Made by a program: the position numbers and the translations under genes | The notes under the pieces: generated by a model | Seen by the model: the letters and a program-made list of their open reading frames with translations, nothing else | Database searches by the model: none | Told to the model about the DNA's origin: nothing | Assembly (NCBI GenBank): GCA_050943115.1 | Contig: JBMNON010000006.1 | Coordinates: 963 to 64,962 of the forward strand | Length of the DNA stretch: 64,000 nucleotides | Source of the DNA: Patescibacteria group bacterium | GTDB lineage: Bacteria; Patescibacteriota; Microgenomatia; UBA12405 | Reading direction: 5' to 3' | Part shown: positions 1-64,000 of the stretch, one piece after another | Layout: every line of letters begins with the position of its first letter | How positions within the stretch are numbered: the stretch's first letter is position 1

Positions 1-8
1 GTGTATCT

Positions 9-248
9 GTGATTATGAGGACCGATTTCCCGAATATGAAACTAGCTAAAGAAATTATGGCCAACAATCCAGCTGAGATATTTTTCAAACCAGCAAGCAA
101 GGCGGTGGCACGTGCGACGGGCGTCCCAGAGTCTAACGAACTGACAACCCCTGACGAAGCCATATTAGTAACAATGTATGGAGGAAATCAGAAAATAACT
201 ATAAGTAAGGTTAGACCGAAAGAGATTTATCAGGAGATTTTTGAGTGA
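9..248 (+). CDS. hypothetical small protein (GTG start; frame is open to the window start so it may be the 3' part of a longer gene)
   Basis: ORF track only. Its stop overlaps the next ORF start by 4 nt (ATGA), consistent with translational coupling. No recognisable motifs. Confidence 0.3.
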   Translation: MIMRTDFPNMKLAKEIMANNPAEIFFKPASKAVARATGVPESNELTTPDEAILVTMYGGNQKITISKVRPKEIYQEIFE

Positions 249-931
249 AAAAGATAGGTAAATATATCTTTTTTTTATTGATTGTTTGTATTGTAGGGTT
301 TGGTTTTTATACTTATGAGTTGCATCATTTAGCGATTGAGGGTAATAAAATTTTTGGATTAAGATGTTCAAAGGTTAATCCCCCTTTAATCGCTTACAAA
401 AACTCGTTTCTAAAATGGGCTGATTTTCTTAACAACCCGGAAGCACATAAAGATGATGACATGATGGTTTATTATCTTGACTATGTTGATAATCTGAGAA
501 AGTACGTTAAAGAGGAGAATGCGTGGCTTGAAATACATAAAAAATTTGGAAAGAGACTTGATTTTAAATTAATTGAACCATGGTATTTGAAGCAAGGTTG
601 GGATTATCAATACCAGATGTACTTGGGTTATAGGGACGATGCTCAGGGAATGCTTGATATTTATGACAAGTATCAACAGGAGTCTGAAGACAATCTGATG
701 GCGAAACAAACGGAGGCCAGAAATAGGAGAAATGAAGCCAGTCAGGCTTATTTTGATTTTTTTAACATGGCTTCAGAAATTTCAGATTGGAGGAAAATAT
801 TTGGCAATGTTCCAGAACCAGTGGAATGCAATGATACTAACTTGATAATCCCAGATACAGGAGGGGCAATTTTTTGGAATGGTACCCCGACGCCAGCTCC
901 ATCGCTCTCTAATGACGACGACTTGGGATAA
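245..931 (+). CDS. hypothetical membrane-anchored protein (single N-terminal TM helix, acidic/aromatic ectodomain)
   Basis: The N-terminus KYIFFLLIVCIVGFGFYTY is strongly hydrophobic. There is no recognisable catalytic motif. Start overlaps the previous ORF by 4 nt. Confidence 0.4.
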   Translation: MKKIGKYIFFLLIVCIVGFGFYTYELHHLAIEGNKIFGLRCSKVNPPLIAYKNSFLKWADFLNNPEAHKDDDMMVYYLDYVDNLRKYVKEENAWLEIHKKFGKRLDFKLIEPWYLKQGWDYQYQMYLGYRDDAQGMLDIYDKYQQESEDNLMAKQTEARNRRNEASQAYFDFFNMASEISDWRKIFGNVPEPVECNDTNLIIPDTGGAIFWNGTPTPAPSLSNDDDLG

Positions 932-1016
932 GATCACATATTACCGATGTTTATCCTTAAAGAGCAACTCTCATTTATCGTCTTTCCAGCGATAATGGTA
1001 TCCAAGTGGCGCTAAT

Positions 1017-1079
1017 GGCTTTAAAGGCCTTAGAGGTTTTAAAGGTTGGAGAGGTTTAAGAGGTTTTAGCGGTTTAATC
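1017..1079. repeat. 9-bp tandem repeat, 7 copies, consensus GGTTTTARA
   Basis: Direct reading gives ggctttaaa ggccttaga ggttttaaa ggttggaga ggtttaaga ggttttagc ggtttaatc. It lies in the convergent 3' intergenic region between the 245-931 ORF and lexA. Confidence 0.5.
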
Positions 1080-1112
1080 TTTGGTAAAGTTAGTTTAAAA
1101 GGATCTTTATTT

Positions 1113-1766
1113 TTAACTAATGTCCATGACATTCTTGTTCACCTCCTCTTCTTTTAAGACTGATATTAACTTGCCTTGAATGGTAAACGGACCAACGATA
1201 GGTTTGTGGTCTGGATTTGTACTAGAAGGAAAGAGGATAGGTACACCCTCAACAATTCTATATTTTTTTAGAGTTATCCCACAATTGTCGTGAAGGGCGG
1301 CTACAATATCACCATCACTTGCGACTAACTGGGGCATAATTAAAGCATAATCACCATCGTCAATTCCGACTTTGTTCATACTATCCCCTTTGACCCTAAC
1401 CGCAATAACGTTCCTCACTCCCTTTGTTTGTGTCAGTGAAACTTTTATCTGTGTGTCTACATTTACATCAATAATAGATGGCGATCCCGCTGGGATACAT
1501 GCATCCATTAGGTCAATGGAAATATAGGTTTCTTCGTTGGGGTTTAAAACACTAGGATCAACAATTATCCCTCTAGATCCTTTTTTCCTTTTAATAAAGC
1601 CGTTTATTTCAAGCGCAAGTAACTGTAGAGTTATTCCACGTAAGGATTTTATATCGGTTCTCTCTTTTATCTCTCTAACAGTGGGCGGATATCCGAGCGT
1701 TTTAATATTTTCTACTATTACATCTAAAACTTTTTTTTGATTTTCCGTTAATTTGTTGTAATCCAT
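1113..1766 (-). CDS. lexA: LexA repressor (N-terminal winged-helix DNA-binding domain plus C-terminal S24 autopeptidase)
   Basis: The S24 serine motif VKGDSMNK and the downstream Lys (ITLKKY) are present. The N-terminal region has HTH character (KVLDVIVENIKTLGYPPTVREI). Confidence 0.85.
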   Translation of the reverse strand: MDYNKLTENQKKVLDVIVENIKTLGYPPTVREIKERTDIKSLRGITLQLLALEINGFIKRKKGSRGIIVDPSVLNPNEETYISIDLMDACIPAGSPSIIDVNVDTQIKVSLTQTKGVRNVIAVRVKGDSMNKVGIDDGDYALIMPQLVASDGDIVAALHDNCGITLKKYRIVEGVPILFPSSTNPDHKPIVGPFTIQGKLISVLKEEEVNKNVMDIS

Positions 1767-1769
1767 AGG

Positions 1770-1804
1770 TAGTAGACTTTTGTCTACTAATTGTAGTCTA
1801 CCTA
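1770..1804. promoter_or_regulatory. candidate LexA operator: perfect 8-4-8 palindrome TAGTAGAC-TTTT-GTCTACTA plus an adjacent third half-site-like GTCTACCTA, placed between a sigma70-like promoter and the lexA start codon
   Basis: On the lexA strand the order is TTGACT, 17 nt, TATCAT, the palindrome, then ATG. This is typical autoregulatory placement overlapping the TSS and 5' UTR. Confidence 0.4.
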
Positions 1805-1989
1805 TTTTGATGATAATATATTTTCAGTTATAAGTCAAATTTAGAGGAGCCACCGCTTATGTTGCCTAGCAAGCTTAACAAAAAATAAAGTGGAGGAATG
1901 AAAAATTCACCCCTCCACCACTTGATTCAAATTTATTATTACAGTTATAAAGAAAACTGCAAGGGGTGATGCGGTAACGATTTAAAATT

Positions 1990-2361
1990 GTGGACTTTGA
2001 ATGGAGTGGCTATCTAAGCCTAAATAGGGAGAACGTTAATAGTATCATCGCTTCTACTCCCGGAGTATATAAACTAGCCTTTTGGAATGGAGAGTCTTGG
2101 ACTCCGTTTTATGTAGGTCAGTCGGATGACTTGTCTGTAAGAATGGGACAATATCTAATTCTTGATACTGACAACGATTGTATTAAAAACCATATCAGAA
2201 GATATTCGTGTGGTTTTAATCTGGCCAAGGTTGTCGGTCAAGCAAATCGTGATGTTGCAGAAAGAACTCTATATGACCATTATTCGGCAAACTTTGACCT
2301 GTGCAATGATCCTGACTGTATTCCTGATGTCCAACCAGTACATGTAAATGCGTGGAACTAA
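1990..2361 (+). CDS. GIY-YIG domain nuclease-like small protein
   Basis: It carries GVYKL...FYVGQSDDLSVRMGQY (a GIY...YVG...R...Y pattern) and a later AER acidic residue. It is divergent from lexA. Confidence 0.5.
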   Translation: MDFEWSGYLSLNRENVNSIIASTPGVYKLAFWNGESWTPFYVGQSDDLSVRMGQYLILDTDNDCIKNHIRRYSCGFNLAKVVGQANRDVAERTLYDHYSANFDLCNDPDCIPDVQPVHVNAWN

Positions 2362-2392
2362 TAGTTAGCGCCAGGGTGTAACGACTCTGGCG

Positions 2393-3565
2393 CTATTTTT
2401 TCTTAAAATATTTTTTACCCTTCAACTTCTCAGGCAATAAATCCTCTTTGGTATACATTTCATACCCTTTCCCGTAGCCGATTTCTTTCATCAACTTTGT
2501 GGGTGCGTTTCTTAAATTTAGTGGTATCGGTAAATTCCCAAACTTCTTAACATCAGCCAAAGCGGCCATGTAGGCATCATAAGCACTGCGATCTTTAGGA
2601 GCAAGTGAAAGATAAACCACGCCATGAGCTAAGTTCTCCTGACACTCTGGATAACCGATTGTTTCGACTGCTCTAAACACCTGATTGGCAAGCAGGAGGG
2701 CATTTGAGTTTGCGATACCGATGTCCTCACTGGCAAAGATAACCATACGTCTAGCAATGAACTTTGGATCTTCCCCTGCTTCGACTAAACGTGCTAAGTA
2801 ATACAGTGCCGCATCGACATTTGAAGCCCTCATACTTTTCAATAATGAGCTAATGGTGTTGTAGTGCTCCTCGCCTTTTTTGTCGAAACGAAGATATTTA
2901 TTCTGAAGTGTAGATTTGAGATTGTCGATGGTTAGTTTGCCATAAAGAGTAAAGGCATTGTCCAGCATGGTTATTGCTTGGCGGGCGTCGCCGTTGGCCA
3001 TTTGGATGAGCCAATCCCGGGCTTCTTTGGATATTTTGACTCCAAGTTTTTTGACGGACCTGTCGATTATCTCCCCGACTTCGGAGTTGCTTAACTCATT
3101 TAGAACAAAAACCCGGCAACGGGAAAGAAGAGGGCTTATTACCTCAAAGCTGGGGTTTTCGGTGGTGGCACCAATTAAAGTCAAAAGGCCTGATTCAACA
3201 TAAGGCAGGAGGAAATCCTGTTGGGCTTTGTTGAAACGATGAATTTCGTCCAAAAATAAAATCTTTTTTATAAGGGTGGGATTGCCGGATTTAGCTGATT
3301 CAACAATTTTTCTAATATCGTCCTTACCGGCAGAAACAGCAGACAGCTCATAATATTCAGCACCAGCTTCCTTAGCTAGAATACGGGCTAAGGTGGTCTT
3401 GCCGACCCCGGGCGGTCCCCAAAAAATCATGGAAAAAATTTCTTTGTTTTTAATGGCAATCCTGAGGGGTTTGCCCTGCCCTACTAAGTGATTTTGACCG
3501 ATGAATTCGTCAAGATTTTTGGGGCGAATGGAAGAGGCTAGAGGTTCTCGACTGGCGGTGGTCAT
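2393..3565 (-). CDS. rarA: replication-associated recombination protein A (RarA/MgsA, AAA+ ATPase)
   Basis: Walker A motif GPPGVGKTTLARILA and Walker B motif ILFLDEIHRFNKAQQD are present, with full-length RarA-like C-terminal domains. Confidence 0.9.
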   Translation of the reverse strand: MTTASREPLASSIRPKNLDEFIGQNHLVGQGKPLRIAIKNKEIFSMIFWGPPGVGKTTLARILAKEAGAEYYELSAVSAGKDDIRKIVESAKSGNPTLIKKILFLDEIHRFNKAQQDFLLPYVESGLLTLIGATTENPSFEVISPLLSRCRVFVLNELSNSEVGEIIDRSVKKLGVKISKEARDWLIQMANGDARQAITMLDNAFTLYGKLTIDNLKSTLQNKYLRFDKKGEEHYNTISSLLKSMRASNVDAALYYLARLVEAGEDPKFIARRMVIFASEDIGIANSNALLLANQVFRAVETIGYPECQENLAHGVVYLSLAPKDRSAYDAYMAALADVKKFGNLPIPLNLRNAPTKLMKEIGYGKGYEMYTKEDLLPEKLKGKKYFKKK

Positions 3566-3781
3566 GTTTGGGTTTTATTTGGGTATGACTTTAGAATACG
3601 AGGAAACTATCGACAAGTCAATAATATGTTTATTAAAATATTATTATGATACTAAGAAACATAAATCCAATATTGTCCCTAATTTTTGGAATTCTAATAT
3701 TGACCAACCCGAAGTTGCTGTCGACTTTGGTGGGGATTTATTTGATCATCACCGGATTGCTAGGTTTGGGGATTATCCAAC

Positions 3782-4801
3782 TTAGATAGTCTTCTTCTTT
3801 CTCTTGACTAGGTATACCACAGCTAGTATCGGTACCCAAATGGGTGTGTAAACGAAGAGCCAGATGGCGGCGGAACCGACAGAGCGGAAAGTGCCCAGAA
3901 GTGATCTAACCGAATTTTTGAATATAACCGATGGTCTCCAGGCCTTGTCGGGGGTATAAGGAAGAGCGAGCTCATCTGTAGACAAATAAATATTTATCCG
4001 GCTTAGATTGGCTGATTGCTTATAAAATTCCTGTTGGCCTTTGAGGTCATCAATTTGACTTTGAAGATTCACAAGTTCCCTTTGGACATTAAGAAGATCG
4101 CTGACGGCAACTGCGTTTTCAAGAATTGCCTCATATTTAGATTTGGTTTTATTTAATATTTCCAGTTTTGCCCCCAAATCTTCATAACGGTCGGTGACAT
4201 CCCGCCCATAGACATTTTCGGAAACTACCTTGACGGCATAACCTTTAAAAGCTTCCAGGGCTTCGGGGATACGATCATGAGGAACGCGGACACTGATGGT
4301 ACCACTGGCTGATTGTTCGGGCCGATTGAGATTGGAGTTTATGAGGAAACCGCCAAGCCCTCTGGTTTTTGATTCGATGTCTTTGATTGTCTGGGTAACG
4401 TCTTTAACGACAAGAGAAAGGCTAGTGTCCTGGATGACAATACGATCAGGGCTATCTGACGGTGGAGACGAGTTGTAGGCTAATCCCGGAGTGTAGCTTT
4501 CCCTGACAGCACTCTGCGGACTGAGCTTTAAGCTAGTGCCCAAAGAATCAAAAGATAAACCGCCACCACCATAAGAACTGGTGGAATAGTAATTTACTGG
4601 GAAAAGAGTATTTTTCAGAAGATAGGTAATAACGACAAGAAGAATTACAATAAGCCAGTTTTTCTTTAACCAAGCGATCATTTGATTAATGATATCACAA
4701 GAATTTTTTACTGTAAGCGGGAGATAAGAATTGTAAGAATCGAAGTCGCAAGGTATAATAAGGTATATGCTAAAGAAGATTTTGGTTGTTGAAGACGACA
4801 A
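3782..4801 (-). CDS. DUF4349-family coiled-coil membrane protein
   Basis: The segment VRVPHDRIPEALEAF...RDVTDRYEDLGAKLEILN...VSDLLNVQRELVNLQSQIDDLKGQ...INIYLS matches the DUF4349 signature, and there is a C-terminal TM helix. The annotated start overlaps the divergent regulator gene by 35 nt, so the internal ATG at 4681 (MIAWLKK..., directly preceding a TM helix) is the likelier start. Confidence 0.6.
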   Translation of the reverse strand: MSSSTTKIFFSIYLIIPCDFDSYNSYLPLTVKNSCDIINQMIAWLKKNWLIVILLVVITYLLKNTLFPVNYYSTSSYGGGGLSFDSLGTSLKLSPQSAVRESYTPGLAYNSSPPSDSPDRIVIQDTSLSLVVKDVTQTIKDIESKTRGLGGFLINSNLNRPEQSASGTISVRVPHDRIPEALEAFKGYAVKVVSENVYGRDVTDRYEDLGAKLEILNKTKSKYEAILENAVAVSDLLNVQRELVNLQSQIDDLKGQQEFYKQSANLSRINIYLSTDELALPYTPDKAWRPSVIFKNSVRSLLGTFRSVGSAAIWLFVYTPIWVPILAVVYLVKRKKKTI

Positions 4802-5438
4802 AGATTTAAGAGAATACCTAAAAGAACTACTGATGGAAAACGATTATACGGTTGATTTGGTTAGTGATGGCGCTTCGGCCCTAAATTACATTAAGAAAGC
4901 CAAGCCTGATTTGGTAATTTTAGATTTAGGATTACCAGATATAGACGGCAAGTCCGTTTGTTCCAGTATAAAAAAGGACAGTCCTGAGATGCCGGTAATT
5001 ATTTTGACTGCAAGACACAGCACCAGCGATATTGTGTCAGGTCTGAACTTGGGTGCCGATGACTATATATCCAAGCCTTTTGTCGGCGAAGAACTTCTAG
5101 CAAGAATTAAGGTCCAGTTAAGAAACCAAGATAATGACAGCGGACTACTACGGGTCGATGATTTGCTACTGGATAGCAATGCTATGAGAGTTGAGAGAAA
5201 TGGCAAGTCTATAAAATTGACAAAAACCGAGTTTGATTTACTTCGGTATTTAATGTCCAGCAAGGGTAAGGTGCTTACCCGGGAGAATATATTAAACAGA
5301 ATTTGGCTTTATTCCCCTGATATTGAAAGCCGGGTAGTCGATGTATATGTCGGATACTTAAGAAAAAAGATAGACAACGGATATAAGAAGAAACTAATTC
5401 AATCGGTGCGAGGTTTTGGTTACACCATTAAGGAATAA
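4767..5438 (+). CDS. two-component response regulator, OmpR/PhoB family (receiver plus winged-helix)
   Basis: The receiver has Asp residues in ILVVEDDKDL and VILDLGLPDIDG. The C-terminal trans_reg_C region reads LTKTEFDLLRYL...GYLRKKI. A TATAAT box sits 7 nt before the ATG, so the transcript may be leaderless. Confidence 0.85.
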   Translation: MLKKILVVEDDKDLREYLKELLMENDYTVDLVSDGASALNYIKKAKPDLVILDLGLPDIDGKSVCSSIKKDSPEMPVIILTARHSTSDIVSGLNLGADDYISKPFVGEELLARIKVQLRNQDNDSGLLRVDDLLLDSNAMRVERNGKSIKLTKTEFDLLRYLMSSKGKVLTRENILNRIWLYSPDIESRVVDVYVGYLRKKIDNGYKKKLIQSVRGFGYTIKE

Positions 5439-5477
5439 GAATACCCCGACTAAGTCGAGGCATTCCAAAGACATATT

Positions 5478-5846
5478 TTATATTAGTTGATAGATTTTTT
5501 TGACCAGTTCGTTTGATGAAAATGGCTTGCTGAGATAACTGTAACCATTAGTGCCAATTGACCGGACATATTCCTTGGCTTGATCGTGTCCGGATACCAT
5601 AAGAATGGGAATGCCGTTAGTATCTTTGGCATCTTTGAGGAGTTGGGCTATGTTGATGCCATTTTCATTATCTTTTAGAAAAACATCCAGGATTATTAAA
5701 TTGGGCTGGTAACTTCTAATTTTTTGTTGAATAGTGTTGCTGTCGGAAGTGGCGATATAATCGCATCCGGCGTCTTCCAAAACCGAACTCATTCCTTCAA
5801 GAAAATCACTATCATCATCTAAAATAAGTACTTTAGGTTGGTACAT
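5478..5846 (-). CDS. single-domain CheY-like response regulator (receiver only)
   Basis: Receiver motifs are VLILDDDSDFL, LIILDVFL and the conserved Lys in YLSKPF. Confidence 0.8.
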   Translation of the reverse strand: MYQPKVLILDDDSDFLEGMSSVLEDAGCDYIATSDSNTIQQKIRSYQPNLIILDVFLKDNENGINIAQLLKDAKDTNGIPILMVSGHDQAKEYVRSIGTNGYSYLSKPFSSNELVKKIYQLI

Positions 5847-5935
5847 AATTGCTTAATAAATAACAGTATTGTTTATCCGGTTTTCATAAAATAAAGAGGT
5901 ATGAAAAATGAAAGAGATGTGTAAGAAACAAGAAT

Positions 5936-6853
5936 TTAGTTGTCTGTTGGTAAGGTAAGAAGAGCTGACAGACTATTGTCCGAATTTTCAAAAAGCAAGA
6001 TGTTTCCGGCAAACATTTGGAGTATTTCTTCGGAAAGGAGAAGACTGACACCAGGACGCGGCAAAGTAATCGGACTTTGGTGTTTTTTTTGGGATAAGCC
6101 AGAGGGATAGATCATTAATTCAATAGCGTGGGGCTTATAAAAGGCAGTAATAATCAAGTTGTTAGTATTTGACTTTTCCGTTAAAAAAATGCAGTAGTTT
6201 GTTAGTGATTGAATAAAACGAGTTTCATCAACGAAGATATAAGGAGATTTGCCCTGTGGAATTTCGATGGTTACATTCGGTAACTTTTTTTTAAGTTTAA
6301 TCAAAAGAGGTGAGAGGGGCAGTCTCGTAAAATTAAGTCTAAGGATGTTGTCGTTTAGGCGGACCAAGTCAGCAAAATCATTGATTTCAGAAACAAGGGA
6401 TTCGATCTTGGCATCGATTTTTGACAGGTGGCTTAGATTTTTTTTATCAAGGTTAGTTTTGGCTAATTTTGAGAAAAGAATTTCGGCAAACAATTTGATG
6501 GTGGTCAGGGGTGACTTTAATTCGTGACTAACAAACTGAATAAAGGACTCCTGAGGCAAGGGCTCAACAGAGGGGTAAACAAGGATTTTTATGAGAAGAG
6601 AATTGTCCCGGAACCTTTCTTCCACATTAATTGCAAAGATTTGATGATCGGACTTTACTACAAAACGATATTTTTCTACGTCCTCTAAAAGGGTGAGGAT
6701 TTCCTGATAATTCTCTTGACTTTGGGGAAATAAATCAAAAATTGATTTGGCATCTTTTATATTTGGGAGAGTGTCGGAGGCAATAGAGTTGTAGGTGAGG
6801 ATCCGGCCGCTTTTGTTTGTTAAAATTAGCCGATTTTTCGTAGAAACAAGCAT
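5936..6853 (-). CDS. PAS-HisKA sensor protein with a degenerate (G-box-less) catalytic domain
   Basis: The H-box FVSHELKSPLTTIKLFAEIL is present and the N-terminus is PAS-like. The C-terminal ~120 aa lack recognisable N, G1 and G2 ATP-binding boxes. Confidence 0.6.
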   Translation of the reverse strand: MLVSTKNRLILTNKSGRILTYNSIASDTLPNIKDAKSIFDLFPQSQENYQEILTLLEDVEKYRFVVKSDHQIFAINVEERFRDNSLLIKILVYPSVEPLPQESFIQFVSHELKSPLTTIKLFAEILFSKLAKTNLDKKNLSHLSKIDAKIESLVSEINDFADLVRLNDNILRLNFTRLPLSPLLIKLKKKLPNVTIEIPQGKSPYIFVDETRFIQSLTNYCIFLTEKSNTNNLIITAFYKPHAIELMIYPSGLSQKKHQSPITLPRPGVSLLLSEEILQMFAGNILLFENSDNSLSALLTLPTDN

Positions 6854-6995
6854 ATGTTCTATTTTACCAAAATTGAAAAATTACAGGTATTTTAGGCTTT
6901 ATTACACAGCTCTTACGCTTTTTTGATTAGCGTCTTAAGCTTGGTTACTAAGATTATTTTAATATTTATTAGAGTAAAGGAGGTGAGCAACAAGA

Positions 6996-7241
6996 ATGAA
7001 TTTACTACTATGGATTTTGTTGGGTCTGATAGCCGGCTGGTTGGCGTCTGTAATTATGAAAACTAATGCAGAACAAGGACCGATATTGGATATCGTACTA
7101 GGGATTGTCGGTGCGATTGTGGGTGGACTAGTTATGAACTTATTGGGATTCGGAGGTGTTACAGGATTTAACATAGGTAGCATATTGGTTGCCACCCTGG
7201 GAGCAATAGTGCTCATTGCAATCGGCAGGGCTATTAAATAG
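6996..7241 (+). CDS. GlsB/YeaQ/YmgE family (transglycosylase-associated) small membrane stress protein
   Basis: The sequence LLWILLGLIAGWLASVIMKT...GIVGAIVGG is characteristic of this family. Confidence 0.75.
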   Translation: MNLLLWILLGLIAGWLASVIMKTNAEQGPILDIVLGIVGAIVGGLVMNLLGFGGVTGFNIGSILVATLGAIVLIAIGRAIK

Positions 7242-7266
7242 GACTGCTGAACAACGTAGAACCATA

Positions 7267-7296
7267 CAAGCTGCTTTTTAGCAGCTTGTATTTTTT
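7267..7296 (+). terminator. rho-independent terminator
   Basis: The stem caagctgc/gcagcttg (8 bp) with loop ttttta is followed by tattttttg, 26 nt after the stop. Confidence 0.6.
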
Positions 7297-7502
7297 GAAT
7301 AAAAAGATCGATCCTTAACTATGATTTTTTTGGTCTTCAAGCCTTGTTTTTTGTAATAGAGAGAGTCTTTTTCTAGTCTTGCCGGTTTGGTGAAGATGAC
7401 AATGTGAGCCATGAGTTTTTTTAAAATGTTAACTAGATTAAATTTAGTTTTCAGTAAATAGACTTGAGAGAGAATGTAGTAATAATCTGGTAAGAAGCGG
7501 CA

Positions 7503-8822
7503 TTACCTGGTCCAGATTTCAGAAGTAAGCCCACGAAAATTCTTGATTTCTTGTTGATGAAAACCTAAGTTTTGTAAAATAATAGAATGGTTGAGGCCGT
7601 GGATTTCCTGACCATAGGGAACTACGGTAACTTGATTTTGAGCGGCAAGAGTCTCGGTATTGCGATAATCGATAAGTATTGCTTGAGGAGAATAGTAAGA
7701 TAAAGGGTCGGCGAATGAAGAAATTATTAAGACAGGCTTTTGGGTATCGATGGAAGAGGCCAAATCTTTCCAGTCTTCACGATGTTGATTCCAATCGAAA
7801 AGGTAGAAGAAAGAAAATGATACAAAAATTACAAGAACAAGACTAAGATGTCGCCTATCGGCAAAGGATAAGGCTAAACACATAATTGGAATGAGATACA
7901 AAAAGCGGAAGTACTGGAGCATAGGAGAGGTAAAAGAAAAAAGTGTGGCAATAAATATTGGAAAAAAGAAGAGGAAGAGAACAAGTTTATTTTTTAGAAA
8001 CCCTGTTGATGCGATAAAAAAAGTGACAATAACCGATAGTCCGGAGATTAAATAATAAATAACTTTGGGGTAAAAAGTAACTCTGCCGGCAATAAACTTT
8101 ATGGGTATTAAAAGAAGGTTTTTTAGGGTAACTTGACCTAACACTAGTGTCCAATTTTTTACACTAGAAAGCATTAATGATGAGTTCTTATATTGGGATA
8201 CCAGAAGAGGAAAAATTATAAGTAAGGATATAACAAAACCCGGTAAGAGTTTAGGAAATAGGTATCGGTGATTTTTGCCAAAAAAGACAAAAATATAGAA
8301 GGAAACAATTAAAAACACCGACCCATAAAATGTGAGAAAGGCCAATCCGGAAAATAGATTAAAAAGAAACAAGTGACGGAGCTTAATTTGCGGAGAATTT
8401 AAAATTTTAATGAAGTAAAAAGTTGCGGCGGTCAGTAAAAATACGACCAGAGAATACATACGAATTTCATGGGAATAGTAAATTATCAACGGATTAAAAA
8501 GAAACAGGGATAGGGCCCATACAGCAGCCCTACGATTTTTTATAAATCTGACTAAGTGATATAAGTAAAACCCGGCGGCTAAGGACAAAAATATTGACAG
8601 TAGCCGACCCGAAATGACTGATATTGAAAAAGGGGCGGTCCATAGTTTTAGAAGTAAATAGTAACCTGGGGGGTGGAAATCAGAAGGAGAAAATTTATTT
8701 ATAATTTCAAAGAAGGAATAGTTTCTGACAACATTTAGAGAAATCGCTTCGTCCAGCCAAAGGGACTGATTTATGGCAATAAGGCGGCAAATTAAGGCGG
8801 CTAAGAATACTAACAAAAGCAT
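7503..8822 (-). CDS. GT-C fold membrane glycosyltransferase (GT39/ArnT/PMT-like)
   Basis: It is polytopic, with LWLDEAISL...HPPGYYLL in the first extracytoplasmic loop. That DE plus HPP motif is typical of ArnT/PMT-like enzymes. Confidence 0.6.
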   Translation of the reverse strand: MLLLVFLAALICRLIAINQSLWLDEAISLNVVRNYSFFEIINKFSPSDFHPPGYYLLLKLWTAPFSISVISGRLLSIFLSLAAGFYLYHLVRFIKNRRAAVWALSLFLFNPLIIYYSHEIRMYSLVVFLLTAATFYFIKILNSPQIKLRHLFLFNLFSGLAFLTFYGSVFLIVSFYIFVFFGKNHRYLFPKLLPGFVISLLIIFPLLVSQYKNSSLMLSSVKNWTLVLGQVTLKNLLLIPIKFIAGRVTFYPKVIYYLISGLSVIVTFFIASTGFLKNKLVLFLFFFPIFIATLFSFTSPMLQYFRFLYLIPIMCLALSFADRRHLSLVLVIFVSFSFFYLFDWNQHREDWKDLASSIDTQKPVLIISSFADPLSYYSPQAILIDYRNTETLAAQNQVTVVPYGQEIHGLNHSIILQNLGFHQQEIKNFRGLTSEIWTR

Positions 8823-8942
8823 GGTTTATTTTACCTAAAGCATTAACTTTTTACACCAATTGGCAGTCTCCTTCTTGACAAGCTAGCAGTCTTTGTTCTA
8901 TACTGCTAGTGTTATATATTACTCATATGGAGGTTTTATCTT

Positions 8943-9356
8943 ATGAGATATATTTCTGTCAGACCCTGGTCAAGATCAGGGTTAAGGCCACTTTTTTGGG
9001 ATGAAGAAGACTGGCCAGAGGTTAGTACCTCGGAGGGAATTAATGTTTATGAAGAAGACAATAAGGTGGTCGTAGAAGCCCCTATCCCCGGAATGTCCGA
9101 AGATGACATAAAGGTTACTTATGAAGATGGGGTTTTAAGAATTTCAGCCAGAACCGAAGAAAGGAAAGAGGATAAGGAAAAGGGCCGGGTGGTTCACCAA
9201 TGGAGTAAGGTGGCCAGCTTCGATTATACTACTTACCTCCCCCGCCCCATTGACACAAAATCTCTAGAAGCCAATTTAGATAAAGGAGTCTTGACTGTAT
9301 CAGCCGAAGTTGCCCAAGAAGCAAAACCAAAAGAAGTTAAGGTAAAAGTAAAGTAA
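8943..9356 (+). CDS. Hsp20/alpha-crystallin family small heat-shock protein
   Basis: The alpha-crystallin domain VYEEDNKVVVEAPIPGMSEDDIKVTYEDGVLRISA is present. Confidence 0.8.
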   Translation: MRYISVRPWSRSGLRPLFWDEEDWPEVSTSEGINVYEEDNKVVVEAPIPGMSEDDIKVTYEDGVLRISARTEERKEDKEKGRVVHQWSKVASFDYTTYLPRPIDTKSLEANLDKGVLTVSAEVAQEAKPKEVKVKVK

Positions 9357-9375
9357 GCCTAGATACCTTAAACAG

Positions 9376-9405
9376 ACCCTCCCCTGATCGGCGGAGGGTT
9401 TTTTG
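9376..9405 (+). terminator. rho-independent terminator
   Basis: The stem accctcc/ggagggt is followed by ttttttg, just after the Hsp20 stop. Confidence 0.55.
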
Positions 9406-9418
9406 TTACAATTTTTTA

Positions 9419-10807
9419 ATGAAACTAGCAAACGTAGGGATGGCCTTAATGCCAAAAGCCCCACGTTTAAAAAAAATTTTAGGGCCAAGTTTTATACTGT
9501 TGGGTTTGGGTTTAGGTAGCGGCGAGTTAATTTTATGGCCTTATATGAGCGCGAATTACGGTATGGGAATAATTTGGGGTGCAGTCTTGGGGATTAGTTT
9601 TCAGTTTTTTTTGAATATGGAAATTGAACGATATACCCTGGTAAATGGTGAAAGCGTATTTGTGGGTTTGGGGCGTAAGTTGGGATGGCTGTCGCCTATC
9701 TGGTTTATAATTTCCACTTTAATACCCTGGATGTGGCCGGGAATAATCCTATCGTCTGCAGTTATTGTGGCAGCTACGTTGGGAATACTGAACAGCCAAT
9801 TGCTTGCCGTGCTCATGCTTCTTTTGATCGGAGCTATTTTAACGCTGGGACCGGTAATATATAAAACCCAAGAATGGTTTCAGAAAAACTTAATATTGCT
9901 GGGGGTGCCAATAATTTTGCTAATGGCAGTAATTTTGACAGATGGAAGCAATTGGCAAAGTCTGGCAGCAGGTTTAATCGGTAAGGGAGATAATTACTGG
10001 TTTCTACCGAAAGGAATTGCCCTGCTAAGTTTCATCGGCGCTTTTGCTTATTCCGGAGCCGGTGGAAACTTGAACTTGGCCCAGTCTTTTTATATCAAAG
10101 AAAAAGGATATGGAATGGGAAAATACGGCGGAAAGATCACCAGTATACTTACTGGCAAGAAGGAGAAAATAAGCCTGGTAGGGAAAACATTTAAAATAAA
10201 TGGCGTAAACCTAAAAAGGTTTAAAGAATGGTGGAAAGTGATCAACCTGGAGCATGCTTTAGTGTTTTGGTTTACGGGAGCGTTAACAATTATACTATTG
10301 AGCCTGTTATCGTACTCTACCGTGCATGGCAGCGTAAAAGTTGAAGGGATAAATTTTTTATTTGAAGAAGCAAAGGTAATCGGGATAAGAACCTGGCCCT
10401 TTTTGGGAATGGTTTTTTTGATTTTATCCAGTTTAATGTTGTTCTCAACTCAACTATCAGTGCTGGATGCAACCTCAAGAATAATGTCAGAAAACCTTAT
10501 CATTTTTGACCAGAAGAGATTCAAGGTAAATAATCTGGGTAGATACTATTATCTATTTCTATGGCTCTTGATAATGCTGGGAATTGGGATTATTAGTTTG
10601 GGATTTGAACAACCGCTTAAGCTGGTAATAATCGGAGCCGCCTTGAATGCCGTTTCGATGTTGGTTTATTCTGTAGCAGTTTTATACTTAAACTTAACTT
10701 GCTTGGACAAGAAGGTAAGGCCATCGGCATTAAGAGTGGGTGTAATGTTGTTAGAAATCGTTTTTTTCTTTGTGTTTTGTTTCCTAACCCTAAGGCAAGG
10801 GATATAA
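9419..10807 (+). CDS. divergent Nramp/MntH-superfamily polytopic transporter
   Basis: The N-terminal GPSFILLGLGLGSGELILWP...GAVLG...FQFFLNMEIERYTLVNG parallels the Nramp region around TM1. The canonical DPGN motif is replaced by GSGE. There are roughly 11 TM helices. Confidence 0.4.
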   Translation: MKLANVGMALMPKAPRLKKILGPSFILLGLGLGSGELILWPYMSANYGMGIIWGAVLGISFQFFLNMEIERYTLVNGESVFVGLGRKLGWLSPIWFIISTLIPWMWPGIILSSAVIVAATLGILNSQLLAVLMLLLIGAILTLGPVIYKTQEWFQKNLILLGVPIILLMAVILTDGSNWQSLAAGLIGKGDNYWFLPKGIALLSFIGAFAYSGAGGNLNLAQSFYIKEKGYGMGKYGGKITSILTGKKEKISLVGKTFKINGVNLKRFKEWWKVINLEHALVFWFTGALTIILLSLLSYSTVHGSVKVEGINFLFEEAKVIGIRTWPFLGMVFLILSSLMLFSTQLSVLDATSRIMSENLIIFDQKRFKVNNLGRYYYLFLWLLIMLGIGIISLGFEQPLKLVIIGAALNAVSMLVYSVAVLYLNLTCLDKKVRPSALRVGVMLLEIVFFFVFCFLTLRQGI

Positions 10808-10857
10808 AAGCCCCCGTATTTAAAATACGAGGGCAAATGTTAGATGCTTTTATCCTG

Positions 10858-12831
10858 CTAATTGCAGCGACTTTTATATTTATTGATCAGATCAAGCTTG
10901 TCCTGCCAGACACCTTTCCAATCGTCCTGCAGAATGCCGCCAGTATCGCCCGAGTTCGGGTTCCAGCTCCAATAGAAGGCATCACAAATTCCTTTGTTAA
11001 TAAAGTAGTCGGTGATGGCGTTTTGCCAAATAATATCTTTGGGATCACCGCCATGGCCATATTTGCCACCATATTCGCCAATAACTACCGACTTGCTTTG
11101 GTCTCTGAGGAAACCAAAATGGGTGTGCCAAATTCTTGACATATTCCCGGGAAATTGCCCATCGGAGAAGTAATTTTGGGGATGGACATCCGGACCATAA
11201 ACATGGGGAGAATAGACTAATTTGTTGGCCGGAATGTAGGAATTATCGATCGGATAGCACATTTCCGGCTCAAAGTTACCACCCCACCAGTGAGCTACAG
11301 AGTTGTCAGAACAGGTGGGATTATCCTGGACACCCTGGACGAAGATAAGGAGGTTGGGATTGGCGGAGAGAATTTCCCTGCCGGCTTTTTGGGCAGCAAG
11401 GCGCCAATCGGTACGGGTATCATTGGTGCCCCAAGTGGCAACTCCCTTGGGTTCGTTCTTGATGTCAATACCCATAAAATAATCCAAATTCTGATAACGA
11501 TCGGCAACAAACTTTAGATCCATAATCCAATCGGCTTCCGAATAAGAATCGGTGTACCAGAGATCGGTAATATTCTGGCAATTAACTGTATGGACATCCA
11601 GTAAGATGTGGAGTTTCTGATTATTCATTTCAGTCAAAAACTTATCCAACAGATCAAGGCTGTTTAAATTTCTGAGGTCTTCGTTTTTGTAGTAGTCAAT
11701 AGAGCTGACCGGAGAATTTTTTAAGGTACCCGGGCAGTAAGGAACCCGGACCGCATTAAAACCGGTACTTTTAATCTGGGAGATCATGTCCTTCCAATTC
11801 CTCTCCCAAAGACCATGGGCAACAAAGGTAGTATTTTCAAAACCAAACCAACTGACACCATTAACTTTGACCCTGTTACCGTTGTGATAGATTTTGCCGT
11901 CACTACCGACTTCGTAACTACCGACATTATTACTTGAATCAGGAAGGGAGGGGGTGGGGACAGAGGTGGGAGTAGGGCTTGGAGGAGTGGGGGTCACAGA
12001 AGCAATAGGGGTGGGTTGAGTACCACCAGAAGCCTGGCCAACATTAAAGCTCAGAGAATTGTCAAGCCAGTAATGATTGTAAGCCCAATAAGGGGCAAAA
12101 ATGCCAACTTTGACTTTGTAATCCCCCTGGAGTTGGGGTGTCCAAGTAGTGGTAAAAGTCCGATTTTGGTTGGCTTTCAACTCCTGATTTTCAAAATACT
12201 GCTGATCTATTTTGCGGTTGTTTCCATCATAAACCTCAACGTCAACAATGGCGTTTGGGTGATCGACGGGAGAGGTAATGTTCGTGTTCAGCTTGAGAGG
12301 TGAAGAGACAGAGGGGGTGGAATCGGTGCTGGTATTTATTAAGTATGAGGAGGATGAGGGCTGGCTTTCAGAAGCAGCTTGAAATTGCAAGGCATTGTCT
12401 TCCCAGTAAAAATTACGACTCCAGTTAGAAGTGAATAAGCCAACTTTTACCTGGTAATCACCTTCAATCTGAGGAGTCCAATTGGTCCTAAATCTTGTTA
12501 TTTGATAAGAATTAATATTAACTCTTTCAAAAAAATGCTGATGAACTTTTTGATTTGAAGAGTTATAAATTTCAATATCGACAATAGAGTCATTGACGGT
12601 GTCGGAAGGACGGATATCGACGATAATTTCTGCCGGACTGCGAACCTGAGCAGAATTAACTTTAGCAGAGATAGTAAAACTACCGGAATTGGCGCTAACG
12701 AATTTCCCTGAAGCCAGTCCGGTAATCAGAGAGAATAAAAAAGATAAAAGAACTCCAAGAAAAAACCTGGAGTTAAAGTGTTTGGGTTGACTTGTGACTA
12801 TTCCTGTCAAAGTCGAGATATTTTTAGGCAT
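10858..12831 (-). CDS. secreted/anchored GH5 endoglucanase (cellulase) with two N-terminal tandem ~100-aa accessory modules and a PT linker
   Basis: It has the GH5 acid/base motif IKNEPKG and the nucleophile motif VVIGEYGG. Two paralogous N-terminal modules (VDIEIYNSSNQKV...YQVKVGLF...; VDVEVYDGNNRKI...YKVKVGIF...) precede a PTPT linker. Confidence 0.8.
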   Translation of the reverse strand: MPKNISTLTGIVTSQPKHFNSRFFLGVLLSFLFSLITGLASGKFVSANSGSFTISAKVNSAQVRSPAEIIVDIRPSDTVNDSIVDIEIYNSSNQKVHQHFFERVNINSYQITRFRTNWTPQIEGDYQVKVGLFTSNWSRNFYWEDNALQFQAASESQPSSSSYLINTSTDSTPSVSSPLKLNTNITSPVDHPNAIVDVEVYDGNNRKIDQQYFENQELKANQNRTFTTTWTPQLQGDYKVKVGIFAPYWAYNHYWLDNSLSFNVGQASGGTQPTPIASVTPTPPSPTPTSVPTPSLPDSSNNVGSYEVGSDGKIYHNGNRVKVNGVSWFGFENTTFVAHGLWERNWKDMISQIKSTGFNAVRVPYCPGTLKNSPVSSIDYYKNEDLRNLNSLDLLDKFLTEMNNQKLHILLDVHTVNCQNITDLWYTDSYSEADWIMDLKFVADRYQNLDYFMGIDIKNEPKGVATWGTNDTRTDWRLAAQKAGREILSANPNLLIFVQGVQDNPTCSDNSVAHWWGGNFEPEMCYPIDNSYIPANKLVYSPHVYGPDVHPQNYFSDGQFPGNMSRIWHTHFGFLRDQSKSVVIGEYGGKYGHGGDPKDIIWQNAITDYFINKGICDAFYWSWNPNSGDTGGILQDDWKGVWQDKLDLINKYKSRCN

Positions 12832-12878
12832 TAGGCACGATTCTAGATAACAGGCAGAGGCAAGTCAAAAGTAATTTT

Positions 12879-13616
12879 TTACCGTTTCGGTGATTTTGCG
12901 GTGAAGAAATTTTTCAGCAAAGCCAATTCGGACAAAGTTAGATATCGATACTCTTTTGCCTTTAGTTCCCCTAATTTTATCGGTCCGATAGCTATGCGAT
13001 GCAGAGAAATTATGCGGAGGTTGAGTTTGGCAACCATGCGCCTGATTTGGCGATTCCGACCTTCCCTCAGTTGAATCTTGAGATTGGTCCTGCCGTTTTT
13101 TTGAGAAATTACGGAAGTTTGAGTGGGTAGTGTCACCCCATCCTCAAGTTCAACCCCATGTCGTAGTTTGAAAATTTTTTCCGGGCTAATCCGTCCTTCG
13201 ACGGTAACCAGATAAGTTTTGGGCAGGTGGTAACGAGGGTGGGTGGCCTTTAGTGATAAGTCGCCATCATTTGTTAAAAGAATAAGACCACTTGAATCAT
13301 AATCCAGTCTCCCTATGGGATAAAGACGGGCATCGGAGTCAATTAAATCGAGAACTGTTTGCCGATTGTGAGTATCAGTGGTGGAGGAAATTACACCGGT
13401 TGGTTTATTTAGGGCGATATAAATATAATTTGGTTTTTTATGGTTAATATTACGGCCATTTACTTCAACTTGATCCGATAGCGGATCTATCTTTTGACCC
13501 AAGACAGCCTTGCGACCGTTAACGATTACTTTATTTTTTTCAATCAATTCGTCTATGTGCCTTCTGGAGGCGATACCCAAAGAGGCCAGATACTTATTTA
13601 GACGGACTTTATCCAT
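12879..13616 (-). CDS. pseudouridine synthase, RsuA/RluB family, with N-terminal S4 domain
   Basis: The S4 region reads RLNKYLASLGIASRRHIDELI and the catalytic motif is GRLDYDSSGLILLTNDG. Confidence 0.8.
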   Translation of the reverse strand: MDKVRLNKYLASLGIASRRHIDELIEKNKVIVNGRKAVLGQKIDPLSDQVEVNGRNINHKKPNYIYIALNKPTGVISSTTDTHNRQTVLDLIDSDARLYPIGRLDYDSSGLILLTNDGDLSLKATHPRYHLPKTYLVTVEGRISPEKIFKLRHGVELEDGVTLPTQTSVISQKNGRTNLKIQLREGRNRQIRRMVAKLNLRIISLHRIAIGPIKLGELKAKEYRYLTLSELALLKNFFTAKSPKR

Positions 13617-13635
13617 GAATTATTTTACCTAATAT

Positions 13636-14199
13636 TTGGTTTGTTTTGAGCGATTAGGTTTAATAAAATATGTTATGGCCCAATATTTCATCGGCATAGG
13701 GCTTCCTCCAAATGAAGATAAGTTGTTTTCCCTTATCAAGCAACACTTCCATCATAATGGCAAACTTAGTAGTACTCCACACATTACTTTGGCACCCCCC
13801 TTTGAGCTAGAGGATGAGAACGAATTTTTGGAAAATTTTATAAGTTGGGCCAAGAAAGAAAAAGCTTTTATCATAAAGGTAAAGACGGTGGATAAATTTA
13901 TTCAGCCTAAGTACGGAACAGTTTATTTAGCACCCATAAACGACAAGTATTTGCAGGAATTATATGCGAGTTTGATTAAAAGGTTTAATTTGCTTTCAGA
14001 CCAAGGTAGTTTTATACCTCACTTGACGGTAGCTCAAAGAGTTCCCCTAAGAAGGCTAAACGAAATCGAAGATCAAATTAGAAAGATGGATTTAAGTTTG
14101 AAATTGAAAGTAAAACAGCTAAACCTTTATAAGAAAGAAGTGGGTCAATGTTGGAAAAAATTTGCTGAAGTGAGATTAAAAGAGGGAAGGATTAACTAA
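13636..14199 (+). CDS. 2H phosphoesterase superfamily protein (LigT-like 2'-5' RNA ligase / cyclic phosphodiesterase)
   Basis: It carries the two H-x-T/S-x motifs, HITLAPPF and HLTVAQRV. Confidence 0.55.
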   Translation: MVCFERLGLIKYVMAQYFIGIGLPPNEDKLFSLIKQHFHHNGKLSSTPHITLAPPFELEDENEFLENFISWAKKEKAFIIKVKTVDKFIQPKYGTVYLAPINDKYLQELYASLIKRFNLLSDQGSFIPHLTVAQRVPLRRLNEIEDQIRKMDLSLKLKVKQLNLYKKEVGQCWKKFAEVRLKEGRIN

Positions 14200-15042
14200 G
14201 GATGTGGACAGAATATTGATAATCCAAAGAATAAAAGCCACAAAAAGGATTAGGGCCAAGAAGGCAAGAAGGACATAGACAACCCACCCTTTTTTAGAGT
14301 AGATAAATTCTTTTTCCCGGGGAAGAGATTTTAGATGTTGATAATTAAGATAGACAAAGATTGCCGTCAATGGAGCTGTGACTGAGTTAAAAATTAAGCC
14401 AGCTACTGTTTCCACGGTATTTTTGGAATTATCCGAACCATTAAAAACTGATGAGACAATCATTAACAGCAGATACCAGATAAAAATTCTAATAAAGTAT
14501 TCTTTGGAGTGAGATTTTATATAGTACCAACTTTTCTGAATGGCAATCCTGCCGCCAAGACCTTCAACAAATAGAACATAAACACTTAGAGATGAAAAAA
14601 ATAAGAAAGCTACTCCGGGTAATATCAGTAGGAGTATGCCAAGAAAAGTAATTAAGCCGATCAAAAGAGTGAGGGAGAAAAAGCGGCTGACATATTTCCA
14701 TGATTGATTGTAAACTGTTTTTATACTTAATTTTTTGTCAAGGTTGGAGATGTAGTAGATAAGGGCAGAGCCGGACCACAGGTTAACGATGGAGAGAATT
14801 GACAAAAAAAAGACGGCCAAGGGTAGCATAGATAAAATTTGGACATAGTTTCGGTTTAGCAGCAAAGACAGAAAATTTCCAAGGAAGAAAGTAGCGAAGA
14901 AGGCAAAAAAGGCGAGACTAAGGAGGCTGGGTATGGCTGTAATGCCAACCAGGGAAAGCCAGTTTTTTGAAAAGATGGAGAAAGTATTTGAAAAAAGAGA
15001 GATGAGAGGGGGGTAAGGAATGGTGTCCGACTGCGACTTCAT
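14176..15042 (-). CDS. polytopic integral membrane protein of unknown function
   Basis: There are roughly 7 hydrophobic helices and no catalytic motif. Confidence 0.4.
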   Translation of the reverse strand: MKSQSDTIPYPPLISLFSNTFSIFSKNWLSLVGITAIPSLLSLAFFAFFATFFLGNFLSLLLNRNYVQILSMLPLAVFFLSILSIVNLWSGSALIYYISNLDKKLSIKTVYNQSWKYVSRFFSLTLLIGLITFLGILLLILPGVAFLFFSSLSVYVLFVEGLGGRIAIQKSWYYIKSHSKEYFIRIFIWYLLLMIVSSVFNGSDNSKNTVETVAGLIFNSVTAPLTAIFVYLNYQHLKSLPREKEFIYSKKGWVVYVLLAFLALILFVAFILWIINILSTSLVNPSLF

Positions 15043-15090
15043 GACTTATTATGGCAAAAGTATGGATTTTTTCAATAAACAAGTGACTGT

Positions 15091-15696
15091 TTAGAATAAA
15101 GATATCTGCTCCTTGTTATCTGATTTGGGATAGGAAAAATTGACGTCAATTATCCTTGCAGTATTCCATTCGTCTTTGTACTTCAAATGTTTGTGTTGGA
15201 GGCCATAATCATAGACATCCCGAGTCACCAGGACGTCGGATTCGCAATAGTTTTTAAGCTTATCCAAACTTTCCTTTGTGCCTTGTTTGTAATACAAGAC
15301 AGCGTTTGTACCAACGTCTGTTTTGGTGGTGCCAAGAGTTTCTTTGGCAATAGCGTTGAGACTTAGCCTGAAGCCCAGGGCATCTTTAATTTTTTCCAAG
15401 ATATCGAAGTGGCTTAATTTGTTAAAGCTAAAAGGGCAAAGGGGCGCTAAAGCCGGGTTGTCAAACTTTAAAGAATTAAACCCAATAATTCTGTCGACAT
15501 TAGCAAAATGAGTCCACATCGAGGAAAAATCGTTTTCAAAAAAGCTATACATTTGACCGGAAATTTCATGGTAGTTTTCGTCCAGGTTACGCTTATATAA
15601 AGATACCAGGGAAATACCAAGATCGGCGGGGTTGTGGGTGTCTATCTCTTCAAAAAGTTTTTTGGTTTCTATGTCGAAGATTACTTCAGTGATCAT
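15091..15696 (-). CDS. DEDD-type 3'-5' exonuclease (DnaQ-like fold)
   Basis: The exo I motif VIFDIETKK, exo II motif IIGFNSLKFD and exo III motif YCESDVLVTRDVY are present. The ORF-track N-terminal extension (61 aa, Pro/Ser-rich) is the reverse complement of a structured non-coding region. Start is placed at the internal ATG at 15696. Confidence 0.6.
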   Translation of the reverse strand: MITEVIFDIETKKLFEEIDTHNPADLGISLVSLYKRNLDENYHEISGQMYSFFENDFSSMWTHFANVDRIIGFNSLKFDNPALAPLCPFSFNKLSHFDILEKIKDALGFRLSLNAIAKETLGTTKTDVGTNAVLYYKQGTKESLDKLKNYCESDVLVTRDVYDYGLQHKHLKYKDEWNTARIIDVNFSYPKSDNKEQISLF

Positions 15697-16037
15697 GGAA
15701 TTAGATGATAGGAGGAAAATGAGGAGATTACAAGAAGGAGAAGAATGCTTTTGGTGGTCGGGTGCGATGGGGTAAGAAAAAAGTGGGGGTAAATGAGGTG
15801 TGAGAATAGTGGCGAAAAATATGGGGTAAGAAAAAGTTGAGGTGGGGCTCGGCTCCAAGCACTTGTTTCGGACTACCATAGTCCAAGTACTTAGAGGAGC
15901 CCCAACCTCCGTCCCAGCTTTTCTAAGTGACGACCCTTACGGATCCCCCCCATTATCACTTAGAAAAGTTGCATCATCTCCTGATGTCCGGGACACAGCA
16001 GGAAAGGCTGTGTCGGAGATGTGCAAGACCTTTTGTT

Positions 16038-16062
16038 CAAAAAAAAGAGAACGGTGTTCTTC
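16038..16062 (-). terminator. candidate rho-independent terminator (short hairpin plus T8) within the 15.7-16.36 kb non-coding region
   Basis: The minus strand reads aagaagaacaccgttctc followed by tttttttt. Confidence 0.35.
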
Positions 16063-16362
16063 TTACTTTTGGGACCCAGCTAGAATATTGATATAGATAT
16101 TCCAATTGGGTCCCAAAACGACCACCAAAAGCAAAGAGATGGTTAAAATGTGAAGAAACCCTTGCATTAAAGGGGCTTCGCATCTTAAGACTCTTTGCTT
16201 TCTTACTTCTTGTTAATGAGCGACAGCTGAAAATTTTATAGTAGAAAACTACTCAAATCAAGTACATAATTATACTACGTTTGTAAGACTTGGGAAAGAG
16301 GTTAGTAAAGCTTTGGACAAATGTCGGTAAGACAGTGGGAATTTTTTATAAGAATTATCAGA

Positions 16363-16653
16363 TTAGTTTGGATTGCTTTTCTTGAAGACAATTCGGGGTT
16401 TAGGTTCTTTTTTGATCCATTGTCCTTCTTTGGTTTTTTTAAAATCGTCTTTAACAGCTAACCAAGCGAAGCGGTTGGCCGCCTCGTGACGGGTAGTCTG
16501 AGTATCCCGGGTTAAAGGACTTTCAAAATCATCCCAACCGTCCCGGTAAGCCTCCAGAAAAATTTTTTGGGCTTCGAAGGGAAGTTCGTGTTGAATCTCC
16601 TGAGGTAAGTCGTTTAGTTTTTTGTATATCATATTATTTTCGAATATAGGCAA
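16363..16653 (-). CDS. ChaB-family protein
   Basis: The pattern DLP..IQHELP.EAQKIFLEAY...W...RHE.A.R.AW.AVK matches the ChaB fold signature. Confidence 0.5.
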   Translation of the reverse strand: MPIFENNMIYKKLNDLPQEIQHELPFEAQKIFLEAYRDGWDDFESPLTRDTQTTRHEAANRFAWLAVKDDFKKTKEGQWIKKEPKPRIVFKKSNPN

Positions 16654-16688
16654 TATGGGGCAAGCGATTATAAGATAACGGTAATAGT

Positions 16689-18275
16689 TTGGTAAGAGGA
16701 ATTTTTATTACAACTAGATTCTTACTTGTTTTTGGCAGCCTTTTTACAAAACCAGCTGATAATGAGTGGGTGGAAATTGATTTTAAAAACGAAAAGGCGA
16801 CAATTCCTTTGTGGCTGGGAGATATTGAAACAGGAAATTATCCAGAGTTAAAGAAGGATCTGGAAACGGAAATTCTGATAATTGGCGGCGGTATCGCCGG
16901 GATGACAACAGCATATTTTTTAAGCAAGACAGGTAAGAGAGTGGTGTTGGTCGATGCCGACAGAATCGGGAGAGGGGTAACAGGACATACTACGGCAAAA
17001 ATCACCTCGTTACACCATTTGGCGTATAAAGATATAAAAGAAAAAGTAGGAATTGATAGCGCGAAAAGTTATGCTAAAGCCAGCCAAGAAGCGATTGGAT
17101 TAATCGGCCAAATCGTTAAAAAAGAAAAGTTAAATTGTGAGTTTAAAAAAGCAGATATGCATGTTTATTCCTATGACGGCAGGAGCTTGGGAAAAATTAA
17201 GGAGGAATTTGAAGTATGCCGAGATATGGGACTACCGGCTACTTATATTGAAAAGTCTGAACTTCCCTTCCCCATTAAGGGAGCAATTAAGTTTGATAAC
17301 CAAGCCCACTTTCACCCCTATAAGTATGTTCTGGGTTTGGCTAACACCATCAGTAAAAAGGTGGACATCCGGGAAAGAACCCGGATAGTAGACATGGAAG
17401 AGGGAGATCCGGGTACGGTTATTACAGACAAGGGTTTTAGAATTAAAGCAAATGAGGTAGTGGTGGCCAGCCACTATCCGGTTTTTGACCAAAAGGGTAA
17501 ATATTATGCCCGCCTTATTCCGGACAGGGATTATGCTATGGCCATTAAGTCACCAACTGAGCTGGATGGGATGTTTATAGATACTTCAGGAGATTATTTT
17601 TCGATACGGCCTTATGGAAAGCTACTAATTGTAGGCGGGATCACTCACCGGACCGGCACTGTTTCTGACACCAAAGAATGCTACCGAAAATTGCTAAACC
17701 AGGCGGAAAAAAGGTTGGGGGTAGAAACTGTAGAGTACAAATGGTCAACCCAGGACAATTTTACGGCAGACAACCTGCCTTATATCGGCCGGATCACCAA
17801 GGATAACCGACATGTTTACGTGGCTACCGGGTTTAACGGCTGGGGAATGAGTAACGGTACAACGGCCGGGAAACTTATTGCTGACATGATATCGAGGGGG
17901 GCAAGTCCATATATTGAGACTTTTGATCCATCGCGATTCAGCTTAAAGGCGGAGGGGAAAAAGTTGCTGGAATTTAATACGGGGACAGCCAAGAGATATA
18001 TTCAGGGAGCGGTAACTACGGGTGAAATAATTAGTAATATAAAAAAGGGGCAGGGAGGAATTGTGGAAAAGGACGGGCAAAAATATCTGGTTTACAGAAA
18101 CGAATCAGGCAAGGTATTTGCCCTACACCACCACTGTACCCACATGGGCTGTGTTCTGTCCTGGAATAGTGCCGAAAAATCCTGGGACTGCCCCTGCCAT
18201 GGTTCGAGATTCAGTTACGAGGGAAAAGTAATTCACGGTCCGGCACTTAAAAACCTGAAAAAAGCCGAAATTTAA
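16689..18275 (+). CDS. FAD-dependent oxidoreductase fused to a C-terminal Rieske [2Fe-2S] domain (YhfW-like)
   Basis: The N-terminal dinucleotide-binding motif is IIGGGIAGMTTAYFL. The C-terminal Rieske ligand motifs are CTHMGC and CPCHGS. Confidence 0.75.
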   Translation: MVRGIFITTRFLLVFGSLFTKPADNEWVEIDFKNEKATIPLWLGDIETGNYPELKKDLETEILIIGGGIAGMTTAYFLSKTGKRVVLVDADRIGRGVTGHTTAKITSLHHLAYKDIKEKVGIDSAKSYAKASQEAIGLIGQIVKKEKLNCEFKKADMHVYSYDGRSLGKIKEEFEVCRDMGLPATYIEKSELPFPIKGAIKFDNQAHFHPYKYVLGLANTISKKVDIRERTRIVDMEEGDPGTVITDKGFRIKANEVVVASHYPVFDQKGKYYARLIPDRDYAMAIKSPTELDGMFIDTSGDYFSIRPYGKLLIVGGITHRTGTVSDTKECYRKLLNQAEKRLGVETVEYKWSTQDNFTADNLPYIGRITKDNRHVYVATGFNGWGMSNGTTAGKLIADMISRGASPYIETFDPSRFSLKAEGKKLLEFNTGTAKRYIQGAVTTGEIISNIKKGQGGIVEKDGQKYLVYRNESGKVFALHHHCTHMGCVLSWNSAEKSWDCPCHGSRFSYEGKVIHGPALKNLKKAEI

Positions 18276-19534
18276 CTATTACCAAAAACAAACTGCTCCA
18301 AGTCCTTGACTCCACCAAAACTAATACGGTCAGGAACTAAGCCGGAGGTGTCTATCATCCTGGCCGGAGTAATAATAAAATCTCCCCATTTTTCGTTGAT
18401 CTTATCCAGAGCAGAAGTCAGATGGGATTTTTTGTTAATATCACCAAATAGATCCAGCTGGAGAGACGGATCGCGGGAGAGGTTAAAACAGGATACGGAA
18501 AGATTGGCAACCGGAAAACGATAGGGAGACTTGAGTAAGATTTTAAAAGCTCTTTTGTAGATATCGATAGAATCAAAAAGATCACGGTCAAGGGTAGTCC
18601 CCTGATGCCAAAAGGAATGGTTTTTGTAGAGAATGGCAACATGGATACCGCGGGCACGATAGCCGGTTTTCCTCATGCGGCTGCCCAGTTTCTGGACTAG
18701 TTTGTGAAGAATGGGAGATAAATCCTGAGGAGTAGAGGCGCTAACGGGTAAGGAGTACATGTGACCAAAACTTTTACGGCCCAGTTCGACGTCATCAATC
18801 TCCCAGCCACGAAGGCGAAGATACCAGTAATAGGCAGTAACGGAGTGAAGGGCTGATTTGATATGACTAATCGAGGCATTATAAAAATCCATGACAGAGT
18901 AAATAGAGACTGAATTGAGACGGGCAGTAAGGTTGCGATCAATGCCATGAAGATCGGGCAGAGAAAGCTTCTGATAAATTTCCTGAAAATTGAAAACATC
19001 AATGGTATTCAGACCATCAGGCTTTTTTAGATTCGAAGCGATTTTGGCAAGAAAACGATTGGGGCCGATACCGATAGAAACAGTCAGCCAATCCCCTATT
19101 TCTGATTTAATCCTTTGTTTGATTTCTAGAGCGACAACTTCCATACCCTTGGCAAATCCGGGAAAACCTTCAAGGTCGATGATAAATTCATCAATGGATT
19201 TGGGAATTACTACATTGGTGTACTGATTAAGCAAGTTTTTCAATTTAATGTGGACATGGCGGTATTTCCAGGGATCAGTGCCAAGAACTATCAAGTCAGG
19301 ACAAAGGAGCTGGCCTTCCCTGACCCTCATACCAACCTTAACACCCTGGACTTTGGCTTCGACGGAGGGAGCCAGAATACAGCCGGAAGGAGTAGTGTAG
19401 GCAGCTACAGCAACGGGCCTACCCCGAAGAAGAGGGTTGGCTTGTTGTTCAATTGAGGCAAAGCAGGAGTTGAGATCAATGTGCATAATAGTGGGGATTT
19501 TGGAGTTAAAGGGCAAATTAACCGGGTAAGCCAT
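18272..19534 (-). CDS. dinB: Y-family DNA polymerase IV (DinB/UmuC family)
   Basis: It has MHIDLNSCFASIEQ and full Y-family thumb and little-finger regions. The ORF track starts at a TTG at 19576, but an AAGGAGG sequence 6 nt before the ATG at 19534 supports that start. Confidence 0.85.
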   Translation of the reverse strand: MAYPVNLPFNSKIPTIMHIDLNSCFASIEQQANPLLRGRPVAVAAYTTPSGCILAPSVEAKVQGVKVGMRVREGQLLCPDLIVLGTDPWKYRHVHIKLKNLLNQYTNVVIPKSIDEFIIDLEGFPGFAKGMEVVALEIKQRIKSEIGDWLTVSIGIGPNRFLAKIASNLKKPDGLNTIDVFNFQEIYQKLSLPDLHGIDRNLTARLNSVSIYSVMDFYNASISHIKSALHSVTAYYWYLRLRGWEIDDVELGRKSFGHMYSLPVSASTPQDLSPILHKLVQKLGSRMRKTGYRARGIHVAILYKNHSFWHQGTTLDRDLFDSIDIYKRAFKILLKSPYRFPVANLSVSCFNLSRDPSLQLDLFGDINKKSHLTSALDKINEKWGDFIITPARMIDTSGLVPDRISFGGVKDLEQFVFGNS

Positions 19535-19778
19535 CGGAAACCTCCTTGAGACGCCAGAATAAGTTATCAGTATCAAGAATCAATCGGAAAAAGATATTGT
19601 CGGCAGACACCGAGAAAACATGGTAAAGGGTTCGGCCTGAACGGTAAGTGTGATGATAGCCAAGTTTTTTGATGAGATATTGGCGGCCATCCCAGATAAC
19701 GGTGACGGGCAAAACCTGGCGGGTTTTATGATTAAATTCGAGGGAGACGGAAACCGGCACGTCGATAATCTGAATCAT
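19518..19778 (-). CDS. small hypothetical protein translationally coupled to dinB (its stop overlaps the dinB start region)
   Basis: ORF track only. The dinB Shine-Dalgarno lies inside its 3' end. No motifs recognised. Confidence 0.35.
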   Translation of the reverse strand: MIQIIDVPVSVSLEFNHKTRQVLPVTVIWDGRQYLIKKLGYHHTYRSGRTLYHVFSVSADNIFFRLILDTDNLFWRLKEVSDGLPG

Positions 19779-19929
19779 AGTTTAGTTATACCCGAATAAA
19801 ACCCGAAGTCAATGAAGCAAAAGCAATTATTACCTTCTTCTTACAAATTGCCAACACATTTCATATTTGGTTTTTTTATCCTATTTTTAGACTAAAGTAA
19901 GCTATTAGTAATTCAACAAGGAGAATTTT

Positions 19930-20367
19930 ATGGATAGAAACGATGATGTCATGAGAAAAGTCGGATTAGCATTTTTGGCAGGCGCGGCCACGGGCTGGCT
20001 TGTCAGTATATTTATGCCCGAAGACACCAGAAATAAAGTAAAAAATGAAATTGAAGACAAGACCAGTTATCTTAAGAAAGTGATGACAGACCCGGAAGAA
20101 AGAGAAAGGATTAAGGATGTTTTTAGTGAAAAGACCCAAAATACCAAAGAAAAGCTAGAGGATGTAAAGAACGATATTGCCAACAGATTAGCGGCTTTAA
20201 AGGGCGGTGCCCAAGATATTGATAAAAGGAAATATATGAGGGCAGTTCAGGATAGCATCGAGGATATGAGGGAGGGAAATATACTACCGGAAGACGAGCT
20301 AAACCGGCTTCGCGATTATCTGGAGGGAGACTATGAAAGAATCAGAAGAAGAATGAGGAGGGCTTAA
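19930..20367 (+). CDS. YtxH-like (DUF948) membrane-anchored coiled-coil protein
   Basis: The N-terminal VGLAFLAGAATGWLVSIFMPEDTR is followed by a charged helical region. Confidence 0.45.
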   Translation: MDRNDDVMRKVGLAFLAGAATGWLVSIFMPEDTRNKVKNEIEDKTSYLKKVMTDPEERERIKDVFSEKTQNTKEKLEDVKNDIANRLAALKGGAQDIDKRKYMRAVQDSIEDMREGNILPEDELNRLRDYLEGDYERIRRRMRRA

Positions 20368-20631
20368 ATGAGCCTACAGGAAATGTTTTACCTCCTAGGG
20401 ATAATTTACATGTCTTTCTGGATTTTATTTTTAGTGTTTCTGGCTATTGCTGCTTACAAACTTAAACAGTCCCTGGATGAAGCAAAATTTGAAATCGAAA
20501 GGAAAAAAGCTCAGGCAGAGAATTATTTAAAGAAATTAGCTAATGCTAAGGTTTTAGGGGTGCTTCCGATAGTCCCGGTTGCTGGATATTTTGCCAGAAA
20601 AATTTTTAAGGGAATTGCCAAGAAAATATAA
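20368..20631 (+). CDS. small membrane protein
   Basis: TAA and ATG abut the upstream gene. There is one TM helix and a coiled-coil tail. Confidence 0.35.
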   Translation: MSLQEMFYLLGIIYMSFWILFLVFLAIAAYKLKQSLDEAKFEIERKKAQAENYLKKLANAKVLGVLPIVPVAGYFARKIFKGIAKKI

Positions 20632-20646
20632 ATTGACCTTTGTTTT

Positions 20647-21832
20647 ATGAGCGGAGGATATAAGAAGATAATGCAACAACTGTTTGAAGTGGAGAATAAA
20701 TTATCAGGCAAGGAGTACTTATTATCGATTTATTATCCAACATCGGGCTTTAATAAAGAAAGAGTAAAATTGGAGCTAAAGTCTTTTATCCTGTCCAATT
20801 TCAGAAGGGAGAGTAACTGGCCAAATTTAAATAAACTACACCACCAAATCGTGGAGGGAATTAGCGAGAATATCAATTACTTAGAAAAAGTAGATAAGGG
20901 ATTGGCAATTTTCCTCAAATTTAACCCCAAAGAACTGAAGAAAGGCAGACAGCAAGAAATCGGCGAAGAAGATATATATATCAATATTGGGAAAAGAGCC
21001 GGAGGAGGAGTTTTTTGTAGGAAAAACTTTTAATTACGACCAGTTGCTTTGGCAGGAATATAGGGCTGAGAATGTTCTGCTTTTGAACATTAAACCGGAA
21101 GAAGCGAATGTATATAAGCTGGAAAACGGAGAGCTGGATAGAATTGAAAGTATGAAAAATTCTTTTGTTTCGGATAGGGAAAATGAGTATTTGGAGCGGT
21201 TTTCCCCCACCGGTTATAAAAACGTGGTTCATGGAACCGGTTCTGATAAGTGGAAAAGGGATTTGGAAGATAGAATTGTCGGCTTTTTAAACCAGATTAT
21301 AGAAGCCATAAGAAGAGGGGATAAATATGATGGTGACTATAACGGTTTGGTGATAGTTTATTCCGACAATGTTAAAGATGTGATTAAAAAACTGGTGGAT
21401 GAGCTGGTAAAGATTATGCCGACATTTGACAAACCAATACTTATTAACAAAAATATCCCCAATGAAAATCAATTGAAAGAAGAAGTTATCAGGGCGATAG
21501 AAGATCACAAGAAAAAGAATAAGATGGAGTATCTGACCTGGGTGATGGAGGAGGACCGGGATAACTTTGTTGAGGGATGGAAAAGTGTTTTGAAAGAATT
21601 GAGAAGGCAAAAAATTGAGACATTGTTTTATAAGGAAGGATCTAGCAAACAAGGTTATTTGATGGATGAGGAGCTGCTTTATTTAAATCCAGTAGAGGGA
21701 GCGAATAATTTAAGGAGGTTGAATAATATTGCACCGTGGCTTCTTCGAAATGTTCTAGAGTACGGTGGTAAAGTAATGGTGTTTGATAGGGAAGAAGAAG
21801 TGCCGGAGGTGGCGGCTAGGATCAGATACTAA
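20647..21832 (+). pseudogene. eRF1/Pelota-superfamily (bacterial eRF1-like) protein whose reading frame is split at a T6 homopolymer (ORFs 20647-21033 and 20987-21832)
   Basis: The downstream ORF has a central-domain-like HGTGSDKWKRDLEDRIVGFLNQIIEAI (compare eRF1 HGRGGQSALRFARLR..., with GGQ absent). Its C-terminus GGKVMVFDREEEVPEVAARIRY resembles the domain-3 ending GG..ILRY. Deleting one T from ttttttg at 21011-21016 fuses the two ORFs in frame. Confidence 0.45.
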
Positions 21833-21833
21833 T

Positions 21834-24800
21834 TTAGGAAGAAGCTTTTACATTGAGGCTTCTCTCCTCCACCAAGCGCCGGCGCAGGGAAAAGACAAAG
21901 AAGATGAGGACCAGGAAGTTGAGGGCCGAGGGATAAAGCAGGTAGGAGTAGGCCACGGAGACGATAGCCAGGAGGGTGAGGTGGGAGTAGTAGCGCCGGA
22001 GGAAGGCATCGAGGTGAGGCAGGAGACGGTCGAGAAGACGGGGGCGGGACTGGGGCCGGGCGGTTAGCTCCAAATTAAGTTCCAGGCGAGTGGCCTTAAA
22101 GAGGAGGGGCTGGGTCAGGGGTGAGTAGTTAGCCTTTTTGACGGTCAGGGTGTAGGAACCGGGAGCCGGATTGAGAGTGTAAAAGCCGGAGGCATCAGTC
22201 AGAGTGGAGTAAATGCGGGAGCCGGAAGTCAGGGTGACGAGGGCTTTGACCAGGGGCTGGTGGCGGGCATCAGTCACCTTACCCCAAAGGAGCTGCTTTT
22301 GGCGCTTGAAGCCAAAGAAGAAGGAGACGGGAGCCAGGAAGAAGTAGAGGGTTTGCTGGAGAAGGAGGCGGAGACTAGTCCAAAGAGACAGGGAGGCGGA
22401 TGAGGCCGAGGACAGGGCCGACAGGCTGGTTTGGGCGGCTTGGGCCACCAGGTAGGCAGCCGAGGTAACAGCAGCGGCTTCGGAAGTAGTGGCAGCCACC
22501 TGACCCAACTGGGAGGCGACGGGAGTCTCCTGAAGCTGGTAGCGGGTGGAGTCAATGGTGGTGGTGATAGTCTGGAGAGTATGGGTCAGGGGTTGAGGCA
22601 GAGCGGCAAGCAGAGGCGGAGTTACTTCGGGGACGATCTGAGCCAAGGGCGGCTCAAGGCTGCCGGGAGGCACCTGGTTATCAGTGCCAACCAGAGCGGT
22701 GGTGGGAGTGGGCTGGCTGGAATCGGCCAGGGCAGTGGTCGGGGTGGCAGCCGAAGCCTGGGGGGCGGGAGTCAAACTATCAGTGGCGGCAATGGCGGAA
22801 GAAGTGGGAGTAGGCTCAGAGGCGGAAGTGGTAGGCGTGGGAGTGGAGGTGGCAAGAGGAGAAGAGGTCGGGCTGGCTTCCGGGGCGGGGCTGGTATCCC
22901 CTACTTTGGTAGTGGGTGAAGGCAGAAGAGAAGCGGTGGGAGTCGGGCTGGGATCGGGGGCGGTAGTGATAGCGGTAGGCTGGCTAAGGGGAGTGGGAGT
23001 GGTTGAAGTAATGGCGATGACAGAGCTGGTGGGCGAAGGTTGGGAAGGGGTTGAAGTCGGTTGACCGGGAGCTGGAGTGGCAGTCGGTTCTCCGCCGCCA
23101 ATGGCCGGAGTGGTGGTAGGCTGGCTAAGGGGAGTGGGAGTGGCTTGAGGCAGAGGGGTGGGAGTAGCTTTGCCTTTTTTGGCCAGATAAACTTTGGTAG
23201 CAAAGTCCTGGCGGGAAGAGACGGCCAGGGTACGGCCCTGGGAAGTGGCCTGATAGTAGTAGGTGGTGTCGGGGTTGAGATGAGTGAGAGTGACGATGTG
23301 GTTTTTGGTGAGGGTGTCGGAAGCTACCGAATAGGCCAGGTCGGTGGAGGCGGCAAAGTGAAGAAGAGTGGTGGCCGGGTGGTTGGTGGACCAACGGACC
23401 TGGGCGGTGGTGTCGGTGATCTTGATAACCCGGAGGTTTTTGATCTGGGTGGAGTTTTTGGCCAGCCAGGTCTGGGCCTTGTCGAGGATGTTATCCTTTA
23501 CGGCCTGGGAGACTTTGGCGGGAAGTTTAGTGAGGGTGTCGGTAATGGTGTCAACGATGTGGCTGATGTCAGCGCCACTTCTCTTGGCAATGTTTTTGAT
23601 GGTGTCGGCAATGGTTTGGGCCAGGGAGTTGGCTTTCTTTTCGGCCTGGGCCGGTTTGGCGGATTGGGCCTGGGCGATTTTTTGTTCGATGAGGGCCCGC
23701 TCTTCGGCGGTGGCCGAGGACAACTTGGTATCCAGGAGGGCCTGAAGGTCGGCCAGTTCGCCGGGGGTAAGGTTGAGGGCCAGGGTGGCAAACTGATGGC
23801 GAGCGTCATAGGTGTAGGTCTTACCGTGGGACATGACCTCGTAGTAGTAGGTGGTATCGGGATCGAGGTTACTGAGGGTGATGGTGTGGTTTTTGACCAG
23901 GAGATCGGACTGGACATCGGCACCGTAGTCGTAGGAGGCGCCATAGTTGACCTTGGAGGTTGAGGGGTGGTTGGTTTTCCAGGAGATGAGGGCAGAGTTG
24001 GTGGCAATTTTGGTGGCTTTAACATTGCTAATCTTGGTGCGGGAGTTTTCAAACCAGGTGTTAAACCAGGACTGGGCTGAGGAGAGGAGGGAGTCCTTGA
24101 AGGCCTGAGACAGGTAGGGAATGGAGTTGATAAGGTCAGTGAGGGCGCCCAGGAAACGGGCGGCCGGCTCCCGGCCCAAATCGGCCAGCTTTTTCCAGAT
24201 GTTTTTAAGGGTATCGACGGCCTTGGTAGCAAAGTTGTTCCAGGCTGATTCCTTGTTACTGTCCTTGGCTTTAACAATAGTGTCAGCTTTCTTTTGAAGC
24301 TGCTGCTTGTCCTGGGCGGAGGCCGAGGAGAGCTTGTCATCGATGAGGGTTTCGATTTGCTCTTCTTCCTGAGGGGTAAAGTCACCGACTTTGAGAGTAA
24401 AGGTGATGGTTTTACTGGTATTGCCGGCAGCGTCGGTGGCAACAAGGTCAAAGCGGTAGGAAGCAGGAGGCAGGGGTTCCTGGGGAGTAAAGCTGAAGGC
24501 GGCACACTTGTCGTCGGTCTGGAGGCTATTGTCGGTGACAGGGTCACCACTCTGGCACCAGGCGGCAGAGGCGGCCAGGTTAAGGGTGGCAGTGGAATGA
24601 AGGGAATCGAGCCAGTAGGGATTGAGGCGAGTGATGGAAAGCTCCAGGGTTCGGGGGCCGGCGGCAACTTTGGTGTTCTTGGAGTCACCCTTGAGCAGAT
24701 CCTTGATCTGACCCTGAAGGCTGGGCGTCAGGTTGGAAGTGGAGTAATCAGATTGCTTGGGGTCAAAGCTGAGGTTGTTGAGAGAGGTGAGAGTCAGGAG

Positions 24801-27800
24801 GGGGTCGGTGGTATCGACAAAGACGGTTTTGGAAGAGGACGGCTGGCCTTGGCTGGTGTTGGTCTTGAGGGTGTAGTGGCGGGCGCCTTCCTTGAGAGCG
24901 CCCTTGTTTTGATTGCCGGTCCAGGCCGCGGCATCGTGGGTAGTCAGGGTAACAGTATTGTTGTCCTCGGTGCCATCGGAGAAGCCGGAGTAGCGGGCGG
25001 TGTATTTATCCTGGCGGTAGTCGGAGGTGCCGGAGGCGGGAATGCCAGTTAAACTCCAGTCACCCTTGGAACCATTGTCAACTTCCAGATCAAAGGAGGA
25101 GATACCATGGGCCGTGTCAGAGGACAAGGTCCAGGAGAAGGCCGGACGGGAGGAGTTGGTGTAGGAGTGGTGGGCGGGAGAGTCGAGGGAGACGGTAGAG
25201 ACGGCGGGAGTGGGAGTCGGGGTGGGAGTAGGAGTGGGAGTGGAGGTGGGGGTAGGAGTAGGAGTGGTGGAGGGAGCCGGAGGCTGGGAGGGGGTGGTGG
25301 GAGTGGGAGTGGGAGTGGGAGTGGAGGTGGGGTCGGGGGTTGGAGGTTGCGGATCAGTGCCGGCAACATCACCAATATTGAGTGTTGTAACCGAATACAT
25401 ACCCAAATCAGCATTAACAGGGTTACTTAAGCTTAGGAAAAGAGTTTTGGGAGTTTCGGGTTCAGGATTAAGAATAGAAACGGGTATGGTAGCGTAATAG
25501 GAATCGGAGGGGATAGTGGCAGTACCGGAAGTAAGAAGATAGTCAACCCCATTCTCAGCCGTACCACCAGTAATCTCATAATCGACAGTAACGGGTGAAG
25601 CAGATTTGCCGTTTTGAAGGATTAATTTGATGTCTGTCTCCCCTACTCCCTGAGGAGAAGCAGTATAAGGATGGGCAAACTCAATACGGGGAGGAGCCGT
25701 ATTGCCTATACCATCGCCAAAAGTAGCAAATGAATATTGGGATACTTGGGCGGGCAAGATTTCACTAAATTCTCCACCTACATGAACAGTGTTGTTGTTT
25801 ATAAGAAGTTCATAAACATCACAATAACCATTCTCAGGGGACGGATCCCATGAAGTGGCCGCTCCCGGTGCTTGGATAACACAATCACTTTGCTCAACCA
25901 AAACTACATCATCCAGCCAGCCTTTGTCTTCACCTACGCTAGAGGAACTGTCTTTACCATACAGCCAAGTAAAAGTATGATCGCCGGCATCAATGTTATA
26001 GGTAAATTCCGCCCAATCGGCACTCCCGGAGATACGATGCGTATAGCTGGTTCGCGAACAGGAGGGATTGTTGTGGCAAAAAACAAGATAGTCATATCCT
26101 GACTCGGAGCTAACTTTCCATGAAAATGATAAAGAAGCAGCTTGATCCGCAGTGACATCATAGGAAAGCGATGAAGATTGATTATGGGTAATAACACCTG
26201 ACTCGGCAGACATAGCTCCATCAGATGAATAGGTAGAAGAATGAGACCAGAGCACATCACCACCGCTACTCCAATTTTCCGGGGGGAAGACGTCACCTTC
26301 AAAAGATTCGGCGGGTCCGAGAGGCTCCAGGGGAGGACAGGTGGTACCGACCATGGTGGGCAGGAAAACTTCTGCAGCACAATGCCTTGATTGGCCGCCA
26401 GCATTCATAAAGTAACCTCCGGCTAAAATGGAATCCCGGGTCAGGTCAATAGTATAGACCGTGCTATCAATTTGAGGATCCCATTCTACAGCTGAACCAT
26501 CTTCTGTACTGACTGCAACCAAATAATATTTGTCGTCCTCTTGGTTAAAATCGGGAAAGTCGCCAGCGATATAAAGAATATCTTCGCTTGCAGCCAAATC
26601 ATATACTCCATCGTAGTTGCCACCGGCATCACCGGGGTACCAACTATCAAGCTGACCCGAGGCGATATCAAAAGCAGCAATGTTATATCTGGTGTAGTCA
26701 TCAATATAACTAAAATCGCCGCCCACATAAAGACGCGACCCGTGGGGAAGAATTTTATTTACCAATCCCCAGACAGAAGGGCTCCAAGATGTGGGAATAG
26801 AGTTGCTTCCTTCAAAGGAAGCTAACCCCTCACGGTCATATCCATTAATTTTTTCAAAATATCCTCCGATATAAATAGTATCTCCGGCTACGGCAATGTC
26901 GTAAATATAATCATCAGAATAGGGACTCCAAGATGTGGTTTCACCACTGTCAACGTCTATGGCGCCAAGATAATTTCTTGTCTGGTTGTTTATTGATAAA
27001 AACTCTCCGCCAACAATAATGTCATTTCCTTTACGGGAAATGGCATTAACCATACCACGGACAACAGGTAACCAGGATTCGTCCACTCTGCCGTCGGGAC
27101 CAATTCTAACCAAATTGTTAACTATAGTGCCTCCCGCTGAATTAAAATCCCCTCCCATATAAACCCTGTCGCCGTCAAATGCAAAGCTGTTAACATTCAT
27201 GCCATATTCAATATGGGGTGCCCACGGTGTAAGCTGCCGGGTTGACAGATCAAAGGCAGAGGCACTATGTCGAAAGTCACCATTCATATCCCAATAAACG
27301 CCGCCGACATATAGCAGACCGTCGTTTATGGCCAGATTAACAGTCCAACCCCAATATTTGTTATAAGGACTCCAGTCACGGGCTTCACCCGTAGAAGCAT
27401 CTACCGCAGCTAATTTATACAGTTGACGACCGCCAATTTCGTTGAAATGACCGGCAGCGTAAATATCGGATTCATAAGCGGCAATTGAACGAACCTCGTA
27501 ATTTGGCGCCGGTTGAAAATCGGGAATGGCTACGCCGTTTAAATCAAAAGCTGCTAAATTTTTTATTGGGGTTGAGCCATTGACTGTGGCAAAAGTACCG
27601 CCTACGTAGATATTCCCGCTGGCACCAATATCTATTGTATTTACGATATAGCTGCTGATATTGGGATTCCAATGGGTAAGATAAACCGAGCTATCGACAC
27701 AGGGGTACTGTGTATATTCGTATACTCTAACATTATCAAGCCAACCTCTGTTTGCTCCCGTAGAGTACGTTGACGTTCTCTGGTGCTTCCAAGTGATGGT

Positions 27801-30800
27801 GTGTTCTCCGGCTGAAATTGGAACAAAAACCTCCCTCCAATCCTGGTTACCAGAGATTCTCTGGTGAATGGGCACGTCGGAATATGTACAGTCAGGGTTA
27901 TCAATACAATAGAACAAGTAACCTCCTGCGCTATAAGTACTTACTTTCCAATTAAACTTTAAAACACCATCTTTTGAAAGATTTACCGTGGTTTGCAGGT
28001 AGGATGTTTGGCCGTTTGAAATAACCGGTGACTGGGCTGATTGGCTACCATCAAAAGCTGAAGTGCCTATTCCCCAATTTAAATTGCCCCCGGTGATCCA
28101 GTTATCCGGAGGGAAAGTGACCCCTTCGAAGGATTCTTCTACTACCGTCGAGTCGTTGACACAGTCGGGGCATGAGGGAGTCCAGACCGAGGCTGCTCGA
28201 TTTCTTATGGCAGTAGTACCAACGGAAGCGGTTACTGAAGTAAAATATCCGCCCAAGTAAAGCTGTTTTCCGTCAGAGCTAAGTTTTAGACTTTTGATGT
28301 AACTATTTGTTGTCGGCGTCCATTCTGTTATTAAACTACCATCTGCAGCGTTAAGTGCGGCCAATCGACTTCTCGATTGGCCATCAATTTCAGTGAAATA
28401 ACCACCGACGTAAAGAATTGAATTATCGGGGCTAAGGGCTAAAGAATAAACATCATCGTTGGGGTTAGGACTCCAATCGGGATCAACCGAGCCGTCGGGA
28501 AGAACATGGATTAAGTTGATTATTTCACTTGGTGAGTAGTTAATGTGGTTGAACCAACCGCCAACGTACCAGCCCCCATTCCCATCCGGGACTATGGTGT
28601 AAACTGAATCGCCATAGCTACTAGGGTCATCTAAATGGGGAAAATTACCAGTTACTTTGCCTGTGTTTTTGTCGATAAGTGCGGCTTTCCCGGTAGCCGG
28701 AGCGAACAACTCGAACTCTCCACCAATATAGGTATAACCTTCCGATTCATATAAGGCTTGTGCTTCATAAACAAAACCACTTTCCTGTTCGGGTCCGCGG
28801 CCAAGCATGTAATTATGATTGGAAAATTGCATGGTAGGGGTCATGTCTGTCCCGGTCACAGGTAGGGGTATGGATGCAGCACTAGGTATGGGGGGCGGAG
28901 TAGGAGTAGCTGTAGGAGAAGGGGCTAGGGTTATTGTCGGCCAATAAATAGGATTGGAACAGTCAAGTTCGGATTCAGGTACATAATCATTAAACTGGGC
29001 TAAGCTTTTGCAGGAGCTTCCGTCAACGGTAATAAATTCACCTGCCAGAAATATTGTATTGCCAATAAATTTTGCAGTATTAATAGTGCTACTTATCGAT
29101 GGTTTCCAATCGGCAACCGAATAATCCGACATATTTATTATGGCCGCACGAGTAGCTCCAACCCCGGCAATATTCCAAAAAGAACCGGCAACGAGCAATT
29201 GTGATTCGTCAGAGTTAAATGACATGGATTTAACAGTACCGTTATTAGAATCGGAGACAGAATCCAATAAGTTACCGTCTGAATCTACCACAACAAAATC
29301 AGGACGGTACAGCCTGTTTACATGACTGAATTCTCCACCAATAAATATTTTAGAACCATCGGAGGTAGGTAGGATAGAGTAGACATAAGAGTCGGAGTTC
29401 CCGGATTCTATCGGGCCGGGGTACCAATCGTTGAGAGTACCGGTGGTGGCGTTAACGGATCCAATACGGGTACGGTATTCACCAGCCAAAGCTTCAAATT
29501 CACCACCGATATATAAATTATTGTTATTATAAGCTAGGGCGAGTACCCTGTCGGCAGCGTCAGGAGCCCAGTCAAGCAAAGAGTTGTCTGATGTGTCAAA
29601 AGCAGCTAAGCGATAACGAACTTGGTCCCCTACCCTTGTAAAATCTCCACCTACATACAAAACCGATTTATCATGATTAAACTCGAGTGTCCTAACGGTG
29701 CTATCTAGAAGAGGATTCCAATTTACTATAGTTTGAGAACAAACATCAAGGGCGGCAAGTCTAGAAAAATATTGAGGACCTTCAAAGCTAGTAAAAGAGC
29801 CGCCGACATAAACTATGTTATCTTTGGCAGCTATTGAATACACGTATGAAAAAGGATTTGGGGCCCAATCTTTGGCAGCTCCGGTGACGGCATCAAGAAT
29901 AGCAAAATAACGCCGGTAAACTCCACCTACCGATTTAAAATCACCGCCAATAAACAATTTGGAGGAATCCGGGTCGTAAAAAAGTTCCTGGACATAACCG
30001 TCAGCCATTGGGGGATTAATAATTCCTGAACCATCCGATTTATTTATAACAAAAAGATGGTTGAATATTATGCCAGTCCCAGTGGAGGCATTATCAAAAC
30101 GGCCACCGACATAGATTTTATCCCCGATGCTTTCAAGTGCATATCCGTAGAAGTAATTACTGGTTGGCAAGACTGGATTCCAGTCGAGTGTTTCTCCAGT
30201 CAGGCTATTAACAGCAGCGACCCTATTTCTAGAAAGACCACCAATGGTAGTAAAAGAACCGGTTAACCAAACTTTATCATTGTCATATAAAATGTCATAA
30301 ACATAACCATTTGGTGCCGGGTTGAAGTCAAGAGCAGTTGCCGTTGAAGTGTTAATGGCCGCAAAATAAGTCCTAAGTTGGCCTCCGATATTTATATCCC
30401 TAAAGTCCCCGGCTAAATAAATAACGCTATCGTCATTATTTAAGTCGATGTCAGCAATGTTATATTGATAAACTGAGCTTATGGGATTGAAGTCAGTGGG
30501 CTGACCTGACAAATCAATCTGGGCTAAACGATTACGGGTGACACCACGGATGGTGGTGAAATTTCCAGCTACATATATTAATTCTCCGGTACTATTGGTA
30601 GTAATTGCCCTAACGGTGTTGTTGGAGTTGGGGTTCCAAAGCCTGGCTAAACTGGTGCCGCCACCGCATGGATAACTTTCATACTCATAAATCCGGACAT
30701 TATCCAACCAGCCACGGTTGGCACTGTAATTCAAGGTCGAGGTTCTCTGATTCTTCCAGGTAAGAGTATGACTACCGGCGATAAGGGGAACGGTAACTTC

Positions 30801-31670
30801 TGCCCAATCTGTAGTCCAATTTATTCTGGCAGTATAACCGGAGCTATAAGTGCAAGAAGGATTATCAACACAAAAATAGAGATAGTTACTTGAAGCAGCG
30901 CTGATTTTCCAAAAAAACTTTATCTCACCATCTTTGGCCATATTGACAGTGGTTTCCAAATGGGAGGTTTGGCCGCTTTGTAAGATAGGTGTTTGGGCTG
31001 ATTGGCTGCCATCAGTTGCCGAGGTACCGATCTCCCAATTGGCATGTCCACCGGTTATCCAACCATCCGGTGGGAATGTTCCTCCCTCAAAAGATTCTGT
31101 GACAGAAGAAGATACCGAGCATGTTTCCGGCTGAGGCGTGGTTCGCAGGGCAGCAATACGGTTTCTGGTAGTAGAACCATTATCTACAGTTGTAAAACTA
31201 CCACCTGCATACAAAGTTGACTTATCAGGGCTGAGTGTTAATGCTCTGACTTCATAGTTTGGGTTGGGGGCCCAACTGGTATCGATGCTACCGTCGGCAA
31301 GAATATGGGCGAGATTTTTGATATTAGTACCTGGTATTGCCGGGAAGGTACCGCCAACAAACCAACCACCACTACCATCCGGAACGGAAGCGTAAATTGA
31401 ACCGTTTCCGATTTTTAAAAAGTTAGGTGTTACGCTACTACTGCCAATATCATATAAAGCACCAGCGCCGGTTTGAGGTCCAACATATTTAAAATCACCC
31501 CCCAGGTAGACATTATTACCGTCAACTTCCATATCATAAACCTTGCCATTAGTAACCCAGAGATTACTGTTTGGTGTGGTTGATTGGGCGTTGGTAAAAG
31601 AAGAGGAAAAGAAAAAAAGTAACAATAGGAATATTGATAAAAATAGCGGCTTTAATTTTTCTAAATGCAT
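21834..31670 (-). CDS. giant (3,278 aa) secreted, membrane-anchored surface protein: delta-60-type beta-propeller repeats, 3 MAM-like modules, Calx-beta, 2x(helical plus FN3), PT/S/A tract, CarboxypepD_reg-like domain, C-terminal TM plus RRR tail
   Basis: There is a signal peptide [29 protein letters not shown]. Dozens of ~55-60-aa repeats follow the pattern YVGGxFTxVxGxxRxxLAAxDxxxGxxxxWxP. Three copies of an ESFEG(G/V/D)xFPP(D/E)xW... module are present. A Calx-beta-like segment reads [18 protein letters not shown]...[12 protein letters not shown]. Two FN3-like segments end in DTTYYY. The C-terminus has a hydrophobic helix followed by RRRLVEER. Confidence 0.85.
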
Positions 31671-31739
31671 GAATAGTTACAATCTTTAATTTATTGTAGA
31701 CTAAAAATGCAAGCCCTTCTATGATTAAAACCGAACTCC

Positions 31740-32894
31740 TTATTGCTCTTGATATTCTTGGGAACCGTTGCGGATCATGAGCTCTTTGGGCAGGAATTGG
31801 CGCTGGCTATTGAAGCGCTGATCTTCCTGACCGTGGATGGTGATTTTGACGGCTTTGACACCCGGAACTTGCAGAAGTGTTTTATTGAGCTGAAATGAGG
31901 CTCCTTTTGCCTGACAGTCATCTAATTCCGCTAGCTTTTTATTAAAATCAAGAGTAATAATTCCATCACTATTATCGACCTTTTCCAGTTTTATATTTTT
32001 ATTAAAATTGGTGAAATGTTTTTTCTTGTCATCATCCTGACGAGGGCCTTTAATTAAGGCATCGACAATAGAATTGATTACCTTACCCTTAATTTCTACA
32101 TCCTGCTTTACCGGACTTACTCTGGAACAATCTTTTTCAGAGTTGTTGCTACTGGGAAAGTACAAATTAAAATTACGATCATATTTAACATCAAGCTTTA
32201 GAGATAACTTGACGGATTGAGTGATCTTACCTTTTTCGTTTTTGTGGAATACTTCCAACTGAAGCGGATCTTCACTTTTAATGTTAACCGTCAACAGATC
32301 GAAATTTATAGGAAAAAAGAACTCCGCATACTCTTTACCGCCATCAGAGTTTATATCACAAGAAGCATCTTTGATGAGATAATCACCGGTGCGGCGGTTT
32401 TTTAAATTCAGATAAACCTTTGAATCCTTAATATTTGTAGAACCATAAATTATTTTGCCAAGCGAAATCAATTCGTTTGAACTTACTGAAGTTAAGACTA
32501 TAGAGGGGGCGGTTTTTATCTGAAGCTTGTCGGCAAGGTAATATTTTTTGTTTTCCCTAAAAGCCCCTTCGATATTAACCCAAAACCCCGGCTCCAGGGC
32601 GGTTATTTGTATGGAATTGTTTTTTTCATCAAAAGCTGCGGTTGACGGAGTGAGAGCCACCCTTATTTCCCTATTTTTTTTGTCCTCAACGACGAGGATA
32701 TTTTGACTGGGAAGATAATCAATAACCCGGGCGTAGATATTTTTTTCCGGAAACAGACGATTTTTTATTATTAGTAATACGGGAACTAGAAAGACCGCCA
32801 AAACAATGATCTTTGTTTTTTTATCTATTTTGGTGAAGCCGAGTTTAATTTTTTCTAAATAGAACTTAAGTTTTCTCTGGGTTCGCCTTTTCAT
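31740..32894 (-). CDS. membrane-anchored GerMN-domain protein
   Basis: There is an N-terminal TM helix. The C-terminal segment ALIKGP...GIITLDFNKKL...LLQVPGVKAVKITIHGQ has the GerMN pattern. Confidence 0.55.
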   Translation of the reverse strand: MKRRTQRKLKFYLEKIKLGFTKIDKKTKIIVLAVFLVPVLLIIKNRLFPEKNIYARVIDYLPSQNILVVEDKKNREIRVALTPSTAAFDEKNNSIQITALEPGFWVNIEGAFRENKKYYLADKLQIKTAPSIVLTSVSSNELISLGKIIYGSTNIKDSKVYLNLKNRRTGDYLIKDASCDINSDGGKEYAEFFFPINFDLLTVNIKSEDPLQLEVFHKNEKGKITQSVKLSLKLDVKYDRNFNLYFPSSNNSEKDCSRVSPVKQDVEIKGKVINSIVDALIKGPRQDDDKKKHFTNFNKNIKLEKVDNSDGIITLDFNKKLAELDDCQAKGASFQLNKTLLQVPGVKAVKITIHGQEDQRFNSQRQFLPKELMIRNGSQEYQEQ

Positions 32895-32923
32895 ACTTCC
32901 CTATTCTACCTCATCCGGATTTC

Positions 32924-32985
32924 TCTCTCCTCCACCAAGCGCCGGCGCAGGGAAAAGGCAAAGAAGATGAGAACCAGGAAGTTGA
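32924..32985. repeat. 62-bp near-identical (60/62) direct copy of the 3' end of the giant gene (copy 1 at 21860-21921), encoding the TM plus RRRLVEER tail; remnant ORF fragment
   Basis: Direct comparison shows tctctcctccaccaagcgccggcgcagggaaaag[a/g]caaagaagatgag[g/a]accaggaagttga. On the minus strand the fragment translates to [26 protein letters not shown] and stops 18 nt upstream of the GerMN gene start. Confidence 0.7.
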
Positions 32986-33090
32986 AGTGGGTAATTATAA
33001 ACAAACAAGCATTTCCATGGATAAATGTTGTTTAAATCCAGTCTTTTTAAGTAATTGATTGTTTTATCTTAGTATGGTTTAATCAGGGCG

Positions 33091-33303
33091 ATGGCTGAAA
33101 GAAAAATAAGGACGAAGCCCCAACAATATGTTTTGAAAGGTTTCGAAATGGTGGACGGCGAATCTCCTGCTACACCTTTAAAAAAGAATACTGAACCAAT
33201 CAGGGTGGTTATGAATGAACTGACCGGAGAAGAATTAGCGAGAAGAAGACGGGAGGATCTTTTGGAGGATATTGAGGACAGAGCTAGTCCTTATAGAAGG
33301 TAG
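33091..33303 (+). CDS. small hypothetical charged protein
   Basis: ORF track only. Confidence 0.25.
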   Translation: MAERKIRTKPQQYVLKGFEMVDGESPATPLKKNTEPIRVVMNELTGEELARRRREDLLEDIEDRASPYRR

Positions 33304-33459
33304 AGAAATGCCGATAGCCTGGCTGTTAATTTCAGGTATATCCTTCTTACATTCCCCTTACAATATTTTCACACTGGTCTTATTCTTGAGACATATATTA
33401 GGGTTGAAATTAAATTTTTGGGCTGAAACAAGCTAACGATTCCCCCTGAAAGGCTTTAA

Positions 33460-34512
33460 GTGGTGTTTATGTCGAAACTGATTAAATTAATATTTAGTGA
33501 ATCTTTCAAGAAATTATTGTTTTTTGGTCTGTTGATGAGTCTCTTCTATTTGACCGCTAGAATCGGAGACCCTTATTATGGAAAAAAAGAGAAGGTGAAT
33601 TCGGAAAAGGAAGAAATTATCATTGCTGACGCTAAACAACCGGTATTCGGTTTAATTTATGTTGCCCAGGAAATGGGATATTTTGAAGATGAATCTTTGG
33701 AAGTTAATTTTAGAGAATTTACTACAGGCGAGGAAGCACTAGGCAGTGTAATCAACAAAGAGGCTGATTTAGCAACAGTGTTTAGCAGTCCTGTAATCAA
33801 GGCGGTTTTTGAAGGAAAAGATTTAAGCTTAATATCAACTCTGCATACGTCCTCGGAGAATATTTCCCTTTTGGCCAACAAAAGTAAGGGAATCGATTGT
33901 GTTGAAAAGTTAAAAGGAAAAAAGGTGGCGGTCGAGAAAGGAACCAGTGCTGAATATTTTTTGCACGCTTTAATTAGTGAAAGCTGTCTAAACTTGTGCG
34001 AAATAGAAGTTATTAATCTGCCCAACAGTGAAGGATTAGAGCTTTTTGCCCAAGGCAAAATTGATGGTGTCATGACCTGGAACATGCCTCTTTACAGAAC
34101 AAGGAAGTTATTAGCACCAAACGAAACAGTGGCAATAAATTCCAGGAGTTTAAACGAATATTCGATATTGGTAGGAACAAGGGAGTTTGTAGAGAGTAAC
34201 CCAACAAAGATTAAGAAGTTGCTAAAAGCCCTCTTGAAAGCTGAAAACTTTACCAGAAACAACAAAGAAGAAACAATTAGAATACTGGCTGAAAAATCTT
34301 TTGGGGTTAGTGAATCAGAGATGACTGAAGTGTGGGATCACTTTGAATTAAGACTGGGGTTGGACAATCTGTTTTTAAGTTCGATGGAAAGAGAGGCCCG
34401 ATGGCATATTAATCAGGGGATGTATGAAGCGAGCAATTTGCCAAATTTAAGAAAGATTATTAAGATAGATTATTTGAGTGACTTATCATCGGATAGTGTC
34501 ACCATTTTTTGA
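33460..34512 (+). CDS. NMT1/SsuA-like periplasmic substrate-binding protein
   Basis: It has a signal/anchor sequence. PVFGLIYVAQEMGYFEDESLEVNF...EALGSVINKEADLATV matches the NMT1/THI5-type substrate-binding fold. Its stop overlaps the kinase start by 4 nt. Confidence 0.6.
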   Translation: MVFMSKLIKLIFSESFKKLLFFGLLMSLFYLTARIGDPYYGKKEKVNSEKEEIIIADAKQPVFGLIYVAQEMGYFEDESLEVNFREFTTGEEALGSVINKEADLATVFSSPVIKAVFEGKDLSLISTLHTSSENISLLANKSKGIDCVEKLKGKKVAVEKGTSAEYFLHALISESCLNLCEIEVINLPNSEGLELFAQGKIDGVMTWNMPLYRTRKLLAPNETVAINSRSLNEYSILVGTREFVESNPTKIKKLLKALLKAENFTRNNKEETIRILAEKSFGVSESEMTEVWDHFELRLGLDNLFLSSMEREARWHINQGMYEASNLPNLRKIIKIDYLSDLSSDSVTIF

Positions 34513-36095
34513 TGGAAGCGAAAAAAGCTAAAAATTGGTTTAAGTATTTAAGTTTGGAGAAGAAGGTTTTGTTGCCCATTGTAGTTTTACAGGGATTGCT
34601 TATAGGGACCTTCATATTCTTTTCATTTAACTTAAGGTGGCACGAGAATATTTTTAACGAGAATACTATAAAAATTGAAGAAATTAACAAATTATCAGCC
34701 AGATTGTATGAGCTAAGGAAGAGAATGGACGCCAACGTGTTGACTTACCGATTTGAAAAAGATGAAGATATTGTCAGATTGATAAAACAGGACCAGGAGG
34801 AGTCAGAAATTATTATCGAAAAACTTGGTGATATGGGCAACAGCGAAACCGGGCAAAGGCTAATTGAAAACTATCTGAACATGCAGAGTGGGGCTGAGTC
34901 AATGAGGGACGACTTGATTGCAGCAATAAGAAACGGCGATAATAATCAAATTAGTCAAGCATACCAGCGCTGGTCGGTTAAGACGGACAGTATTGATGCC
35001 GCCCTGGCGGATTTGACCAACTATAACTCAAAAAATATCAGCAGGCTGGCAAATTTACACCAGGGAGTACTGGGCAGTGTCTACCAGATTATTATTCTAA
35101 CGATCCTGTCAACAATTTTTCTGATTATCACCCTTTATTATTATCTGCGAAGAACGGTAACTAAGCCGGTCTTAGAATTATCCAAAGCGGCCAATAAGAT
35201 ATCGGCAGGAAGATTAAACATCAAAATGAAGGTTGAATCCAACGATGAAATCGGCCTTTTGGCGAAAGATTTGGAAAAAATGGAGGTACAACTAAAGGAC
35301 TACTATAAAGGGCTCAAAAATGAAGTAAAGCTAAAGGAAGAAGAGCTGCGAACAACAAGAGAACTTGATAAGAGAAAAGATGACTTTATAAGTATCGCCA
35401 GCCACGAATTAAAAACGCCGATTACCAGTATGAAAATTTTTGCCGAACTTCTCAAAAGGAGGGCCGATATGTCGAGGGATGAGAAATCAGTTGCTTATTT
35501 AAGCAGGATAGATGACCAGATTGACAGACTGATAAGTTTAGTTAGCCAGCTTTTGGATGTATCAAAAATTGAGGCCGGAGGACTGAAGCTGAATAAAAGT
35601 ATTTTCAGGCTTGATGACCTGGTCAAAGAAACTATAGATGAGCTGGAGGAAAACATCCCCAACCATAAAGTTATTACCGACCTTCAAAGAAAACTGAGAG
35701 TCCGTGCTGACCGGGACAGGGTCCAACAGGTGTTAATAAATCTGTTAACCAATGCAGCCAAGTATTCGCCGGATGCCGATAAAATTATTGTTAAGGGTAA
35801 AGTTAATAAAAATAATGAGGTGATTATTAGCGTTAAGGATTATGGAATGGGGATACCAAGAGAGCATCAAGGAAAAATATTTGAAAAATTTTTTAGGGTG
35901 TACGAAGGGAGGGACAGAACTTTTCCAGGGTTGGGGATGGGGCTACACATTGCCTGGGATATTATCAGGAAACATAAAGGCAAGATCTGGTTTGAAAGTA
36001 AACCTGATAAGGGTTCAACATTTTATTTTAGCTTGCCATTAATTATTAAGAGGGAAAGGAGAACCTGGGATGATAAAAAGAGTACTAGTAATTGA
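34509..36095 (+). CDS. sensor histidine kinase (periplasmic helical sensor, TM, HAMP, HisKA, HATPase_c)
   Basis: The H-box is SHELKTPITSMKIFAELL, the N-box is LINLLTNAAKYS, the G1 box is DYGMGIP and the G2 box is GLGMGLHIA. Confidence 0.85.
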   Translation: MMEAKKAKNWFKYLSLEKKVLLPIVVLQGLLIGTFIFFSFNLRWHENIFNENTIKIEEINKLSARLYELRKRMDANVLTYRFEKDEDIVRLIKQDQEESEIIIEKLGDMGNSETGQRLIENYLNMQSGAESMRDDLIAAIRNGDNNQISQAYQRWSVKTDSIDAALADLTNYNSKNISRLANLHQGVLGSVYQIIILTILSTIFLIITLYYYLRRTVTKPVLELSKAANKISAGRLNIKMKVESNDEIGLLAKDLEKMEVQLKDYYKGLKNEVKLKEEELRTTRELDKRKDDFISIASHELKTPITSMKIFAELLKRRADMSRDEKSVAYLSRIDDQIDRLISLVSQLLDVSKIEAGGLKLNKSIFRLDDLVKETIDELEENIPNHKVITDLQRKLRVRADRDRVQQVLINLLTNAAKYSPDADKIIVKGKVNKNNEVIISVKDYGMGIPREHQGKIFEKFFRVYEGRDRTFPGLGMGLHIAWDIIRKHKGKIWFESKPDKGSTFYFSLPLIIKRERRTWDDKKSTSN

Positions 36096-36432
36096 TGACG
36101 ACGAGGCGATTTTGGAGGCGGTAAAAATGGCTTTGGAAATGGAAGATTACGAAGTGGAAACCTTAAGCCGGGGAGATAATGCTGTTGATGCAATCAAGCA
36201 ATTTAGCCCAAAACTAATACTGCTCGACTATCTTCTTTCCGGCGAGGACGGGAGAGAGGTGGCAAGCAGAATAAGAAGCAATAAGGAGTGTAGAGACGTT
36301 CCGATTATTATGTTTTCAGCCCACCCTAATGCTGAAAACTATGTCCGAGGTTATGGAGTCAACGGGTTTTTACCCAAACCATTTGACTTGGATGTGCTGA
36401 TCGACATGGTGGGCAAATACACTAGGGCTTAA
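36070..36432 (+). CDS. single-domain CheY-like response regulator
   Basis: It has VLVIDDDEAIL, LILLDYLL and LPKPF. It overlaps the kinase 3' end by 26 nt. Confidence 0.8.
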   Translation: MIKRVLVIDDDEAILEAVKMALEMEDYEVETLSRGDNAVDAIKQFSPKLILLDYLLSGEDGREVASRIRSNKECRDVPIIMFSAHPNAENYVRGYGVNGFLPKPFDLDVLIDMVGKYTRA

Positions 36433-38056
36433 GTTGTCCCAAAGATGAATAGTTTGGTAGCTGCCGGCTCTCTGAGTCTTCCAACTCATAAATATCAGCA
36501 AAGGGAAAAGAGCCTACAATTTTATATTTGTCCAGAACCCCCGAGTCCTTGACTAGGCGGAAAGTTAAATCATTAATATCGTAAGTCCGCATGACAATCC
36601 ATTTAGCCCATCGGTCGGGTGAGCTGGTAGCACTTTGCCAATAGTCGCCAGTACCTTCATGAATAAATCTTTTCATTGGTAAATCCGACGAAAAGATGAT
36701 GGCGTCATGGGAAGCAGCAGAAATCAGAATGAACTCCTGTGTATCGGAGGCGTGTTCCTTGAGCCAATTGCTGACTTGGGTAACATTTTTTTGGCTGGAA
36801 CCGAAACGGGCGTCGTCAATGGTAACAGCATCAAGGCTTATAAAGGCAAAAAGAAAGATAAATCCGAGTATGCCGGTTATTAAGGGTTTGAATTTTGAAG
36901 CCCTATCGAAAAGGTAACCGACAAAAATGGCAATACTGGGAGCCAGCATGACCCCATAGCGGATATTAAACCAAGTTGTGCCAGAAATACCCTGAACGTA
37001 TAAAACTGAGTGACCCATGAATAAAGCCAAGATGTTGAATATAAGAGGAGCGATTAGTGTAAGTGATCCAAGCTTAATAGAAAAAGGTTGTTTTTTGCCG
37101 AACAGGAGCAGGATAAGACCGATAAAAGCCAGCAGTGCCGGAATGGTGTAAGAATTGTAAAGCAATGAATAGAGATAAATTTTTGAAGATAACAATAGGT
37201 TATATTTGGTAGGCAGGGTGCCGGCCTCTTCAAGCTGGGTCTGCTGGGCGTGAGCCGAAAAAGGCCCAAATATAAAGTAAAGTGGATCCCTAAAAATTAA
37301 AGTATTCCAGGCAAACCAAAGAAAAACTCCAAAGAAAGCCAGAGTAGAAAACAAGATAACAACTCCTTCTACGGTTTTATTTGCGTATTTCTTCCAAAGG
37401 AAAACTCCTAGTAATATCACAGAAAAAGCTAGAAGGAACCAGCCATCATAACGGACCAAGGTAGAAAGCATAATGAAAAAAGCCGATTTTATCAGACTTA
37501 GGACTCTTTCTTCCTTAAAGTACATGGTAAGGTAATAGGCGCCCGCAGTCATGGTAGCAAGGAGAAGCAGTTCTGTCATGGCGGTTGATTGTAGATAGAG
37601 AACATTGATATTGAATACAAAGACCATAACAGCGACCAAGCGGCCTAACATAGCAGTGCCAATCTTTTTTAGGAATACATAAATAATTACAGCTGTAGCC
37701 ACGTAGGAAATCATGGATTGAAGAGCACCTGAAAGACCACTGTGCCACATGAATTCGCTCCAAATGGTTGGAATCATAAGAATATGGGGCAGGGGTAACC
37801 AAACCGATCCCAGCTGGGCCAAACCAGGCTGAATGCCTTCAACAACCCGGCGACCAATATTGAGATGGGAACGGGCATCGTTGTATGCCAAACCCAAGCC
37901 ATTGTTGAAAAAGGCGATGTAGGCGGCAACAGAAATTAGGGTCATATAAAAAACCAAAATGACGACATCATGATCCTTAAAAAATCTAAAAACTTGTTTT
38001 GTATAGTTGGTTTTAAGAATGAGGCTTAGGGTGCCATTTTTAAAAGTTAGTTTCAT
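36422..38056 (-). CDS. GT-C fold membrane glycosyltransferase with a C-terminal extracytoplasmic domain
   Basis: There are roughly 11 TM helices. The first loop contains YNDARSHLNIGRR. The soluble C-terminal domain is about 170 aa. Confidence 0.5.
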   Translation of the reverse strand: MKLTFKNGTLSLILKTNYTKQVFRFFKDHDVVILVFYMTLISVAAYIAFFNNGLGLAYNDARSHLNIGRRVVEGIQPGLAQLGSVWLPLPHILMIPTIWSEFMWHSGLSGALQSMISYVATAVIIYVFLKKIGTAMLGRLVAVMVFVFNINVLYLQSTAMTELLLLATMTAGAYYLTMYFKEERVLSLIKSAFFIMLSTLVRYDGWFLLAFSVILLGVFLWKKYANKTVEGVVILFSTLAFFGVFLWFAWNTLIFRDPLYFIFGPFSAHAQQTQLEEAGTLPTKYNLLLSSKIYLYSLLYNSYTIPALLAFIGLILLLFGKKQPFSIKLGSLTLIAPLIFNILALFMGHSVLYVQGISGTTWFNIRYGVMLAPSIAIFVGYLFDRASKFKPLITGILGFIFLFAFISLDAVTIDDARFGSSQKNVTQVSNWLKEHASDTQEFILISAASHDAIIFSSDLPMKRFIHEGTGDYWQSATSSPDRWAKWIVMRTYDINDLTFRLVKDSGVLDKYKIVGSFPFADIYELEDSESRQLPNYSSLGQLKP

Positions 38057-39629
38057 AGGTGTCTTTTTCCAAATAAATTTTTATGGTATGGGTCAGGGCG
38101 ATAACAGAAACGATGGAAAGAACAATCTTAAAGTAATCGTGGGCAGAAAAATTTTCTGAGTAAGTTTGGCGGAAATATAGAGCTTTGGATCGGTTATTTT
38201 CGAGATGATCCAAATTGCGTTCAAAGGTATATTTTTGCTCTTGTCCGGTTTGTTCTTCAAGGGACAATACCTCGACTTGAGGAGGATTGCTAACACTGGT
38301 CAGGGCACCGGCGGTGTTAACGTAAAGAGAATATGAAAACACCGCCGTAAACAACAAGAGGAGGAGAGGTTTTGTCTTGAACTTGTTTAGATATTGAGAA
38401 ATGGCTACGGATAAAAATGCAAAACCAGGAATAAGATAACGCGGACCAAAAGACCAACCTCCCCACGGATCACCCCAGGACGAATAAATAAGAAGGTTGG
38501 TGATAAAAACCGAAAGTATTAAAACCGCAACCTTCTGGTGTTTTTGATATAGAATGGCAACCCCAAAAAAGGCAATAATGACAAGCGGCCAGTAATTGAT
38601 AACTCCCCTATCGGGGCTAAAGATAAGAATATTCATTCCGTTGACCAGATTTCTAGTGTTGAAAAAAGATAGTGCTGAGCGCTGCGATGCCAACTTTTCT
38701 AACTGAGCTGAAGTATTCGGATCAGCGGAATTGTCAGGTTGGGCTGGCAAGCCATTTTCGTCGATACTGCGAATGTTTTTAACCGTACCGGCTAGCTGTA
38801 AGGGGTTACCATAGCTTTTGTCGTGAACCCAGAAGAAAAACAATAAGGTGGATAGTGAGAAAAGAGGAATAAGAAGTAGGTATTTAAGATTTAGACTGAT
38901 TGCCAGATTATTCTTTAGTTTCCTAAAATTAACCAAACGAATTAGGGAATATACCAGTAAGGGAGAAAACAAAAAAGCATTGGGGTAATCTATCGCTAGA
39001 CTCAGGGGAAATAGAAACCAGGTGATAGACAGAGACTTAAGAGGACTAAACTTCAACAAACTATAAAAGGAAGTAAGGAGAAGAAAAACGGAAAGGTGGT
39101 GCTGGTAAAGGTTGACGGCATAAGCAAAGGCAGTGGAGGCAAAAGTAAAAGACAGGGCGGAAACAAAGGAAGAGTTGGAAGATGCTCCAAGTATTCTTGA
39201 GATTGCTTTTATTAGTAAAAAGTTTAAAAAAGCAAAAAGCAAGATGACAGCATAAGTGCCGATTTGCGAGGAACCTAGGAATTTGCCAATCAAATACCCA
39301 GGAATAAGTACAATGGCAGATCCCGGAGCGAAAAGGGAAACATACGAACCATTATGATAGCCGATATCGGGGATGGCAAACCGGGCGACCGGAAGAGTGT
39401 AACTAAAGGAATCTTCTTCGACGATGGAATAAACAAGTGCGAAACGGCCTCTTTCGGGAGAAGTGTCAAAGGGTCCGGCGTCTTTCCAACTGGAAGTGTT
39501 CAGTTTGGCTACATCGGGATTTCCCGGAATGCCACGAAGGGCGAGAACAAGAACCAACAAGGTCAGGAGATAGGGGGCCAGCCTACCAACCGACAATAGG
39601 GATTTCCCAAGGACTTTTAAAATTTTCAT
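38040..39629 (-). CDS. GT-C fold membrane glycosyltransferase (PMT/ArnT-like)
   Basis: It is polytopic, with a first-loop SPERGRFALVYSIVEEDSF motif and an extracytoplasmic C-terminal domain. Confidence 0.5.
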   Translation of the reverse strand: MKILKVLGKSLLSVGRLAPYLLTLLVLVLALRGIPGNPDVAKLNTSSWKDAGPFDTSPERGRFALVYSIVEEDSFSYTLPVARFAIPDIGYHNGSYVSLFAPGSAIVLIPGYLIGKFLGSSQIGTYAVILLFAFLNFLLIKAISRILGASSNSSFVSALSFTFASTAFAYAVNLYQHHLSVFLLLTSFYSLLKFSPLKSLSITWFLFPLSLAIDYPNAFLFSPLLVYSLIRLVNFRKLKNNLAISLNLKYLLLIPLFSLSTLLFFFWVHDKSYGNPLQLAGTVKNIRSIDENGLPAQPDNSADPNTSAQLEKLASQRSALSFFNTRNLVNGMNILIFSPDRGVINYWPLVIIAFFGVAILYQKHQKVAVLILSVFITNLLIYSSWGDPWGGWSFGPRYLIPGFAFLSVAISQYLNKFKTKPLLLLLFTAVFSYSLYVNTAGALTSVSNPPQVEVLSLEEQTGQEQKYTFERNLDHLENNRSKALYFRQTYSENFSAHDYFKIVLSIVSVIALTHTIKIYLEKDTYETNF

Positions 39630-40402
39630 ATACTTTGTTTGGCCGATTTAATAACTAAAGACTCAAAGTCAACCTGATCGAAAGCGATAATTATTTTTAT
39701 AATTTGTGAAAGGGTCCGAGGAGACAGAAAGCGATGGGAATTAAAGGACATAAAGGTCTGAAGCGTGCCCGGCATGAGACAAGTGACTCGGATACCAAAG
39801 CTTTTTAGTTCCCGGGCAAGAGCAAAAGAGAAGCCTTCCAGGGCATACTTGGTAGCCGCATACAATGTCTTGCCGGGAGAGATGTTGGTATTGTGACTGA
39901 TCTTGGAGCCAATATTAATAATTGTGCCGTTTCTTTGAGATTTCATTGGGGGAATTACGGCTTTGGACATAAAAAAAGCGCCTTTCAGGTTGGTGTCGAA
40001 AATCCGATCATACTCTTCTTCGGAGACATTCTCCAGTGGTTTTTCCAGAAAAGTTCCAGCATTATTGATAAGTACATCTATTCTGCCGAACTTGATGGCA
40101 ACATCGTTTATAAATTTTTGGGTTTGGACCGGTTGGCAGATATCGACAGAACGGAGCATAACCTGGTCTTGGCTATCAGTTGTGAACTCCTTATTCAAAT
40201 CAGTCAGATTACGTGAACAGAGAGCCAGAAGAGTACCGGAATCAATCAGTTCTTTTGATATGCATTTCCCAAGCCCCCTGCTAGCTCCAGTAACAACTAC
40301 GACTTTATCTTTTAGATGGGTGTCAAGCGAGCTGACATCGGGAGGGGATTTATTATTTAATTTTGGCAGAAGAAACATGAATGTCTTCGATTGTTGAACC
40401 AA
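39626..40402 (-). CDS. short-chain dehydrogenase/reductase (SDR)
   Basis: It has the TGASRGLGKCI Rossmann motif, NNAG, and a Y...K catalytic pair (YAATK). Confidence 0.8.
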   Translation of the reverse strand: MVQQSKTFMFLLPKLNNKSPPDVSSLDTHLKDKVVVVTGASRGLGKCISKELIDSGTLLALCSRNLTDLNKEFTTDSQDQVMLRSVDICQPVQTQKFINDVAIKFGRIDVLINNAGTFLEKPLENVSEEEYDRIFDTNLKGAFFMSKAVIPPMKSQRNGTIINIGSKISHNTNISPGKTLYAATKYALEGFSFALARELKSFGIRVTCLMPGTLQTFMSFNSHRFLSPRTLSQIIKIIIAFDQVDFESLVIKSAKQSI

Positions 40403-41582
40403 TAATTTTTTCTCTGGTTTTTTGGTAAAAGTCCCTCATCCGAGCCGAGACCTGCCGCCAGGAGTTTTTACGGCCATAAATTATATTTCGCCTTTGCATA
40501 GCCAGTACATGCGGGGAATTTTTATTACTCAGGACATAATTGATTTTTTGGCCTAAGGCTTGGTGATCCTTGGTATCAATTAGAAAACCGTTGATGTTGT
40601 CGTCAATCAAGAAAGGTAGGGCTGTATTGTCGGCAACTAAGCAAACCAAACCTTGGCTTAAGCCTTCATGGACCACATTACAGAAACTTTCCCAAAGAGC
40701 CATATGAACCATCATTTGGGCATGTTTGATGAGGTAGAATTTGTCGATACCATTCACTACACCAACAAATATGACTCTCTTTTCCAGACCCAAATCGGTT
40801 ATCAGCTGAATAAGGGAGTCGTAGTAGTTGCGATCCGAAATGGGACCGGCGATGACATAACTAAGATCGGAGGGGGTCGAGACAAGAGCTTTTATGGCTG
40901 TTTCGTAATTTTTGATGGGATATATGCGACCAATTTGAATGATATATTTACCAAATTCTTTTACCTGATTTTTTATCTGCTGGCTAGCTTGATTTTCTAA
41001 ATCGGCAAAAGCCTCATCCTCAATACCGTTATCGATAACTTCAATTAGTTTAGGATTTAAATGTTTTTTAACCATTTCCTGTTTTTCCCACTCCGAAACC
41101 GCCCGGACACCATCGGCTGACAGGTTAATAAGAAGAACCCCGAGAGTAAAGTGGTAAATCCTTTTTAGAAAAGCGACAAGAGGGGGAAAGACAGACCACT
41201 CCGGATTAAAACCGCCGTGAGGAGTAATAATCAAAGAATAGTTTTTCCTATTAATAATTTTTAAAAAAAGGGTGAAGAGCATCAGCTGGAAATGAGGAAA
41301 GACGTTGAAGTTGTGCAGGCAAAGAAAATCTGTCTGTCGCCAGTCAATGTTCGGAATAAAACCAAAAAGACCAAAGGGGTACCTCCTGACCTTTAGGCCT
41401 TTTATCCTGCACTTTCGAGGCAGGCAGTTTTTGTCCAGCAAGGTGTTTTGGGAAGTGTGGACAGTAAGGCTCCAATTTTCCTCTATAAAATGACAATAAG
41501 TTTCGCGAATATTTGTTTCGATGCCGGCAGTTACCGGACAAAAATATTTTGTAACCACGTCAACTTTTAATTTGTTTTTCAT
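40353..41582 (-). CDS. GT4-family (GT-B) glycosyltransferase
   Basis: The C-terminal half has an E..E-type GT1/GT4 motif (WESFCNVVHEGLSQGLVCLV). Confidence 0.7.
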   Translation of the reverse strand: MKNKLKVDVVTKYFCPVTAGIETNIRETYCHFIEENWSLTVHTSQNTLLDKNCLPRKCRIKGLKVRRYPFGLFGFIPNIDWRQTDFLCLHNFNVFPHFQLMLFTLFLKIINRKNYSLIITPHGGFNPEWSVFPPLVAFLKRIYHFTLGVLLINLSADGVRAVSEWEKQEMVKKHLNPKLIEVIDNGIEDEAFADLENQASQQIKNQVKEFGKYIIQIGRIYPIKNYETAIKALVSTPSDLSYVIAGPISDRNYYDSLIQLITDLGLEKRVIFVGVVNGIDKFYLIKHAQMMVHMALWESFCNVVHEGLSQGLVCLVADNTALPFLIDDNINGFLIDTKDHQALGQKINYVLSNKNSPHVLAMQRRNIIYGRKNSWRQVSARMRDFYQKTREKIIGSTIEDIHVSSAKIK

Positions 41583-42520
41583 AGTCGGGCATATGAAGGG
41601 AAATAATTTTTAACAAATTGGCGGAAACTGACTCCCCTGTCAGAGTACGCTGCCTTGAATTCCCTAAAATCATGTGAATTATCGACACCAATTCGGGGGA
41701 TAGCCAGAGGATCGGTGGTGGGAGAAATTTGGCTGTCATCCATAGAAAAAGCAAGGGAATAACCAGCGGCCTCCACCATGTCCCGAATCATTTTGTTGTA
41801 GACTCCTTTAGGATATGCGAAAAATTTAATGGGAATTCCGTACTTGTCTTCCAGTTGTTTTTTAGAAGTAACAACTTCTTTGTAAAGATGGGATGGGGTA
41901 AGTGTGTTGAAATCAGCGTGGGTAGCGCTATGGCAGCCGAATTCCCAGCCGTCTTTGTCTAAGATTTTAATTTGATCTTTCGTAAGAAAACCGGAAACAG
42001 CTCCGAGCTGAGAAAAATTGGCATTCGCGGGGTCAGAAAGCAGGAAGACAATCGGCTTAAAGTAAAGTCGATTGATAATATCTCTTATGTCAAAAATGCT
42101 TTGAAGGCCATCGTCAAAAGTAAGAAGAAAGCCAGAAATATTTGATTTGTGTCCGGTAACAAAATCATAAAGTTTTGACGAAGAAATGAAGTTGGCGTAA
42201 GTTGCCAGATGAGTGAGTTGTTTCTCAAACTGGTCCGGGTTAACGGCAAAACGCCAGTCGCTTGTGACGATGTCATGGTAACAGAGAACTTTTATTCCGG
42301 GATACTCCCCTTTTATTAAGTTGTTGGAATGGTCAATCAAGTGATAAATTAACCTTCTTATCAAGGTTTTTGGTTCAGTCATGGGGGTAATCCAAATATT
42401 TAGTTGAAGAGGAGATTTGCCAGATCCCTTTGTTAAAGACATAAGGTTTAATCTTGGCCTTAATCTTTGAAATTGCCAGAATATATAAGTAAAAAAAAGT
42501 ATGAAGAGGATACTGGGCAA
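41579..42520 (-). CDS. polysaccharide deacetylase (NodB-homology, CE4)
   Basis: The NodB motifs TFDDG and HSATHADF are present. The annotated start overlaps the upstream GT2 gene by 146 nt, so the internal ATG at 42382 or 42442 may be the true start. Confidence 0.75.
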   Translation of the reverse strand: MPSILFILFFTYIFWQFQRLRPRLNLMSLTKGSGKSPLQLNIWITPMTEPKTLIRRLIYHLIDHSNNLIKGEYPGIKVLCYHDIVTSDWRFAVNPDQFEKQLTHLATYANFISSSKLYDFVTGHKSNISGFLLTFDDGLQSIFDIRDIINRLYFKPIVFLLSDPANANFSQLGAVSGFLTKDQIKILDKDGWEFGCHSATHADFNTLTPSHLYKEVVTSKKQLEDKYGIPIKFFAYPKGVYNKMIRDMVEAAGYSLAFSMDDSQISPTTDPLAIPRIGVDNSHDFREFKAAYSDRGVSFRQFVKNYFPSYARL

Positions 42521-43313
42521 AGATTCTTAAGAAAGCTTTTAGGGCCGGAGCAACAGGGATGCTGTAATGATTTTTTACGAATTGGTAACCATACTCAGAG
42601 ACAAGTTCATCTCTGGCCTGAAAAAACCTCTGACTTTGTCGTAAATGATCCTCAACATTTTGGGGCAATTTGAAAATGGCGACCGCATCTTTAGCGTACT
42701 GATATTTAAAGCCAAACTTTTTGGCGAATAAGTAAGAATGAGCATCTTCGGCCGTAAACTGTTTAAAGTCAATTTTATTGTAGAGCCTTTTGGAAAAAGC
42801 CCGGGCAATACCTTTGCAGGTATATATATTATTGCCTTGGTTGATGTTTTCAAAAAGATAATTTTTGAAAATGTTGCTGACAGCAATTGTCTCCTCAATA
42901 AAATTTTGGGGCGGGATTTCTCGGAGCCTAACAGACGTCAGGTCTGACTTTCTGTCAATAATGGGTCTGACTAACTTTTCAATAAATAAGCTGTCTTGGG
43001 GCAGGAGATCGGCATTAAGAAGAACAAGGATGTCGGTGTCGGTATAGGAAATGATTTGATTTTGGCGGTAAGGGGCACCTTTACGGAAATAGTTTTCCAG
43101 AACAAGAAGGCCGGGAAGGTCAAAACTACTGGCGATTTTGACAGTATTGTCATTACTGCCATCGGAAGCAACAATTACTTTTTTTAAGATATAATCTTTT
43201 TGCTCCTGTTCTTTTAGAAGATTTAGTAAGTTGCCGATATTAGCCTCTTCATTGAAAGCGGGAATGCCAATTGTAACCGTAAGTTTATTTTTATTTCCCA
43301 TAACTACTTTCAA
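42375..43313 (-). CDS. GT2-family glycosyltransferase
   Basis: It has IGIPAFNEE and a DxD-like VASDGSNDNT. Confidence 0.75.
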   Translation of the reverse strand: MKVVMGNKNKLTVTIGIPAFNEEANIGNLLNLLKEQEQKDYILKKVIVASDGSNDNTVKIASSFDLPGLLVLENYFRKGAPYRQNQIISYTDTDILVLLNADLLPQDSLFIEKLVRPIIDRKSDLTSVRLREIPPQNFIEETIAVSNIFKNYLFENINQGNNIYTCKGIARAFSKRLYNKIDFKQFTAEDAHSYLFAKKFGFKYQYAKDAVAIFKLPQNVEDHLRQSQRFFQARDELVSEYGYQFVKNHYSIPVAPALKAFLRIFAQYPLHTFFYLYILAISKIKAKIKPYVFNKGIWQISSSTKYLDYPHD

Positions 43314-46300
43314 TAATTTTTAAAAACTGGTCAGTGCTCTTGGACCAGGAAAAGTTTTTAGACCATTTCAAGCTACCCTTTTCCAGCTTATGCCTTAACT
43401 TTTCGTTATTTATCAACAGGTTTATTTTTTTTGCAAATTCAGGCGCATTGCCCTTGGTGACTAAAAAACCGGTGTGGGGGTTTTGGACGGAATCACGAAG
43501 ACCCGGGACATCTGAAGCAATAACGGGAGTACCGGAAGCATTGGCTTCTATGGCTGATATACCCCATCCTTCCATAGATGAAGGCTGAACAAATATCCAG
43601 GATTGGCTAAGTAGTTTTACTTTTGCTTCTTCGCTAACTTTACCTAAGAATTGAACAAACTTGTCCAACCTTAAGTCTTTTACTAACTGCTCCAGATACT
43701 CTCTACTTTCTCCAAATCCGGCAATTTTTAAAGTCGCCTGCGGGTTTTTCTGAACTACCAGCTTCATGGCTCTTATTAGGGTATCTATAGATTTGTAGGC
43801 TTTAAGACGGCCTAAATACAGAATCGAAGGGTTAATGGTTTTTTTCTGAGGATGAAACTTACTATCTTCGACTCCCGGATTAATAATTTCGATAGGAAAG
43901 CTAGTGCCGAATCCGAGTTTTTCCATGTCTATTTTTGAAGAAGGAGAAATTGTGACCATTTGAGTATTTTTGTAAACCTTGGGCATAAGTTTTCCTTCCA
44001 GAAAGCAGGCCAAAGAAGCCATGGGGGCAGAGAGATTTTGGCGAAAGACATTCTGATGGATGTGATAGAGAAGCCCAATTTTTGGTTTACGACTAAAAAG
44101 AGGTGAAAAGAAAGGGACTCCGTTTATAGAGTCTATGATTACATCTGTCTTTTTTCTAAAAGAGAAGAAGTATTTGATGAAGGCCCACAAATACACCGTA
44201 TAAAAACCGCCTTTCCTAACAACTTTCACACCATCAATATATTCTTGCGAGGGTGAGCGGCGATCATTGCTGCAAAATAAAGTGACGTTGTGACCAAGCG
44301 ATACCAGCCTTTTGGCGATTTCATGAACATAAACTTCGGCGCCCCCTGACCAAATGTGCCGGATATCCCGCCAATTGAAAATTAGAATGTTTAACTTTTG
44401 CTTTTCTTTTTTCGGAGAGTCTTTTAGGTGAAGTCCATGAATAGTTTTCTCCCAATAGTGGGGCTTAACTATAAGTTGATAGAAAGCAATTCCGGCGGCC
44501 ACCGAGGCCATCAACCAGTAAAAGGGTACGAGAAAAACATACTTCATCAGCCACCAGTATTTCCTTTTGGCCAAACCTATCATGTAATAGTAGAGAAAAA
44601 GAAAATTTCCAAATACAAAGGATGCCGCAGCCATATAGAAAATTACGGGGGGATAAAGGGACTCGATAGTGGGGCCGACCAGACTGTTGAGGGCAAAGTA
44701 AGAGATGGTTGTCAGCCACATAAACGGATTAATAAGCATAAAGGCAATCTTGCCACCAATAGAAAGATGAAAAAGTACAGTATGCCAGCCATGACGACGG
44801 AAAAAGCTGATGGGGTCACGAAGATGAACAAGATAAGTTTGAATGTAGCCTTTAACCCAACGGGAACGCTGCCGAAGCCAGTTTTTGGGGTTACTGTTAG
44901 CTTCTTCAAAAGTAACGGAGTCGACGATGGCGGTTTTGGCTCCCCTTTTGAAAAGGCGAATACCAAGATCCGCGTCTTCGGTGACGTTAAAAGGGTCCCA
45001 ACCTTCAAGTTCGAGTAAATCTTTGGTTCTAAAATGATTGCTGGTTCCGCCAAGAGGAATTACAGTATTAACAGTTTGAAGCCCGGTGAGAATAACGTCA
45101 AACCATAGGGAATATTCGGCTGTAAAAAGGCGGGTAAGAAGGTTTTGGTTGGAGTTATAGTAGTTGAGTTTGGCCTGAATGCATTTAACGTCAGAGCTGA
45201 CTTGCTTAAAAGCCAGGTACACCTTTTTTAATTGAAGAGGATCCGGCGAATCTTCGGCATCGTAGATTACAAGGAAATCCCCCTTGGCATGATTTAATCC
45301 GTAATTACATGCCTTGGGTTTAGTTTTAGGTTGAGATTCGGGGACAATTAGGATACGGATATATGGAGGCAAATCCAGTTCATAGGCGGTTTGAACGGTT
45401 TCCTTATCGTCCTTCTCCAAAAGGAGGATAACATCTAGTTTATCTTTGGGCCAGTCAATTTTACTTATAGAATTAAGCAAGTCCGGCAACACCTTAGCTT
45501 CCCGATACATGGGGCAAAGTATGGTATAGACAGGCAGCTCTTTGTCGCGAAGGGTATTAATTTTTTGCGAAGAGATTTCAATTTCCGGCGGAAAATGAAG
45601 ACTGCGTAAAATCAGAATCAGATTGAAGGTGAGATCAATAAAATAAGCAAAAGTGAGAATGGCGGTAAGGGCGATTAGGGTGTTTAAGGGAGAGATTGCT
45701 AAAAATCCCAGAATCAAGGCGATTATCGATAGTAAGGCAATTTTTTGCCAGAGAACCAGAGTATGAACAGCGGAATATTTATGTTCAAGGGTTGTGTGAG
45801 TAATAAACTTAGCCCGATGGTGGATAACTCCAGCCCCGGTCATGGAATTAACGTCACCGGGATCTATCTTTAGCGGTTTTTGCGAAGTAAGATTGAATTT
45901 AACAAATTGATTGCCAAATTCCCTGAACAAAGAGAGTAGTTTTATTTTGGATTTACGGTATGAATGACGATTAATCAATGCTTTAGTCTGGCCGACGGTA
46001 AATCCCATTTCGAGAGAGGTCCGGATTAGAGGGGTTAGTAAATTAAATTTTGTAATATCGACGGCTTCAATTTGTCTGAGAATGTCACTTTTGACCACAA
46101 AGGGTTCGATGGTGCCGGAAAGTCTAATTTTTTTGTAAGAAAAAGATCCGGGTTTCTTTTCTACCCTTAATTCAGAAGCGAGAACAAGTCCGTAAAGCTG
46201 TGTTAGTTCGAACATTTCAGACATAATTTCAGGGGGATAATCAGAGTCGATATCCAATACGGCGATGTAAGGAGAGAAAGATAGAACTAAAGCTTCCAGG

Positions 46301-46542
46301 ACTGAAAAGGTCTTGCCCGATTGGCTGCGCTTTTTTTTGTACTCCAAGGGGTAATATTTAGACAGCACTCTTACAGTCTGCCGCAGGCTACCGTCCCGAC
46401 TTTCATCTAAAATTATGGCTTTATAAGCAATGTTGTTTTTGGTTAATTCGAGATTTAAGCGCTTCAAATAGGATGATAAGGGCTTGGTCTGACTTTTGGT
46501 CAAAATAATCACATCCAATAGTGTCAAGGCATTTTTTGGCAT
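43291..46542 (-). CDS. 1,083-aa tripartite fusion: N-terminal GT2-like domain, a processive cellulose-synthase-like GT2 (D, DxD, TED, QxxRW) with TM helices, and a C-terminal GT4 (GT-B) domain
   Basis: The synthase region has YDAEDSP, VTEDADLG and QRSRWVKG. Multiple TM helices flank the synthase domain. The GT4 region has EGWGISAIEANASGTPVIASD. Confidence 0.75.
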   Translation of the reverse strand: MPKNALTLLDVIILTKSQTKPLSSYLKRLNLELTKNNIAYKAIILDESRDGSLRQTVRVLSKYYPLEYKKKRSQSGKTFSVLEALVLSFSPYIAVLDIDSDYPPEIMSEMFELTQLYGLVLASELRVEKKPGSFSYKKIRLSGTIEPFVVKSDILRQIEAVDITKFNLLTPLIRTSLEMGFTVGQTKALINRHSYRKSKIKLLSLFREFGNQFVKFNLTSQKPLKIDPGDVNSMTGAGVIHHRAKFITHTTLEHKYSAVHTLVLWQKIALLSIIALILGFLAISPLNTLIALTAILTFAYFIDLTFNLILILRSLHFPPEIEISSQKINTLRDKELPVYTILCPMYREAKVLPDLLNSISKIDWPKDKLDVILLLEKDDKETVQTAYELDLPPYIRILIVPESQPKTKPKACNYGLNHAKGDFLVIYDAEDSPDPLQLKKVYLAFKQVSSDVKCIQAKLNYYNSNQNLLTRLFTAEYSLWFDVILTGLQTVNTVIPLGGTSNHFRTKDLLELEGWDPFNVTEDADLGIRLFKRGAKTAIVDSVTFEEANSNPKNWLRQRSRWVKGYIQTYLVHLRDPISFFRRHGWHTVLFHLSIGGKIAFMLINPFMWLTTISYFALNSLVGPTIESLYPPVIFYMAAASFVFGNFLFLYYYMIGLAKRKYWWLMKYVFLVPFYWLMASVAAGIAFYQLIVKPHYWEKTIHGLHLKDSPKKEKQKLNILIFNWRDIRHIWSGGAEVYVHEIAKRLVSLGHNVTLFCSNDRRSPSQEYIDGVKVVRKGGFYTVYLWAFIKYFFSFRKKTDVIIDSINGVPFFSPLFSRKPKIGLLYHIHQNVFRQNLSAPMASLACFLEGKLMPKVYKNTQMVTISPSSKIDMEKLGFGTSFPIEIINPGVEDSKFHPQKKTINPSILYLGRLKAYKSIDTLIRAMKLVVQKNPQATLKIAGFGESREYLEQLVKDLRLDKFVQFLGKVSEEAKVKLLSQSWIFVQPSSMEGWGISAIEANASGTPVIASDVPGLRDSVQNPHTGFLVTKGNAPEFAKKINLLINNEKLRHKLEKGSLKWSKNFSWSKSTDQFLKIIESSYGK

Positions 46543-46723
46543 AAAAACAATGAAATTTTTACTAAGGAGAGGATAAGATTTTTATGTAATTAAACCGACA
46601 AAGCTGTGTAATAAAAAGGTAAACTAGGAAGCGTGGTATTTATTTCTCCTTTTCGTCCTAAATTGTGAACTGCTTTATTAGAAGTTGTGGAAATAAGTTT
46701 GTCGATTGGGAAAATCAGCTAAG

Positions 46724-47209
46724 TCAGGTTATCACCGCCTCAAGGGGGGTGGCAATTTTCCTGTAATCATGGGAGCTAATGGATATAGATACTCCCCTAT
46801 CACCAGCGTTAAAAATTATTAATTTATTTTCAAAAAGAGACGGGTCAACAATAAGGGGTATTGAAAACAGGTTACCAAAAGGAGGAATGGCACCGGGCAA
46901 AATGCCTTGAGTAAGAATGCTGATTTCTTCGGGAGTAACAAATTTAAATTCTTTAATATTGAGAAGGATTTTAACTTTTTTGTTGTCAAACTTCCGGTCG
47001 GCCGGGAAAACCAACATAACAAAGTCGCTGTGGTAAAAAGGCCTAGGGATTTTAATAATAATTGCCTTAGCCCCTTGTTTCAGGGAATAACCAGTTCGGA
47101 GAGAGGCGGCCTCCTGGCTGGTTTTAACAGAGGGGTGTTCAAAATACCGATAAACAAGATGATGGCTTTCAAAAAATGAAACCAGTTGGCTAACAAAAGG
47201 GTGGGGCAT
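46724..47209 (-). CDS. YbaK/ProX-type aminoacyl-tRNA deacylase domain protein
   Basis: The pattern H..V.T.EEAA..., K..IIK, ...PPFG matches the YbaK fold. Confidence 0.6.
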   Translation of the reverse strand: MPHPFVSQLVSFFESHHLVYRYFEHPSVKTSQEAASLRTGYSLKQGAKAIIIKIPRPFYHSDFVMLVFPADRKFDNKKVKILLNIKEFKFVTPEEISILTQGILPGAIPPFGNLFSIPLIVDPSLFENKLIIFNAGDRGVSISISSHDYRKIATPLEAVIT

Positions 47210-47283
47210 TTCTTCTTACAATTTTATTACATTATTCTGTAGCTAACAAAGAAACACTATTTTAGAATTATATAGGCAAAAAG

Positions 47284-48102
47284 ATGAAGAAATTAAAGCT
47301 TAACGACGAGACTAAAATTCCCATAATTGGCCTAGGAACATGGCAATTGCATGGAGATAATTGTGTCAGGGCTGTGGAAGAGGCCTTGGAGGTCGGTTAC
47401 AGGCATCTTGATACCGCTGAGGCTTATGACAACCAAGTGGAAGTGGGCCGGGGAATCAAAAATATCGGCCTGAGTCGTGAAAAGATCTTTATCACATCCA
47501 AAGTCTGGATGACACATCTTAAGAAAGATCAGGTAGAAGGTGCCTTGAATAAGACACTGGAAGAGCTGGACACGGAATACCTTGACCTTTATTTGATTCA
47601 TTGGCCGAACAGATCGGTTCCCATAGAGGAAACACTTGAAGCGATGACAGAATTAAAAAGAAAAAATTTGATCAAAGCAATCGGAGTCTCTAATTTTACA
47701 ATTAACCATTTAAAAGATGCCTTGAAAACCGGGATGGAGGTAAGCAACAATCAAGTGGAATTTCATCCCAGTTTAAACCAGGAGGACTTGAAGGAATTTT
47801 GTGATGAAAACGGGATAACCTTAACAGCCTATTCCCCGATAGCACAGGGCAGGGATTTGAATTTGGAAATTATTGAAGGACTGTCACAAAAATACAAAAG
47901 AAGTCGGTCTCAAGTGATCTTGCGGTGGTTAATACAAAAAGAAATAATTGTCATTCCCAGGTCGGAAAATCCGGTTCATATCCGAGATAATTATGAAAGC
48001 TTAAACTGGGAGATGGAAAGTAGCGATATTGATTTGATTGACAGTGTTGACAGGCTGAGTAACCGAATAGTCAATCCTTTGTTTGGCGACTTTAATTATT
48101 AA
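47284..48102 (+). CDS. aldo/keto reductase
   Basis: It has IPIIGLGTWQ, HLDTAEAYDNQ and IHWP. Confidence 0.85.
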   Translation: MKKLKLNDETKIPIIGLGTWQLHGDNCVRAVEEALEVGYRHLDTAEAYDNQVEVGRGIKNIGLSREKIFITSKVWMTHLKKDQVEGALNKTLEELDTEYLDLYLIHWPNRSVPIEETLEAMTELKRKNLIKAIGVSNFTINHLKDALKTGMEVSNNQVEFHPSLNQEDLKEFCDENGITLTAYSPIAQGRDLNLEIIEGLSQKYKRSRSQVILRWLIQKEIIVIPRSENPVHIRDNYESLNWEMESSDIDLIDSVDRLSNRIVNPLFGDFNY

Positions 48103-48329
48103 GTTGTTCTGGGTTTTGAACTAAGAGCAAAAAGTACGTAGAGGGCCGATACTCCAACCAGAATATAAATAATACGGGCAATAATCGGCACACTACCAAA
48201 AAGGGCCAGCACCAAATCAAAACCGAATAAACCAATAAGGCCCCAGTTTATTCCGCCAATAATAAGCAGTACAAGAAAAAACCAGTCAACGGCAGATAAA
48301 TTTCTCATAAATAATATAATTTGTAACAA
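48099..48329 (-). CDS. DUF378 small membrane protein
   Basis: It has FLVLLIIGGINWGLIGLFGFDLV. Confidence 0.6.
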   Translation of the reverse strand: MLQIILFMRNLSAVDWFFLVLLIIGGINWGLIGLFGFDLVLALFGSVPIIARIIYILVGVSALYVLFALSSKPRTT

Positions 48330-48459
48330 TTCAATTGTAAGCTTGGGGAGTAAGGAAGCAGTAATAAAAGATTAAGAAATCGTTAATAGTTTTTGATTGA
48401 TATATTACGAAAGATTAACAATAGTCTTGCGCAATTATTAAGAAATTGTCATAGAGTAA

Positions 48460-49293
48460 GTGTTTATGATAAGAAAACTGGTGATTTTCGCAGTAATGGT
48501 AGTAGCAAGCACATTCTTGCTCATGGCCGGAAGTGTTCAAGCTGGTGACCGGTGCATATACCGAGACACGCAAGCCAGGGTTCAGAAAAATATTAGTGAC
48601 CCATGGAAAAAGGAAATGTCTTTGAATCGGGGAGAGTACTTTAACGTAGGATCATTCCACAACGGTACAGGGCAATTTGCCAACGACACTTGGATAAAAG
48701 TAAGTGACCCAGGAGGTAGAATTTTTTGGGCAAGCAACGGAGAGAGTTTGCAGACAACAATACCCGGGATATACAAGGTGGAAGTGGGCACGCATAACCA
48801 AACAGGATTAGGGTGTTTTGAAACAGCTTGGATAAGGGTGATGCCGATAAAAAGTGTTGTGCGAGATGATATTTGTCTTTATGGAAGTACCCAATCAAGA
48901 GTACAGCAAGATATCTTCCACCACTGGGATCACTATATAAAGATCAATCAGGGAGGCTATTTTAATGTCGGGTCTTTTCACAACCAAACAGGCCAATTTG
49001 CTCATGATACAACTATTGAGGTTGTCGGACCGGAGGGAGAAAGGCGGTTTTTAAAAAATGGCAATCGGATTAAAGCCGAGAGGTCTGGTATTTATAGAGT
49101 AATTGTTAGAACCGGCGGTCAAAGCGGATCCGGATGCATGGATACTTCAACTGTCGAGGTAATACCACGGCCGGAGCTTAAAAATTATTACGAATCCTGG
49201 GTAGTCCCAATGTGGAAAAATTTCGAACCATCAAGAGAGTGCCAATGGACTAATTGGGGGTCGTATATTTGTGATCACGACTACAATAATTAA
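48460..49293 (+). CDS. secreted hypothetical protein built from two tandem ~115-aa paralogous modules, each with a conserved Cys pair
   Basis: There is a signal peptide. Module 1 reads GDRCIY...GEYFNVGSFHNGTGQFANDT...GIYKVEVGTHNQTGLGCFE. Module 2 reads DDICLY...GGYFNVGSFHNQTGQFAHDT...GIYRVIVRTGGQSGSGCMD. Confidence 0.5.
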   Translation: MFMIRKLVIFAVMVVASTFLLMAGSVQAGDRCIYRDTQARVQKNISDPWKKEMSLNRGEYFNVGSFHNGTGQFANDTWIKVSDPGGRIFWASNGESLQTTIPGIYKVEVGTHNQTGLGCFETAWIRVMPIKSVVRDDICLYGSTQSRVQQDIFHHWDHYIKINQGGYFNVGSFHNQTGQFAHDTTIEVVGPEGERRFLKNGNRIKAERSGIYRVIVRTGGQSGSGCMDTSTVEVIPRPELKNYYESWVVPMWKNFEPSRECQWTNWGSYICDHDYNN

Positions 49294-49958
49294 GGGGTGA
49301 GAGTGGGTTGAACAAGCGTTGTGGTGGGCTGAGGACTGGGAGTCGGTGAATTTTCTACCTGATAAATAAAGTTCTTTTTTAAAAGCACCTCATTGCCGGT
49401 AGCCACGCTTTTTACTCTAACTTCCAATCTTTTTTCGCCCGAAGTCAGATTGTAAAGATAAATGGCTTTATCAGTAAAATCGGTCCAAGGTTGGCCGTTT
49501 AGGCTATATGACCAGACAACAGCACAATACTCATCCTTATTATGGTTAATGTCGATTAGCACCGGATCCTTGCCGACTACTTCCCCTTCTCTGGGTGAAA
49601 TAATTTCTACCGGACCAATTTCGTTTTTACATACTTTTGGCGTGGGAGAATCCGGCTCACTAGTTGGTGACGGGGTAAGGGTGCTTTCCTTTATTGTCGA
49701 ACTGATAAGAGCTTCGATTTCTGAGGCAGTTAGATTATCTTCCTTTACCCGGCTTTGGGTCGGAGACGGGGCAGGTTCGGTTGGAAGGGGCTGATTGCCA
49801 GGGGGGGTGTTTTTCTTCATATTGTTTAAATTGTTGACATTCATGAGAATGACGGTAATCAAAACAGGTAGGGACAGGAAGGCACTAAAAAATTCGACAT
49901 ACCTCTTTTTGTCGGGCAGACCTTGAACACTTTTTCTAACTTTACCGAAAATAGACAT
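49290..49958 (-). CDS. membrane-anchored hypothetical protein with a PT-rich linker
   Basis: There is an N-terminal TM helix and a Pro/Thr/Ser linker. The C-terminal ~100-aa domain is unassigned. Confidence 0.4.
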   Translation of the reverse strand: MSIFGKVRKSVQGLPDKKRYVEFFSAFLSLPVLITVILMNVNNLNNMKKNTPPGNQPLPTEPAPSPTQSRVKEDNLTASEIEALISSTIKESTLTPSPTSEPDSPTPKVCKNEIGPVEIISPREGEVVGKDPVLIDINHNKDEYCAVVWSYSLNGQPWTDFTDKAIYLYNLTSGEKRLEVRVKSVATGNEVLLKKNFIYQVENSPTPSPQPTTTLVQPTLTP

Positions 49959-50151
49959 AGTAGTGATATCAATTTTATCACCTTAGTGCTGATTTCAAGG
50001 GGTGGATTGAAAGCTGATATTAAGTATTACATACAGGGTCTATGGAGGTAGCAATACGAGAAACACATAAGCAATAGTATTATCCAAGTTTAACTAAGCT
50101 GCGGATACTTATCGCCAAAATACTTACGACCATATTCCCATAATAAGTATG

Positions 50152-52350
50152 TTACCGGGCAATATATATTTTTAGAGTTTTTTCGGCAATTATATTGTCC
50201 TGGTTGTCTTTAGCTACAAATTTTAGATTGTAAGGACCATTTCCCTGCCAATCCCAGGAGGAGACGTCGACCAAAATTTCTTTATGAGGATGATCTTGGT
50301 TATTGTCGGGCATTTCATTTAATTGACCATCATCCACCTGCCAATACATTTTGTAGTCTGATAGATTGTAGCCCTTTAGGAGAGCCTTGAAAGGCTGGGT
50401 GCCGCCAATGGTGACGCCGTCAGAAGGCCACCAAACTTCAATCTCGTTTTCAGTTGGCGCAGCAGTTTGGGTCGGAGTAGGAGTGACTGGATTTTGGGTA
50501 GGAGTGGCGGCGGGTGTCGAGGGTGTTTGAGTGGGTGTGGCGCTCGGGCCTGATGTCGGATTCGGAGTGGCCGTTGCCGGAGGAGTGGTAGGTGTCGGAG
50601 TGAGGGTTGAGGATTGGTCGACAGTAACATTATCAACGTTATCGAACCAGATAATTAAAGAGGACCAATAATTTTCAAAGACACCGACTTTTAAACGATA
50701 TTCTCCGGTCTGGGTTGGTGCCCACATGGATTTGAAGTTTGTTACTTGTCCTTGGGTTAGGTTCTGATTATCAAAAACTTTTTGATAAACTTTATTTCCA
50801 GAAGAATTGTAAAGCTCAATGTCAACGATTACGTTACTAAGGTTGCGGTCAGGAGTAATATCTGTACTAATTTCCACCGGCTGATTTACTAGTGGAGTTG
50901 AGGGAGTGAAAGAAGATACGGCTTTAAAATTAGACGGCATATCCGGTGTTGAACTGTCAGACTGAAGAACTCTGAAGTTTAGCAGATCATCCTGCCAATG
51001 ATATAAAGACGACCAGCCGGAGGCGAATATGCCCAATTTCAACTGGTAATCTCCAGGGTTAGAAGGATTCCAGTCAACATTAAATGTCGAAACTTGGGCT
51101 GAATTTAGATCTTTATTTTCGAGGTAGCGTTGAAAGACTTTATTGCCGGAGGAGTCATATATTTCAATATCGACAATGACACTACTTATGTTATTTTGAG
51201 GTTTAACATTGACAGTAACCGTAACATTTTGACCGCTATGAGGAGAGGCGGGCTCGAGGCTGACTGAAGTTTCAAAATCCTGGGGAGATTGGGGGTCGCC
51301 AGGATTGGAAGAAGAACCGCTACCAAACCATTGAGCCATAACTTCTTGGGCAGGTTTATTCTGGGGAGTATAGCTACTGGAGCCGGTACCGCCGGCATTG
51401 GGATTGGCTTCCCACTCCCACCAGTGAATCCCCTGCATAAACGAATGTTCATTCCAAAAGGAGAAAAGGGCTTCATAGTCCCGTGATTGTTCTTCCATGT
51501 CAACAGCGTCGTTACGCCACCAGGCGGCAGGTTCTTTGTGGGCACCGTTAACACTTCTGTACCCAATTTCAGTAAAAAGAACCGGTCTCCCCCACCGAGA
51601 TGATAAAGGGGCAATTATTTCGCTATTCCAATTACTCCAAGATTCTTTAAGTTGATCGACGGTGGGCTCGTCTATACCGGTAGCCAGGGGAAAATAGGCA
51701 GCATAACCGATATAATCCAACTGATCCCAAAATTGAATTTCACTTCCCTCCCGGGGAGTAGTGTGTTGGGCACTATAAGTTAAGGTTCCGGAAAAACGAG
51801 ACCGGACTTGAGAGATTAAATCAATCCAAAGCTGAGTATTGCGGGGATCATGATTATGGCTGGTAAGGTTATAAGTTTCAGAACCCAGACAAATTTGAGC
51901 AACCCCTGTTTCTGAAGCAATATCAGCATAGTAATTGAGAATACTGCCATAAGTCTGAAACCAAGTATCTTTATCAGATGGTTCTATATAACGGCGCCAT
52001 TCGCCATTCGAAATCTCGGGATGAACCTTGAGCATAACGCTTAGCCCAATTGATTTGGCGTAGTTTATCCCGCTTCGCAAAGACTCGTCAGTGGGCGTAT
52101 TCCAGCCTCGATATAGATTATTAGAATTGCGGCTGTCCTGATAATAGGGAATGATTAAGGTAACAAAGTTAGCATTGGCGGATTTGAGATTGTTCAGAGA
52201 CTGCCGGAAGGAGTCGGATGAATAGATGGTGGTCGAATTGGGCATAATAGTAGCACCTTTTTGCCAGGAAGAAACCTGAGCATTCACTTTTGTAGTAGAA
52301 AATAAGAAGAACAATAGAAGCAGGATTTTTGCCAGGACTTTTTTCAGCAT
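50152..52350 (-). CDS. secreted clan GH-A (TIM-barrel) glycoside hydrolase, possibly mannanase-like, with two tandem ~100-aa modules, a PT linker and a C-terminal beta-sandwich domain
   Basis: It has a signal peptide and a nucleophile-like VLFTEIGY. The two modules (VDIEIYDSSGNKVFQ...YQLKLGIF...; VDIELYNSSGNKVYQ...YRLKVGVF...) are paralogous to those of the GH5 gene at 10858-12831. Confidence 0.65.
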   Translation of the reverse strand: MLKKVLAKILLLLFFLFSTTKVNAQVSSWQKGATIMPNSTTIYSSDSFRQSLNNLKSANANFVTLIIPYYQDSRNSNNLYRGWNTPTDESLRSGINYAKSIGLSVMLKVHPEISNGEWRRYIEPSDKDTWFQTYGSILNYYADIASETGVAQICLGSETYNLTSHNHDPRNTQLWIDLISQVRSRFSGTLTYSAQHTTPREGSEIQFWDQLDYIGYAAYFPLATGIDEPTVDQLKESWSNWNSEIIAPLSSRWGRPVLFTEIGYRSVNGAHKEPAAWWRNDAVDMEEQSRDYEALFSFWNEHSFMQGIHWWEWEANPNAGGTGSSSYTPQNKPAQEVMAQWFGSGSSSNPGDPQSPQDFETSVSLEPASPHSGQNVTVTVNVKPQNNISSVIVDIEIYDSSGNKVFQRYLENKDLNSAQVSTFNVDWNPSNPGDYQLKLGIFASGWSSLYHWQDDLLNFRVLQSDSSTPDMPSNFKAVSSFTPSTPLVNQPVEISTDITPDRNLSNVIVDIELYNSSGNKVYQKVFDNQNLTQGQVTNFKSMWAPTQTGEYRLKVGVFENYWSSLIIWFDNVDNVTVDQSSTLTPTPTTPPATATPNPTSGPSATPTQTPSTPAATPTQNPVTPTPTQTAAPTENEIEVWWPSDGVTIGGTQPFKALLKGYNLSDYKMYWQVDDGQLNEMPDNNQDHPHKEILVDVSSWDWQGNGPYNLKFVAKDNQDNIIAEKTLKIYIAR

Positions 52351-52412
52351 AAGGACAGAATAGGCAAAAAGATTTAGAACAATCTTATAGCCAAGTAATA
52401 AAAAGGTAAGAT

Positions 52413-53108
52413 TTATATCCGTCCGGAAGAAAGGCGGTTTTCAAAGTCAAAAAGCATATCAGAAAAATTTGCGACAGAAACAACGTTTTCAGGGAGAGAG
52501 AGTCCGTTGCGCCTTAACAGCAATGGAGAGTTCGATGGGTTTCGGAGAAGATAACAGAGAGTATGACCCTCTAGACGGGCAATACGAAGCACAGGCCGCA
52601 GATCATCATCGACATGAATGGTGGTGCGGTAGCCTTCATTTTTTAGATTACGAACCTGCCACTCTTTCCAGGCTGAAGCACTTACGCTTTTGTTAAGACG
52701 GCTCTCGGGTATTTTTGCTTTTAGTCCAGTTTGACACAACCGCCTTTCAGTAAGAGAATGAAGAAGAGGTTCGCGGCCTGACAAGACGAAATGGTCAAGT
52801 TGCCGGTGGTAGTGTGAACCTATTAAGTTTAGTAAATCAATTGTTTGGAGAGAATCGGGATGAAGAGGGCGGCAGCTGTGAAGCGCATTTTTTATCTTAT
52901 TTTCCAAGCGTGTCAGGAGACTATCTTGGGCAACAAAAGGTTCCGGTTCAACTTCCTGGAGGGGAAGTTTTAAATCCCGACGGATGAGTGAGAGGGTTGT
53001 TTTAACAGGAGGTGGGGCAAAAATAAAATGAACTCCGTCAAGATCGTGAGTAAAGGCAATATCTTTTTCCCTGGTCATTTTCGAAATTATAGCAGTAGGA
53101 GGAATCAA
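52413..53108 (-). CDS. hypothetical protein, weakly HAD-like
   Basis: It has an N-terminal DLDGV and a later HVDDD. The evidence is weak. Confidence 0.3.
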   Translation of the reverse strand: MIPPTAIISKMTREKDIAFTHDLDGVHFIFAPPPVKTTLSLIRRDLKLPLQEVEPEPFVAQDSLLTRLENKIKNALHSCRPLHPDSLQTIDLLNLIGSHYHRQLDHFVLSGREPLLHSLTERRLCQTGLKAKIPESRLNKSVSASAWKEWQVRNLKNEGYRTTIHVDDDLRPVLRIARLEGHTLCYLLRNPSNSPLLLRRNGLSLPENVVSVANFSDMLFDFENRLSSGRI

Positions 53109-53203
53109 ACGTTTTTTCTTTTACAAACTTCTTTTTTGTTTATAACAATATTCTTAGAGTGTTGGGGTAGATTTTTACCGTTAGAGTTTAATTTGGAGAA
53201 AAC

Positions 53204-53632
53204 ATGGCATCGACGGGACTAGCTACTTTTGACAACACCATTCAAGAGACTAATGAGTTACTAAAAGAAATTGAGGTTTCGATGGGTTGGACTGACAGGA
53301 GAGAACAATCTTATTCAGCTTTACGAGTGGTACTTCAGGCACTAAGAGACAGACTGCCTTTAGTAGAAGCCGTAAATTTGGCCGCCCAACTACCTATGTT
53401 GATAAGAGGGCTATTTTATGAAGGCTGGAATGTAAGCGATGTACCTATAAAAATGGATAAGGAAGAATTTCTGGATAGAATAAGGGAAAATTTTGTTTAT
53501 TCGATAGATGTTAGTATTAGTGATATGGTCAAAATAGTGCTTTTGGTAGTGATGGAGAGTATCGATTTGGCTGAAGCAGAAAAAATAAAGGCCGTATTGC
53601 CGAAAGACGTAGCTGATCTTATAAAGGTTTGA
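53204..53632 (+). CDS. DUF2267 family protein
   Basis: The sequence SYSALRVVLQALRDRLPLVEAVNLAAQLPMLIRGLFYEGW matches the DUF2267 signature. Confidence 0.5.
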   Translation: MASTGLATFDNTIQETNELLKEIEVSMGWTDRREQSYSALRVVLQALRDRLPLVEAVNLAAQLPMLIRGLFYEGWNVSDVPIKMDKEEFLDRIRENFVYSIDVSISDMVKIVLLVVMESIDLAEAEKIKAVLPKDVADLIKV

Positions 53633-54248
53633 TTAGGGCTGGATTGTCATTGTCCGGGGAGTTGACGGCTGCAGATACCGGGTGGAAATCGAGAGGGTAT
53701 TTGGGAGCATCAGTTAATATGGAATTTAAGACGGGATCATCGTCTGGCGCCCGCAACCACAGCGTTTCTTGACTTGGGGCCAGGATCAAGGGCATGCGAT
53801 TATGGATACTTTTTACGGTACTATTGGCGGCGGCAGTAATAATGGTGTAGGAATCATTTTCGTAAATACCAGCAAAAGAAAAATATTTAGATTCCCGGGA
53901 GTAAAAGTAGAAAGGAATTTTGCCATTAGAGCTATTTTGCCATTCATAGAAGCCACTGGCCGGCACAAGGCAGCGCCGATGACGAAAAGCTGAGGCGAAT
54001 GAAGGTTTGTGTGCAACCGATTCCACCCTGGCGTTAATTATTTGTCGAGAAAGAGATTTGTCCTTTGCCCAAGCGGGGATAAAACCCCACCGCATGGATT
54101 GAAGCGTGTTTTCGCCATTTGCAACTAAGATTATTGGAAGTAGTTGTGATGGAGAGATGTTGTAGTGGGATTCGAAGTTCACGGTGCCCGGTAGCGAAAA
54201 CCTTTGGTTAAAGGAGGAATGATACTCAAGGGTATAGCGACCACACAT
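53619..54248 (-). CDS. SOS-response-associated peptidase (SRAP/YedK; abasic-site DNA-protein crosslinking)
   Basis: The catalytic N-terminus is MCGRYTL. It also has YNISPSQ, MRWGFIPAWAKD, INARVESVA and CLVPASGFYEW. The upstream 20 codons of the ORF track are discarded because SRAP proteins start at Met-Cys. Confidence 0.85.
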   Translation of the reverse strand: MCGRYTLEYHSSFNQRFSLPGTVNFESHYNISPSQLLPIILVANGENTLQSMRWGFIPAWAKDKSLSRQIINARVESVAHKPSFASAFRHRRCLVPASGFYEWQNSSNGKIPFYFYSRESKYFSFAGIYENDSYTIITAAANSTVKSIHNRMPLILAPSQETLWLRAPDDDPVLNSILTDAPKYPLDFHPVSAAVNSPDNDNPALIKPL

Positions 54249-54252
54249 AGTT

Positions 54253-55413
54253 CTATGATTCTTTGGGAGATGCAGAAAATAACGACAATAAAAAGCTTCC
54301 CAAGCCAAAAAGGAGTACGAAGAACCAAATAATTACTCCAAGAACGGGAATGAATAAAATAATATATAAAAGAATAAGACCGATAATAAAGGTCCAAAAC
54401 GAGGAGATGTTAAGATTAAGTTTCTGACTTAACCAGGTCCCAAACCAGACTGCGGGAAAGATTTTAGCAACAAATAAAGTTATCAAGAAAAGAGTAAATA
54501 AAATTAACGCCAAGGGAATAGTCAAGGCCAAAACAAACAACACAAACAATAGAACCGGGGCAAGCAGTAAGGTCAGGAAACCAACACCCAGAGACTTGAA
54601 GGGTTGTCGGGCAATTAAGTAAGATGACTTGTCTACGAGTCCGGGCAGATAACGAAGCAGAAGAAGGCCGATAATTAGGGAAGAAATAAAGTCAGCTAAA
54701 GATGCACCAAAAAAGATGTTACCAAGAACCCGAGGGGCTTCCCTTCTAATTCTGCCGTTATCCCCATCCAATTTGAAGCGAGATTCTCTTTGGATTGTTT
54801 CGCCACTTATTTGAGCATCTTCACTAATAGATACCCGGGCGTCCTGATTATAAGCCAAGTCCCGGTTTACGCGAGTATTAGAGGCCAGAGTTAAGTTGGA
54901 AACAAGGGCTTCAACACGACCGCCAATCTGGTTATCTACTAACAGACTTTCAGAAGCGACAATCAGGTCGCCCCCGATCGGAGCTAAAACATTAATGTTC
55001 CCGGCAGCAGCCAGGATTCCTCCGGAAACCGTAGCTTCCGGTGTAAGCTCGAGGTTTCCCGCAGCAACCGTCAGATTGTCACCAATATCCCCTGTTACAG
55101 TGACCTGACCCCCTATAATGACAAGATCGTCCCGGATAGTTCCGGACACAAGAACAGTTCCACCGACAGCAATAAGATCTCCGTTTATTGTGCCGCTAAC
55201 AATAACCTGTCCACCGGCAACATATACATCGGCAGTTATAGTTTCAGAGATTGTAACAGTATCGTTGGCGGTAATATAAAAGTTGTTGGTAAAAAGGTTG
55301 TTTTCGACAACAGGTGGTCCTTGGGGGAACTGTGTGGACGTTTGGGCAAAAGAGATAATCCGGCATGTAAAGAAAGTCAATAGAAGAACAGAAATAATTG
55401 TCAGTTTCTTCAT
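54253..55413 (-). CDS. secreted beta-helical repeat (bactofilin/DUF583-like GDL repeats) domain fused to a C-terminal polytopic membrane domain
   Basis: There is a signal peptide. The repeat region reads VSGTINGDLIAVGGTVLVSGTIRDDLVIIGGQVTVTGDIGDNLTVAAGN. The C-terminal part has about 6 TM helices. Confidence 0.4.
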   Translation of the reverse strand: MKKLTIISVLLLTFFTCRIISFAQTSTQFPQGPPVVENNLFTNNFYITANDTVTISETITADVYVAGGQVIVSGTINGDLIAVGGTVLVSGTIRDDLVIIGGQVTVTGDIGDNLTVAAGNLELTPEATVSGGILAAAGNINVLAPIGGDLIVASESLLVDNQIGGRVEALVSNLTLASNTRVNRDLAYNQDARVSISEDAQISGETIQRESRFKLDGDNGRIRREAPRVLGNIFFGASLADFISSLIIGLLLLRYLPGLVDKSSYLIARQPFKSLGVGFLTLLLAPVLLFVLFVLALTIPLALILFTLFLITLFVAKIFPAVWFGTWLSQKLNLNISSFWTFIIGLILLYIILFIPVLGVIIWFFVLLFGLGSFLLSLFSASPKES

Positions 55414-55509
55414 AGTAGTTATTGTAAGGTATAAAAGTAAGAACTTGATGAAAGACAGGTAAATATTTCTTCTTACTTTATTATTACCCTAATTTTAATC
55501 AGATTTGAA

Positions 55510-55989
55510 TTGTCGTCTGATAAATTGAATAAGGTGAAAATAGACAAGTATAGATTCGTAGTTCAAAAGCATAATTCTTCCCGAAAACATTTTGACCTAA
55601 GATTAGAATTTAAGGGTATGTTGAAAAGTTGGGCCGTACCCCAAGGAATTGCATTAAATATAAACGAAAAAAGGCTGGCTATTGAAACAAAAGACCATCC
55701 CATGGAATTTCTAGATTATGAAGATAATTCAAACGGCCATAACGGCGAAAATAAAAAAATGGAAATTTGGGATAAGGGAACCTACGCGCCAATTAAGATA
55801 AAACCAAGTGAATCAAATGAAGAGGTGCTGGAAAGCGGTTTTAAGAGGGGTAAAGTTAGCTTGTCTTTAGAAGGGGAAAAACTGAACGGAGAATATGCAT
55901 TGGTAAAAACCAGTTTTAAAAGCAACGACCACTGGCTTATTATTAAAAAACAAAAAAAGACGAAAAGAAGTAGTAAAATTAATATATGA
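55510..55989 (+). CDS. standalone LigD 3'-phosphoesterase (PE) domain protein
   Basis: It has RFVVQKHNSSRKHFDLRLE, SWAVPQG, RLAIETKDHP and IWDKGTY. Confidence 0.75.
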   Translation: MSSDKLNKVKIDKYRFVVQKHNSSRKHFDLRLEFKGMLKSWAVPQGIALNINEKRLAIETKDHPMEFLDYEDNSNGHNGENKKMEIWDKGTYAPIKIKPSESNEEVLESGFKRGKVSLSLEGEKLNGEYALVKTSFKSNDHWLIIKKQKKTKRSSKINI

Positions 55990-56171
55990 AAAAATTAACC
56001 AGACCTAAAGAAGGAAGAATTGTGGCCGGAGTCGCTGCTGGAGTAGCAAAATATTTTGAGATTGATGTAACACTGGTTAGACTAATTTGGGCTTTACTTT
56101 TCATTCCGGGCGGTTTTCCAGGTTTAGTTCCCTATCTGATTGGATGGCTAATTATTCCCTCCGAAAGATAG
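55986..56171 (+). CDS. PspC-domain protein
   Basis: It has GRIVAGVAAGVAKYFEIDVTLVRLIWALL plus one TM helix. It overlaps the LigD-PE stop by 4 nt. Confidence 0.7.
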   Translation: MKKLTRPKEGRIVAGVAAGVAKYFEIDVTLVRLIWALLFIPGGFPGLVPYLIGWLIIPSER

Positions 56172-56236
56172 AAGTTATTATCTTTTTATTAAAAGATTCT
56201 TAAACACTTCTTACAGTAGATAAGGATAATTGGGGT

Positions 56237-56707
56237 ATGAAAATAAGCAGCCCTAAGTTTGGGGACGGAGAAGAAGTTCCTATTGAATATACTTGTGAGG
56301 GGGGAAATATCAGTCCACCGCTTGAGTTTAGCGACATACCAAAAGAGTCAAAAAGTTTATCCTTAATAGTTACCGATCCCGATGCACCAGCAAATCCATG
56401 GGTGCATTGGGTGGTGTTTAACATACCGGCAGACACAAAGTATTCAGAAGAAGGAGAACTTCCAAAAGGAGGAGTAGAAGGAATAGCTAATGGCGGAACA
56501 TACGGTTACGAAGGCCCTTGTCCGCCCGAAGGCTCACACAGATACGTGTTTAAACTATATGCCCTTAATAAAATGCTTGATATACCAAAAGACTCTGACA
56601 GGAATAAGGTTTTGGCAGCTATGGAAGGGAATATCGTCGGTGAAGCTGAGTTGATTGGTTTTTACCGATTAAAAGACCCGGAGAAAATATATGGCAGAGG
56701 AAAGTAG
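56237..56707 (+). CDS. YbhB/YbcL-family PEBP (phosphatidylethanolamine-binding protein-like)
   Basis: It has SPPLEFSDIP, LIVTDPDAP, WVHWVVFNIP, GPCPPEGSHRYVFKLYAL. Confidence 0.8.
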   Translation: MKISSPKFGDGEEVPIEYTCEGGNISPPLEFSDIPKESKSLSLIVTDPDAPANPWVHWVVFNIPADTKYSEEGELPKGGVEGIANGGTYGYEGPCPPEGSHRYVFKLYALNKMLDIPKDSDRNKVLAAMEGNIVGEAELIGFYRLKDPEKIYGRGK

Positions 56708-56778
56708 GATGACACAAGACCAAGAAGTGATTGAAGCACGGGTGGGGAAAAGCCGATTTTTTATGTTTGTAAGGGAAA

Positions 56779-57876
56779 ATGGATTGGGAAAGGATAACTA
56801 ATGTAAAAAAAATAGCCGTGCTAAGAGCCAATGCCATAGGTGATTTTATCTTTGTGTTGCCGGCCATAAGAGCCCTTCGAGAGACGTATCCGGAAGCTGA
56901 AATTGTGTACTTGGGAAAACCCTGGCATAAATCATTTCTAAAAAGCAGACCAAGCGATATTGACAGAGTTATCGTAGTTCCAGTTTCACATGGGGTTAGA
57001 GAGGAGATAGGAATAATAGAGAAGAAAGAAGAACAGGAAGATTTTTTTAAAGAAATTAGAAAAGAAAATTTTGACCTTGGTGTACAACTTCATGGGGGCG
57101 GCAAGAATTCAAATCCATTTTTATTAGGCATAGGCGCTAAATTTAACATAGGAACAAAAACTCCTGATGCCGTTGAGTTAGACAGGTGGGTGCCATATAT
57201 CTATTATCAGAGTGAAATATTGAGATACCTTGAAGTAGCGGCGTTGGTGGGTGCAAGAACAGCAGAAATAGAGCCAAAGCTGATGGCAACAAAGGAAGAC
57301 AGGGATGAAGCAATAAAAGCCATCGAAGGAGTTAAAGATACTTTAGTTGTGATGCACCCCGGCGCTTCCGATATAAGAAGACAGTGGCCGGCGAATAACT
57401 TTGCCAAGATAGGAGACGAACTGGCCGAAAAGGGAGCAACCATAGTTCTGACTGGTGTTGATTCAGAAAAAGATACTACGGATACGATAATGAGGATGAT
57501 GAGACAAAAAGCATTTAATTTGAACGGTAAATTAAGCTTGGGAGGAATGCTGGGATTGCTTTCTTTAAGTGATTTGGTGATTTCAAACGACACTGGACCG
57601 CTACATCTGGCTGAAGCGGTAGGAGCCAAGACGGTGGGGATATATTGGTGCGGCAATCTGATTAATGCAGGACCCATGACAAGAACAAAACACCGACCCT
57701 TGCTTTCATGGACAATAAACTGCCCTATTTGCGGTTACGATGTAGCAAAACTCGGATTTCCTTTCTACACAAAACCTTTGGACTGCAAGCATGCAACATC
57801 ATTTGTAATTGACATATCAGTCGACGAAGTCAAACAAAACGCAATGGAGCTCTTGAACCAGAAGGCGGCGAAATAA
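56779..57876 (+). CDS. GT9-family glycosyltransferase (heptosyltransferase-like)
   Basis: It has KKIAVLRANAIGDFIFVLPAIRALRETYPEAEI. The C-terminal GT-B half reads SNDTGPLHLAEAVGAKTVGIY. Confidence 0.75.
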   Translation: MDWERITNVKKIAVLRANAIGDFIFVLPAIRALRETYPEAEIVYLGKPWHKSFLKSRPSDIDRVIVVPVSHGVREEIGIIEKKEEQEDFFKEIRKENFDLGVQLHGGGKNSNPFLLGIGAKFNIGTKTPDAVELDRWVPYIYYQSEILRYLEVAALVGARTAEIEPKLMATKEDRDEAIKAIEGVKDTLVVMHPGASDIRRQWPANNFAKIGDELAEKGATIVLTGVDSEKDTTDTIMRMMRQKAFNLNGKLSLGGMLGLLSLSDLVISNDTGPLHLAEAVGAKTVGIYWCGNLINAGPMTRTKHRPLLSWTINCPICGYDVAKLGFPFYTKPLDCKHATSFVIDISVDEVKQNAMELLNQKAAK

Positions 57877-58242
57877 AAAATTTTTTGAGGGTTTTATTGA
57901 TATATTTTTTCTTACAGGCCTTTTACTTCTTACGAAAATATTAATTCTTCAGTAAGTTAGGTTACCCTTGATAAAGTCATAATTGATTGCCTTACCTTGC
58001 GTATTTACTAGAATTACTTGAAGAATTGATAAAAGGGTTGAGGTAATAAATAATCTTTTTCTTGCCCAGTGAGCTAATACAATAGCAGAATTTTTCAAAA
58101 GACGTACGTGTAATAATGCCCTATATTTATGGATTCTTTAAAATGTTTTCTTCCCCTATTCTTACCGTCTTATTACTATGATCTCACTGCTTGAGAATAA
58201 GATACAAGAAACATATTAAGTTCAATATTATTTTGATATAGG

Positions 58243-59292
58243 ATGAGAAGTAGCAAGATTTATCAGGTGTTGGGGAATAAAGTAAAAAAAATAGCAATTT
58301 TCAGAGCATTAATGCTGGGAGATTTAATGTGCGCCATCCCCTCAATCAGAACAGTAAGGTATAGCTTTCCTGATGCAGGGATATTTTTAATAGGATTACC
58401 TTGGTCTAGAAACTTTACAGAAAGATTCAACCACTATTTTGACGGATTTGTCGAGTTTCCGGGCTATCCAGGACTTCCCGAGAGAAAAACCGAAACAAAA
58501 AAAGTAGTCAATTTTCTCAAACAAGTTCAGAGAGAAAAGTTTGATTTGGCTTTACAAATGCAGGGCGATGGTTCAATCGTCAATCCATTAGTTGATTTGT
58601 TTGGGGCAAAAGTAGTAGCCGGATATCGACTGAAAGGGACATACAAGGACGGAGACGATATGTTTCTGGAATATCCTGCCAAGCTGCATGAGATTAAGCG
58701 ACATTTGGCCTTGATGGAGTATTTGGGACTTGAGAGTCGGGGTGTAGATTTGGAGTTTCCCGTAGAAAATTGTGAACAAGAGGGAGCCGACAGACTACTT
58801 GGCAGCTTTGGAGTCGAAAATAGAAAATTTGTGGTAATCCACGGAGGGGCAAGAGATGAGAGGCGAAGATGGAAGGTCGAGTATTTTGCCCGAATGGCTG
58901 ATTATATTAAGGATAACGGCTATGCCGTGGTAATTACAGGCAGCAAAGAAGAAAGAGAAGTTACCCAAAATATTAAAAGATTAGCGACAATCGAAGTTGT
59001 CGATCTTGGTGGAAAGACTAACTTGGGAATTTTTGCGGGCGTACTTAAAAGGGCCAGATTAGTGATTAGCAATGATACAGGAACTTCCCATTTGGTGGCT
59101 GCATTAAAAATTCCAAGCGTAATAATTTTTTCACCATATTCTGAATTAAAAAGATGGGCCCCTTTAAACAAAAAAATTCATAAGACGGTAAGTGCCAGTA
59201 AATCAAACAATTTTGAATACGTTTTGGAGCAAGTGGCAAAGTCCTTGAAAAAGAAACTGCCAAGAGAAGTTGAAAGTTATCAAAAGGCATGA
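58243..59292 (+). CDS. GT9-family glycosyltransferase (heptosyltransferase-like), paralog of 56779-57876
   Basis: It has KKIAIFRALMLGDLMCAIPSIRTV and SNDTGTSHLVAALKIPSVIIF. Confidence 0.75.
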   Translation: MRSSKIYQVLGNKVKKIAIFRALMLGDLMCAIPSIRTVRYSFPDAGIFLIGLPWSRNFTERFNHYFDGFVEFPGYPGLPERKTETKKVVNFLKQVQREKFDLALQMQGDGSIVNPLVDLFGAKVVAGYRLKGTYKDGDDMFLEYPAKLHEIKRHLALMEYLGLESRGVDLEFPVENCEQEGADRLLGSFGVENRKFVVIHGGARDERRRWKVEYFARMADYIKDNGYAVVITGSKEEREVTQNIKRLATIEVVDLGGKTNLGIFAGVLKRARLVISNDTGTSHLVAALKIPSVIIFSPYSELKRWAPLNKKIHKTVSASKSNNFEYVLEQVAKSLKKKLPREVESYQKA

Positions 59293-60293
59293 AAATAAAA
59301 GTTCTGACGTGGCATGTCCATGGCAGCTATCTTTACTACCTGAGCCAATGCAACTGCGATTTCTATCTTCCGGTAAAAGCTGACGATAGTCCCGGGTATG
59401 GGGGTAGAGCCGGAAGCTTCAAATGGGGCAATAATGTAATAGAAGTTGAAGCAAACGAGGTTAAAAAGCTAAGGGATATAGATGTAATATTATTTCAATC
59501 CAAAGACAATTATCTTAAAGATCAGTTTGAAATACTAAACGAGAGACAAAGACTGCTTCCCAAAATATATCTGGAACATGATCCCCCAAGAGAACACCCC
59601 ACCGATACCAAACATGTTGTTAACGATCCCAATTCGCTTTTGATAAACGTGACTCATTTCAATGACCTCATGTGGGACAGCCAAGCGACGCCATCAAAGG
59701 TCGTAGATCACGGTGTTATTATTCCGAAAAATGTTGTTTACAGCGGAGAGCTGAACAAGGGAATAGTCGTGGTCAACAATCTCGCCAAAAGAGGCAGGAG
59801 ATTGGGCTGGGATATTTTTAAAGAGGTCAGAAAGGAAATTCCGCTGGATTTAATCGGAATGGGTTCTGAGGAGATCGGAGGATTGGGAGAGGTGCCTCAC
59901 GACGAAATCGGGGAATTTATTTCAAAGTACAGATTCTTTTTTAATCCAATCAGATATACCAGCTTAGGGTTGGCAGTACTGGAAGCAATGACGGTGGGGC
60001 TGCCGATCCTGGGGCTAGCAACAACTGAAATGGTCACAGCAATAAAAAACGGAGTGAACGGATACATAGATACTGACATAAATATTCTTGTAAAAAGGAT
60101 GCGGCAGCTTTTAACAAATCCGGAAAAAGCAAAAAAATTAAGTGCGGGGGCAAAAAGAATGGCCGATAAACGGTTTGGCATTAAGCGCTTTGTTGCCGAA
60201 TGGGAAGGGATTTTGTCGCAAACTGCAGCCAGAATAAGTTATTCGAAGATGCAGGGTATTTTATTTAAGTCAACGGAGGTATTTAAGGAATGA
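59289..60293 (+). CDS. GT-B fold glycosyltransferase (GT4-like C-terminal half)
   Basis: It has LGLAVLEAMTVGLPILG. Its N-terminal half is atypical. Confidence 0.55.
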   Translation: MKIKVLTWHVHGSYLYYLSQCNCDFYLPVKADDSPGYGGRAGSFKWGNNVIEVEANEVKKLRDIDVILFQSKDNYLKDQFEILNERQRLLPKIYLEHDPPREHPTDTKHVVNDPNSLLINVTHFNDLMWDSQATPSKVVDHGVIIPKNVVYSGELNKGIVVVNNLAKRGRRLGWDIFKEVRKEIPLDLIGMGSEEIGGLGEVPHDEIGEFISKYRFFFNPIRYTSLGLAVLEAMTVGLPILGLATTEMVTAIKNGVNGYIDTDINILVKRMRQLLTNPEKAKKLSAGAKRMADKRFGIKRFVAEWEGILSQTAARISYSKMQGILFKSTEVFKE

Positions 60294-62218
60294 AGAAAAG
60301 AAGGATTATGTTTATTTCCGAACACGCCTCCCCCTTGGCCTCTATAGGGGGATCTGACAGTGGAGGACAAAATATTTACGTGGATAAGGTGTCGACGGAA
60401 CTAGCAAAAAGAGGCTTCTTGGTTGACGTATTTACGAGGAAAGACGACAAAGACTTACCGGAAGTCGTTGATTGCCATAATGGGGTCAGGGTAATTCAAG
60501 TTACGGCCGGTAAACAATGTTTTGTGCCAAAAGAAGAGATGCTGCCCTTGATGGGAGAGTTTGAGGCGGAGATAGAAAAATTTGTAGCAAGGGGAAAGTT
60601 AATGTATGACCTAATTCACGCTCATTTTTTTATGTCAGGGTTGGTGGCAATAAACTTAAAAAGGAAACTTCAGACCAAAGTGGTGATAACTTTCCATGCT
60701 TTAGGTAAAGTGAGAAAAATCTACCAGGGAGACAGTGATAAATTCCCCGAAGAAAGATTGAAAATTGAAGAAAGGATAGTCGGAGAAGCTGATGCTATCG
60801 TTGCTGAGTGCCCTCAGGACAAGGAGGATTTAATTAATTTGTACCAGGCTAATAAGAAAAAAATTTCGATAATCCCCTGTGGATTTGATCCGAATGAGTT
60901 AAAGCCGATTGATAAGGTGTTTGCCAGGAAATTGCTAGGGCTGAATGTTGACGATAATATTATTTTGCAATTGGGAAGGCTGGTGCCGAGAAAAGGAATT
61001 GCCAATGTCATTAAGGCCGTCGGGATCCTTCATAAGGAAGAAAAGATTAGCGCAAGGCTTCTGGTGGTGGGCGGTGAAAGTGAAACAGCCAATCCGGAGA
61101 TAACTCCGGAAATCGGTAGGTTGCAAAAGATCGCCAAAGAGAGTGGAGTTTTTGATAAGGTAGCTTTTTTAGGTAAAAAGGGCAGACACGTAATAAAAAA
61201 TTATTATTCTGCCGCAGACGTATTTGTTAGTACACCCTGGTATGAACCATTTGGCATTACGCCCTTGGAATCAATGGCCTGCGGGACTCCGGTGATAGGA
61301 TCCAGGGTCGGCGGAATTAAATATTCGGTAGCAGAAGGTGAAACTGGACTTTTAGTGGAGCCAGAAAAACCAAGAGAGCTGGCTTATGCATTGAAGGACA
61401 TATTGAGCAATAAAACGATGGCTACAAAAATGGCAATAAGATCAATTTATCGAGTTAACAAATACTTTAAGTGGTCAGATGTAGCCAAAATGATGGAGAA
61501 CTTATACGAGGAAGTATTGCAGCCTGATAAGGACAAAGCATTGAGTAAAGGTAATTATTCTAAGGTTGTAGAGGCAAATTTTCAAAGACTGAGGGAAGAT
61601 CTATTGAAAACAAAAAGTGAGATAAGCCAATCCATCGTAAGTACAACAAAGCTTCTTGTAGGTGTTCTCCAAAATAAAAAGAAGGTCTTTGTAGCAGGCA
61701 ACGGCGGCAGCGCCATGGATGCCCAACATTGGGCAGCGGAAATGGTAGGACACTATATGCTTGATGACAGAAAACCCCTGGCAGTGCTATCTTTGACAAG
61801 TGATACGGCAATTATTACGGCATTAGCCAATGATTTTAGCTTTGATGAAATTTTTTCAAAGCAAGTTGAGGCGCTGGGTGATGAGGGCGATGCTTTAGTT
61901 TTAATTAGCACCAGCGGAAATTCCAAGAATTTGCTGAACGCGGCAAAAGCCGCCAAGAAACAAAAAATGTTGGTGGTTGGACTACTAGGTAAAGAGGGAG
62001 GAAAGTTAAAAGAACGGTGCGATATCTCCATAGTGATACCATCCGATAGCGCTCAAAGTATTCAGGAAATCCACATTAACATTATTCACACCATTTGCGA
62101 GCTGACAGAAAAAGAATTAATTGGTAAGGCGGAAATATCTAAGAAACAAAAAGAATATCTAAAAAGACAGTTAACAAGTCCAGACAAAGAGGTGTACTAT
62201 GGAAATTTTGAAAAATAA
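60290..62218 (+). CDS. gmhA: fusion of a GT4 glycosyltransferase (about 400 aa) with a C-terminal SIS-domain sedoheptulose-7-phosphate isomerase (GmhA)
   Basis: The GT4 region has EPFGITPLESMACGTPVIGSRVGG. The GmhA region has VFVAGNGGSAMDAQHWAAEM...DALVLISTSGNSKNLLNAAKAAK. Confidence 0.8.
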   Translation: MKKRRIMFISEHASPLASIGGSDSGGQNIYVDKVSTELAKRGFLVDVFTRKDDKDLPEVVDCHNGVRVIQVTAGKQCFVPKEEMLPLMGEFEAEIEKFVARGKLMYDLIHAHFFMSGLVAINLKRKLQTKVVITFHALGKVRKIYQGDSDKFPEERLKIEERIVGEADAIVAECPQDKEDLINLYQANKKKISIIPCGFDPNELKPIDKVFARKLLGLNVDDNIILQLGRLVPRKGIANVIKAVGILHKEEKISARLLVVGGESETANPEITPEIGRLQKIAKESGVFDKVAFLGKKGRHVIKNYYSAADVFVSTPWYEPFGITPLESMACGTPVIGSRVGGIKYSVAEGETGLLVEPEKPRELAYALKDILSNKTMATKMAIRSIYRVNKYFKWSDVAKMMENLYEEVLQPDKDKALSKGNYSKVVEANFQRLREDLLKTKSEISQSIVSTTKLLVGVLQNKKKVFVAGNGGSAMDAQHWAAEMVGHYMLDDRKPLAVLSLTSDTAIITALANDFSFDEIFSKQVEALGDEGDALVLISTSGNSKNLLNAAKAAKKQKMLVVGLLGKEGGKLKERCDISIVIPSDSAQSIQEIHINIIHTICELTEKELIGKAEISKKQKEYLKRQLTSPDKEVYYGNFEK

Positions 62219-62927
62219 AGTAGCGATTGTAACAGGTGCTGCCCAAGGATTGGGAAAAGAGATAAGTATGACTCTGGCTAAAGCAGGAATGAGGGTGGTG
62301 TTGGCAGATTTAAATGAAGAGAAACTTATAGAAACAGTGACAGAATTACAAGGTGGGAACTTAATCGTGGAGGGGGTGGTTTTAAATGTAGCTGATGTAG
62401 AGGAAAGTAAAAATATCATAGACGATGTATTTGCAAGGCTAGGAAGGTTGGATGTGTTGATTAACAATGCCGGGATTGATGTCACCAAGTCGGTTAAAGA
62501 AATGAGTCCGGAAGAATGGGATAAAGTAATCGCTGTTAACCTAAGAGGGCCATTTTTGATGACCAAACAAGCTATGACGAGAATGGCTGACCAAGAAGAA
62601 GGCGGACATATCGTAAATATTACTTCAACAGCAGCCAAAAGGGCCTGGGCAAATGCCGGGGCTTACCATGCCAGCAAATGGGGGCTTTTAGGATTCAGCC
62701 ATGGAATGCATGTAGAAGGAAGAGGAGATGGGGTGAAAGTGACGGCGATAATAGCCGGAGGTATGAAAACCCCATTCATTTTAGACCGGTTTCCCGATGT
62801 TGACCCTAGCGTTTTGCAGGACCCAAAAAATGTCGCTAACGTAGTGAAGTTTGTCCTGGAACAACCGGAGGGAACCGTTATTCCGGAAATTATGGTTTTG
62901 CCTGTAAAGGAAACATCATGGCCATAG
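62199..62927 (+). CDS. short-chain dehydrogenase/reductase (SDR)
   Basis: It has VTGAAQGLGKEI, NNAG and YHASK. Confidence 0.8.
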   Translation: MEILKNKVAIVTGAAQGLGKEISMTLAKAGMRVVLADLNEEKLIETVTELQGGNLIVEGVVLNVADVEESKNIIDDVFARLGRLDVLINNAGIDVTKSVKEMSPEEWDKVIAVNLRGPFLMTKQAMTRMADQEEGGHIVNITSTAAKRAWANAGAYHASKWGLLGFSHGMHVEGRGDGVKVTAIIAGGMKTPFILDRFPDVDPSVLQDPKNVANVVKFVLEQPEGTVIPEIMVLPVKETSWP

Positions 62928-63508
62928 TAAATAATAGAGCAGTATTCGTAGATAAAGATGATACGGTCAATTTTGACAAACCTTTTTACAACTACAATCC
63001 TGACTTGATCAAGATAATACCAGGAGCCAGTGAAGGGTTGTCCATGTTAAGGGAGAAGGGCTATAAGGTGGTGTTGGTAACAAACCAAAGCGGTGTAGCC
63101 AGAGGATATTTTGAAGAAAAAGATTTGGCTCCCCTTTTTGAAAAGCTGCAATATCTTTTAAACTTTCGGTTTGATGGGATTTATTACTGCCCACATTACA
63201 TTGGAGGATCTGTAAATGACTTTGCGGTTGCTTGTGAGTGCAGAAAACCGGAGATTGGACTGTTGCTTAAGGCAGCAAAAGAGTTATCTTTTGATTTGAA
63301 CAGCTCCTGGATGGTCGGAGATCGCACCAGTGATATGGAGGCAGGAAAAAGGGCGGGGTGTAATACCGTTATGATAGACAGGAACTGCGAATACACAGCT
63401 TTCCCCCTGGCTGATTATATTTGCAGAAATATGAAAGAAGCAGCAGAAATTATTGTTAGCAGTCTGGAGGACAACAAACATGAAAAAGAGGCTAAGGGAA
63501 ATCATTAA
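62918..63508 (+). CDS. gmhB: D,D-heptose 1,7-bisphosphate phosphatase (GmhB, HAD-IIIA)
   Basis: It has AVFVDKDDTVN (HAD motif I), VTNQSG, CECRKP and GDRTSDMEAGKRAG. Confidence 0.8.
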   Translation: MAIVNNRAVFVDKDDTVNFDKPFYNYNPDLIKIIPGASEGLSMLREKGYKVVLVTNQSGVARGYFEEKDLAPLFEKLQYLLNFRFDGIYYCPHYIGGSVNDFAVACECRKPEIGLLLKAAKELSFDLNSSWMVGDRTSDMEAGKRAGCNTVMIDRNCEYTAFPLADYICRNMKEAAEIIVSSLEDNKHEKEAKGNH

Positions 63509-64000
63509 AAACTTTGTTGGTAAAAAGATATTGGTAATAGGCGATATTATGCTGGACGGTTATTTTCAGGGGCATTCTGAAAGGATAAGCCGGGAAGCAC
63601 CAGTTCCAATTGTTGATGTGGAAAAGGTTTATGAGGTACCCGGGGGAGCTGCCAATACAGCAGTTAATATAGCGGATATGGGGGCAAGCTGTAGAATCAT
63701 GTCGATTGTCGGTGAGGATGGTAATGGGAGAAGATTGGTTTCAAAGTTAAAAAATAAAGGAATCGGAGTCGAGGGAATATTGTGGGATAAGACCAGGAAA
63801 ACCTTGGCTAAAAGAAGAGTGATGGCTGATGGTCAGATGGTGGCCAGATATGACTTTGGCGAAAAAAGTTGTTTGACTCGAATACAAGAGAGATCGGTGG
63901 TAAAAAACTTAAAAGGAAGTTTCCCGGATGCAGATGCCGTGATTATTTCCGACTACGATTACGGGTTTTTGACGGATCGAGTAAAAGAAGAAATTGAGAG
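63480..64000 (+). CDS. hldE: heptose-7-phosphate kinase (PfkB-family RfaE/HldE domain I), 3'-truncated by the window end
   Basis: The ATG at 63480 overlaps the gmhB 3' end. My own translation gives KKILVIGDIMLDGYFQGHSERISREAPVPIVDV...VPGGAANTAVNIADMGA, matching the HldE kinase N-terminus. It is not in the ORF track because no stop falls inside the window. Confidence 0.8.
   Translation, partial: MKKRLREIIKNFVGKKILVIGDIMLDGYFQGHSERISREAPVPIVDVEKVYEVPGGAANTAVNIADMGASCRIMSIVGEDGNGRRLVSKLKNKGIGVEGILWDKTRKTLAKRRVMADGQMVARYDFGEKSCLTRIQERSVVKNLKGSFPDADAVIISDYDYGFLTDRVKEEIE

Follow-up and report, generated by a model that had tools for sequence, protein, structure and literature searches.

A probable Balon-type gene of the eRF1/Pelota superfamily in Patescibacteria, divided between two reading frames by the apparent loss of two nucleotides

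Two open reading frames that share 47 nt but are read in different frames raise the question of whether the window analysed here (the whole 64-kb stretch of Patescibacteria DNA) encodes two small proteins at this position or a single gene that has been interrupted, and, if the latter, where and by what. ORF A (20647-21033, + strand) starts with ATG and encodes 128 aa, ORF B (20987-21832, + strand) starts with TTG and encodes 281 aa in the +1 frame relative to ORF A, and in the annotation of the NCBI MAG these two fragments appear as ACOX6N_03000 and ACOX6N_03005. The preliminary description of this DNA had taken the pair for one gene broken at a run of six T's. The best explanation of the results below is that there is probably one Balon-type gene here (baeRF-1 branch, eRF1/Pelota superfamily), disrupted by a recent loss of TT or by an error.

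ORFs A and B are two pieces of one gene. A search of 5.8 billion proteins with the fused query returned ORF B itself and one other protein (P0002, 393 aa, with 53% identity across 99% of the query), nothing more, and the latter is encoded by a syntenic, uninterrupted gene whose start codon position is common to it and the window gene. Because ORF A (residues 1-111/112) and ORF B (residues 115-395) both align along this one uninterrupted ortholog, the pairing is more than chance, and the single gene of the preliminary description is borne out. The 5' part of the gene (20647-20982, +), which aligns with P0002 and with the protein of a second allele (P0153), holds codons 1-112 of the native frame, which cover the N-terminal (decoding-centre) domain for its first ~80%, and the 3' part in frame B (20981-21832, +) holds native residues 113-395, with the rest of the N domain, the middle domain and the C-terminal domain ending ARIRY.

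Both pieces stay open and carry separate annotations, as would be expected if the gene were truly split and its two products (1-128 and 115-395) were synthesised independently and cooperated, but this reading is exceedingly improbable. The cut falls not between domains but within a beta-strand of the N domain (strand 110-115 as predicted in the AF2 model), translation of ORF B would have to begin at an internal TTG that lacks an upstream signal, with the next ATG in this frame 55 codons further on, and both the ortholog P0002 and the sister strain (L006) are unsplit, the cut being peculiar to the window contig. The wider family points the same way: a HMMER search of 1.84 billion representative proteins yielded 164 relatives, of which almost all are single proteins of 360-400 aa spanning the whole profile, and among the best 150 of the 164 there is no recurring split at the break position, 131 being at least 332 aa and the short ones spanning assorted segments of the profile.

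The preliminary description placed the break at the T6 run (21011-21016, +), and removal of one T there does, as it stated, leave an open frame, of 394 aa. This is mechanical only, however. Frame B has a stop at 20936-20938 and is open from there on, and a 1-nt deletion or 2-nt insertion anywhere in 20939-21030 joins frames A and B; since many sites in this interval can fuse the frames, the T6 is just one mechanical option. Frame B already matches P0002 from 20981 onward, upstream of the T6 (SILGKEPEEEFF in the window, VILSKEPENQFF in the ortholog), whilst the frame-A tail NIGKRAGGGVFCRKNF has no counterpart in P0002, in the intact allele or in the family. This tail and the TAA that follows it (20983-21033, +) are not native protein sequence. 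In the nucleotide alignment with P0002 the sole frame-changing gap is one of 2 nt, within the GATATATATATC tract, and the T6 of the window aligns without gaps with a T8 in the ortholog. The T6 encodes in-frame Phe-Phe (F123 F124), a pair that is kept in P0002, and is not the break.

A second allele bears on the exact site. An independent ENA assembly contains a 1080-nt contig (L006) with ~98% DNA identity to the window that is in frame at the junction and carries the same T6; it is to be read with the caveats that its coverage is 2x, that it looks mosaic, with 1 substitution relative to the window in 20525-21075 and 21 in 21076-21467, and that its last ~135 nt are unrelated sequence matching nothing. 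At the junction L006 reads GATATATATATTTCAATATTGGG and the window GATATATATATCAATATTGGG, which in gapped form is GATATATATA--TCAATATTGGG. Expressed as reads would show it, the deleted allele is GATATATATATCAAT and the TT-bearing allele ...ATATTTCAAT. The protein encoded by L006 (P0153) is continuous across the junction (...EEDIYISILGKEPEEEFF...). The orthologous loci, where the preliminary description had suggested looking for an uninterrupted frame, thus read through in both P0002 and L006, and as both are in frame at the junction, two T's are missing from the window between 20981 and 20982. On these alignments the lesion causing the frameshift is a 2-nt (TT) deletion between T20981 and C20982 (+ strand), 30 nt upstream of the T6, and the break is not where the preliminary description had put it. 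This may serve as a caution that a frameshift site need not be the nearest homopolymer.

Recovery of the full-length protein by a programmed +1 (or -2) frameshift, or by transcriptional slippage, at the T6 or upstream of it, was also raised in the preliminary description. The 47-nt overlap, the ~394-aa product that would follow from a +1 shift anywhere in 20939-21030 and the purifying selection under which ORF B still stands are in its favour. A shift at the T6, however, would put NIGKRAGGGVF in place of the conserved SILGKEPEEEFF, none of the slippery or stop-codon motifs known for +1 shifts was evident when 20939-20985 was read by eye, and the ~98%-identical strain and P0002 are in frame at the DNA level, as is every relative examined, those listed being single ORFs. 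A T6 run is also too short for efficient transcriptional slippage. The idea does not survive these observations well and its probability is put at next to nothing.

The break coincides with the 3' edge of an (AT)5 tract (20972-20981, +), which is the only dinucleotide repeat of at least five units in the 64-kb window, where 0.125 would be expected under a first-order Markov model. A repeat at such a place invites the suggestion of phase variation (made for the T6 in the preliminary description), in which slipped-strand mispairing at the (AT)n or T run would switch a hibernation factor on and off, and it is in keeping with this that in-frame and out-of-frame alleles occur in nearly identical backgrounds and that the break abuts the sole repeat of its kind. 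L006 also has (AT)5, however, followed by TTC where the window has C, and the T6 too is the same in both. With five AT units in each allele, slippage of (AT)n units is ruled out as the difference between them, which is instead the TT in a T3 run. Further, P0002 has no repeat at this position, and at the assembly level an unbroken Logan contig of 22.8 kb runs across the site and is identical to the window. Both (AT)5 and T3 are far below the tract lengths known to drive phase variation. A switch of this kind is therefore very improbable. The interruption, a simple deletion of 2 bp or else an error, does not represent a novel mechanism of recoding or switching.

With regard to the age of the lesion, the window and L006 differ 3' of the break by 13 synonymous and 6 non-synonymous changes in frame B, which gives a dN/dS of 0.107, compared with 0.86 and 1.78 when the remaining two frames are used. 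This indicates that frame B has been protein-coding until essentially the present, and no secondary lesions are found in it. A dN/dS this low implies that the lesion is either very recent or an error. The second of these, in which the organism itself has an unbroken gene (ATT TCA) and base calling or assembly dropped two T's beside the low-complexity AT tract, agrees with the purifying selection on frame B and its lack of secondary lesions, with the existence of a near-identical TT-bearing sequence (L006) and with a site, the only (AT)5 in the window, whose context is prone to polymerase slippage. Against it, a different assembler was used for the Logan assembly of SRR31066035, possibly on the reads that also underlie the JGI/NCBI assembly, and the result agrees with window positions 17987-21890 (3904 nt) at 100% identity, deletion included, so that two different assemblers give the same deletion; the two fragments annotated in the NCBI MAG likewise speak for its presence in the reads. 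Each of the other overlapping same-strand ORF pairs tested in the window consists of distinct, complete genes, none of them broken; as this holds despite 194 A/T runs of at least 6 nt, the assembly does not appear error-prone, and the loss of 2 nt in a T3 run is atypical of short-read consensus errors. The sequencing error considered in the preliminary description is thus retained as a minority possibility, whilst the homopolymer at which it was placed is not the site and the deletion recurs in the Logan assembly.

For the sequenced allele, a very recent loss-of-function change fixed in the sampled population appears fairly likely, and a base-calling or consensus error distinctly less so. L006 is the only near-identical intact allele found: a genome scan from an alignment returned the known P0002 contig alone, and a metagenome scan by protein and by the exact junction-spanning DNA pattern gave no match. 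Translation of the sequenced allele yields 112 native and 16 out-of-frame residues before the stop at 21033, and the loss of the two T's at the edge of the (AT)5 would, through this early stop, produce a null allele, which is most simply what the allele as sequenced would be. For annotation, ACOX6N_03000 and ACOX6N_03005 should be corrected to one pseudogene or one mis-sequenced gene.

The preliminary description assigned the fused protein to the eRF1/Pelota superfamily and proposed profile and structure searches as the check. Taken singly, the window protein reaches the threshold of no Pfam or NCBIfam model; the fused protein gives a weak, sub-threshold match to Pfam eRF1_3 (E 0.003-0.005) and no match to a baeRF Pfam model even at E <= 1. 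The family is more informative. A profile of 108 sequences, searched against PDB sequences, found Balon (8rd8_B, E 2.5e-10, profile positions 61-392 to chain positions 53-369), Balon Msmeg1130 (9.4e-5), Pelota (3j15_A, 2.6e-4) and eRF1 (0.1-0.4), whilst a profile of the N domain only gave chance matches and did not find Balon. Amongst the 108 family members, Pfam matches were made most often to baeRF_family3 (12 members at E <= 0.01, best E 2.7e-7), then to eRF1_3 (9) and to baeRF_family10 (2 at E <= 0.01). For reference, Balon of P. urativorans, rebuilt from the profile-search alignment, scores 105.7 bits on baeRF_family3, and Msmeg1130 scores 117.6 bits on baeRF_family10.

The motifs of catalytic release factors are largely missing. 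NIKS occurs in 0/108 family members and GGQ, anywhere in the sequence, in 5/108. At the GGQ position the window protein has HGTGSDKWKR, and the loop has the family consensus H-G-T-G-(S/E)-D-K..R; in the HMM alignment HGTGSDKWKR...FL is placed against TGDGGSDRS...FF of Balon, and the C terminus GGKVMVF...VAARIRY against GGKAVF...IALVTRY. The alignments of these two regions made by eye in the preliminary description (HG.G..., with GGQ lost, and the terminal ARIRY) agree with this. A conserved HP motif is not evident in the family, H being present in 25% and P in 11% at positions 55 and 56.

Structure prediction agrees with the sequence profiles. An AF2 model of the restored 395-aa protein built from the 108-sequence alignment has a pLDDT of 92.3 and a pTM of 0.87; this run was used in place of one from a 2-sequence alignment, which was unusable (pLDDT 41). 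The three-domain eRF1/Pelota fold (N domain, RNase-H-like middle domain, C-terminal eRF1_3/Pelota domain) is present in the model. In a Foldseek search of the PDB the first match is Msmeg1130 Balon (E 3.6e-18, TM 0.69/0.72), and the top five are all Balon chains (TM 0.58-0.72), those of P. urativorans at TM ~0.6, with Rv2629 also listed. These are followed by aRF1/eRF1 (TM ~0.42-0.47) and then Pelota/Dom34, eRF1 and Pelota not exceeding 0.49. The matches of the model to aRF1, eRF1, Pelota and Dom34 extend over ~400-440 aligned columns, with E from 1e-14 to 1e-7. Judged by the profiles and the model, the gene belongs to a bacterial branch of the eRF1/Pelota superfamily, as the preliminary description had it, and its protein is closer in both sequence and structure to the Balon type than to aRF1/Pelota.

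Balon of P. urativorans and Msmeg1130/Rv2629 are ribosome hibernation factors (Helena-Bueno et al., Nature 2024; PMC10901736), known from structures 8RD8, 8RDV and 8RDW (P. urativorans) and 8V9J-L (mycobacterial). Balon binds the A site independently of mRNA, with EF-Tu, during stress, and its contacts comprise an HP motif of the N domain to A1492/A1913, a lasso loop round A2602, a bL27 trap and a C-domain beta-hairpin for EF-Tu(GDP) (PMC10901736). The baeRF-1 families had been catalogued in 2019 by Burroughs and Aravind (PMC6514570) as bacterial derivatives of aeRF1 in which the catalytic loop has degenerated and an operon link to HPF recurs, and were predicted by these authors to be non-catalytic A-site blockers; CPR is among the figure abbreviations of that work. 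The preliminary description called bacterial eRF1-like proteins rare, which is outdated, as Balon homologues are reported from about 20% of representative bacteria (PMC10901736).

The window protein resembles Balon in its three-domain aeRF1-like architecture, for which Balon chains are the best Foldseek matches, in the profile match that spans the middle and C-terminal domains (E 2.5e-10), in having neither NIKS nor GGQ, and in an ending of the form ...GG.V.....A..(L/I)R(Y/W). It differs in that identity in the structural alignments is only ~11-14%, the N domain of its family is unrecognisable by sequence and has no evident conserved HP motif, and the loop in place of GGQ follows a consensus of its own, H-G-T-G-(S/E)-D-K. 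With aRF1/eRF1 and Pelota/Dom34 it shares the fold, the domain order and the weak eRF1_3 match, but it has neither NIKS nor GGQ, its TM scores to them are lower (0.23-0.47), and in a bacterial host its partner, by analogy with Balon, would likely be EF-Tu instead of eRF3/Hbs1. Unlike the baeRF-1 families described so far, the window clade falls below the threshold of all twelve Pfam baeRF models.

The named relatives of the window protein are from Patescibacteria, Candidatus Dojkabacteria and Mesotoga infera (e.g., WP_169698487.1), and almost all are labelled 'hypothetical'. This clade, divergent and outside the current baeRF models, would be either a further family or an outlier of family 3. 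The Balon/baeRF-1 family is already known, and what is new is a divergent Patescibacteria member outside the present Pfam models. Around 160 clusters of 'hypothetical protein' in Patescibacteria, Dojkabacteria and Mesotoga, missed by the Pfam and NCBIfam models, can thereby be assigned to the Balon/baeRF-1 family, and Balon-type hibernation would be extended to bacteria of the candidate phyla radiation, whose dormancy biology is poorly known.

Because of its homology with P. urativorans Balon and Msmeg1130/Rv2629, a role in ribosome parking is proposed for the intact protein. By analogy with these, the 395-aa protein would bind in the A site without catalytic activity and park ribosomes under stress, with the N domain at the decoding centre, the middle domain, its HGTG loop replacing GGQ, beside the peptidyl-transferase centre, and the C domain touching EF-Tu. 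Reading of stop codons or peptide release is not expected, since NIKS and GGQ are absent.

The gene lies at the end of a tight unit of three genes, likely an operon, which is found in both the window and the ortholog locus. The first gene (19930-20367, +) encodes a YtxH-like, membrane-anchored stress protein of 145 aa (Pfam YtxH at E 1.1e-5, short of the gathering cutoff), and its stop abuts the start of the second, whilst a YtxH-like gene occupies the same position in the ortholog loci L001-L004. The second (20368-20631, +) encodes an 87-aa protein with a hydrophobic N-terminus that matches no Pfam family and whose position is kept in L001-L004 (89 aa). The order at the P0002 locus is DAO-Rieske, DinB-like IMS, 86 aa, YtxH-like, 89 aa, 393 aa. 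A scan of 19500-22000 for promoters and terminators gave results no better than those from shuffled sequence, and with Shine-Dalgarno sequences, even loosely defined, before 8/30 genes, analysis of these is uninformative in this genome. Membrane-tethered parking of ribosomes has been described for YqjD/ElaB proteins, and likely co-transcription with the YtxH-like and 87-aa proteins hints, by analogy, at something similar here. If the Patescibacteria/Thermotogota clade, in which pairing with a RaiA of ~100 aa would be the usual state, were a distinct and so far unannotated branch of the Balon type, the HGTG loop and the lack of an evident HP motif may mean that the ribosome is engaged otherwise than by Balon. 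The combination of a distinct branch, a different engagement of the ribosome, membrane-tethered parking and a natural on/off polymorphism in hibernation is, taken together, unlikely; were it true, the intact and broken alleles of near-identical strains would amount to such a polymorphism in an ultra-small episymbiont.

In its neighbours the window gene again differs from Balon, as it adjoins the genes for the YtxH-like and small membrane proteins and not RaiA, and its window copy is frameshifted; RaiA is absent next to the gene in both the window and the P0002 locus, and phmmer with the RaiA of a relative found none in the window. Relatives of the window protein, however, do show the likeness. 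A Ribosomal_S30AE (RaiA/HPF) gene encoding ~100 aa lies 2-3 nt 3' of the stop in 3/7 relatives' loci examined (L010, L011 and L012), and in many relatives the protein would probably act jointly with a short RaiA/HPF protein. These neighbours agree with the published Balon and baeRF-1 neighbourhoods (PMC10901736, PMC6514570), Balon genes being 'most frequently adjacent to RaiA' (PMC10901736), and in one of the three loci (L011) an HSP20 gene is also found near the Balon-type gene.

The contig with an intact junction in the Balon-type gene (L006; ENA ERZ773285 NODE_192236, coverage 2x) is a mosaic. Alignment with window positions 20525-21610 placed a single substitution in 20525-21075 against 21 in 21076-21467, and the final ~135 nt of the contig diverge completely, matching neither the window nor any of the other loci. 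Owing to this divergent end, the gene product is 282 aa long and the C domain is absent. The contig could be an assembly chimera or come from a recombinant strain, or its gene could have been truncated a second time, independently.

Two genes, spanning 19930-20631 (+ strand), are tightly packed immediately before the start of the Balon-type gene and encode a YtxH-like membrane-anchored coiled-coil protein and a hydrophobic protein of 87–89 aa (87 aa in the window). This pair has the same placement at a locus of the 53%-identical ortholog (L001, 9291-9996), and a weak YtxH-like gene lies ~2.5 kb away from the family member in locus L010. YqjD, ElaB and YgaM are described in a preprint as membrane-anchored proteins that inactivate ribosomes (bioRxiv 10.1101/2024.08.16.608256). 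Two genes upstream of the operon is a DinB-type translesion polymerase (IMS and IMS_C; 18272-19576, − strand), and an SRAP (YedK-like) abasic-site sensor is encoded at 53619-54308 (− strand), placing two DNA-damage tolerance genes within one small genome.

The uninterrupted ortholog is carried by the 5.2-kb contig CAZIZX010000007.1 of GCA_964544275.1 (L002 and L005), which was deposited under 'uncultured Gammaproteobacteria bacterium'. Its gene order is common to the window, whose contig is labeled at NCBI as a 'Patescibacteria group bacterium' MAG, and CAZIZX010000007.1 is probably a mis-binned contig.

Among the relatives' loci, a 101-aa ORF in L009 (6192-6497, + strand) starts 4 nt past the family member P0004, precisely where L010, L011, and L012 have RaiA/HPF. 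This ORF matched no family in Pfam and could encode a highly diverged partner resembling RaiA. P0004 itself was named 'hemerythrin' by one source, which looks like a misannotation. In L012, two Ribosomal_S30AE (RaiA/HPF) genes (2555-2857 and 3832-4146, both + strand) follow the Balon-type gene within 1.6 kb, with one YggT-like gene and one uncharacterised gene between them.

Convergent with the Balon-type gene is a giant ORF of 3278 aa (21834-31670, − strand), with only 1 nt between the two stop codons. Its product contains long Pro/Thr/Ser-rich linkers and beta-propeller-like segments in repeated arrangement. The other frames of this region hold numerous spurious long ORFs, which suggests that its composition is far from that of the remainder of the window.

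A Shine-Dalgarno motif, even a loose one, precedes only 8 of 30 genes in the window, and many ATG starts have a TAnAAT-like box 6–8 nt upstream (GGTAAAAT, GGTATAAT, GCCATAAT, and TACAAT), with example genes at 5936-6853, 7503-8822, 12879-13616, 14176-15042, 4767-5438, and 54253-55413. The scarcity of the former, together with the boxes so near the ATGs, suggests that leaderless or very-short-leader mRNAs are widespread in this Patescibacteria genome.

Follow-up and report, generated by a model that had tools for sequence, protein, structure and literature searches.

A giant Patescibacteria gene encodes a multi-propeller candidate surface adhesin with jelly-roll modules inserted in its propeller blades

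A single gene in the MAG of an uncultured Patescibacteria (CPR) bacterium encodes a protein of 3,278 residues, which we consider somewhat more probable than not (roughly 55%) to be a Sec-exported, C-terminally membrane-anchored cell-surface binding protein of adhesin-like character. The gene lies in a stretch of 64,000 nucleotides, which was analysed as a whole and is called the window here. Its domain content supports the initial annotation, which described a multi-domain, multi-propeller surface protein with a C-terminal membrane anchor, and the 'host- or substrate-adhesion organelle' proposed there is a candidate role read from that content (Table 1).

We hypothesize that the signal peptide sends the N-terminal ~3,070 residues across the membrane, and that a first hydrophobic segment (TM1), a basic cluster, a CarboxypepD_reg beta-sandwich, a TM hairpin and a basic tail would hold the protein there, with the small sandwich probably facing the cytoplasm. 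Pro/Thr tracts, two helix plus FN3 units, Ig-like domains and a Calx-beta domain may form a long stalk through the envelope, ending in a distal head whose 28 blades of DUF5122 type fall into two units of 14 and probably make up four propellers. The head would display three lectin-like jelly-roll modules, each in a blade loop and probably stapled by disulfides. Their ligand may be a glycan or a surface protein, displayed by a partner cell or by a polymer. An adjacent membrane protein with a GerMN domain is a likely assembly or anchoring partner. Tn-seq in a cultivated member of the Patescibacteria found several surface adhesins with glycan-binding domains to be essential for epibiotic growth (PMC10633639).

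Table 1. Features of the giant gene and its upstream neighbour. Positions are those of the window; all features are on the minus strand. HMM, hidden Markov model; TM, transmembrane.
Feature	Residues	Position	Strand	Basis
Giant ORF, single ATG-to-stop, 3,278 aa		21834..31670, including stop codon	(-)	ORF reading; identical in contig L010
Signal peptide, putative cleavage between FTNA and QS	1-28	31587..31670	(-)	Hydropathy; same N-terminal layout in homologues
Blades 1-3; blade 3 broken after 'RNRIAAL' strand	46-188	31107..31535	(-)	Blade HMM; Pfam DUF5122, Rax2
Jelly-roll module 1, within blade 3; flanked by Cys184/Cys335, internal pair Cys267/Cys273	189-335	30666..31106	(-)	
End of blade 3 and blades 4-14	336-907	28950..30665	(-)	
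Pro/Thr linker joining the two 14-blade units; chance LPVTG at 936	908-945	28836..28949	(-)	
Blades 15-18	972-1174	28149..28757	(-)	Blade HMM
Jelly-roll module 2, within blade 18	1175-1324	27699..28148	(-)	Self-similarity and blade HMM
End of blade 18 and blades 19-27	1325-1783	26322..27698	(-)	Blade HMM
Jelly-roll module 3, within blade 27	1784-1933	25872..26321	(-)	Self-similarity and blade HMM
End of blade 27 and blade 28	1934-1993	25692..25871	(-)	Blade HMM
Calx-beta domain	1992-2101	25368..25697	(-)	PF03160
Pro/Thr linker 2	2102-2150	25221..25367	(-)	Composition
Beta-rich segment, ~280 aa, probably two Ig-like domains	2151-2428	24387..25220	(-)	Inferred
Helical segment 1 and FN3-like domain 1	2429-2630	23781..24386	(-)	Pur_ac_phosph_N; self-similarity
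Helical segment 2 and FN3-like domain 2	2631-2828	23187..23780	(-)	Pur_ac_phosph_N; self-similarity
Stalk: Pro/Thr/Ser/Ala tract, then Ala/Ser/Leu/Gln-rich	2824-3005, then to 3095	22386..23201	(-)	Composition
Hydrophobic segment TM1, then basic cluster KRQK	3096-3120	22311..22385	(-)	Sequence; homologues
CarboxypepD_reg beta-sandwich, starts WGKV	3127-3205	22056..22292	(-)	Pfam PF13620
Putative two-helix TM hairpin with YPS turn, and basic tail	3229-3264	21837..21986	(-)	Hydropathy; homologue alignment
Upstream gene, 384 aa, N-terminal TM helix, C-terminal GerMN (Germane) domain		31740..32894	(-)	Pfam Germane

Integrity and strain variation of the gene

The gene is a real ORF that runs unbroken from ATG to stop over the full 9.8 kb first annotated. 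Neighbouring proteins are deposited at NCBI under MGI58411xx as 'Patescibacteria group bacterium', which agrees with the small-genome host anticipated at the outset, and no obvious Shine–Dalgarno-like sequence occurs upstream of the ATG. A contig assembled independently from a different sequencing run on another sample (L010) is identical over the 9.8 kb, which answers an early concern about mis-assembly, as no chimera is indicated. A strain variant in contigs L011–L013 differs by 92 synonymous and 34 non-synonymous substitutions, and its internal indels, including a 6-nt deletion in Pro/Thr linker 2, keep the frame. Because of these counts in L011 and the in-frame indels, the comparison indicates that the ORF is under purifying selection. 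Clustered substitutions in jelly-roll module 1 led us to consider diversifying selection there; synonymous changes predominate, however (34 versus 13 non-synonymous), so we rejected it, and the pattern fits imported recombination tracts.

An origin of the ORF as an assembly chimera, or as a pseudogene in decay built of collapsed repeats, is thus extremely improbable. The gene is repetitive, and its exact product is not in the protein collection that we searched, in which the best match is 34% identical, but at the DNA level its internal paralogues do not exceed 76% identity, with the sole tandem repeat being a 119-bp (Pro-Thr)n hexamer array (25206–25324). A homologue collinear over 99% of the length, together with the identical independent assembly and the variant that retains the frame, also argues against this explanation. 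The product is probably missing from the collection because several of those contigs terminate within the gene.

Propeller head and inserted jelly-roll modules

The hydrophobic N terminus has the appearance of the signal peptide initially annotated, and the Ala-Gln-(Ser/Thr) junction at its putative cleavage site also occurs in homologues. The blade HMM recognizes 28 full blades (3 + 11, then 4 + 9 + 1) and three short strand remnants directly after the modules; the region of blades 15–18 is paralogous to residues 101–299 (44% identity). The propeller repeats of the initial annotation are borne out by DUF5122 (Pfam PF17164; 97.2 bits, E = 6.3e-28, cutoff 27, four reported stretches), and the tandem ~50-residue blades have the closed beta-propeller fold of that family, but the number given, about 40 delta-60 blades, was too high, and the delta-60 model TIGR02608 scores 16.2 bits (E = 0.007) against a cutoff of 76.5, so that by the NCBI threshold the protein is not a member but carries a related repeat. 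The Rax2 C-terminal propeller model (PF12768) also matches (93.4 bits, cutoff 28.8; three stretches, the best at residues 740–879), a likeness at the propeller level only, which carries no functional inference. We asked whether the LPVTG in the linker, the only LPXTG-like string in the protein, could be a sortase signal and rejected this: it is internal, no TM segment and basic tail follow it, and it is absent from the collinear homologue P0020.

Every jelly-roll module is inserted inside a propeller blade with a cysteine on either side. All 20 cysteines of the protein fall in the predicted ectodomain and are mostly paired, with one pair flanking each module, and these flanking cysteines probably staple the modules by disulfides. 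The three are paralogous, as initially noted, starting with ESFEG at residues 192, 1179 and 1788, ending in GWLD(N/D)V and sharing 38–59% pairwise identity. Their description as MAM-like holds for the fold but not for the sequence: the predicted structure (pLDDT 94.3) is a MAM-type beta-sandwich jelly-roll, but the MAM model (Pfam PF00629) matches neither the whole protein at E ≤ 1 nor the three isolated modules at E ≤ 10, and a PDB profile search with the module returned no MAM chain at E ≤ 10.

The top Foldseek match is the gingipain cleaved-adhesin structure 4itc (E = 7e-7, TM-score 0.69, 16% identity), and matches to gingipain K1–K3, several CBM families, the VesC C-domain, ELAPOR1 and MAM are about equally good. 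The jelly-roll fold is shared, at 13–20% identity, with K1–K3 of gingipain Kgp (4itc, 3m1h and 3km5), the MAM domains of PTPRK (8a1f), neuropilin-1 (5l73) and meprin (4gwm and 7uab), the VesC C-domain (6bqm), the ELAPOR1 galactose-binding-like domain (9vql) and CBM61, CBM16, CBM22 and CBM35; the CBM-type matches extend to porphyran-, alginate- and hyaluronan-binding modules. In sequence, neither the giant protein nor its modules match the cleaved-adhesin (K1–K3 type) family in Pfam, and the closest relative with a solved structure, ELAPOR1, is non-significant (E = 0.12, module profile). The Pfam model GBD_ELAPOR1-like_3rd (PF23032) is not reported by hmmscan for the giant protein or P0020, and only a 'faint' precomputed match exists in homologues. 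The predicted structure therefore makes the module MAM-like, cleaved-adhesin-like and CBM-like in fold only, and identifies neither a ligand nor its class, glycan or protein.

The module belongs to a large family of its own, with 10,755 cluster representatives in a full HMMER scan and arrays of up to 32 copies; no model in Pfam or NCBIfam scans of the module-array proteins names it. A word-indexed homologue search with the module alignment gave one weak match. A genome scan placed the module in proteins of different architecture in a Yonathbacteria MAG and in Bacteroidales, in the latter within a T9SS peptidase cluster that has dockerin and FN3 domains.

The resemblance to binding modules, including those of gingipain, porphyran-binding CBMs, MAM and ELAPOR1, is consistent with an adhesin-like protein, and Pfam and NCBIfam scans detected no catalytic domain anywhere in it. 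The same resemblance could also describe a scaffold that captures polysaccharides for nutrient foraging, in which the modules act as CBMs and hold environmental glycans for secreted glycosidases, rather than a host-cell adhesin. Many of the top structural matches are true CBMs (CBM61, CBM16, CBM22 and CBM35, and porphyran, alginate and hyaluronan binders), the window also contains genes for GH5 and GH113 enzymes that carry additional binding-type domains, and the Bacteroidales peptidase cluster would suit such a scaffold. We nonetheless consider foraging unlikely: no glycosidase lies in or adjoins the giant gene, the GH5 and GH113 genes are not conserved near homologues, and protein-binding MAM and haemagglutinin/adhesin domains match just as well in structure. 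Patescibacteria also have small genomes and mostly depend on hosts (general knowledge; PMC10633639), which speaks against foraging.

Stalk and C-terminal membrane cassette

Several stalk domains read from the sequence in the initial annotation are recovered by Pfam. The Calx-beta domain scores 32.3 bits (cutoff 27) and covers profile positions 4–117 of 119, and the two helix plus FN3 units (residues 2430–2629 and 2633–2825; DTTYYY in both) are 36–43% identical and match Pur_ac_phosph_N (PF16656; 50.3 bits, cutoff 30) in two stretches, with fn3 (PF00041) below its cutoff (21.3 versus 25). The putative Ig-like segment has only a weak, below-cutoff match to Pfam Big_13 (E = 0.0093). The hexamer array covers most of Pro/Thr linker 2 and extends 15 nt into this segment. 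What had been described as a Pro/Thr/Ser/Ala tract of ~300 residues is strongly Pro/Thr over ~180, followed by ~90 that are rich in Ala, Ser, Leu and Gln; owing to the coding bias of the stalk, local G+C rises to 53–60%.

At the C terminus, the CarboxypepD_reg-like sandwich proposed earlier is confirmed (PF13620; 44.8 bits, cutoff 32.3, residues 3129–3188), and the hydrophobic helices and RRRLVEER tail are present in the sequence. The hydrophobic stretch annotated as a single TM helix is also there, but at residues 3229–3264 it is long enough for a hairpin. TM1 falls under the hydropathy threshold used and is assigned from its context, including equivalent segments with a basic cluster in P0020, P0044, P0083 and P0184. 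P0020 and P0044 conserve the cassette of TM, basic cluster, CarboxypepD_reg domain and TM hairpin, and it is seen again in P0047, P0168, P0083 and P0184; the 'basic cluster then WGxV' start is shared by P0083 and P0184, with a weaker form, DWGVA, in P0047. Neither Por_Secre_tail nor any other sorting domain (sortase, T9SS or PEP-CTERM) was found in the giant protein by Pfam and NCBIfam scans, and a word-indexed homologue search with the C-terminal 229 residues gave no match.

In the cassette proteins, basic clusters sit on the sandwich side of most hydrophobic segments, and because of the positive-inside rule we favour a cytoplasmic sandwich. The CarboxypepD_reg fold usually occurs outside cells, and cytoplasmic placement is unusual; the topology of this domain is uncertain because TM1 is only moderately hydrophobic.

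A cytoplasmic sandwich would allow the protein to act as an integrin-like transmembrane receptor, in which TM1 and the hairpin would relay binding at the head to the sandwich and basic tail, for signalling or for linking to intracellular partners. Like an integrin alpha subunit with an I domain, it has a binding domain inserted in the blade region, a beta-sandwich leg (here of Ig, FN3 and Calx-beta type), a membrane anchor and a short basic tail. Basic clusters put the sandwich domain(s) in the cytoplasm in most of the seven proteins examined, and a two-component sensor kinase gene lies ~3 kb away. The likeness is pure analogy, however: homology to integrins is not detectable, the insert is a jelly-roll where integrins have a Rossmann-like vWA domain, the blades number 28 rather than 7, no beta-subunit is known and the host is a bacterium. 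The protein has no signalling domain, the kinase gene is not conserved near homologues and the topology is predicted only, which makes a receptor of this kind very unlikely.

Homologues, GerMN neighbour and candidate role in attachment

P0020 is collinear with the giant protein (34% identity over 99% of the length) and shares its Pfam set. Only four lineages with the full architecture were found among billions of proteins searched. A further scan of metagenomes, this time with the N-terminal region as seed, yielded 80 generic DUF5122 loci; none of them carries the jelly-roll module or a GerMN homologue, and no orthologues were gained. No curated family in the Pfam and NCBIfam scans matches the whole architecture, as had been anticipated. 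The propeller alone is common, with 943 DUF5122-type proteins matching at E ≤ 1e-10, several named at source as 'uncharacterized delta-60 repeat protein' or 'T9SS type A sorting domain-containing protein'. These include giant surface proteins of Bacteroidota, Verrucomicrobiota, Planctomycetota and others, which share the ~50-residue 'YVGG-F...G..R..LAA.D..TG....W.P' blades and the secreted, multi-kilodalton, multi-domain context. Most of them have a sorting domain, of T9SS (Por_Secre_tail) or another type, at the C terminus, whereas the giant protein ends in the TM–CarboxypepD_reg–TM hairpin cassette and also differs in its blade-inserted jelly-rolls and GerMN neighbour. We know of no function for DUF5122/delta-60 propellers, so the comparison names a family and gives no mechanism.

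The GerMN gene (Germane, PF10646; 57.7 bits, cutoff 23) has the same orientation as the giant gene and stops 69 nt short of it. P0020 has a 35%-identical GerMN orthologue upstream and P0044 a GerMN protein of the same layout downstream, so that a same-strand GerMN gene adjoins the giant gene in three of the four lineages; none is adjacent in P0047, nor in the distant cassette proteins P0168, P0083 and P0184. The 69-nt spacer contains no terminator-like site on the strand of the gene and no minus-strand promoter-like site, although counts of such sites over the scanned region do not exceed shuffled expectation. The convergent gene downstream is not conserved. No relative came up when metagenomes were scanned with the GerMN protein as seed, and searching the literature for Patescibacteria together with GerMN yielded nothing; to our knowledge, a link between a GerMN protein and a giant surface protein has not been described.

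GerM of Bacillus subtilis is a sporulation lipoprotein, and the GerMN family has been linked to envelope assembly complexes. The neighbour shares with GerM the GerMN domain and a membrane tether, but its host is not a spore former and it has one GerMN domain after an uncharacterized region of ~190 residues. Conserved adjacency suggests that it is a likely assembly or anchoring partner of the giant protein. The envelope-assembly link of its family would also suit a structural envelope component, S-layer-like or coat-forming, whose propellers tile the surface without a specific ligand, as would a very large, repetitive, secreted protein with a membrane anchor and long Pro/Thr spacers. We regard such a coat as very improbable, because the rarity of the family is unlike that of a core envelope component; Pfam and NCBIfam scans also found no SLH or other S-layer domain.

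Cassette and GerMN protein together may constitute a previously undescribed anchoring or trans-envelope coupling system for giant surface proteins with varied ectodomains in Patescibacteria-type bacteria. It would comprise TM, basic cluster, 'WGxV' CarboxypepD_reg sandwich, YPS-turn TM hairpin and sometimes a second sandwich; the sandwich would be cytoplasmic, and the protein an integrin-like two-sided receptor, not a passive adhesin. We hold this to be quite unlikely.

The giant protein is most likely an unusual variant of the common giant bacterial surface proteins, with a binding role suggested by its domains. As it is still a hypothetical adhesin, and one whose general type is well known, the finding is a useful annotation and no surprise. 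Patescibacteria account for a large share of uncultured bacteria, and the majority are believed to live on other cells; few molecules that mediate this attachment are known to us. The gene supplies a specific candidate of clear extent, whose propeller head bears three lectin-like modules. It also contains two reusable parts that lack a curated model: a very widespread jelly-roll family and a recurring C-terminal cassette, which GerMN may partner. Should this cassette turn out to be general, it could serve to detect surface proteins in CPR genomes.

Integrity and strain variation of the giant gene

The giant gene is a single open reading frame. An exact-sequence look-up of the protein encoded by the adjoining GerMN gene recovered the GerMN–giant gene pair in four independent Logan assemblies. 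Contig L010 (SRR31061296) matches the window sequence without a difference across the full 9.8 kb up to the contig's own end, whereas L011–L013 (SRR27676597-9) carry a second strain variant, in which 92 codons differ synonymously and 34 non-synonymously from the window and internal indels of 3 and 6 nt keep the frame. JGI sample 3300060977 also carries the gene. This synonymous-rich pattern, together with the in-frame indels, indicates that the frame is held by purifying selection. Within the gene, the DNA identity of paralogous units does not exceed 72–76%, and the only tandem DNA repeat is a short hexamer array. Collapsed repeats do not account for the gene and, given the identical copy and the frame kept in the variant, an artefact is a very remote explanation. 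The exact protein is absent from the protein collection that was searched (best match, 34% identical), probably because several of the contigs that carry the gene stop inside it.

Outside two tracts, the L011–L013 variant is near-identical to the window, with 29 codons changed over about 8.5 kb (19 synonymous and 10 non-synonymous). The first tract corresponds to module 1 (34 synonymous and 13 non-synonymous differences) and the second to blades 10–14 plus the linker (39 and 11). Both look like tracts imported by recombination and subject to purifying selection, rather than products of diversifying selection.

Features of the giant gene, its homologue loci and the rest of the window
Feature	Position (nt)	Strand	Description
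Giant gene	31670 (ATG) to 21834–21836 (stop)	(-)	3,278 aa
Module 1	30666–31106	(-)	ESFEG/'WKVSSE...GWxDxV' jelly-roll
Module 2	27699–28148	(-)	ESFEG/'WKVSSE...GWxDxV' jelly-roll
Module 3	25872–26321	(-)	ESFEG/'WKVSSE...GWxDxV' jelly-roll
C-terminal cassette	21837–22385	(-)	Order shared with P0020 and P0044
Hexamer array	25206–25324		119 bp, GGGAGT; encodes (Pro-Thr)n
LPVTG motif	28863–28877		aa 936–940
First variant tract	30669–31157		aa 172–334
Second variant tract	28839–29609		aa 688–944
GerMN gene	31740–32894	(-)	Directly upstream of giant gene, same strand, 69-nt spacer
GerMN gene, contig L006	2671–3756		Beside a giant-gene homologue
GerMN gene, contig L094	10616–11749		Beside a giant-gene homologue
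GH5 cellulase-family protein	10858–12831	(-)	Wzt_C-like beta-sandwich domain
GH113 protein	50152–52350	(-)	Wzt_C-like beta-sandwich domain
Two neighbouring ORFs	36422–39629	(-)	544 and 529 aa
GT2–GT4 glycosyltransferase fusion	43291–46542	(-)	1,083 aa

Propeller head and inserted jelly-roll modules

The head of the protein matches the Pfam models DUF5122 (97.2 bits against a cutoff of 27; four stretches reported) and Rax2 propeller (93.4 bits against 28.8; three stretches, the best at aa 740–879); the NCBIfam delta-60 model reaches 16.2 bits, far under its cutoff of 76.5. The initial annotation had estimated about 40 blade repeats, a figure that a blade hidden Markov model (HMM) trained on the protein reduces to 28 full blades, arranged as 3 + 11, a Pro/Thr linker and 4 + 9 + 1. 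The two 14-blade units are paralogous, with 37–55% identity over the aligned segments when aa 101–499 are compared with aa 1032–1485. The linker that joins them contains an LPVTG motif. As a sorting signal this motif was rejected: it is internal, is followed by no transmembrane segment and basic tail, is not conserved in the homologue P0020 and is probably there by chance.

The blade HMM also detects an orphan short W(N/D)P strand directly after each ESFEG module (aa 336–356, 1325–1344 and 1934–1949), and each module is therefore placed within a blade. Judged from these flanks, every jelly-roll sits inside a blade, with a '...RNRIAAL' strand before it and 'LWNPN' after it, and not between propellers. 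Cysteines bracket each module (184/335; 1167 or 1170/1324; 1764 or 1778/1930), each module has an internal CxxxxxC pair, and all 20 of the 20 cysteines of the protein fall within the predicted ectodomain, a pattern that would be compatible with extracellular disulfides.

The three modules are 38–59% identical to one another and match nothing in Pfam or NCBIfam, even at E ≤ 10. An AlphaFold2 model based on a 40-sequence alignment confidently predicts an 11-strand beta-sandwich (pLDDT 94.3, pTM 0.89), for which the top Foldseek ranks are the gingipain K1, K3 and K2 adhesin domains, CBM61, and the MAM domains of meprin and neuropilin (TM 0.62–0.72). Nearly all structural neighbours are binding modules, gingipain haemagglutinin/adhesin domains among them. 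On this model, the module takes a jelly-roll fold of the class shared by MAM, cleaved-adhesin and CBM domains. In a profile search of PDB sequences the leading entry was ELAPOR1, with an E of 0.12 that is not significant, and no MAM chain was returned. Earlier described as MAM-like, the modules thus keep that label for their fold class, supported by the Foldseek matches to MAM domains, but not for membership of the MAM family.

They instead belong to a large domain family that has no Pfam or NCBIfam model, as scans of several proteins with module arrays also found. A full HMMER scan with a three-sequence profile against 1.84 billion cluster representatives (50% identity) recovered 10,755 proteins at E ≤ 0.001, 681 of them at E ≤ 1e-30, with tandem arrays of up to 32 copies in one protein. 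For the homologues, precomputed tables list only a 'faint' match of the module to PF23032 (GBD_ELAPOR1-like_3rd); the galactose-binding-like domain of ELAPOR1 is the closest named relative of the family. In a genome scan, a Yonathbacteria protein and T9SS peptidases of Bacteroidales had the module alone, in other architectures.

Stalk, membrane cassette and GerMN neighbour

Behind the head, the stalk comprises a Calx-beta domain, a Pro/Thr linker, an Ig-like region, two helical plus FN3 units, a Pro/Thr/Ser/Ala tract (about 180 aa) and an Ala-, Ser-, Leu- and Gln-rich stretch (about 90 aa), after which the cassette begins. Two domains proposed from sequence inspection were recovered by Pfam above cutoff: Calx-beta at aa 1992–2101 (32.3 bits against 27) and, in the cassette, CarboxypepD_reg at aa 3129–3188 (44.8 bits against 32.3). 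The approximately 280 aa past the Pro/Thr linker, with a weak Big_13 match only, are probably two Ig-like domains. The FN3-like Pur_ac_phosph_N model scores 50.3 bits (cutoff of 30) in two stretches, and the two helical plus FN3 units are 36–43% identical. Between 22000 and 26000, G+C climbs from about 40% to 53–60% and the plus strand shows a strong positive GC skew; the rise in G+C stems from the bias of the stalk regions towards Pro/Thr/Ala codons, not from foreign DNA.

By alignment and hydropathy, the order of the cassette is common to the giant protein and its homologues P0020 and P0044. It starts with at least one hydrophobic segment and a basic cluster (KRQK, RNKKK or RRQN), continues with CarboxypepD_reg, which opens with WGxV in the giant protein and in some other cassette-bearing proteins, and basic residues, and ends with some 35 aa of hydrophobic sequence and a basic tail. 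This stretch, which has a central YPS-type turn in the giant protein and P0020 and another turn in P0044, is taken to be a hairpin. Most hydrophobic segments have their basic clusters on the sandwich side; by the positive-inside rule, the sandwich domain or domains would therefore be cytoplasmic and the large N-terminal part outside, although the first transmembrane segment of the giant protein is only moderately hydrophobic. Reading the protein as an integrin-like receptor working on two sides of the membrane seems to us improbable. P0047 and the more distant P0168, P0083 and P0184 have different ectodomains, keep the cassette and carry a second CarboxypepD_reg past the hairpin, as if the cassette were a general anchoring module.

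The GerMN gene encodes a protein of 384 aa, with a transmembrane helix at the N-terminus and a GerMN domain (57.7 bits) at the C-terminus. The 69-nt spacer between it and the giant gene contains neither a terminator-like site on the strand of the gene nor a promoter-like site on the minus strand. P0020 has a 35%-identical GerMN orthologue in the equivalent position in two assemblies. Directly downstream of P0044 lies a gene for a 377-aa protein of matching layout (Pfam Germane, 23.7 bits against a cutoff of 23; hhalign E of 3e-5 over 244 columns). No GerMN gene occurs on the contig of P0047 or beside P0168, P0083 and P0184. In three of the four lineages the two genes are adjacent and share a strand, with GerMN upstream twice and downstream once, which suggests that the GerMN protein may be a functional partner of the giant protein.

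Relatives, genomic setting and probable function

A full-length search returned 943 proteins with DUF5122, mostly from Bacteroidota, Verrucomicrobiota and Planctomycetota, many with T9SS tails and several named 'delta-60 repeat protein' at source. Giant DUF5122 propeller surface proteins are common and uncharacterised, and the general kind is already known. Few share the whole domain plan: P0020 (3,120 aa; 34% identity over 99% of the query; the same Pfam set), P0047 (2,353 aa; from an NCBI assembly) and P0044 (1,530 aa). No LPXTG, T9SS or PEP-CTERM signal was found in the giant protein; the sorting signals usual in such proteins are replaced by the cassette. Particular to this gene are the cysteine-bracketed jelly-rolls inserted in blades, the cassette, the recurrent GerMN neighbour and a CPR host. 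The proposal of an episymbiotic, small-genome lineage holds at phylum level: exact look-ups of neighbouring proteins gave NCBI records MGI5841134-175, labelled as MAG proteins of a Patescibacteria group bacterium and lying on a contig of 69,286 bp.

The window also encodes a PMT_2 mannosyltransferase, RarA, DinB, a FAD/Rieske oxidoreductase, an NMT1-like binding protein and a HAMP histidine kinase, and contains neither a tRNA gene nor an Rfam match. Its GH5 and GH113 enzymes each pair with a Wzt_C-like domain, which is unusual for secreted glycosidases of a small-genome bacterium. Glycosyltransferase genes form a block at about 39.6–46.5 kb that contains the GT2–GT4 fusion, with further ones at 58–63 kb; the block is possibly an envelope or protein glycosylation locus, and may be relevant to the Pro/Thr stalks. 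The two neighbouring ORFs have no Pfam match at E ≤ 1e-3 (544 aa) and E ≤ 1e-5 (529 aa).

The giant gene is conserved and intact and encodes a secretion-type protein with a propeller head, inserted binding-type modules, a stalk and a conserved membrane cassette. The protein would be exported by Sec with cleavage of its signal peptide and anchored by the cassette, with the stalk reaching through the envelope and the modules, perhaps with the propeller faces, binding a ligand, either a glycan or a protein, on a partner cell or a polymer. We favour a cell-surface binding protein or adhesin, with a probability of roughly 0.55. In support of this reading, the searches detected no catalytic domain, nearly all structural neighbours of the module are binding modules, and Tn-seq in a cultivated Patescibacterium showed that its epibiotic growth requires several surface proteins that carry glycan-binding domains (PMC10633639). 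Capture of polysaccharide, and not host adhesion, is a distinctly less probable use of such binding; a purely structural coat is unlikely. As an adhesin or otherwise, the giant gene offers a concrete annotation with testable parts, its function being proposed by domain analogy.

Follow-up and report, generated by a model that had tools for sequence, protein, structure and literature searches.

The window, by which we mean the whole 64-kb stretch of DNA analysed here, carries a GerMN (Germane-domain) gene and, directly downstream of it on the same strand, a giant surface-protein gene (Table 1). The giant protein is composed of a signal peptide, beta-propellers of the DUF5122/Rax2 type, a Calx-beta domain, two Pur_ac_phosph_N/fn3 domains, PT-rich linkers and a C-terminal anchor. 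Divergent from GerMN lie a 70-aa ORF and the genes for an NMT1-type binding protein, a histidine kinase and a response regulator. The window also contains genes for LexA, a DinB/IMS-family polymerase and SRAP (SOS-response-associated peptidase), at 1113-1766, 18272-19576 and 53619-54308, and a large glycosyltransferase gene cluster (40353-46542 and 56779-60293); a tRNA scan of the window was empty. A literature search returned nothing on GerMN in Patescibacteria, and a preprint on giant genes was found.

Table 1. Features at the GerMN-giant gene locus (positions are those of the window).
Feature	Position	Strand	Basis or remark
Giant surface-protein gene, 3278 aa	21834..31670	minus	Domain searches; collinear with the giant gene of L016
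C-terminal anchor module, aa 3107-3278	21834..22352	minus	Domain and alignment evidence
GC3-rich block, about the last 1170 codons of the giant gene	21861..25355 (upstream edge approximate)	minus	GC3 about 0.7, C3 0.5-0.6
Copy 1	21861..21922	minus	Giant-gene codons 3250-3270: third transmembrane helix and RRRLVEER
GerMN (Germane-domain) gene, 384 aa, N-terminal membrane helix	31740..32894	minus	Conserved neighbour of giant genes
32-codon ORF with TTG start	32906..33004	minus	Holds copy 2 in frame; probably no gene
Copy 2	32924..32985	minus	Probable 62-bp relic coding for the last transmembrane helix and RRR tail; 29 nt upstream of the GerMN ATG
AT-rich divergent intergenic region, from copy 2 to the 70-aa ORF	32986..33090	none	Presumed deletion junction

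A repeat search of the window found one family of direct repeats with two copies (copy 1 and copy 2), each of 62 nt and both on the minus strand, which are 97% identical (60/62) and have a spacing of 11,063 nt; no genes other than GerMN and the giant gene lie between them. This search bore out the near-perfect 62-bp duplicate, about 11 kb away, that the initial annotation had described; the position given there for copy 1 was off by one base (21861-21922, not 21860-21921). The identity is exact over 34 nt at the coding-sense 3' end of the repeat. One of the two mismatches is synonymous (GTC/GTT), and the other exchanges Val and Ala. In the coding sense, the flanks of the copies agree at 17/60 positions on the 5' side and at 12/60 on the 3' side, that is, they are unrelated and the edges of the repeat are sharp. 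The repeat lies far beyond chance, because the longest exact direct repeats in mononucleotide shuffles of the window (n=10) were only 14-18 nt long. A dispersed intergenic repeat of the REP/MITE type, with copies at many unrelated intergenic sites, does not fit the 64-kb window, which has two copies, one of them coding; in GTDB species genomes and JGI metagenomes, a degenerate pattern of the tail gave chance matches only. Within the 62-bp repeat there is a 10-nt palindrome, GCGCCGGCGC.

Copy 1 begins at the second base of its first codon in the giant gene and is followed there by 8 more codons (SLNVKASS) and the stop; the initial description of it as the last ~20 codons of the giant gene therefore holds as a placement near the 3' end, not literally. 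Copy 2, as had been claimed, is still in the reading frame of the giant gene, within the 32-codon ORF that starts with TTG. The stop of this frame is 11 nt upstream of the GerMN ATG (32894), rather than the 18 nt first reported. By inspection, no convincing Shine-Dalgarno sequence precedes the TTG, and no gene was called there in any Logan locus spanning the position; in annotation, the 32-codon ORF should not be called as a gene. The GC content of copy 2 is 55%, versus 30% and 42% in its flanks, and the GC3 of its 20 whole codons is 0.80. When a profile of the C-terminal module was run against the six-frame ORFs of the window, it matched the C-terminus of the giant gene and copy 2 only (E=5.6e-6 for copy 2). 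In the 105 nt upstream of copy 2, where 5' remains of a lost gene were sought, local alignment to the 5' region of the giant gene scored no better than shuffles, and no similarity to the module or the giant gene was found.

The anchor starts with helix 1 (aa ~3107-3121), which is followed by a basic stretch and a CarboxypepD_reg domain; helix 2 comes next, and a conserved YSYLLYPS turn leads from it to helix 3 and RRRLVEER, the part encoded by copy 1. As a three-helix module of about 170 aa it is conserved in P0010, P0058 and L015. A word-indexed protein search with the C-terminal 197 aa gave no match, probably because low-complexity words dominated the candidates. The same kind of search with an alignment of four module sequences returned P0058 and unrelated CarboxypepD_reg proteins only; an exhaustive search of representatives was dominated by multi-repeat CarboxypepD_reg proteins, and the whole module was covered only in P0010 and P0058.

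For comparison of gene order around GerMN, we used the loci of three diverged homologues from a GerMN protein search and the P0058 locus from the search with the C-terminal module. The closest relative found is P0152 (loci L013-L015, including MAG GCA_964544275.1), with a GerMN 45% identical to that of the window. Downstream of this GerMN there is a P-type ATPase gene, and beyond it ten tested genes follow in the order of the window at 44-80% identity, including those for a 393-aa protein, an 89-aa protein, YtxH, an 86-aa protein, IMS/DinB, DAO-Rieske, ChaB, an RNase H-like protein and UPF0259. Upstream of GerMN in L013-L015, an ORF ends with ...SYLLYPSTLTLLLLIYLLFSLRYRLVNQKR and a stop codon, 17 nt short of the GerMN ATG. 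Since each of the three contigs starts within this ORF, it is visible over its last 86 codons only; its tail is 52% identical to that of the window giant protein (82 aa) and 61% identical at the DNA level, with a best blastn segment of 72% over 123 nt (E=9e-13). A similar arrangement was found in a JGI metagenome contig (L019): a gene with this anchor module is present there with its last 244 codons (P0058), and 43 nt after its stop lies a homologue of GerMN (39% identity over 165 aa, E=4e-35).

The remaining two GerMN homologues, P0153 (L016/L017) and P0154 (L022/L023), are 35% and 33% identical to the window GerMN and show the order GerMN, then giant gene; what lies upstream of GerMN in these loci is either non-coding or an unrelated gene in divergent orientation. 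The giant protein of L016 is collinear with residues 13-2495 of the window giant protein at 36% identity. Because L016 and L022 have GerMN followed by a giant gene, the downstream giant copy must be old and both arrangements occur in the clade. Both orders, module gene-GerMN and GerMN-giant, are thus old in this clade, and an ancestor with the order giant-GerMN-giant is plausible from these comparisons. The initial annotation had proposed giant gene then GerMN, repeated in tandem, as the ancestral state; the two orders are found in different relatives (L013-L015 and L019 versus L016/L017 and L022/L023). The window combines the intact GerMN-giant order with a 62-bp piece of the order with an upstream gene. 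That one giant gene recently moved from the upstream to the downstream side of GerMN was also considered and rejected, the GerMN-giant order, with a collinear giant gene, being old (L016, L022).

In L013, the P-type ATPase gene (658 aa, 1312-3288) fills the place of the giant gene between GerMN and the 393-aa gene. No homologue of the ATPase was found anywhere in the window, and in a comparison of the post-repeat 3' flank of the giant gene with the 3' end of the relative's ATPase gene, similarity started only at the stop of the convergent gene. The single 393-aa gene of the relative corresponds in the window to two overlapping frames on the plus strand (20647-21033 and 20987-21832), which may reflect a frameshift, a pseudogene or a sequencing error. 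The stop codons of this split orthologue and of the convergent giant gene are 1 nt apart.

The giant gene of the window is a compositional chimera. Its GC3 is 0.30-0.37 up to about residue 2090 and about 0.72 from a PT linker at about residue 2105 (nt ~25355). The high GC3 persists to the last segment measured (codons 2701-3000, GC3 0.64); overall GC is 59-65% down to about nt 22000 and drops past the 3' edge of copy 1 from 62% to 47%. The neighbouring genes have a GC3 of 0.38-0.45. In L013-L015, the tail of the upstream gene has a GC3 of 0.71, versus 0.34 for GerMN of the same genome; the L016 giant gene is low in GC3 throughout. The block is homologous to P0010, a stand-alone 1107-aa gene of ordinary GC3 at another site in the MAG of the relative, at 62% over residues 2170-2834 and 45% over residues 3010-3273. 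The window tail is nearer to the tail of the relative's upstream gene (52%) than to that of P0010, the paralogue in the same genome (35%). In the L020 region 7371-13324, P0010 is not adjacent to any GerMN gene. It is preceded, with a 4-nt overlap, by an 877-aa ORF whose repeats look Kelch-like by eye, and followed by genes for a GT2 glycosyltransferase and a NUDIX protein; a few kb further on there are serine recombinase and restriction-modification genes.

Exact matches in Logan to GerMN, to the 281-aa ORF downstream and to the 70-aa ORF upstream gave unitigs from about 10 sequencing runs. Most of these unitigs have an end within the exact 34-mer, as expected for a k=31 graph, and this was the case at both copies and in several runs; the same repeat accounts for the breaks of short-read assemblies on either side of the 11-kb GerMN-giant segment. 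Copy 2 is spanned, from the 70-aa ORF into GerMN, by two unitigs of separate runs (L006/L026 and L028), and L001 equals window positions 32953-21865 at 100%. The two diagnostic mismatches tell the copies apart consistently. A second strain has the same repeat ends, and both sampled strains have both copies. The arrangement is therefore genuine and fixed in the sampled population and not an artefact of assembly. Every contig sampled from this species has this arrangement, and none of them showed the upstream gene intact.

We interpret copy 2, with a probability of roughly 0.75, as a non-functional remnant: the 3' end of a second giant surface-protein gene, formerly located directly upstream of GerMN. 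Several findings point in this direction. Copy 2 resembles a functional gene well beyond chance, both in its nucleotides and in its match to the module profile. At the syntenic position, relatives in two lineages (L013-L015 and L019) have a homologous tail ending 17 or 43 nt before the GerMN orthologue, on a gene whose 3' end, over the last 86 or 244 codons, is intact as far as visible; this supports the footprint of a deleted upstream paralogue proposed in the initial annotation, which had recommended such a comparison of relatives' loci. The rest of the gene and a credible start are missing, only the 32-codon TTG ORF being left. In composition, the relic (GC3 0.8) is like the 3' block of the giant gene and not like the neighbouring genes (about 0.38), which we also count in favour of this reading. 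The same holds for the greater similarity of the window tail to the relative's upstream-gene tail than to P0010, for the presence of both copies in both strains and for the clustered strain differences in the giant gene, which show it to be subject to recombination. Two negative results weigh against it: no intact upstream gene was seen in the sampled strains, and the 105 nt upstream of copy 2 gave no further trace of the lost gene. As in other relics of a deleted paralogue or tandem partner, we are dealing with an in-frame, non-initiated 3' fragment of parent-like composition at a place where relatives have the homologue.

The relic differs from a slowly decaying gene in being unusually well preserved (97%) and sharply bounded. 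At 97% identity, versus about 61% to the tail of the relative, it must have shared a recent common sequence with the surviving tail. Identity of this degree between unrelated flanks is not what an old in-situ relic alone would show, and therefore an additional conversion or a recent duplication is needed. According to the scenario we prefer, the upstream giant gene was probably co-transcribed with GerMN and held the GC3-rich block, and this block, from the PT linker to the end of the tail homology, would have been copied into or shared with the downstream gene by gene conversion of the GC3-rich C-terminal part. The two 3' ends would thus have been homogenised shortly before the loss. The upstream gene would then have been deleted in this lineage, leaving its last 62 bp (about 20 anchor codons), with the 5' edge of the relic as the presumed deletion junction and its 3' edge as the point at which the lost and the surviving tails ceased to be homologous. 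By an alternative route, the GerMN-giant unit would have been duplicated in tandem recently and most of the first copy deleted. We infer the deletion, the conversion and its direction, as well as the place of the relic in the 5' leader of the GerMN-giant transcript, from the sequences compared here.

The tandem route can also be taken as a complete account of copy 2, without an ancestral upstream gene, and as such it ranks second, although we consider it unlikely. It supposes that a unit of 11,063 bp, from 29 nt upstream of GerMN to giant codon 3270, was duplicated and that the last 62 bp of the almost entirely deleted first copy were joined to the GerMN leader of the second. The high identity (60/62), the two sharp edges, a spacing of exactly one unit length and the end of the repeat 8 codons before the giant stop, as for an arbitrary duplication endpoint, would all follow from it, and so would the junction of tail and GerMN. 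It makes the module gene-GerMN arrangement of the relatives a coincidence, however, and requires a separate, traceless loss of the upstream gene in this lineage; moreover, neither a second GerMN fragment nor further duplicated material was found in the window. Where the lost copy came from and how old it is are the only points on which this account departs from the preferred reading, and copy 2 is a relic either way. More doubtful is the idea that about the last 1100 residues form an exchangeable high-GC3 cassette that is swapped between the giant genes flanking GerMN, copy 2 being its latest scar. In such an exchange, the PT linker, the Ig-like and fn3-like domains and the three-helix anchor would move together, and the conserved tail would serve as the distal homology anchor. 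If true, a cassette-swapping mechanism would remodel giant adhesin-like proteins in episymbiotic bacteria. Conversion of surface-protein genes from partial silent copies occurs at Neisseria pilE/pilS, Borrelia vlsE and the MgPa repeats of Mycoplasma genitalium. The present locus resembles these systems in having a partial copy near an expressed gene and signs of recombination (a mosaic and a compositional block), but it has a single, near-identical, helix-coding copy of 62 bp, without variant information and without an array of cassettes.

A present-day function of copy 2, as a leader or regulatory RNA of the GerMN-giant operon, as a single-helix micro-protein of 32 aa or as a coupled upstream ORF, appears improbable. 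The minus strand has, immediately upstream of copy 2, a TATAAT hexamer that may now serve as the promoter of GerMN, and copy 2, between this hexamer and the GerMN ribosome-binding site (RBS), would probably be transcribed as part of the leader of the GerMN-giant transcript; a scan for consensus promoters found no full promoter in the region upstream of copy 2, and a terminator scan was uninformative. A hairpin is predicted in which the pyrimidine-rich first bases of copy 2, UUCAACUUCC, pair with the GerMN RBS and AUG, GGAAGUAUGAA, and the ORF is open from its TTG to a stop close to the GerMN ATG. However, the fold of 32885-32995 (minus strand, 111 nt; MFE -37.7 kcal/mol, z=-1.7) is not significant, as 14/200 shuffles fold as well or better, and neither copy 1 with its native flanks nor the 62-mer alone shows structure (z=+0.67 and +0.24). 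The families of Rfam gave no match at the gathering threshold in the whole window. The micro-protein, for its part, would have to be translated without a convincing Shine-Dalgarno sequence, from an ORF that is not called as a gene in other assemblies.

Still less probable is that the tail is a sorting signal processed by a sortase, exosortase or rhombosortase and that the 62-mer is a portable cassette between surface-protein genes. Like the LPXTG, PEP-CTERM and GlyGly-CTERM signals, the tail of this secreted giant protein has a hydrophobic helix followed by an Arg cluster (RRR) near the C-terminus; a YPS motif before the helix is conserved in four homologues, and one relative's genome has the module in two genes or more. 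Against this, the tail contains neither an LPXTG nor a PEP motif, and no NCBIfam model, among them the curated models for LPXTG, PEP-CTERM and related signals, matched the 54-aa tail, the relic or the tail of the relative at E<=10, which speaks against a sortase substrate and against a signal of the PEP-CTERM, GlyGly-CTERM or PGF-CTERM type. Unlike such signals, the helix comes directly after another helix and the YSYLLYPS turn, as the third of a multi-pass module with CarboxypepD_reg between helices 1 and 2, and eight residues come after the region of the basic cluster. Of the 40 window proteins that were scanned, none had a sortase, exosortase or rhombosortase domain. When 185,579 species genomes (one per GTDB species) and JGI metagenomes were scanned with a degenerate pattern of the tail, only chance matches (one Verrucomicrobiota MAG) came up. 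Of the C-terminal sorting and recombination cassette proposed in the initial annotation, what survives is a conserved module common to several surface-protein genes, together with the recombination between copies that the 97% identity requires; an LPXTG- or PEP-CTERM-like sorting function is not supported.

The least probable reading takes the copies as attL and attR of an 11-kb integrated or excisable element with GerMN and the giant gene, or as an artefact of assembly. Two near-identical direct repeats of some tens of bp bracket a gene block, as att sites do, one of them overlapping the 3' end of a gene, and de Bruijn unitigs break at both copies. Unlike in an integrative element, no integrase or other site-specific recombinase is encoded between the repeats and the flanking genes lack integrase domains; the gene with the duplicated end lies inside the bracketed block, not outside; and flanking synteny is conserved, the downstream neighbours of GerMN being shared with the relative, where a P-type ATPase gene takes the giant gene's place. 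An artefact is contradicted by the unitigs from two independent runs that span copy 2 in context and by the consistent diagnostic mismatches.

A relic of an upstream giant gene, as we prefer to read copy 2, is in itself routine genome archaeology: an ordinary gene relic and no new element. We take the locus as direct evidence that gain, loss and recombination of giant genes beside GerMN occur within short times in a Patescibacteria lineage. Of greater interest are the GC3-rich C-terminal block and what looks like a turnover of giant genes around their conserved partner, GerMN; the history of this block, whether conversion between paralogues or import, could explain how giant genes are assembled. 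The exact identity over 34 bp could in principle support a rare RecA-mediated deletion of the 11-kb GerMN-giant block.

The second strain (L002/L003/L004/L007) is 1.3% divergent from the window in the giant gene and identical to it in GerMN. The differences are clustered, with 58 in 31453-30454, 46 in 29453-28454 and almost none elsewhere in the giant gene; the indels comprise 6 nt in the PT linker (25319-25324) and 3 nt at 30730-30732. This mosaic suggests recombination or intragenic conversion in the propeller region. The giant gene also has diverged internal repeats, 27940-28137 versus 30901-31098 (72%) and 23236-23321 versus 23824-23909 (76%), which reflect the propeller/lectin units and the two Pur_ac_phosph_N units and are possible substrates for intragenic recombination.

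What the first reader, a model, noticed from the sequence alone, without database searches (positions are those of the whole stretch)
43291..46542. Tripartite 1,083-aa glycosyltransferase fusion (GT2-like, processive QRSRW synthase GT2, GT4) inside a 10-kb surface-glycan island
The island (36422-46542) encodes two GT-C mannosyltransferase-like enzymes, an SDR, a GT4, a CE4 deacetylase, a GT2 and this fused enzyme, with ends that mostly overlap as in an operon. The fusion couples a membrane-embedded, cellulose-synthase-like polymerase (YDAED, TED, QRSRW, flanking TM helices) to priming and decorating GT domains. This hints at a single-polypeptide synthesis-and-export machine for a deacetylated exopolysaccharide or teichoic-like polymer.
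Basis: partly seen in the sequence, partly recalled or inferred. Interest (0 to 1): 0.55.

Follow-up and report, generated by a model that had tools for sequence, protein, structure and literature searches.

The report
Fused membrane sugar-polymer synthase gene
This is a real 1,083-residue gene from a Patescibacteria (CPR) genome that joins a cellulose-synthase-like membrane enzyme to a second sugar-transferase, with a decayed third one in front; it is a trimmed-down member of a very widespread but unstudied enzyme family that almost always works next to outward-facing GT-C sugar transferases.

Summary
The ORF (43291-46542, minus strand, 1,083 aa) and its seven-gene operon are real. The central domain is a membrane-embedded GT2. 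It carries YDAED, TED and QRSRW, and its predicted fold matches BcsA and hyaluronan synthase over about 450 of 476 residues. The C-terminal GT4 is intact.

The N-terminal "GT2-like" part is homologous to DPMS/GtrB/ArnC-type polyprenyl-phosphate glycosyltransferases. Here it has decayed and keeps only 22 of 47 family-conserved residues, against 97% in the core and 96% in GT4. So the enzyme is at most bifunctional.

The fusion is not an assembly error and not rare. A 66%-identical copy sits in the same gene order in an independent sample. The core family has about 2,945 clusters (50% identity) and at least 596 hits in species-representative genomes. Most Patescibacteria copies are longer, about 1,580 aa, with a Wzx/MOP flippase-like domain between the core and GT4. 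The window copy has lost that domain.

The most conserved feature is a partnership with GT-C-fold enzymes. It is seen in 61 of 67 informative loci and is a gene fusion in Ktedonobacterales. Actinomycetota and Chloroflexota relatives carry MshEN c-di-GMP receptor domains.

Best reading: this is the backbone synthase-exporter of a surface polysaccharide, which the GT-C enzymes finish outside the cell. The product and processivity are untested.

The parts
43291..46542 (-). Whole fusion gene, 1,083 aa (Ndom - TM1/2 - GT2 core - TM bundle - GT4)
   Evidence: ORF list and translation. It is 100% identical to a public protein named 'MAG: glycosyltransferase [Patescibacteria group bacterium]'.
45838..46542 (-). 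aa 1-235: degenerate DPMS/GtrB/ArnC-like GT2 domain (probable pseudo-enzyme domain)
   Evidence: The family profile hits DPMS 5mlz (E=2e-38), ArnC and GtrB. The window copy keeps only 22 of 47 positions that are at least 90% conserved. It has lost PxxNE, the second Asp of DD, R124/R125, the D-x-QSGLK-x-F motif, W166 and D169. Identity to the nearest relative is 38%, against 80% for the core. Pfam GT2 is below cut-off.
45787..45837 (-). aa 236-252: conserved junction motif GAG-x4-K-x-F-I-T-H-T-T-L of unknown role, just before TM1
   Evidence: G236, G238, T248, H249 and L252 are invariant in alignment A1. T, H and L are invariant in A2.
45595..45753 (-). aa 264-316: two N-terminal transmembrane helices (TM1, TM2)
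   Evidence: Hydropathy. AlphaFold helices 25-44 and 46-77 of the core model, which correspond to aa 264-283 and 285-316.
44890..45528 (-). aa 339-551: cytosolic GT-A catalytic domain of the central GT2, with PMYRE 344, EKDD 376, YDAED 427, PLGGTSNHF 496 and TED 521
   Evidence: Pfam PF13641, PF13632 and PF00535 above cut-off. Profile alignment to BcsA puts these motifs on PTYNE, DDG, DCD, FFCGS and TED. 81 of 213 positions are at least 95% conserved across three phyla.
44791..44889 (-). aa 552-584: interface helix carrying QRSRW (558-562)
   Evidence: AlphaFold helix 313-334 of the core model. It aligns to QRIRW of BcsA and to RQKSRW of NfrB.
44467..44787 (-). aa 586-692: C-terminal transmembrane bundle (helices 586-628, 632-659, 663-692), the candidate glycan channel
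   Evidence: AlphaFold secondary structure. Foldseek alignments to BcsA and HAS span 444-495 columns of the 476-residue model. Conserved aromatic and polar residues across three phyla: W609, T612, Y636, N646, F647, Y675, W676, S680.
44434..44466 (-). aa 693-703: KPHYWEKTIHG, the most conserved short motif of the family; candidate gating loop
   Evidence: P694, W697, K699, T700, H702 and G703 are at least 95% conserved in 198 sequences. The resemblance to the BcsA FxVTxK and HAS WGTR gating-loop motifs is from memory and was not tested.
43294..44352 (-). aa 731-1083: GT4 (GT-B fold, retaining) domain with an E-x7-E motif at 991-999
   Evidence: Pfam PF13439 and PF00534, E=7.5e-43. PDB relatives include MshA, TarM, PimA and GlgA. 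It keeps 97 of 101 family-conserved positions.
42375..43313 (-). Stand-alone GT2 (312 aa) with a C-terminal hydrophobic helix
   Evidence: Pfam PF00535, 72 bits. It lies downstream of the core gene in 38 of 80 related loci. It is fused to the C-terminus of the fusion protein in P0018.
41579..42382 (-). CE4 polysaccharide deacetylase, probably 267 aa starting at M47 (the ORF as listed runs to 42520); no signal peptide
   Evidence: Pfam PF01522, 65 bits. TFDDG and HSATH motifs are in the translation. Homologues are 262-280 aa and align from query residues 40-55.
40353..41582 (-). Second GT4 (409 aa), Agl16-like
   Evidence: Pfam PF00534, 92 bits. NCBIfam Agl16 gives 160 bits, below its cut-off. 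The gene is absent from the nearest relative's operon.
39626..40402 (-). Short-chain dehydrogenase/reductase (258 aa as listed)
   Evidence: Pfam adh_short, 167 bits. It is present in only 4 of 80 related loci and absent in L082.
38040..39629 (-). GT-C-like polytopic protein 1 (529 aa)
   Evidence: No Pfam hit. It is a distant paralogue of the next gene (hhalign probability 92.8%, E=4e-7). 1 of 19 family members hits PMT_2. It lies downstream of the core gene in 38 of 80 loci.
36422..38056 (-). GT-C-fold protein 2 (544 aa) with an invariant Asp60 in YNDARSHLxIGRRVVEG after TM1 and a C-terminal soluble domain; the most conserved partner of the core GT2
   Evidence: AlphaFold pLDDT 78, pTM 0.81. 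Foldseek top hits are ArnT 5f15 (E=2.4e-5, TM 0.48), AglB, STT3, DPY19, PglB, ALG9 and AftB. 5 of 20 relatives hit PMT_2. The partner is present in 61 of 67 informative loci and fused to the core in 6.

Best explanation
The gene encodes a bifunctional inner-membrane glycosyltransferase that makes the backbone of a cell-surface polysaccharide.

**Proposed mechanism**
- The central GT2 is a BcsA/HAS/NfrB-type inverting synthase. Its cytosolic GT-A domain (DAED, TED, QRSRW) sits on a bundle of transmembrane helices. That bundle probably conducts the growing chain outward while it is being made.
- The fused cytosolic GT4 (retaining) most likely supplies a second linkage. It could act as a primer, a side branch or the alternate sugar.
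- The N-terminal DPMS/ArnC-like domain is a decayed remnant. It is kept as a scaffold and is not an enzyme.
- On the outer face, the two GT-C-fold enzymes encoded at the end of the operon decorate or attach the emerging polymer, using polyprenyl-phosphate-linked sugars.
- The cytoplasmic CE4 removes an acetyl group from a HexNAc-containing intermediate before export.

**Shown:** domain identities, motif integrity, fold similarity, decay of the N-domain, and conserved linkage to GT-C.

**Inferred:** processivity, the channel, the order of steps, the donor sugars and the acceptor.
For: **Motifs and fold**
- All catalytic signatures of processive GT2 synthases are present and invariant.
- The AlphaFold model (pLDDT 79, pTM 0.79) matches BcsA (E=5e-14, TM 0.55-0.60 over about 450 columns), Chlorella-virus and Xenopus hyaluronan synthases, and chitin synthase.

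**Transmembrane region**
- Aromatic and polar residues inside the C-terminal TM helices and the C-terminal WxKTxHG motif are conserved across three phyla. This is expected for a functional conduit, not for a mere anchor. TM1 has no position that is at least 95% conserved, and TM2 has one.

**Relatives**
- Relatives in Actinomycetota and Chloroflexota carry 2-6 MshEN c-di-GMP receptor domains. This is the regulatory logic of the exopolysaccharide synthase NfrB (PMC8669469).
- NfrB shares DAED-x-x-P, TEDxDxGxRL and RQxSRW with the core.
- A source label on relatives is 'XagB'. The xag operon makes a biofilm polysaccharide (PMC3609779).

**Other domains and partners**
- GT4 keeps 97 of 101 conserved positions and E-x7-E.
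- The GT-C partner is present in 61 of 67 informative loci and is fused to the core in Ktedonobacterales.
- GH113 hydrolase genes sit beside those core-GT-C fusion genes. One also lies 3.6 kb upstream here and in the nearest relative. Cognate hydrolases accompany other synthase systems in the same way.
Against: - No product, processivity or channel was demonstrated. Model coordinates could not be inspected.
- The model shows only three long helices after the GT domain. An even number of membrane crossings is needed to keep GT4 in the cytosol, so the topology is unresolved.
- The non-processive archaeal mannosyltransferase PcManGT is an equally good structural match per target length (TM 0.65-0.71).
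- The usual company of this family is a DPMS-like GT2, a Wzx/MOP-like domain, extra GT2/GT4 genes and GT-C enzymes. That is the signature of lipid-linked oligosaccharide pathways, not of classical synthase systems.
- GT-C enzymes need a lipid-linked donor, and the source of that donor in this genome is not identified. The N-domain is decayed. The neighbouring GT2 resembles DPMS only weakly (E=7.6e-6; best PDB hits are GpgS).
- NCBIfam scores for PgaC/IcaA (58 bits against a cut-off of 422) and CelA (53 against 699) are far below threshold.
Confidence: 0.5

Rival explanations
1. Lipid-linked oligosaccharide assembly line. The central GT2 and the GT4 are non-processive. Each adds one sugar to a polyprenyl-phosphate-linked glycan on the cytosolic face. 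In the long forms of the protein, the N-terminal DPMS-like domain starts the glycan and the built-in Wzx/MOP domain flips it. The GT-C enzymes then transfer it to a protein, such as an S-layer or pilin protein, or to a wall polymer. This is the logic of archaeal Agl and bacterial O-glycosylation pathways. The transmembrane helices of the core bind the lipid carrier rather than forming a channel.
For: - The family architecture is Ndom(DPMS-like)-core-MOP-GT4 in 129 of 198 sequences.
- The MOP identity of the insert is supported: 8 of 24 members hit PF01943 and 2 hit MatE.
- PcManGT, an N-glycan mannosyltransferase with a minimal cellulose-synthase-like fold, is a strong structural match.
- Both GT4s score best, or second best, to the archaeal N-glycosylation protein Agl16.
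- The GT-C model matches the oligosaccharyltransferases AglB, STT3 and PglB as well as ArnT.
- The CE4 is cytoplasmic, as expected for editing a lipid-linked intermediate.
Against: - The TED and QxxRW motifs and a long stretch of conserved aromatic residues in the membrane part are typical of polymer-forming enzymes.
- MshEN-regulated relatives often consist of just core plus GT-C, with no other GT or flippase nearby.
- The window protein works without any MOP domain, and no MOP gene exists in the 64 kb.
Confidence: 0.3
2. ArnC/ArnD/ArnT-like amino-sugar decoration pathway as the main function. A GT2 makes polyprenyl-P-HexNAc, the CE4 de-acetylates it, and the GT-C enzymes transfer the amino sugar to a surface lipid or polymer. 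In this reading the central GT2 would be the lipid-sugar synthase and perhaps its translocator.
For: - The N-domain family matches ArnC (E=5e-27) and DPMS.
- The top structural hit of the GT-C partner is ArnT.
- The CE4 is cytoplasmic, like ArnD.
- The GT2 + deacetylase + GT-C set recurs in 15 of 80 loci.
Against: - The domain that resembles ArnC is exactly the one that has decayed here.
- The central GT2 has TED and QxxRW, which serve sugar acceptors, not a phosphate acceptor (established knowledge of GT2 synthases).
- CE4 is absent from most loci (65 of 80), so it is accessory.
Confidence: 0.12
3. Artefact or dead gene: a chimeric assembly of three ORFs, or a decaying pseudogene of the longer four-module enzyme.
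For: The N-domain is degenerate and the MOP domain is missing relative to most homologues.
Against: - An independent sample holds a 1,083-aa orthologue at 66% identity with the same flanking genes.
- The core and GT4 retain 96-97% of conserved positions.
- There are no frameshifts or stops.
- Short forms arose repeatedly next to long forms.
Confidence: 0.03

Closest known systems
Bacterial cellulose synthase BcsA (PDB 4hg6, 4p00, 9b8v) and class I hyaluronan synthases (7sp6-9, 8smn)
   Same: Both have a GT-A domain with D, DxD-type (DAED), TED and QxxRW motifs. Both have interface helices and flanking transmembrane helices. The predicted fold aligns over about 450 of 476 residues.
   Different: - Sequence identity is only 14-21%.
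- There is no PilZ domain, BcsB or other known partner.
- It has fewer TM helices than BcsA.
- PLGGTSNHF replaces FFCGS.
- The gating-loop-like motif WxKTxHG lies after the last helix.
- It is fused to GT4 and to a DPMS-like remnant, and coupled to GT-C enzymes.
E. coli NfrB, a c-di-GMP-activated GT2 exopolysaccharide synthase with an MshEN domain (PMC8669469)
   Same: Shares HDAED-x-x-P, TEDxDxGxRL and RQxSRW. Relatives of the window's core in Actinomycetota and Chloroflexota also carry MshEN domains.
   Different: - hhalign probability is only 75% with 23% identity.
- In NfrB the MshEN domain is C-terminal and single. In these relatives it is N-terminal and repeated 2-6 times. It is absent in Patescibacteria.
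- NfrB partners are an outer-membrane porin and YbcH, not GT-C.
PcManGT, a Pyrobaculum membrane mannosyltransferase with a minimal cellulose-synthase-like fold (PDB 6yv7)
   Same: Best structural match per target length (TM 0.65-0.71). There is also a sequence match over the first half of the GT domain (E=1e-8).
   Different: PcManGT is 355 aa with no fused domains. The sequence match ends before TED and QxxRW, so equivalence of the acceptor side was not shown.
DPMS / GtrB / ArnC polyprenyl-phosphate glycosyltransferases (5mlz, 5ekp, 9hwj)
   Same: The N-terminal domain family is homologous (E=2e-38 to DPMS). Like GtrB, it is followed by two TM helices.
   Different: In the window protein most signature residues are lost (22 of 47 retained). 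Its closest relative has even lost the DxD motif.
Three-component extracytoplasmic glycosylation systems: GtrB/GtrA/Gtr-type, CsbB/YfhO, GacI/GacK(Wzx)/GacL, ArnC/ArnD/ArnEF/ArnT (recalled from established knowledge)
   Same: The same cast appears in the wider family: a DPMS-like GT2, a flippase-like MOP domain, a GT-C transferase and sometimes a CE4-type de-acylase.
   Different: Here these parts are fused to, or strictly linked with, a BcsA-type synthase. No such synthase is part of any of those systems.
XagB of the Xanthomonas xagABCD biofilm polysaccharide operon (PMC3609779, PMC4643136)
   Same: A source (JGI) names two relatives 'glycosyltransferase XagB'. XagB is a GT2 needed for a biofilm exopolysaccharide.
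   Different: The label is automatic. No XagB sequence was compared here. No GT-C partner is described for xag.

Membership tests
Processive membrane-embedded GT2 synthases (BcsA / HAS / PgaC / NfrB class) | GT-A domain with the D, DxD, TED and QxxRW signatures | tested here: met
   EKDD 376, YDAED 427, TED 521 and QRSRW 558 are present. They are invariant in the family and aligned to the BcsA motifs.
Processive membrane-embedded GT2 synthases (BcsA / HAS / PgaC / NfrB class) | GT domain packed on interface helices and a transmembrane bundle; overall fold like BcsA/HAS | tested here: met
   AlphaFold pTM 0.79. Foldseek to BcsA gives E=5e-14 and TM 0.55-0.60 over 444-450 columns. HAS gives E about 1e-13.
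Processive membrane-embedded GT2 synthases (BcsA / HAS / PgaC / NfrB class) | Continuous glycan-conducting pore through the membrane part | not testable with these tools
The only evidence is indirect: conserved W609, Y636, N646, F647, Y675 and W676 in the helices.
Processive membrane-embedded GT2 synthases (BcsA / HAS / PgaC / NfrB class) | Gating loop motif (FxVTxK in BcsA, WGTR in HAS/Chs; recalled from the literature) | tested here: inconclusive
   W697-E-K-T-I-H-G703 is highly conserved and similar in pattern. It lies after the last helix and was modelled with pLDDT below 50.
Processive membrane-embedded GT2 synthases (BcsA / HAS / PgaC / NfrB class) | Makes and exports a polymer | not testable with these tools
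   No biochemical data exist for any family member in the searched literature.
PgaC/IcaA (TIGR03937) and CelA (TIGR03030) equivalogs | Score at or above NCBIfam's curated cut-off | tested here: not met
   57.8 bits against a cut-off of 422.3, and 53.2 against 699.1. The protein is not a member of either specific family.
DPMS/GtrB/ArnC-type polyprenyl-phosphate GT2 (N-terminal domain) | Homology to the family | tested here: met
   The profile of homologous N-domains hits DPMS at 2e-38, ArnC at 5e-27 and GtrB at 4e-25. The window domain matches a homologue's N-domain at 7e-33.
DPMS/GtrB/ArnC-type polyprenyl-phosphate GT2 (N-terminal domain) | Intact catalytic signature (PxxNE, DD, DxDxQ-PPE, R, D-x-QSG-x-K-x-F) | tested here: not met
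   The window sequence reads LTKSQ, DE, DIDSDYPPE and SEL in place of these signatures, and the QSG motif is deleted. 22 of 47 conserved positions are retained. Pfam GT2 is below cut-off.
GT4 (GT-B fold retaining glycosyltransferases) | Both Rossmann halves (PF13439 + PF00534) above cut-off and the E-x7-E motif | tested here: met
   45 and 146.5 bits. EGWGISAIE lies at 991-999. 97 of 101 conserved positions are kept.
GT-C glycosyltransferases (partner genes 36422-38056 and 38040-39629) | Polytopic GT-C fold with a conserved acidic residue in the first outer loop | tested here: met
   For 36422-38056, Foldseek hits ArnT, AglB, STT3, PglB, DPY19, ALG9 and AftB, and D60 is invariant. For 38040-39629 the evidence is only a profile-profile link to the former (92.8%) and 1 of 19 PMT_2 hits.
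GT-C glycosyltransferases (partner genes 36422-38056 and 38040-39629) | Pfam/NCBIfam family membership (PMT_2, LA_3751/3752 family) | tested here: not met
   The window proteins have no Pfam hit. NCBIfam NF047440 gives 45 and 29 bits against a cut-off of 200. They are distant relatives only.
CE4 polysaccharide deacetylases (41579-42382) | PF01522 above cut-off with the TFDD and H-x-x-x-H metal motifs | tested here: met
   65.1 bits against a cut-off of 23.1. TFDDG and HSATH are visible in the translation.

The most novel reading that the evidence does not exclude
The core GT2 plus GT-C pair may define an unrecognised route of polysaccharide biogenesis in monoderm-type lineages (Patescibacteria, Chloroflexota, Actinomycetota). 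In this route a BcsA-like synthase extrudes a chain directly into a physically coupled GT-C enzyme, which glycosylates or anchors it as it emerges. The coupling is a gene fusion in Ktedonobacterales. Lineage-specific add-ons include a DPMS-like lipid-sugar synthase, a Wzx-like flippase, GT4, and MshEN c-di-GMP sensors. In CPR bacteria this would be the main surface-glycan machine, packed into one 1,580-aa polypeptide.
Probability: 0.3. Interest if true: 0.7.

Novelty: new variant of a known kind. Interest (0 to 1): 0.45.

Why it matters
Patescibacteria are tiny bacteria with reduced genomes that live attached to host cells. Their surface chemistry is almost unknown. This gene family is one of their most widespread large envelope enzymes: about 2,945 clusters at 50% identity, and at least 596 hits in species-representative genomes. 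No paper in the searched library describes it.

The strict linkage, and in some genomes fusion, of a cellulose-synthase-type enzyme with GT-C transferases would be a new way of coupling synthesis, export and decoration of a surface polymer. It gives testable candidates for the glycan that mediates CPR-host contact. The MshEN-bearing relatives would also be new c-di-GMP-controlled exopolysaccharide systems in Actinomycetota and Chloroflexota.

The window's own copy is of more modest interest. It is a natural reduced version, with a dead N-domain and no flippase domain. It shows which parts are dispensable.

Tried and rejected
- **Mis-assembly.** Rejected. An independent 66%-identical orthologue has the same layout and neighbours, and other genomes hold Ndom-core-GT4 forms.
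- **Foreign 'island'.** Rejected. GC is uniform and synteny is conserved across the phylum.
- **Separate Wzx/MOP gene elsewhere in the window, compensating for the lost domain.** None was found with a single sequence or with a profile.
- **N-domain as an active priming GT.** Rejected on residue loss.
- **Neighbouring 312-aa GT2 as an obvious DPMS replacement.** Not supported. The match to the N-domain profile is weak (7.6e-6), and the best PDB relatives are GpgS.
- **Extracellular PgaB/IcaB-like role for the CE4.** Made unlikely by the corrected start and the lack of a signal peptide.
- **Sequence searches of the GT-C proteins and the MOP insert against PDB.** These found nothing. Structure prediction was needed instead.
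- **Rfam on the window.** No hits.
- **Promoter and terminator scans.** Counts were no higher than in shuffled sequence.
- **GH113 as a general partner.** It was found only beside four Chloroflexota fusion genes, and 3-4 kb away in the window and its relative. It remains a lead only.
- **Literature searches for the family in CPR.** Nothing relevant was found.

Full report
**1. The observation**

The window holds an ATG-started ORF of 1,083 codons at 43291-46542 on the minus strand. It is the first gene of a run of seven same-strand genes whose ends overlap or abut, down to 36422.

- Pfam places a GT2 at aa 339-618 and a GT4 at aa 733-1057. All scores are well above the curated cut-offs.
- The quoted motifs are there: YDAED 427-431, TED 521-523, QRSRW 558-562.
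- The neighbours are a 312-aa GT2, a CE4 deacetylase, a 409-aa GT4, an SDR and two ~530-aa polytopic proteins without Pfam hits.
- GC content is the same as in the rest of the window. This is not a foreign island.
- The exact protein is public as 'MAG: glycosyltransferase [Patescibacteria group bacterium]'.

**2. The fusion is real and common**

A protein search gave 6,140 hits at E<=1e-10.

- A 1,083-aa orthologue (P0002, 66% identity) comes from an unrelated sequencing run. It sits in the same context: GH113, aldo-keto reductase, fusion gene, GT2, CE4, two polytopic proteins, then a response regulator and a histidine kinase. This rules out a chimeric assembly.
- Most relatives, however, are 1,530-1,620 aa. 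They align to the query in two blocks, aa ~5-715 and aa ~715-1083, separated by a ~470-aa polytopic insertion.
- That insertion belongs to the MOP/Wzx flippase superfamily. 8 of 24 members hit PF01943 and 2 hit MatE.
- A profile of the central module scanned against one genome per species found at least 596 hits. They are in Patescibacteria (Woese-, Gottesman-, Levy-, Ames-, Dojka-, Doudna-, Morani-bacteria, Saccharimonadales), Chloroflexota (Ktedonobacterales, Anaerolineae, Dehalococcoidia) and Actinomycetota (Paraconexibacter, Solirubrobacterales, Gaiellales).
- The same profile found 2,945 cluster representatives at E<=1e-30 in a library clustered at 50% identity.

**3. The three parts, one by one**

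*(a) N-terminal domain, aa 1-235*

- In relatives this is a canonical GT2 of the polyprenyl-phosphate glycosyltransferase kind. Their profile hits Pyrococcus DPMS (E=2e-38), ArnC (5e-27) and GtrB (4e-25). As in GtrB, two TM helices follow it.
- In the window protein it is homologous (E=7e-33) but degenerate:
  - PxxNE has become LTKSQ, and DD has become DE.
  - The Gln after DxD is lost, and R124/R125 are lost.
  - The D-x-QSGLK-x-F motif is deleted, and W166 and D169 are gone.
- Of the positions that are at least 90% conserved in 118 homologues, it keeps 22 of 47. The core keeps 193 of 199 and GT4 keeps 97 of 101.
- P0002 has even lost the DxD motif.
- Between these two closest relatives the N-domain is 38% identical, the core 80%, the TM bundle 83% and GT4 75%.
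- The domain is therefore best read as a non-catalytic remnant.

*(b) Central module, aa 240-705*

- A family profile matches E. coli BcsA (E=3e-18), Rhodobacter BcsA (6e-12) and PcManGT (1e-8). The motif-for-motif correspondence is PLYKE/PTYNE, EDD/DDG, DAED/DCDH, PLGGTSNHF/FFCGSCAVI, TED/TED and QRSRW/QRIRW.
- AlphaFold gave pLDDT 78.9 and pTM 0.79. The model has two N-terminal TM helices, the GT-A domain, an interface helix carrying QRSRW, and three long C-terminal helices (586-628, 632-659, 663-692).
- Foldseek against the PDB ranks BcsA first (E=5e-14, TM 0.55-0.60, ~450 aligned columns). Next come Chlorella-virus and Xenopus hyaluronan synthases, PcManGT (TM per target 0.65-0.71) and yeast chitin synthase.
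- Across 198 sequences from three phyla, TM1 has no position that is at least 95% conserved and TM2 has one.
- The C-terminal helices, by contrast, carry conserved W609, T612, Y636, N646, F647, Y675, W676 and S680.
- The motif P694-x-x-W-x-K-T-x-H-G703 is the most conserved short stretch. From memory, this motif resembles the gating loops FxVTxK (BcsA) and WGTR (HAS, chitin synthase). I could not test that.

*(c) GT4, aa 731-1083*

- It is standard and intact, with E-x7-E at 991-999.

**4. What travels with it**

I translated all ORFs of 80 related loci and searched them with the window's proteins.

- The module occurs in many architectures:

| Architecture | Number of 198 sequences |
|---|---|
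| Ndom-core-MOP-GT4 | 129 |
| core alone | 25 |
| Ndom-core | 16 |
| Ndom-core-GT4 (the window's type) | 12 |
| core-MOP-GT4 | 6 |
| core fused to a homologue of the window's 36422-38056 gene (in Ktedonobacterales and Chloroflexia) | 6 |

- Further variants carry the neighbouring GT2 (P0018) or a sugar-phosphate nucleotidyltransferase (P0014) fused at the C-terminus.
- Short forms are scattered among long forms in core-sequence distance. The flippase-like domain was therefore lost repeatedly.
- The constant partner is the GT-C-like gene. Of 67 loci with enough downstream sequence, 6 have it fused and 55 have it downstream on the same strand, 13 of them within 16 nt.
- The other neighbours are accessory: GT2 in 38 of 80 loci, extra GT4 in 27, CE4 in 15 and SDR in 4.

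**5. The partners**

- The 544-aa protein (36422-38056) and its ~2,000 relatives are all annotated 'hypothetical' with no Pfam domain.
- Its AlphaFold model (pLDDT 78, pTM 0.81) matches only GT-C enzymes: ArnT (E=2.4e-5, TM 0.48), AglB, STT3, DPY19, PglB, ALG9, AftB, PMT and Emb.
- 5 of 20 more distant family members hit Pfam PMT_2.
- An invariant Asp60 sits in YNDARSHLxIGRRVVEG just after TM1, where GT-C enzymes keep their catalytic acid.
- The 529-aa neighbour is a distant paralogue (hhalign 92.8%).
- GT-C enzymes act on the outer face and use polyprenyl-phosphate-linked donors (established knowledge).
- The CE4 gene as listed starts at a TTG with a hydrophobic leader. Homologues are 262-280 aa and align only from residues 40-55. 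The real start is probably M47 (ATG at 42382), which gives a protein with no signal peptide or anchor. It is thus a cytoplasmic deacetylase like NodB, ArnD or HfsH, not an extracellular one like PgaB or IcaB.

**6. Clues from distant relatives**

- In Paraconexibacter, Anaerolineaceae and Dehalococcoidia the core carries 2-6 N-terminal MshEN domains. MshEN is a high-affinity c-di-GMP receptor that is known to be fused to glycosyltransferases (PMC5013675).
- The characterised example is E. coli NfrB, a c-di-GMP-activated GT2 with DxD, TED and QxxRW that makes a secreted polysaccharide (PMC8669469).
- NfrB aligns to the core profile weakly (hhalign 75%, E=2.4e-5). It shares the unusual DAED-x-x-P, TEDxDxGxRL and RQxSRW strings.
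- In four Chloroflexota loci a GH113 glycoside hydrolase gene lies directly beside the core-GT-C fusion gene. In the window and in its nearest relative a GH113-Wzt_C protein lies 3-4 kb upstream on the same strand. Cognate hydrolases are typical companions of synthase-type systems. GH113 enzymes characterised so far are beta-mannanases (from memory). This is a lead on the product, no more.

**7. Interpretation**

I favour a BcsA/HAS/NfrB-like synthase-exporter whose product is elaborated by the fused GT4 and finished outside by the GT-C enzymes (confidence 0.5). The reasons are:

- intact sugar-acceptor motifs;
- fold similarity through the membrane part;
- conserved aromatic residues in the helices;
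- c-di-GMP sensor domains and hydrolase genes in relatives;
- the existence of minimal core + GT-C systems.

The main rival (0.3) is a non-processive, lipid-linked oligosaccharide assembly line. The DPMS-like and Wzx-like modules of the long forms, the Agl16-like GT4s, the PcManGT match and the OST-like hits of the GT-C model all suggest it.

An unresolved point for both readings is topology. GT2 and GT4 must both face the cytosol, yet only three long helices are modelled between them.

A third reading, an ArnC/ArnD/ArnT-like amino-sugar decoration pathway, probably describes the accessory genes rather than the core (0.12). Artefact or pseudogene is very unlikely (0.03).

**8. Verdict**

- The protein is a reduced, effectively two-enzyme member of a very large, uncharacterised family.
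- I found no description of this family or pairing in the searchable literature.
- I rate it a new variant of a known kind, of moderate interest (0.45). The family-level question is more interesting than this particular gene.

Noticed in passing
window 21834-31670 (-): A giant 3,278-aa ORF with DUF5122 and Rax2 beta-propeller repeats, Calx-beta, fn3, purple-acid-phosphatase-N and CarboxypepD_reg domains. It is probably a surface protein. It contains the stretch at 22-26 kb where GC rises to 0.53-0.60 with GC skew up to 0.42, in a genome of about 0.40 GC.
   Followed up: partly
window 50152-52350 (-); also L082 5277-7449, L063 2851-4248, L066 8231-9771, L070 4586-5911, L072 8142-9467: A GH113 glycoside hydrolase with a Wzt_C-like carbohydrate-binding region lies 3.6 kb upstream of the fusion gene, on the same strand. 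It holds the same position in the nearest relative. GH113 genes also lie directly beside core-GT-C fusion genes in four Chloroflexota loci. It may be the cognate hydrolase of the polymer.
   Followed up: partly
window 58243-63508 (+): A second glycan gene cluster: a GT9 (heptosyltransferase-like), a GT4, a 642-aa GT4-SIS domain fusion, an SDR and further ORFs.
   Followed up: no
window 41579-42520 (-): The listed CE4 ORF starts at a TTG with a hydrophobic leader and overlaps the upstream gene by 146 nt. Homologues indicate the true start is the ATG at 42382 (M47). That gives a 267-aa protein without a signal peptide.
   Followed up: yes
L069 9065-11326, L071 7499-11428, L076 6934-10947, L079 8612-11368: Actinomycetota and Chloroflexota homologues of the core GT2 carry 2-6 tandem N-terminal MshEN (c-di-GMP receptor) domains. 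Each is followed by a GT-C-like gene. These are candidate new c-di-GMP-controlled polysaccharide systems.
   Followed up: partly
L040 1-15775 (Saccharimonadales contig): Three to four paralogous core GT2 genes, alternating with GT-C-like genes, are packed in about 14 kb. A separate MOP-like gene and a GT2 follow them.
   Followed up: no
window 33460-36432 (+); L082 18133-21125: An NMT1-like binding protein, a HAMP/HisKA histidine kinase and a response regulator lie just beyond the last GT-C gene, convergent with the operon. They hold the same position in the nearest relative. They may be a regulator of the operon.
   Followed up: no
window 39626-41582 (-) versus L082: The 409-aa GT4 and the SDR between CE4 and the first GT-C gene are absent from the otherwise collinear operon of the nearest relative. 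This looks like a recent insertion or loss that would change the glycan.
   Followed up: no
L003-L019 and others (record titles): Many third-party MAG records titled 'uncultured Gammaproteobacteria', 'Bdellovibrionales' or 'Pseudomonadales' carry loci that are 60-65% identical and collinear with Patescibacteria ones. The taxonomic labels of these records look unreliable.
   Followed up: no
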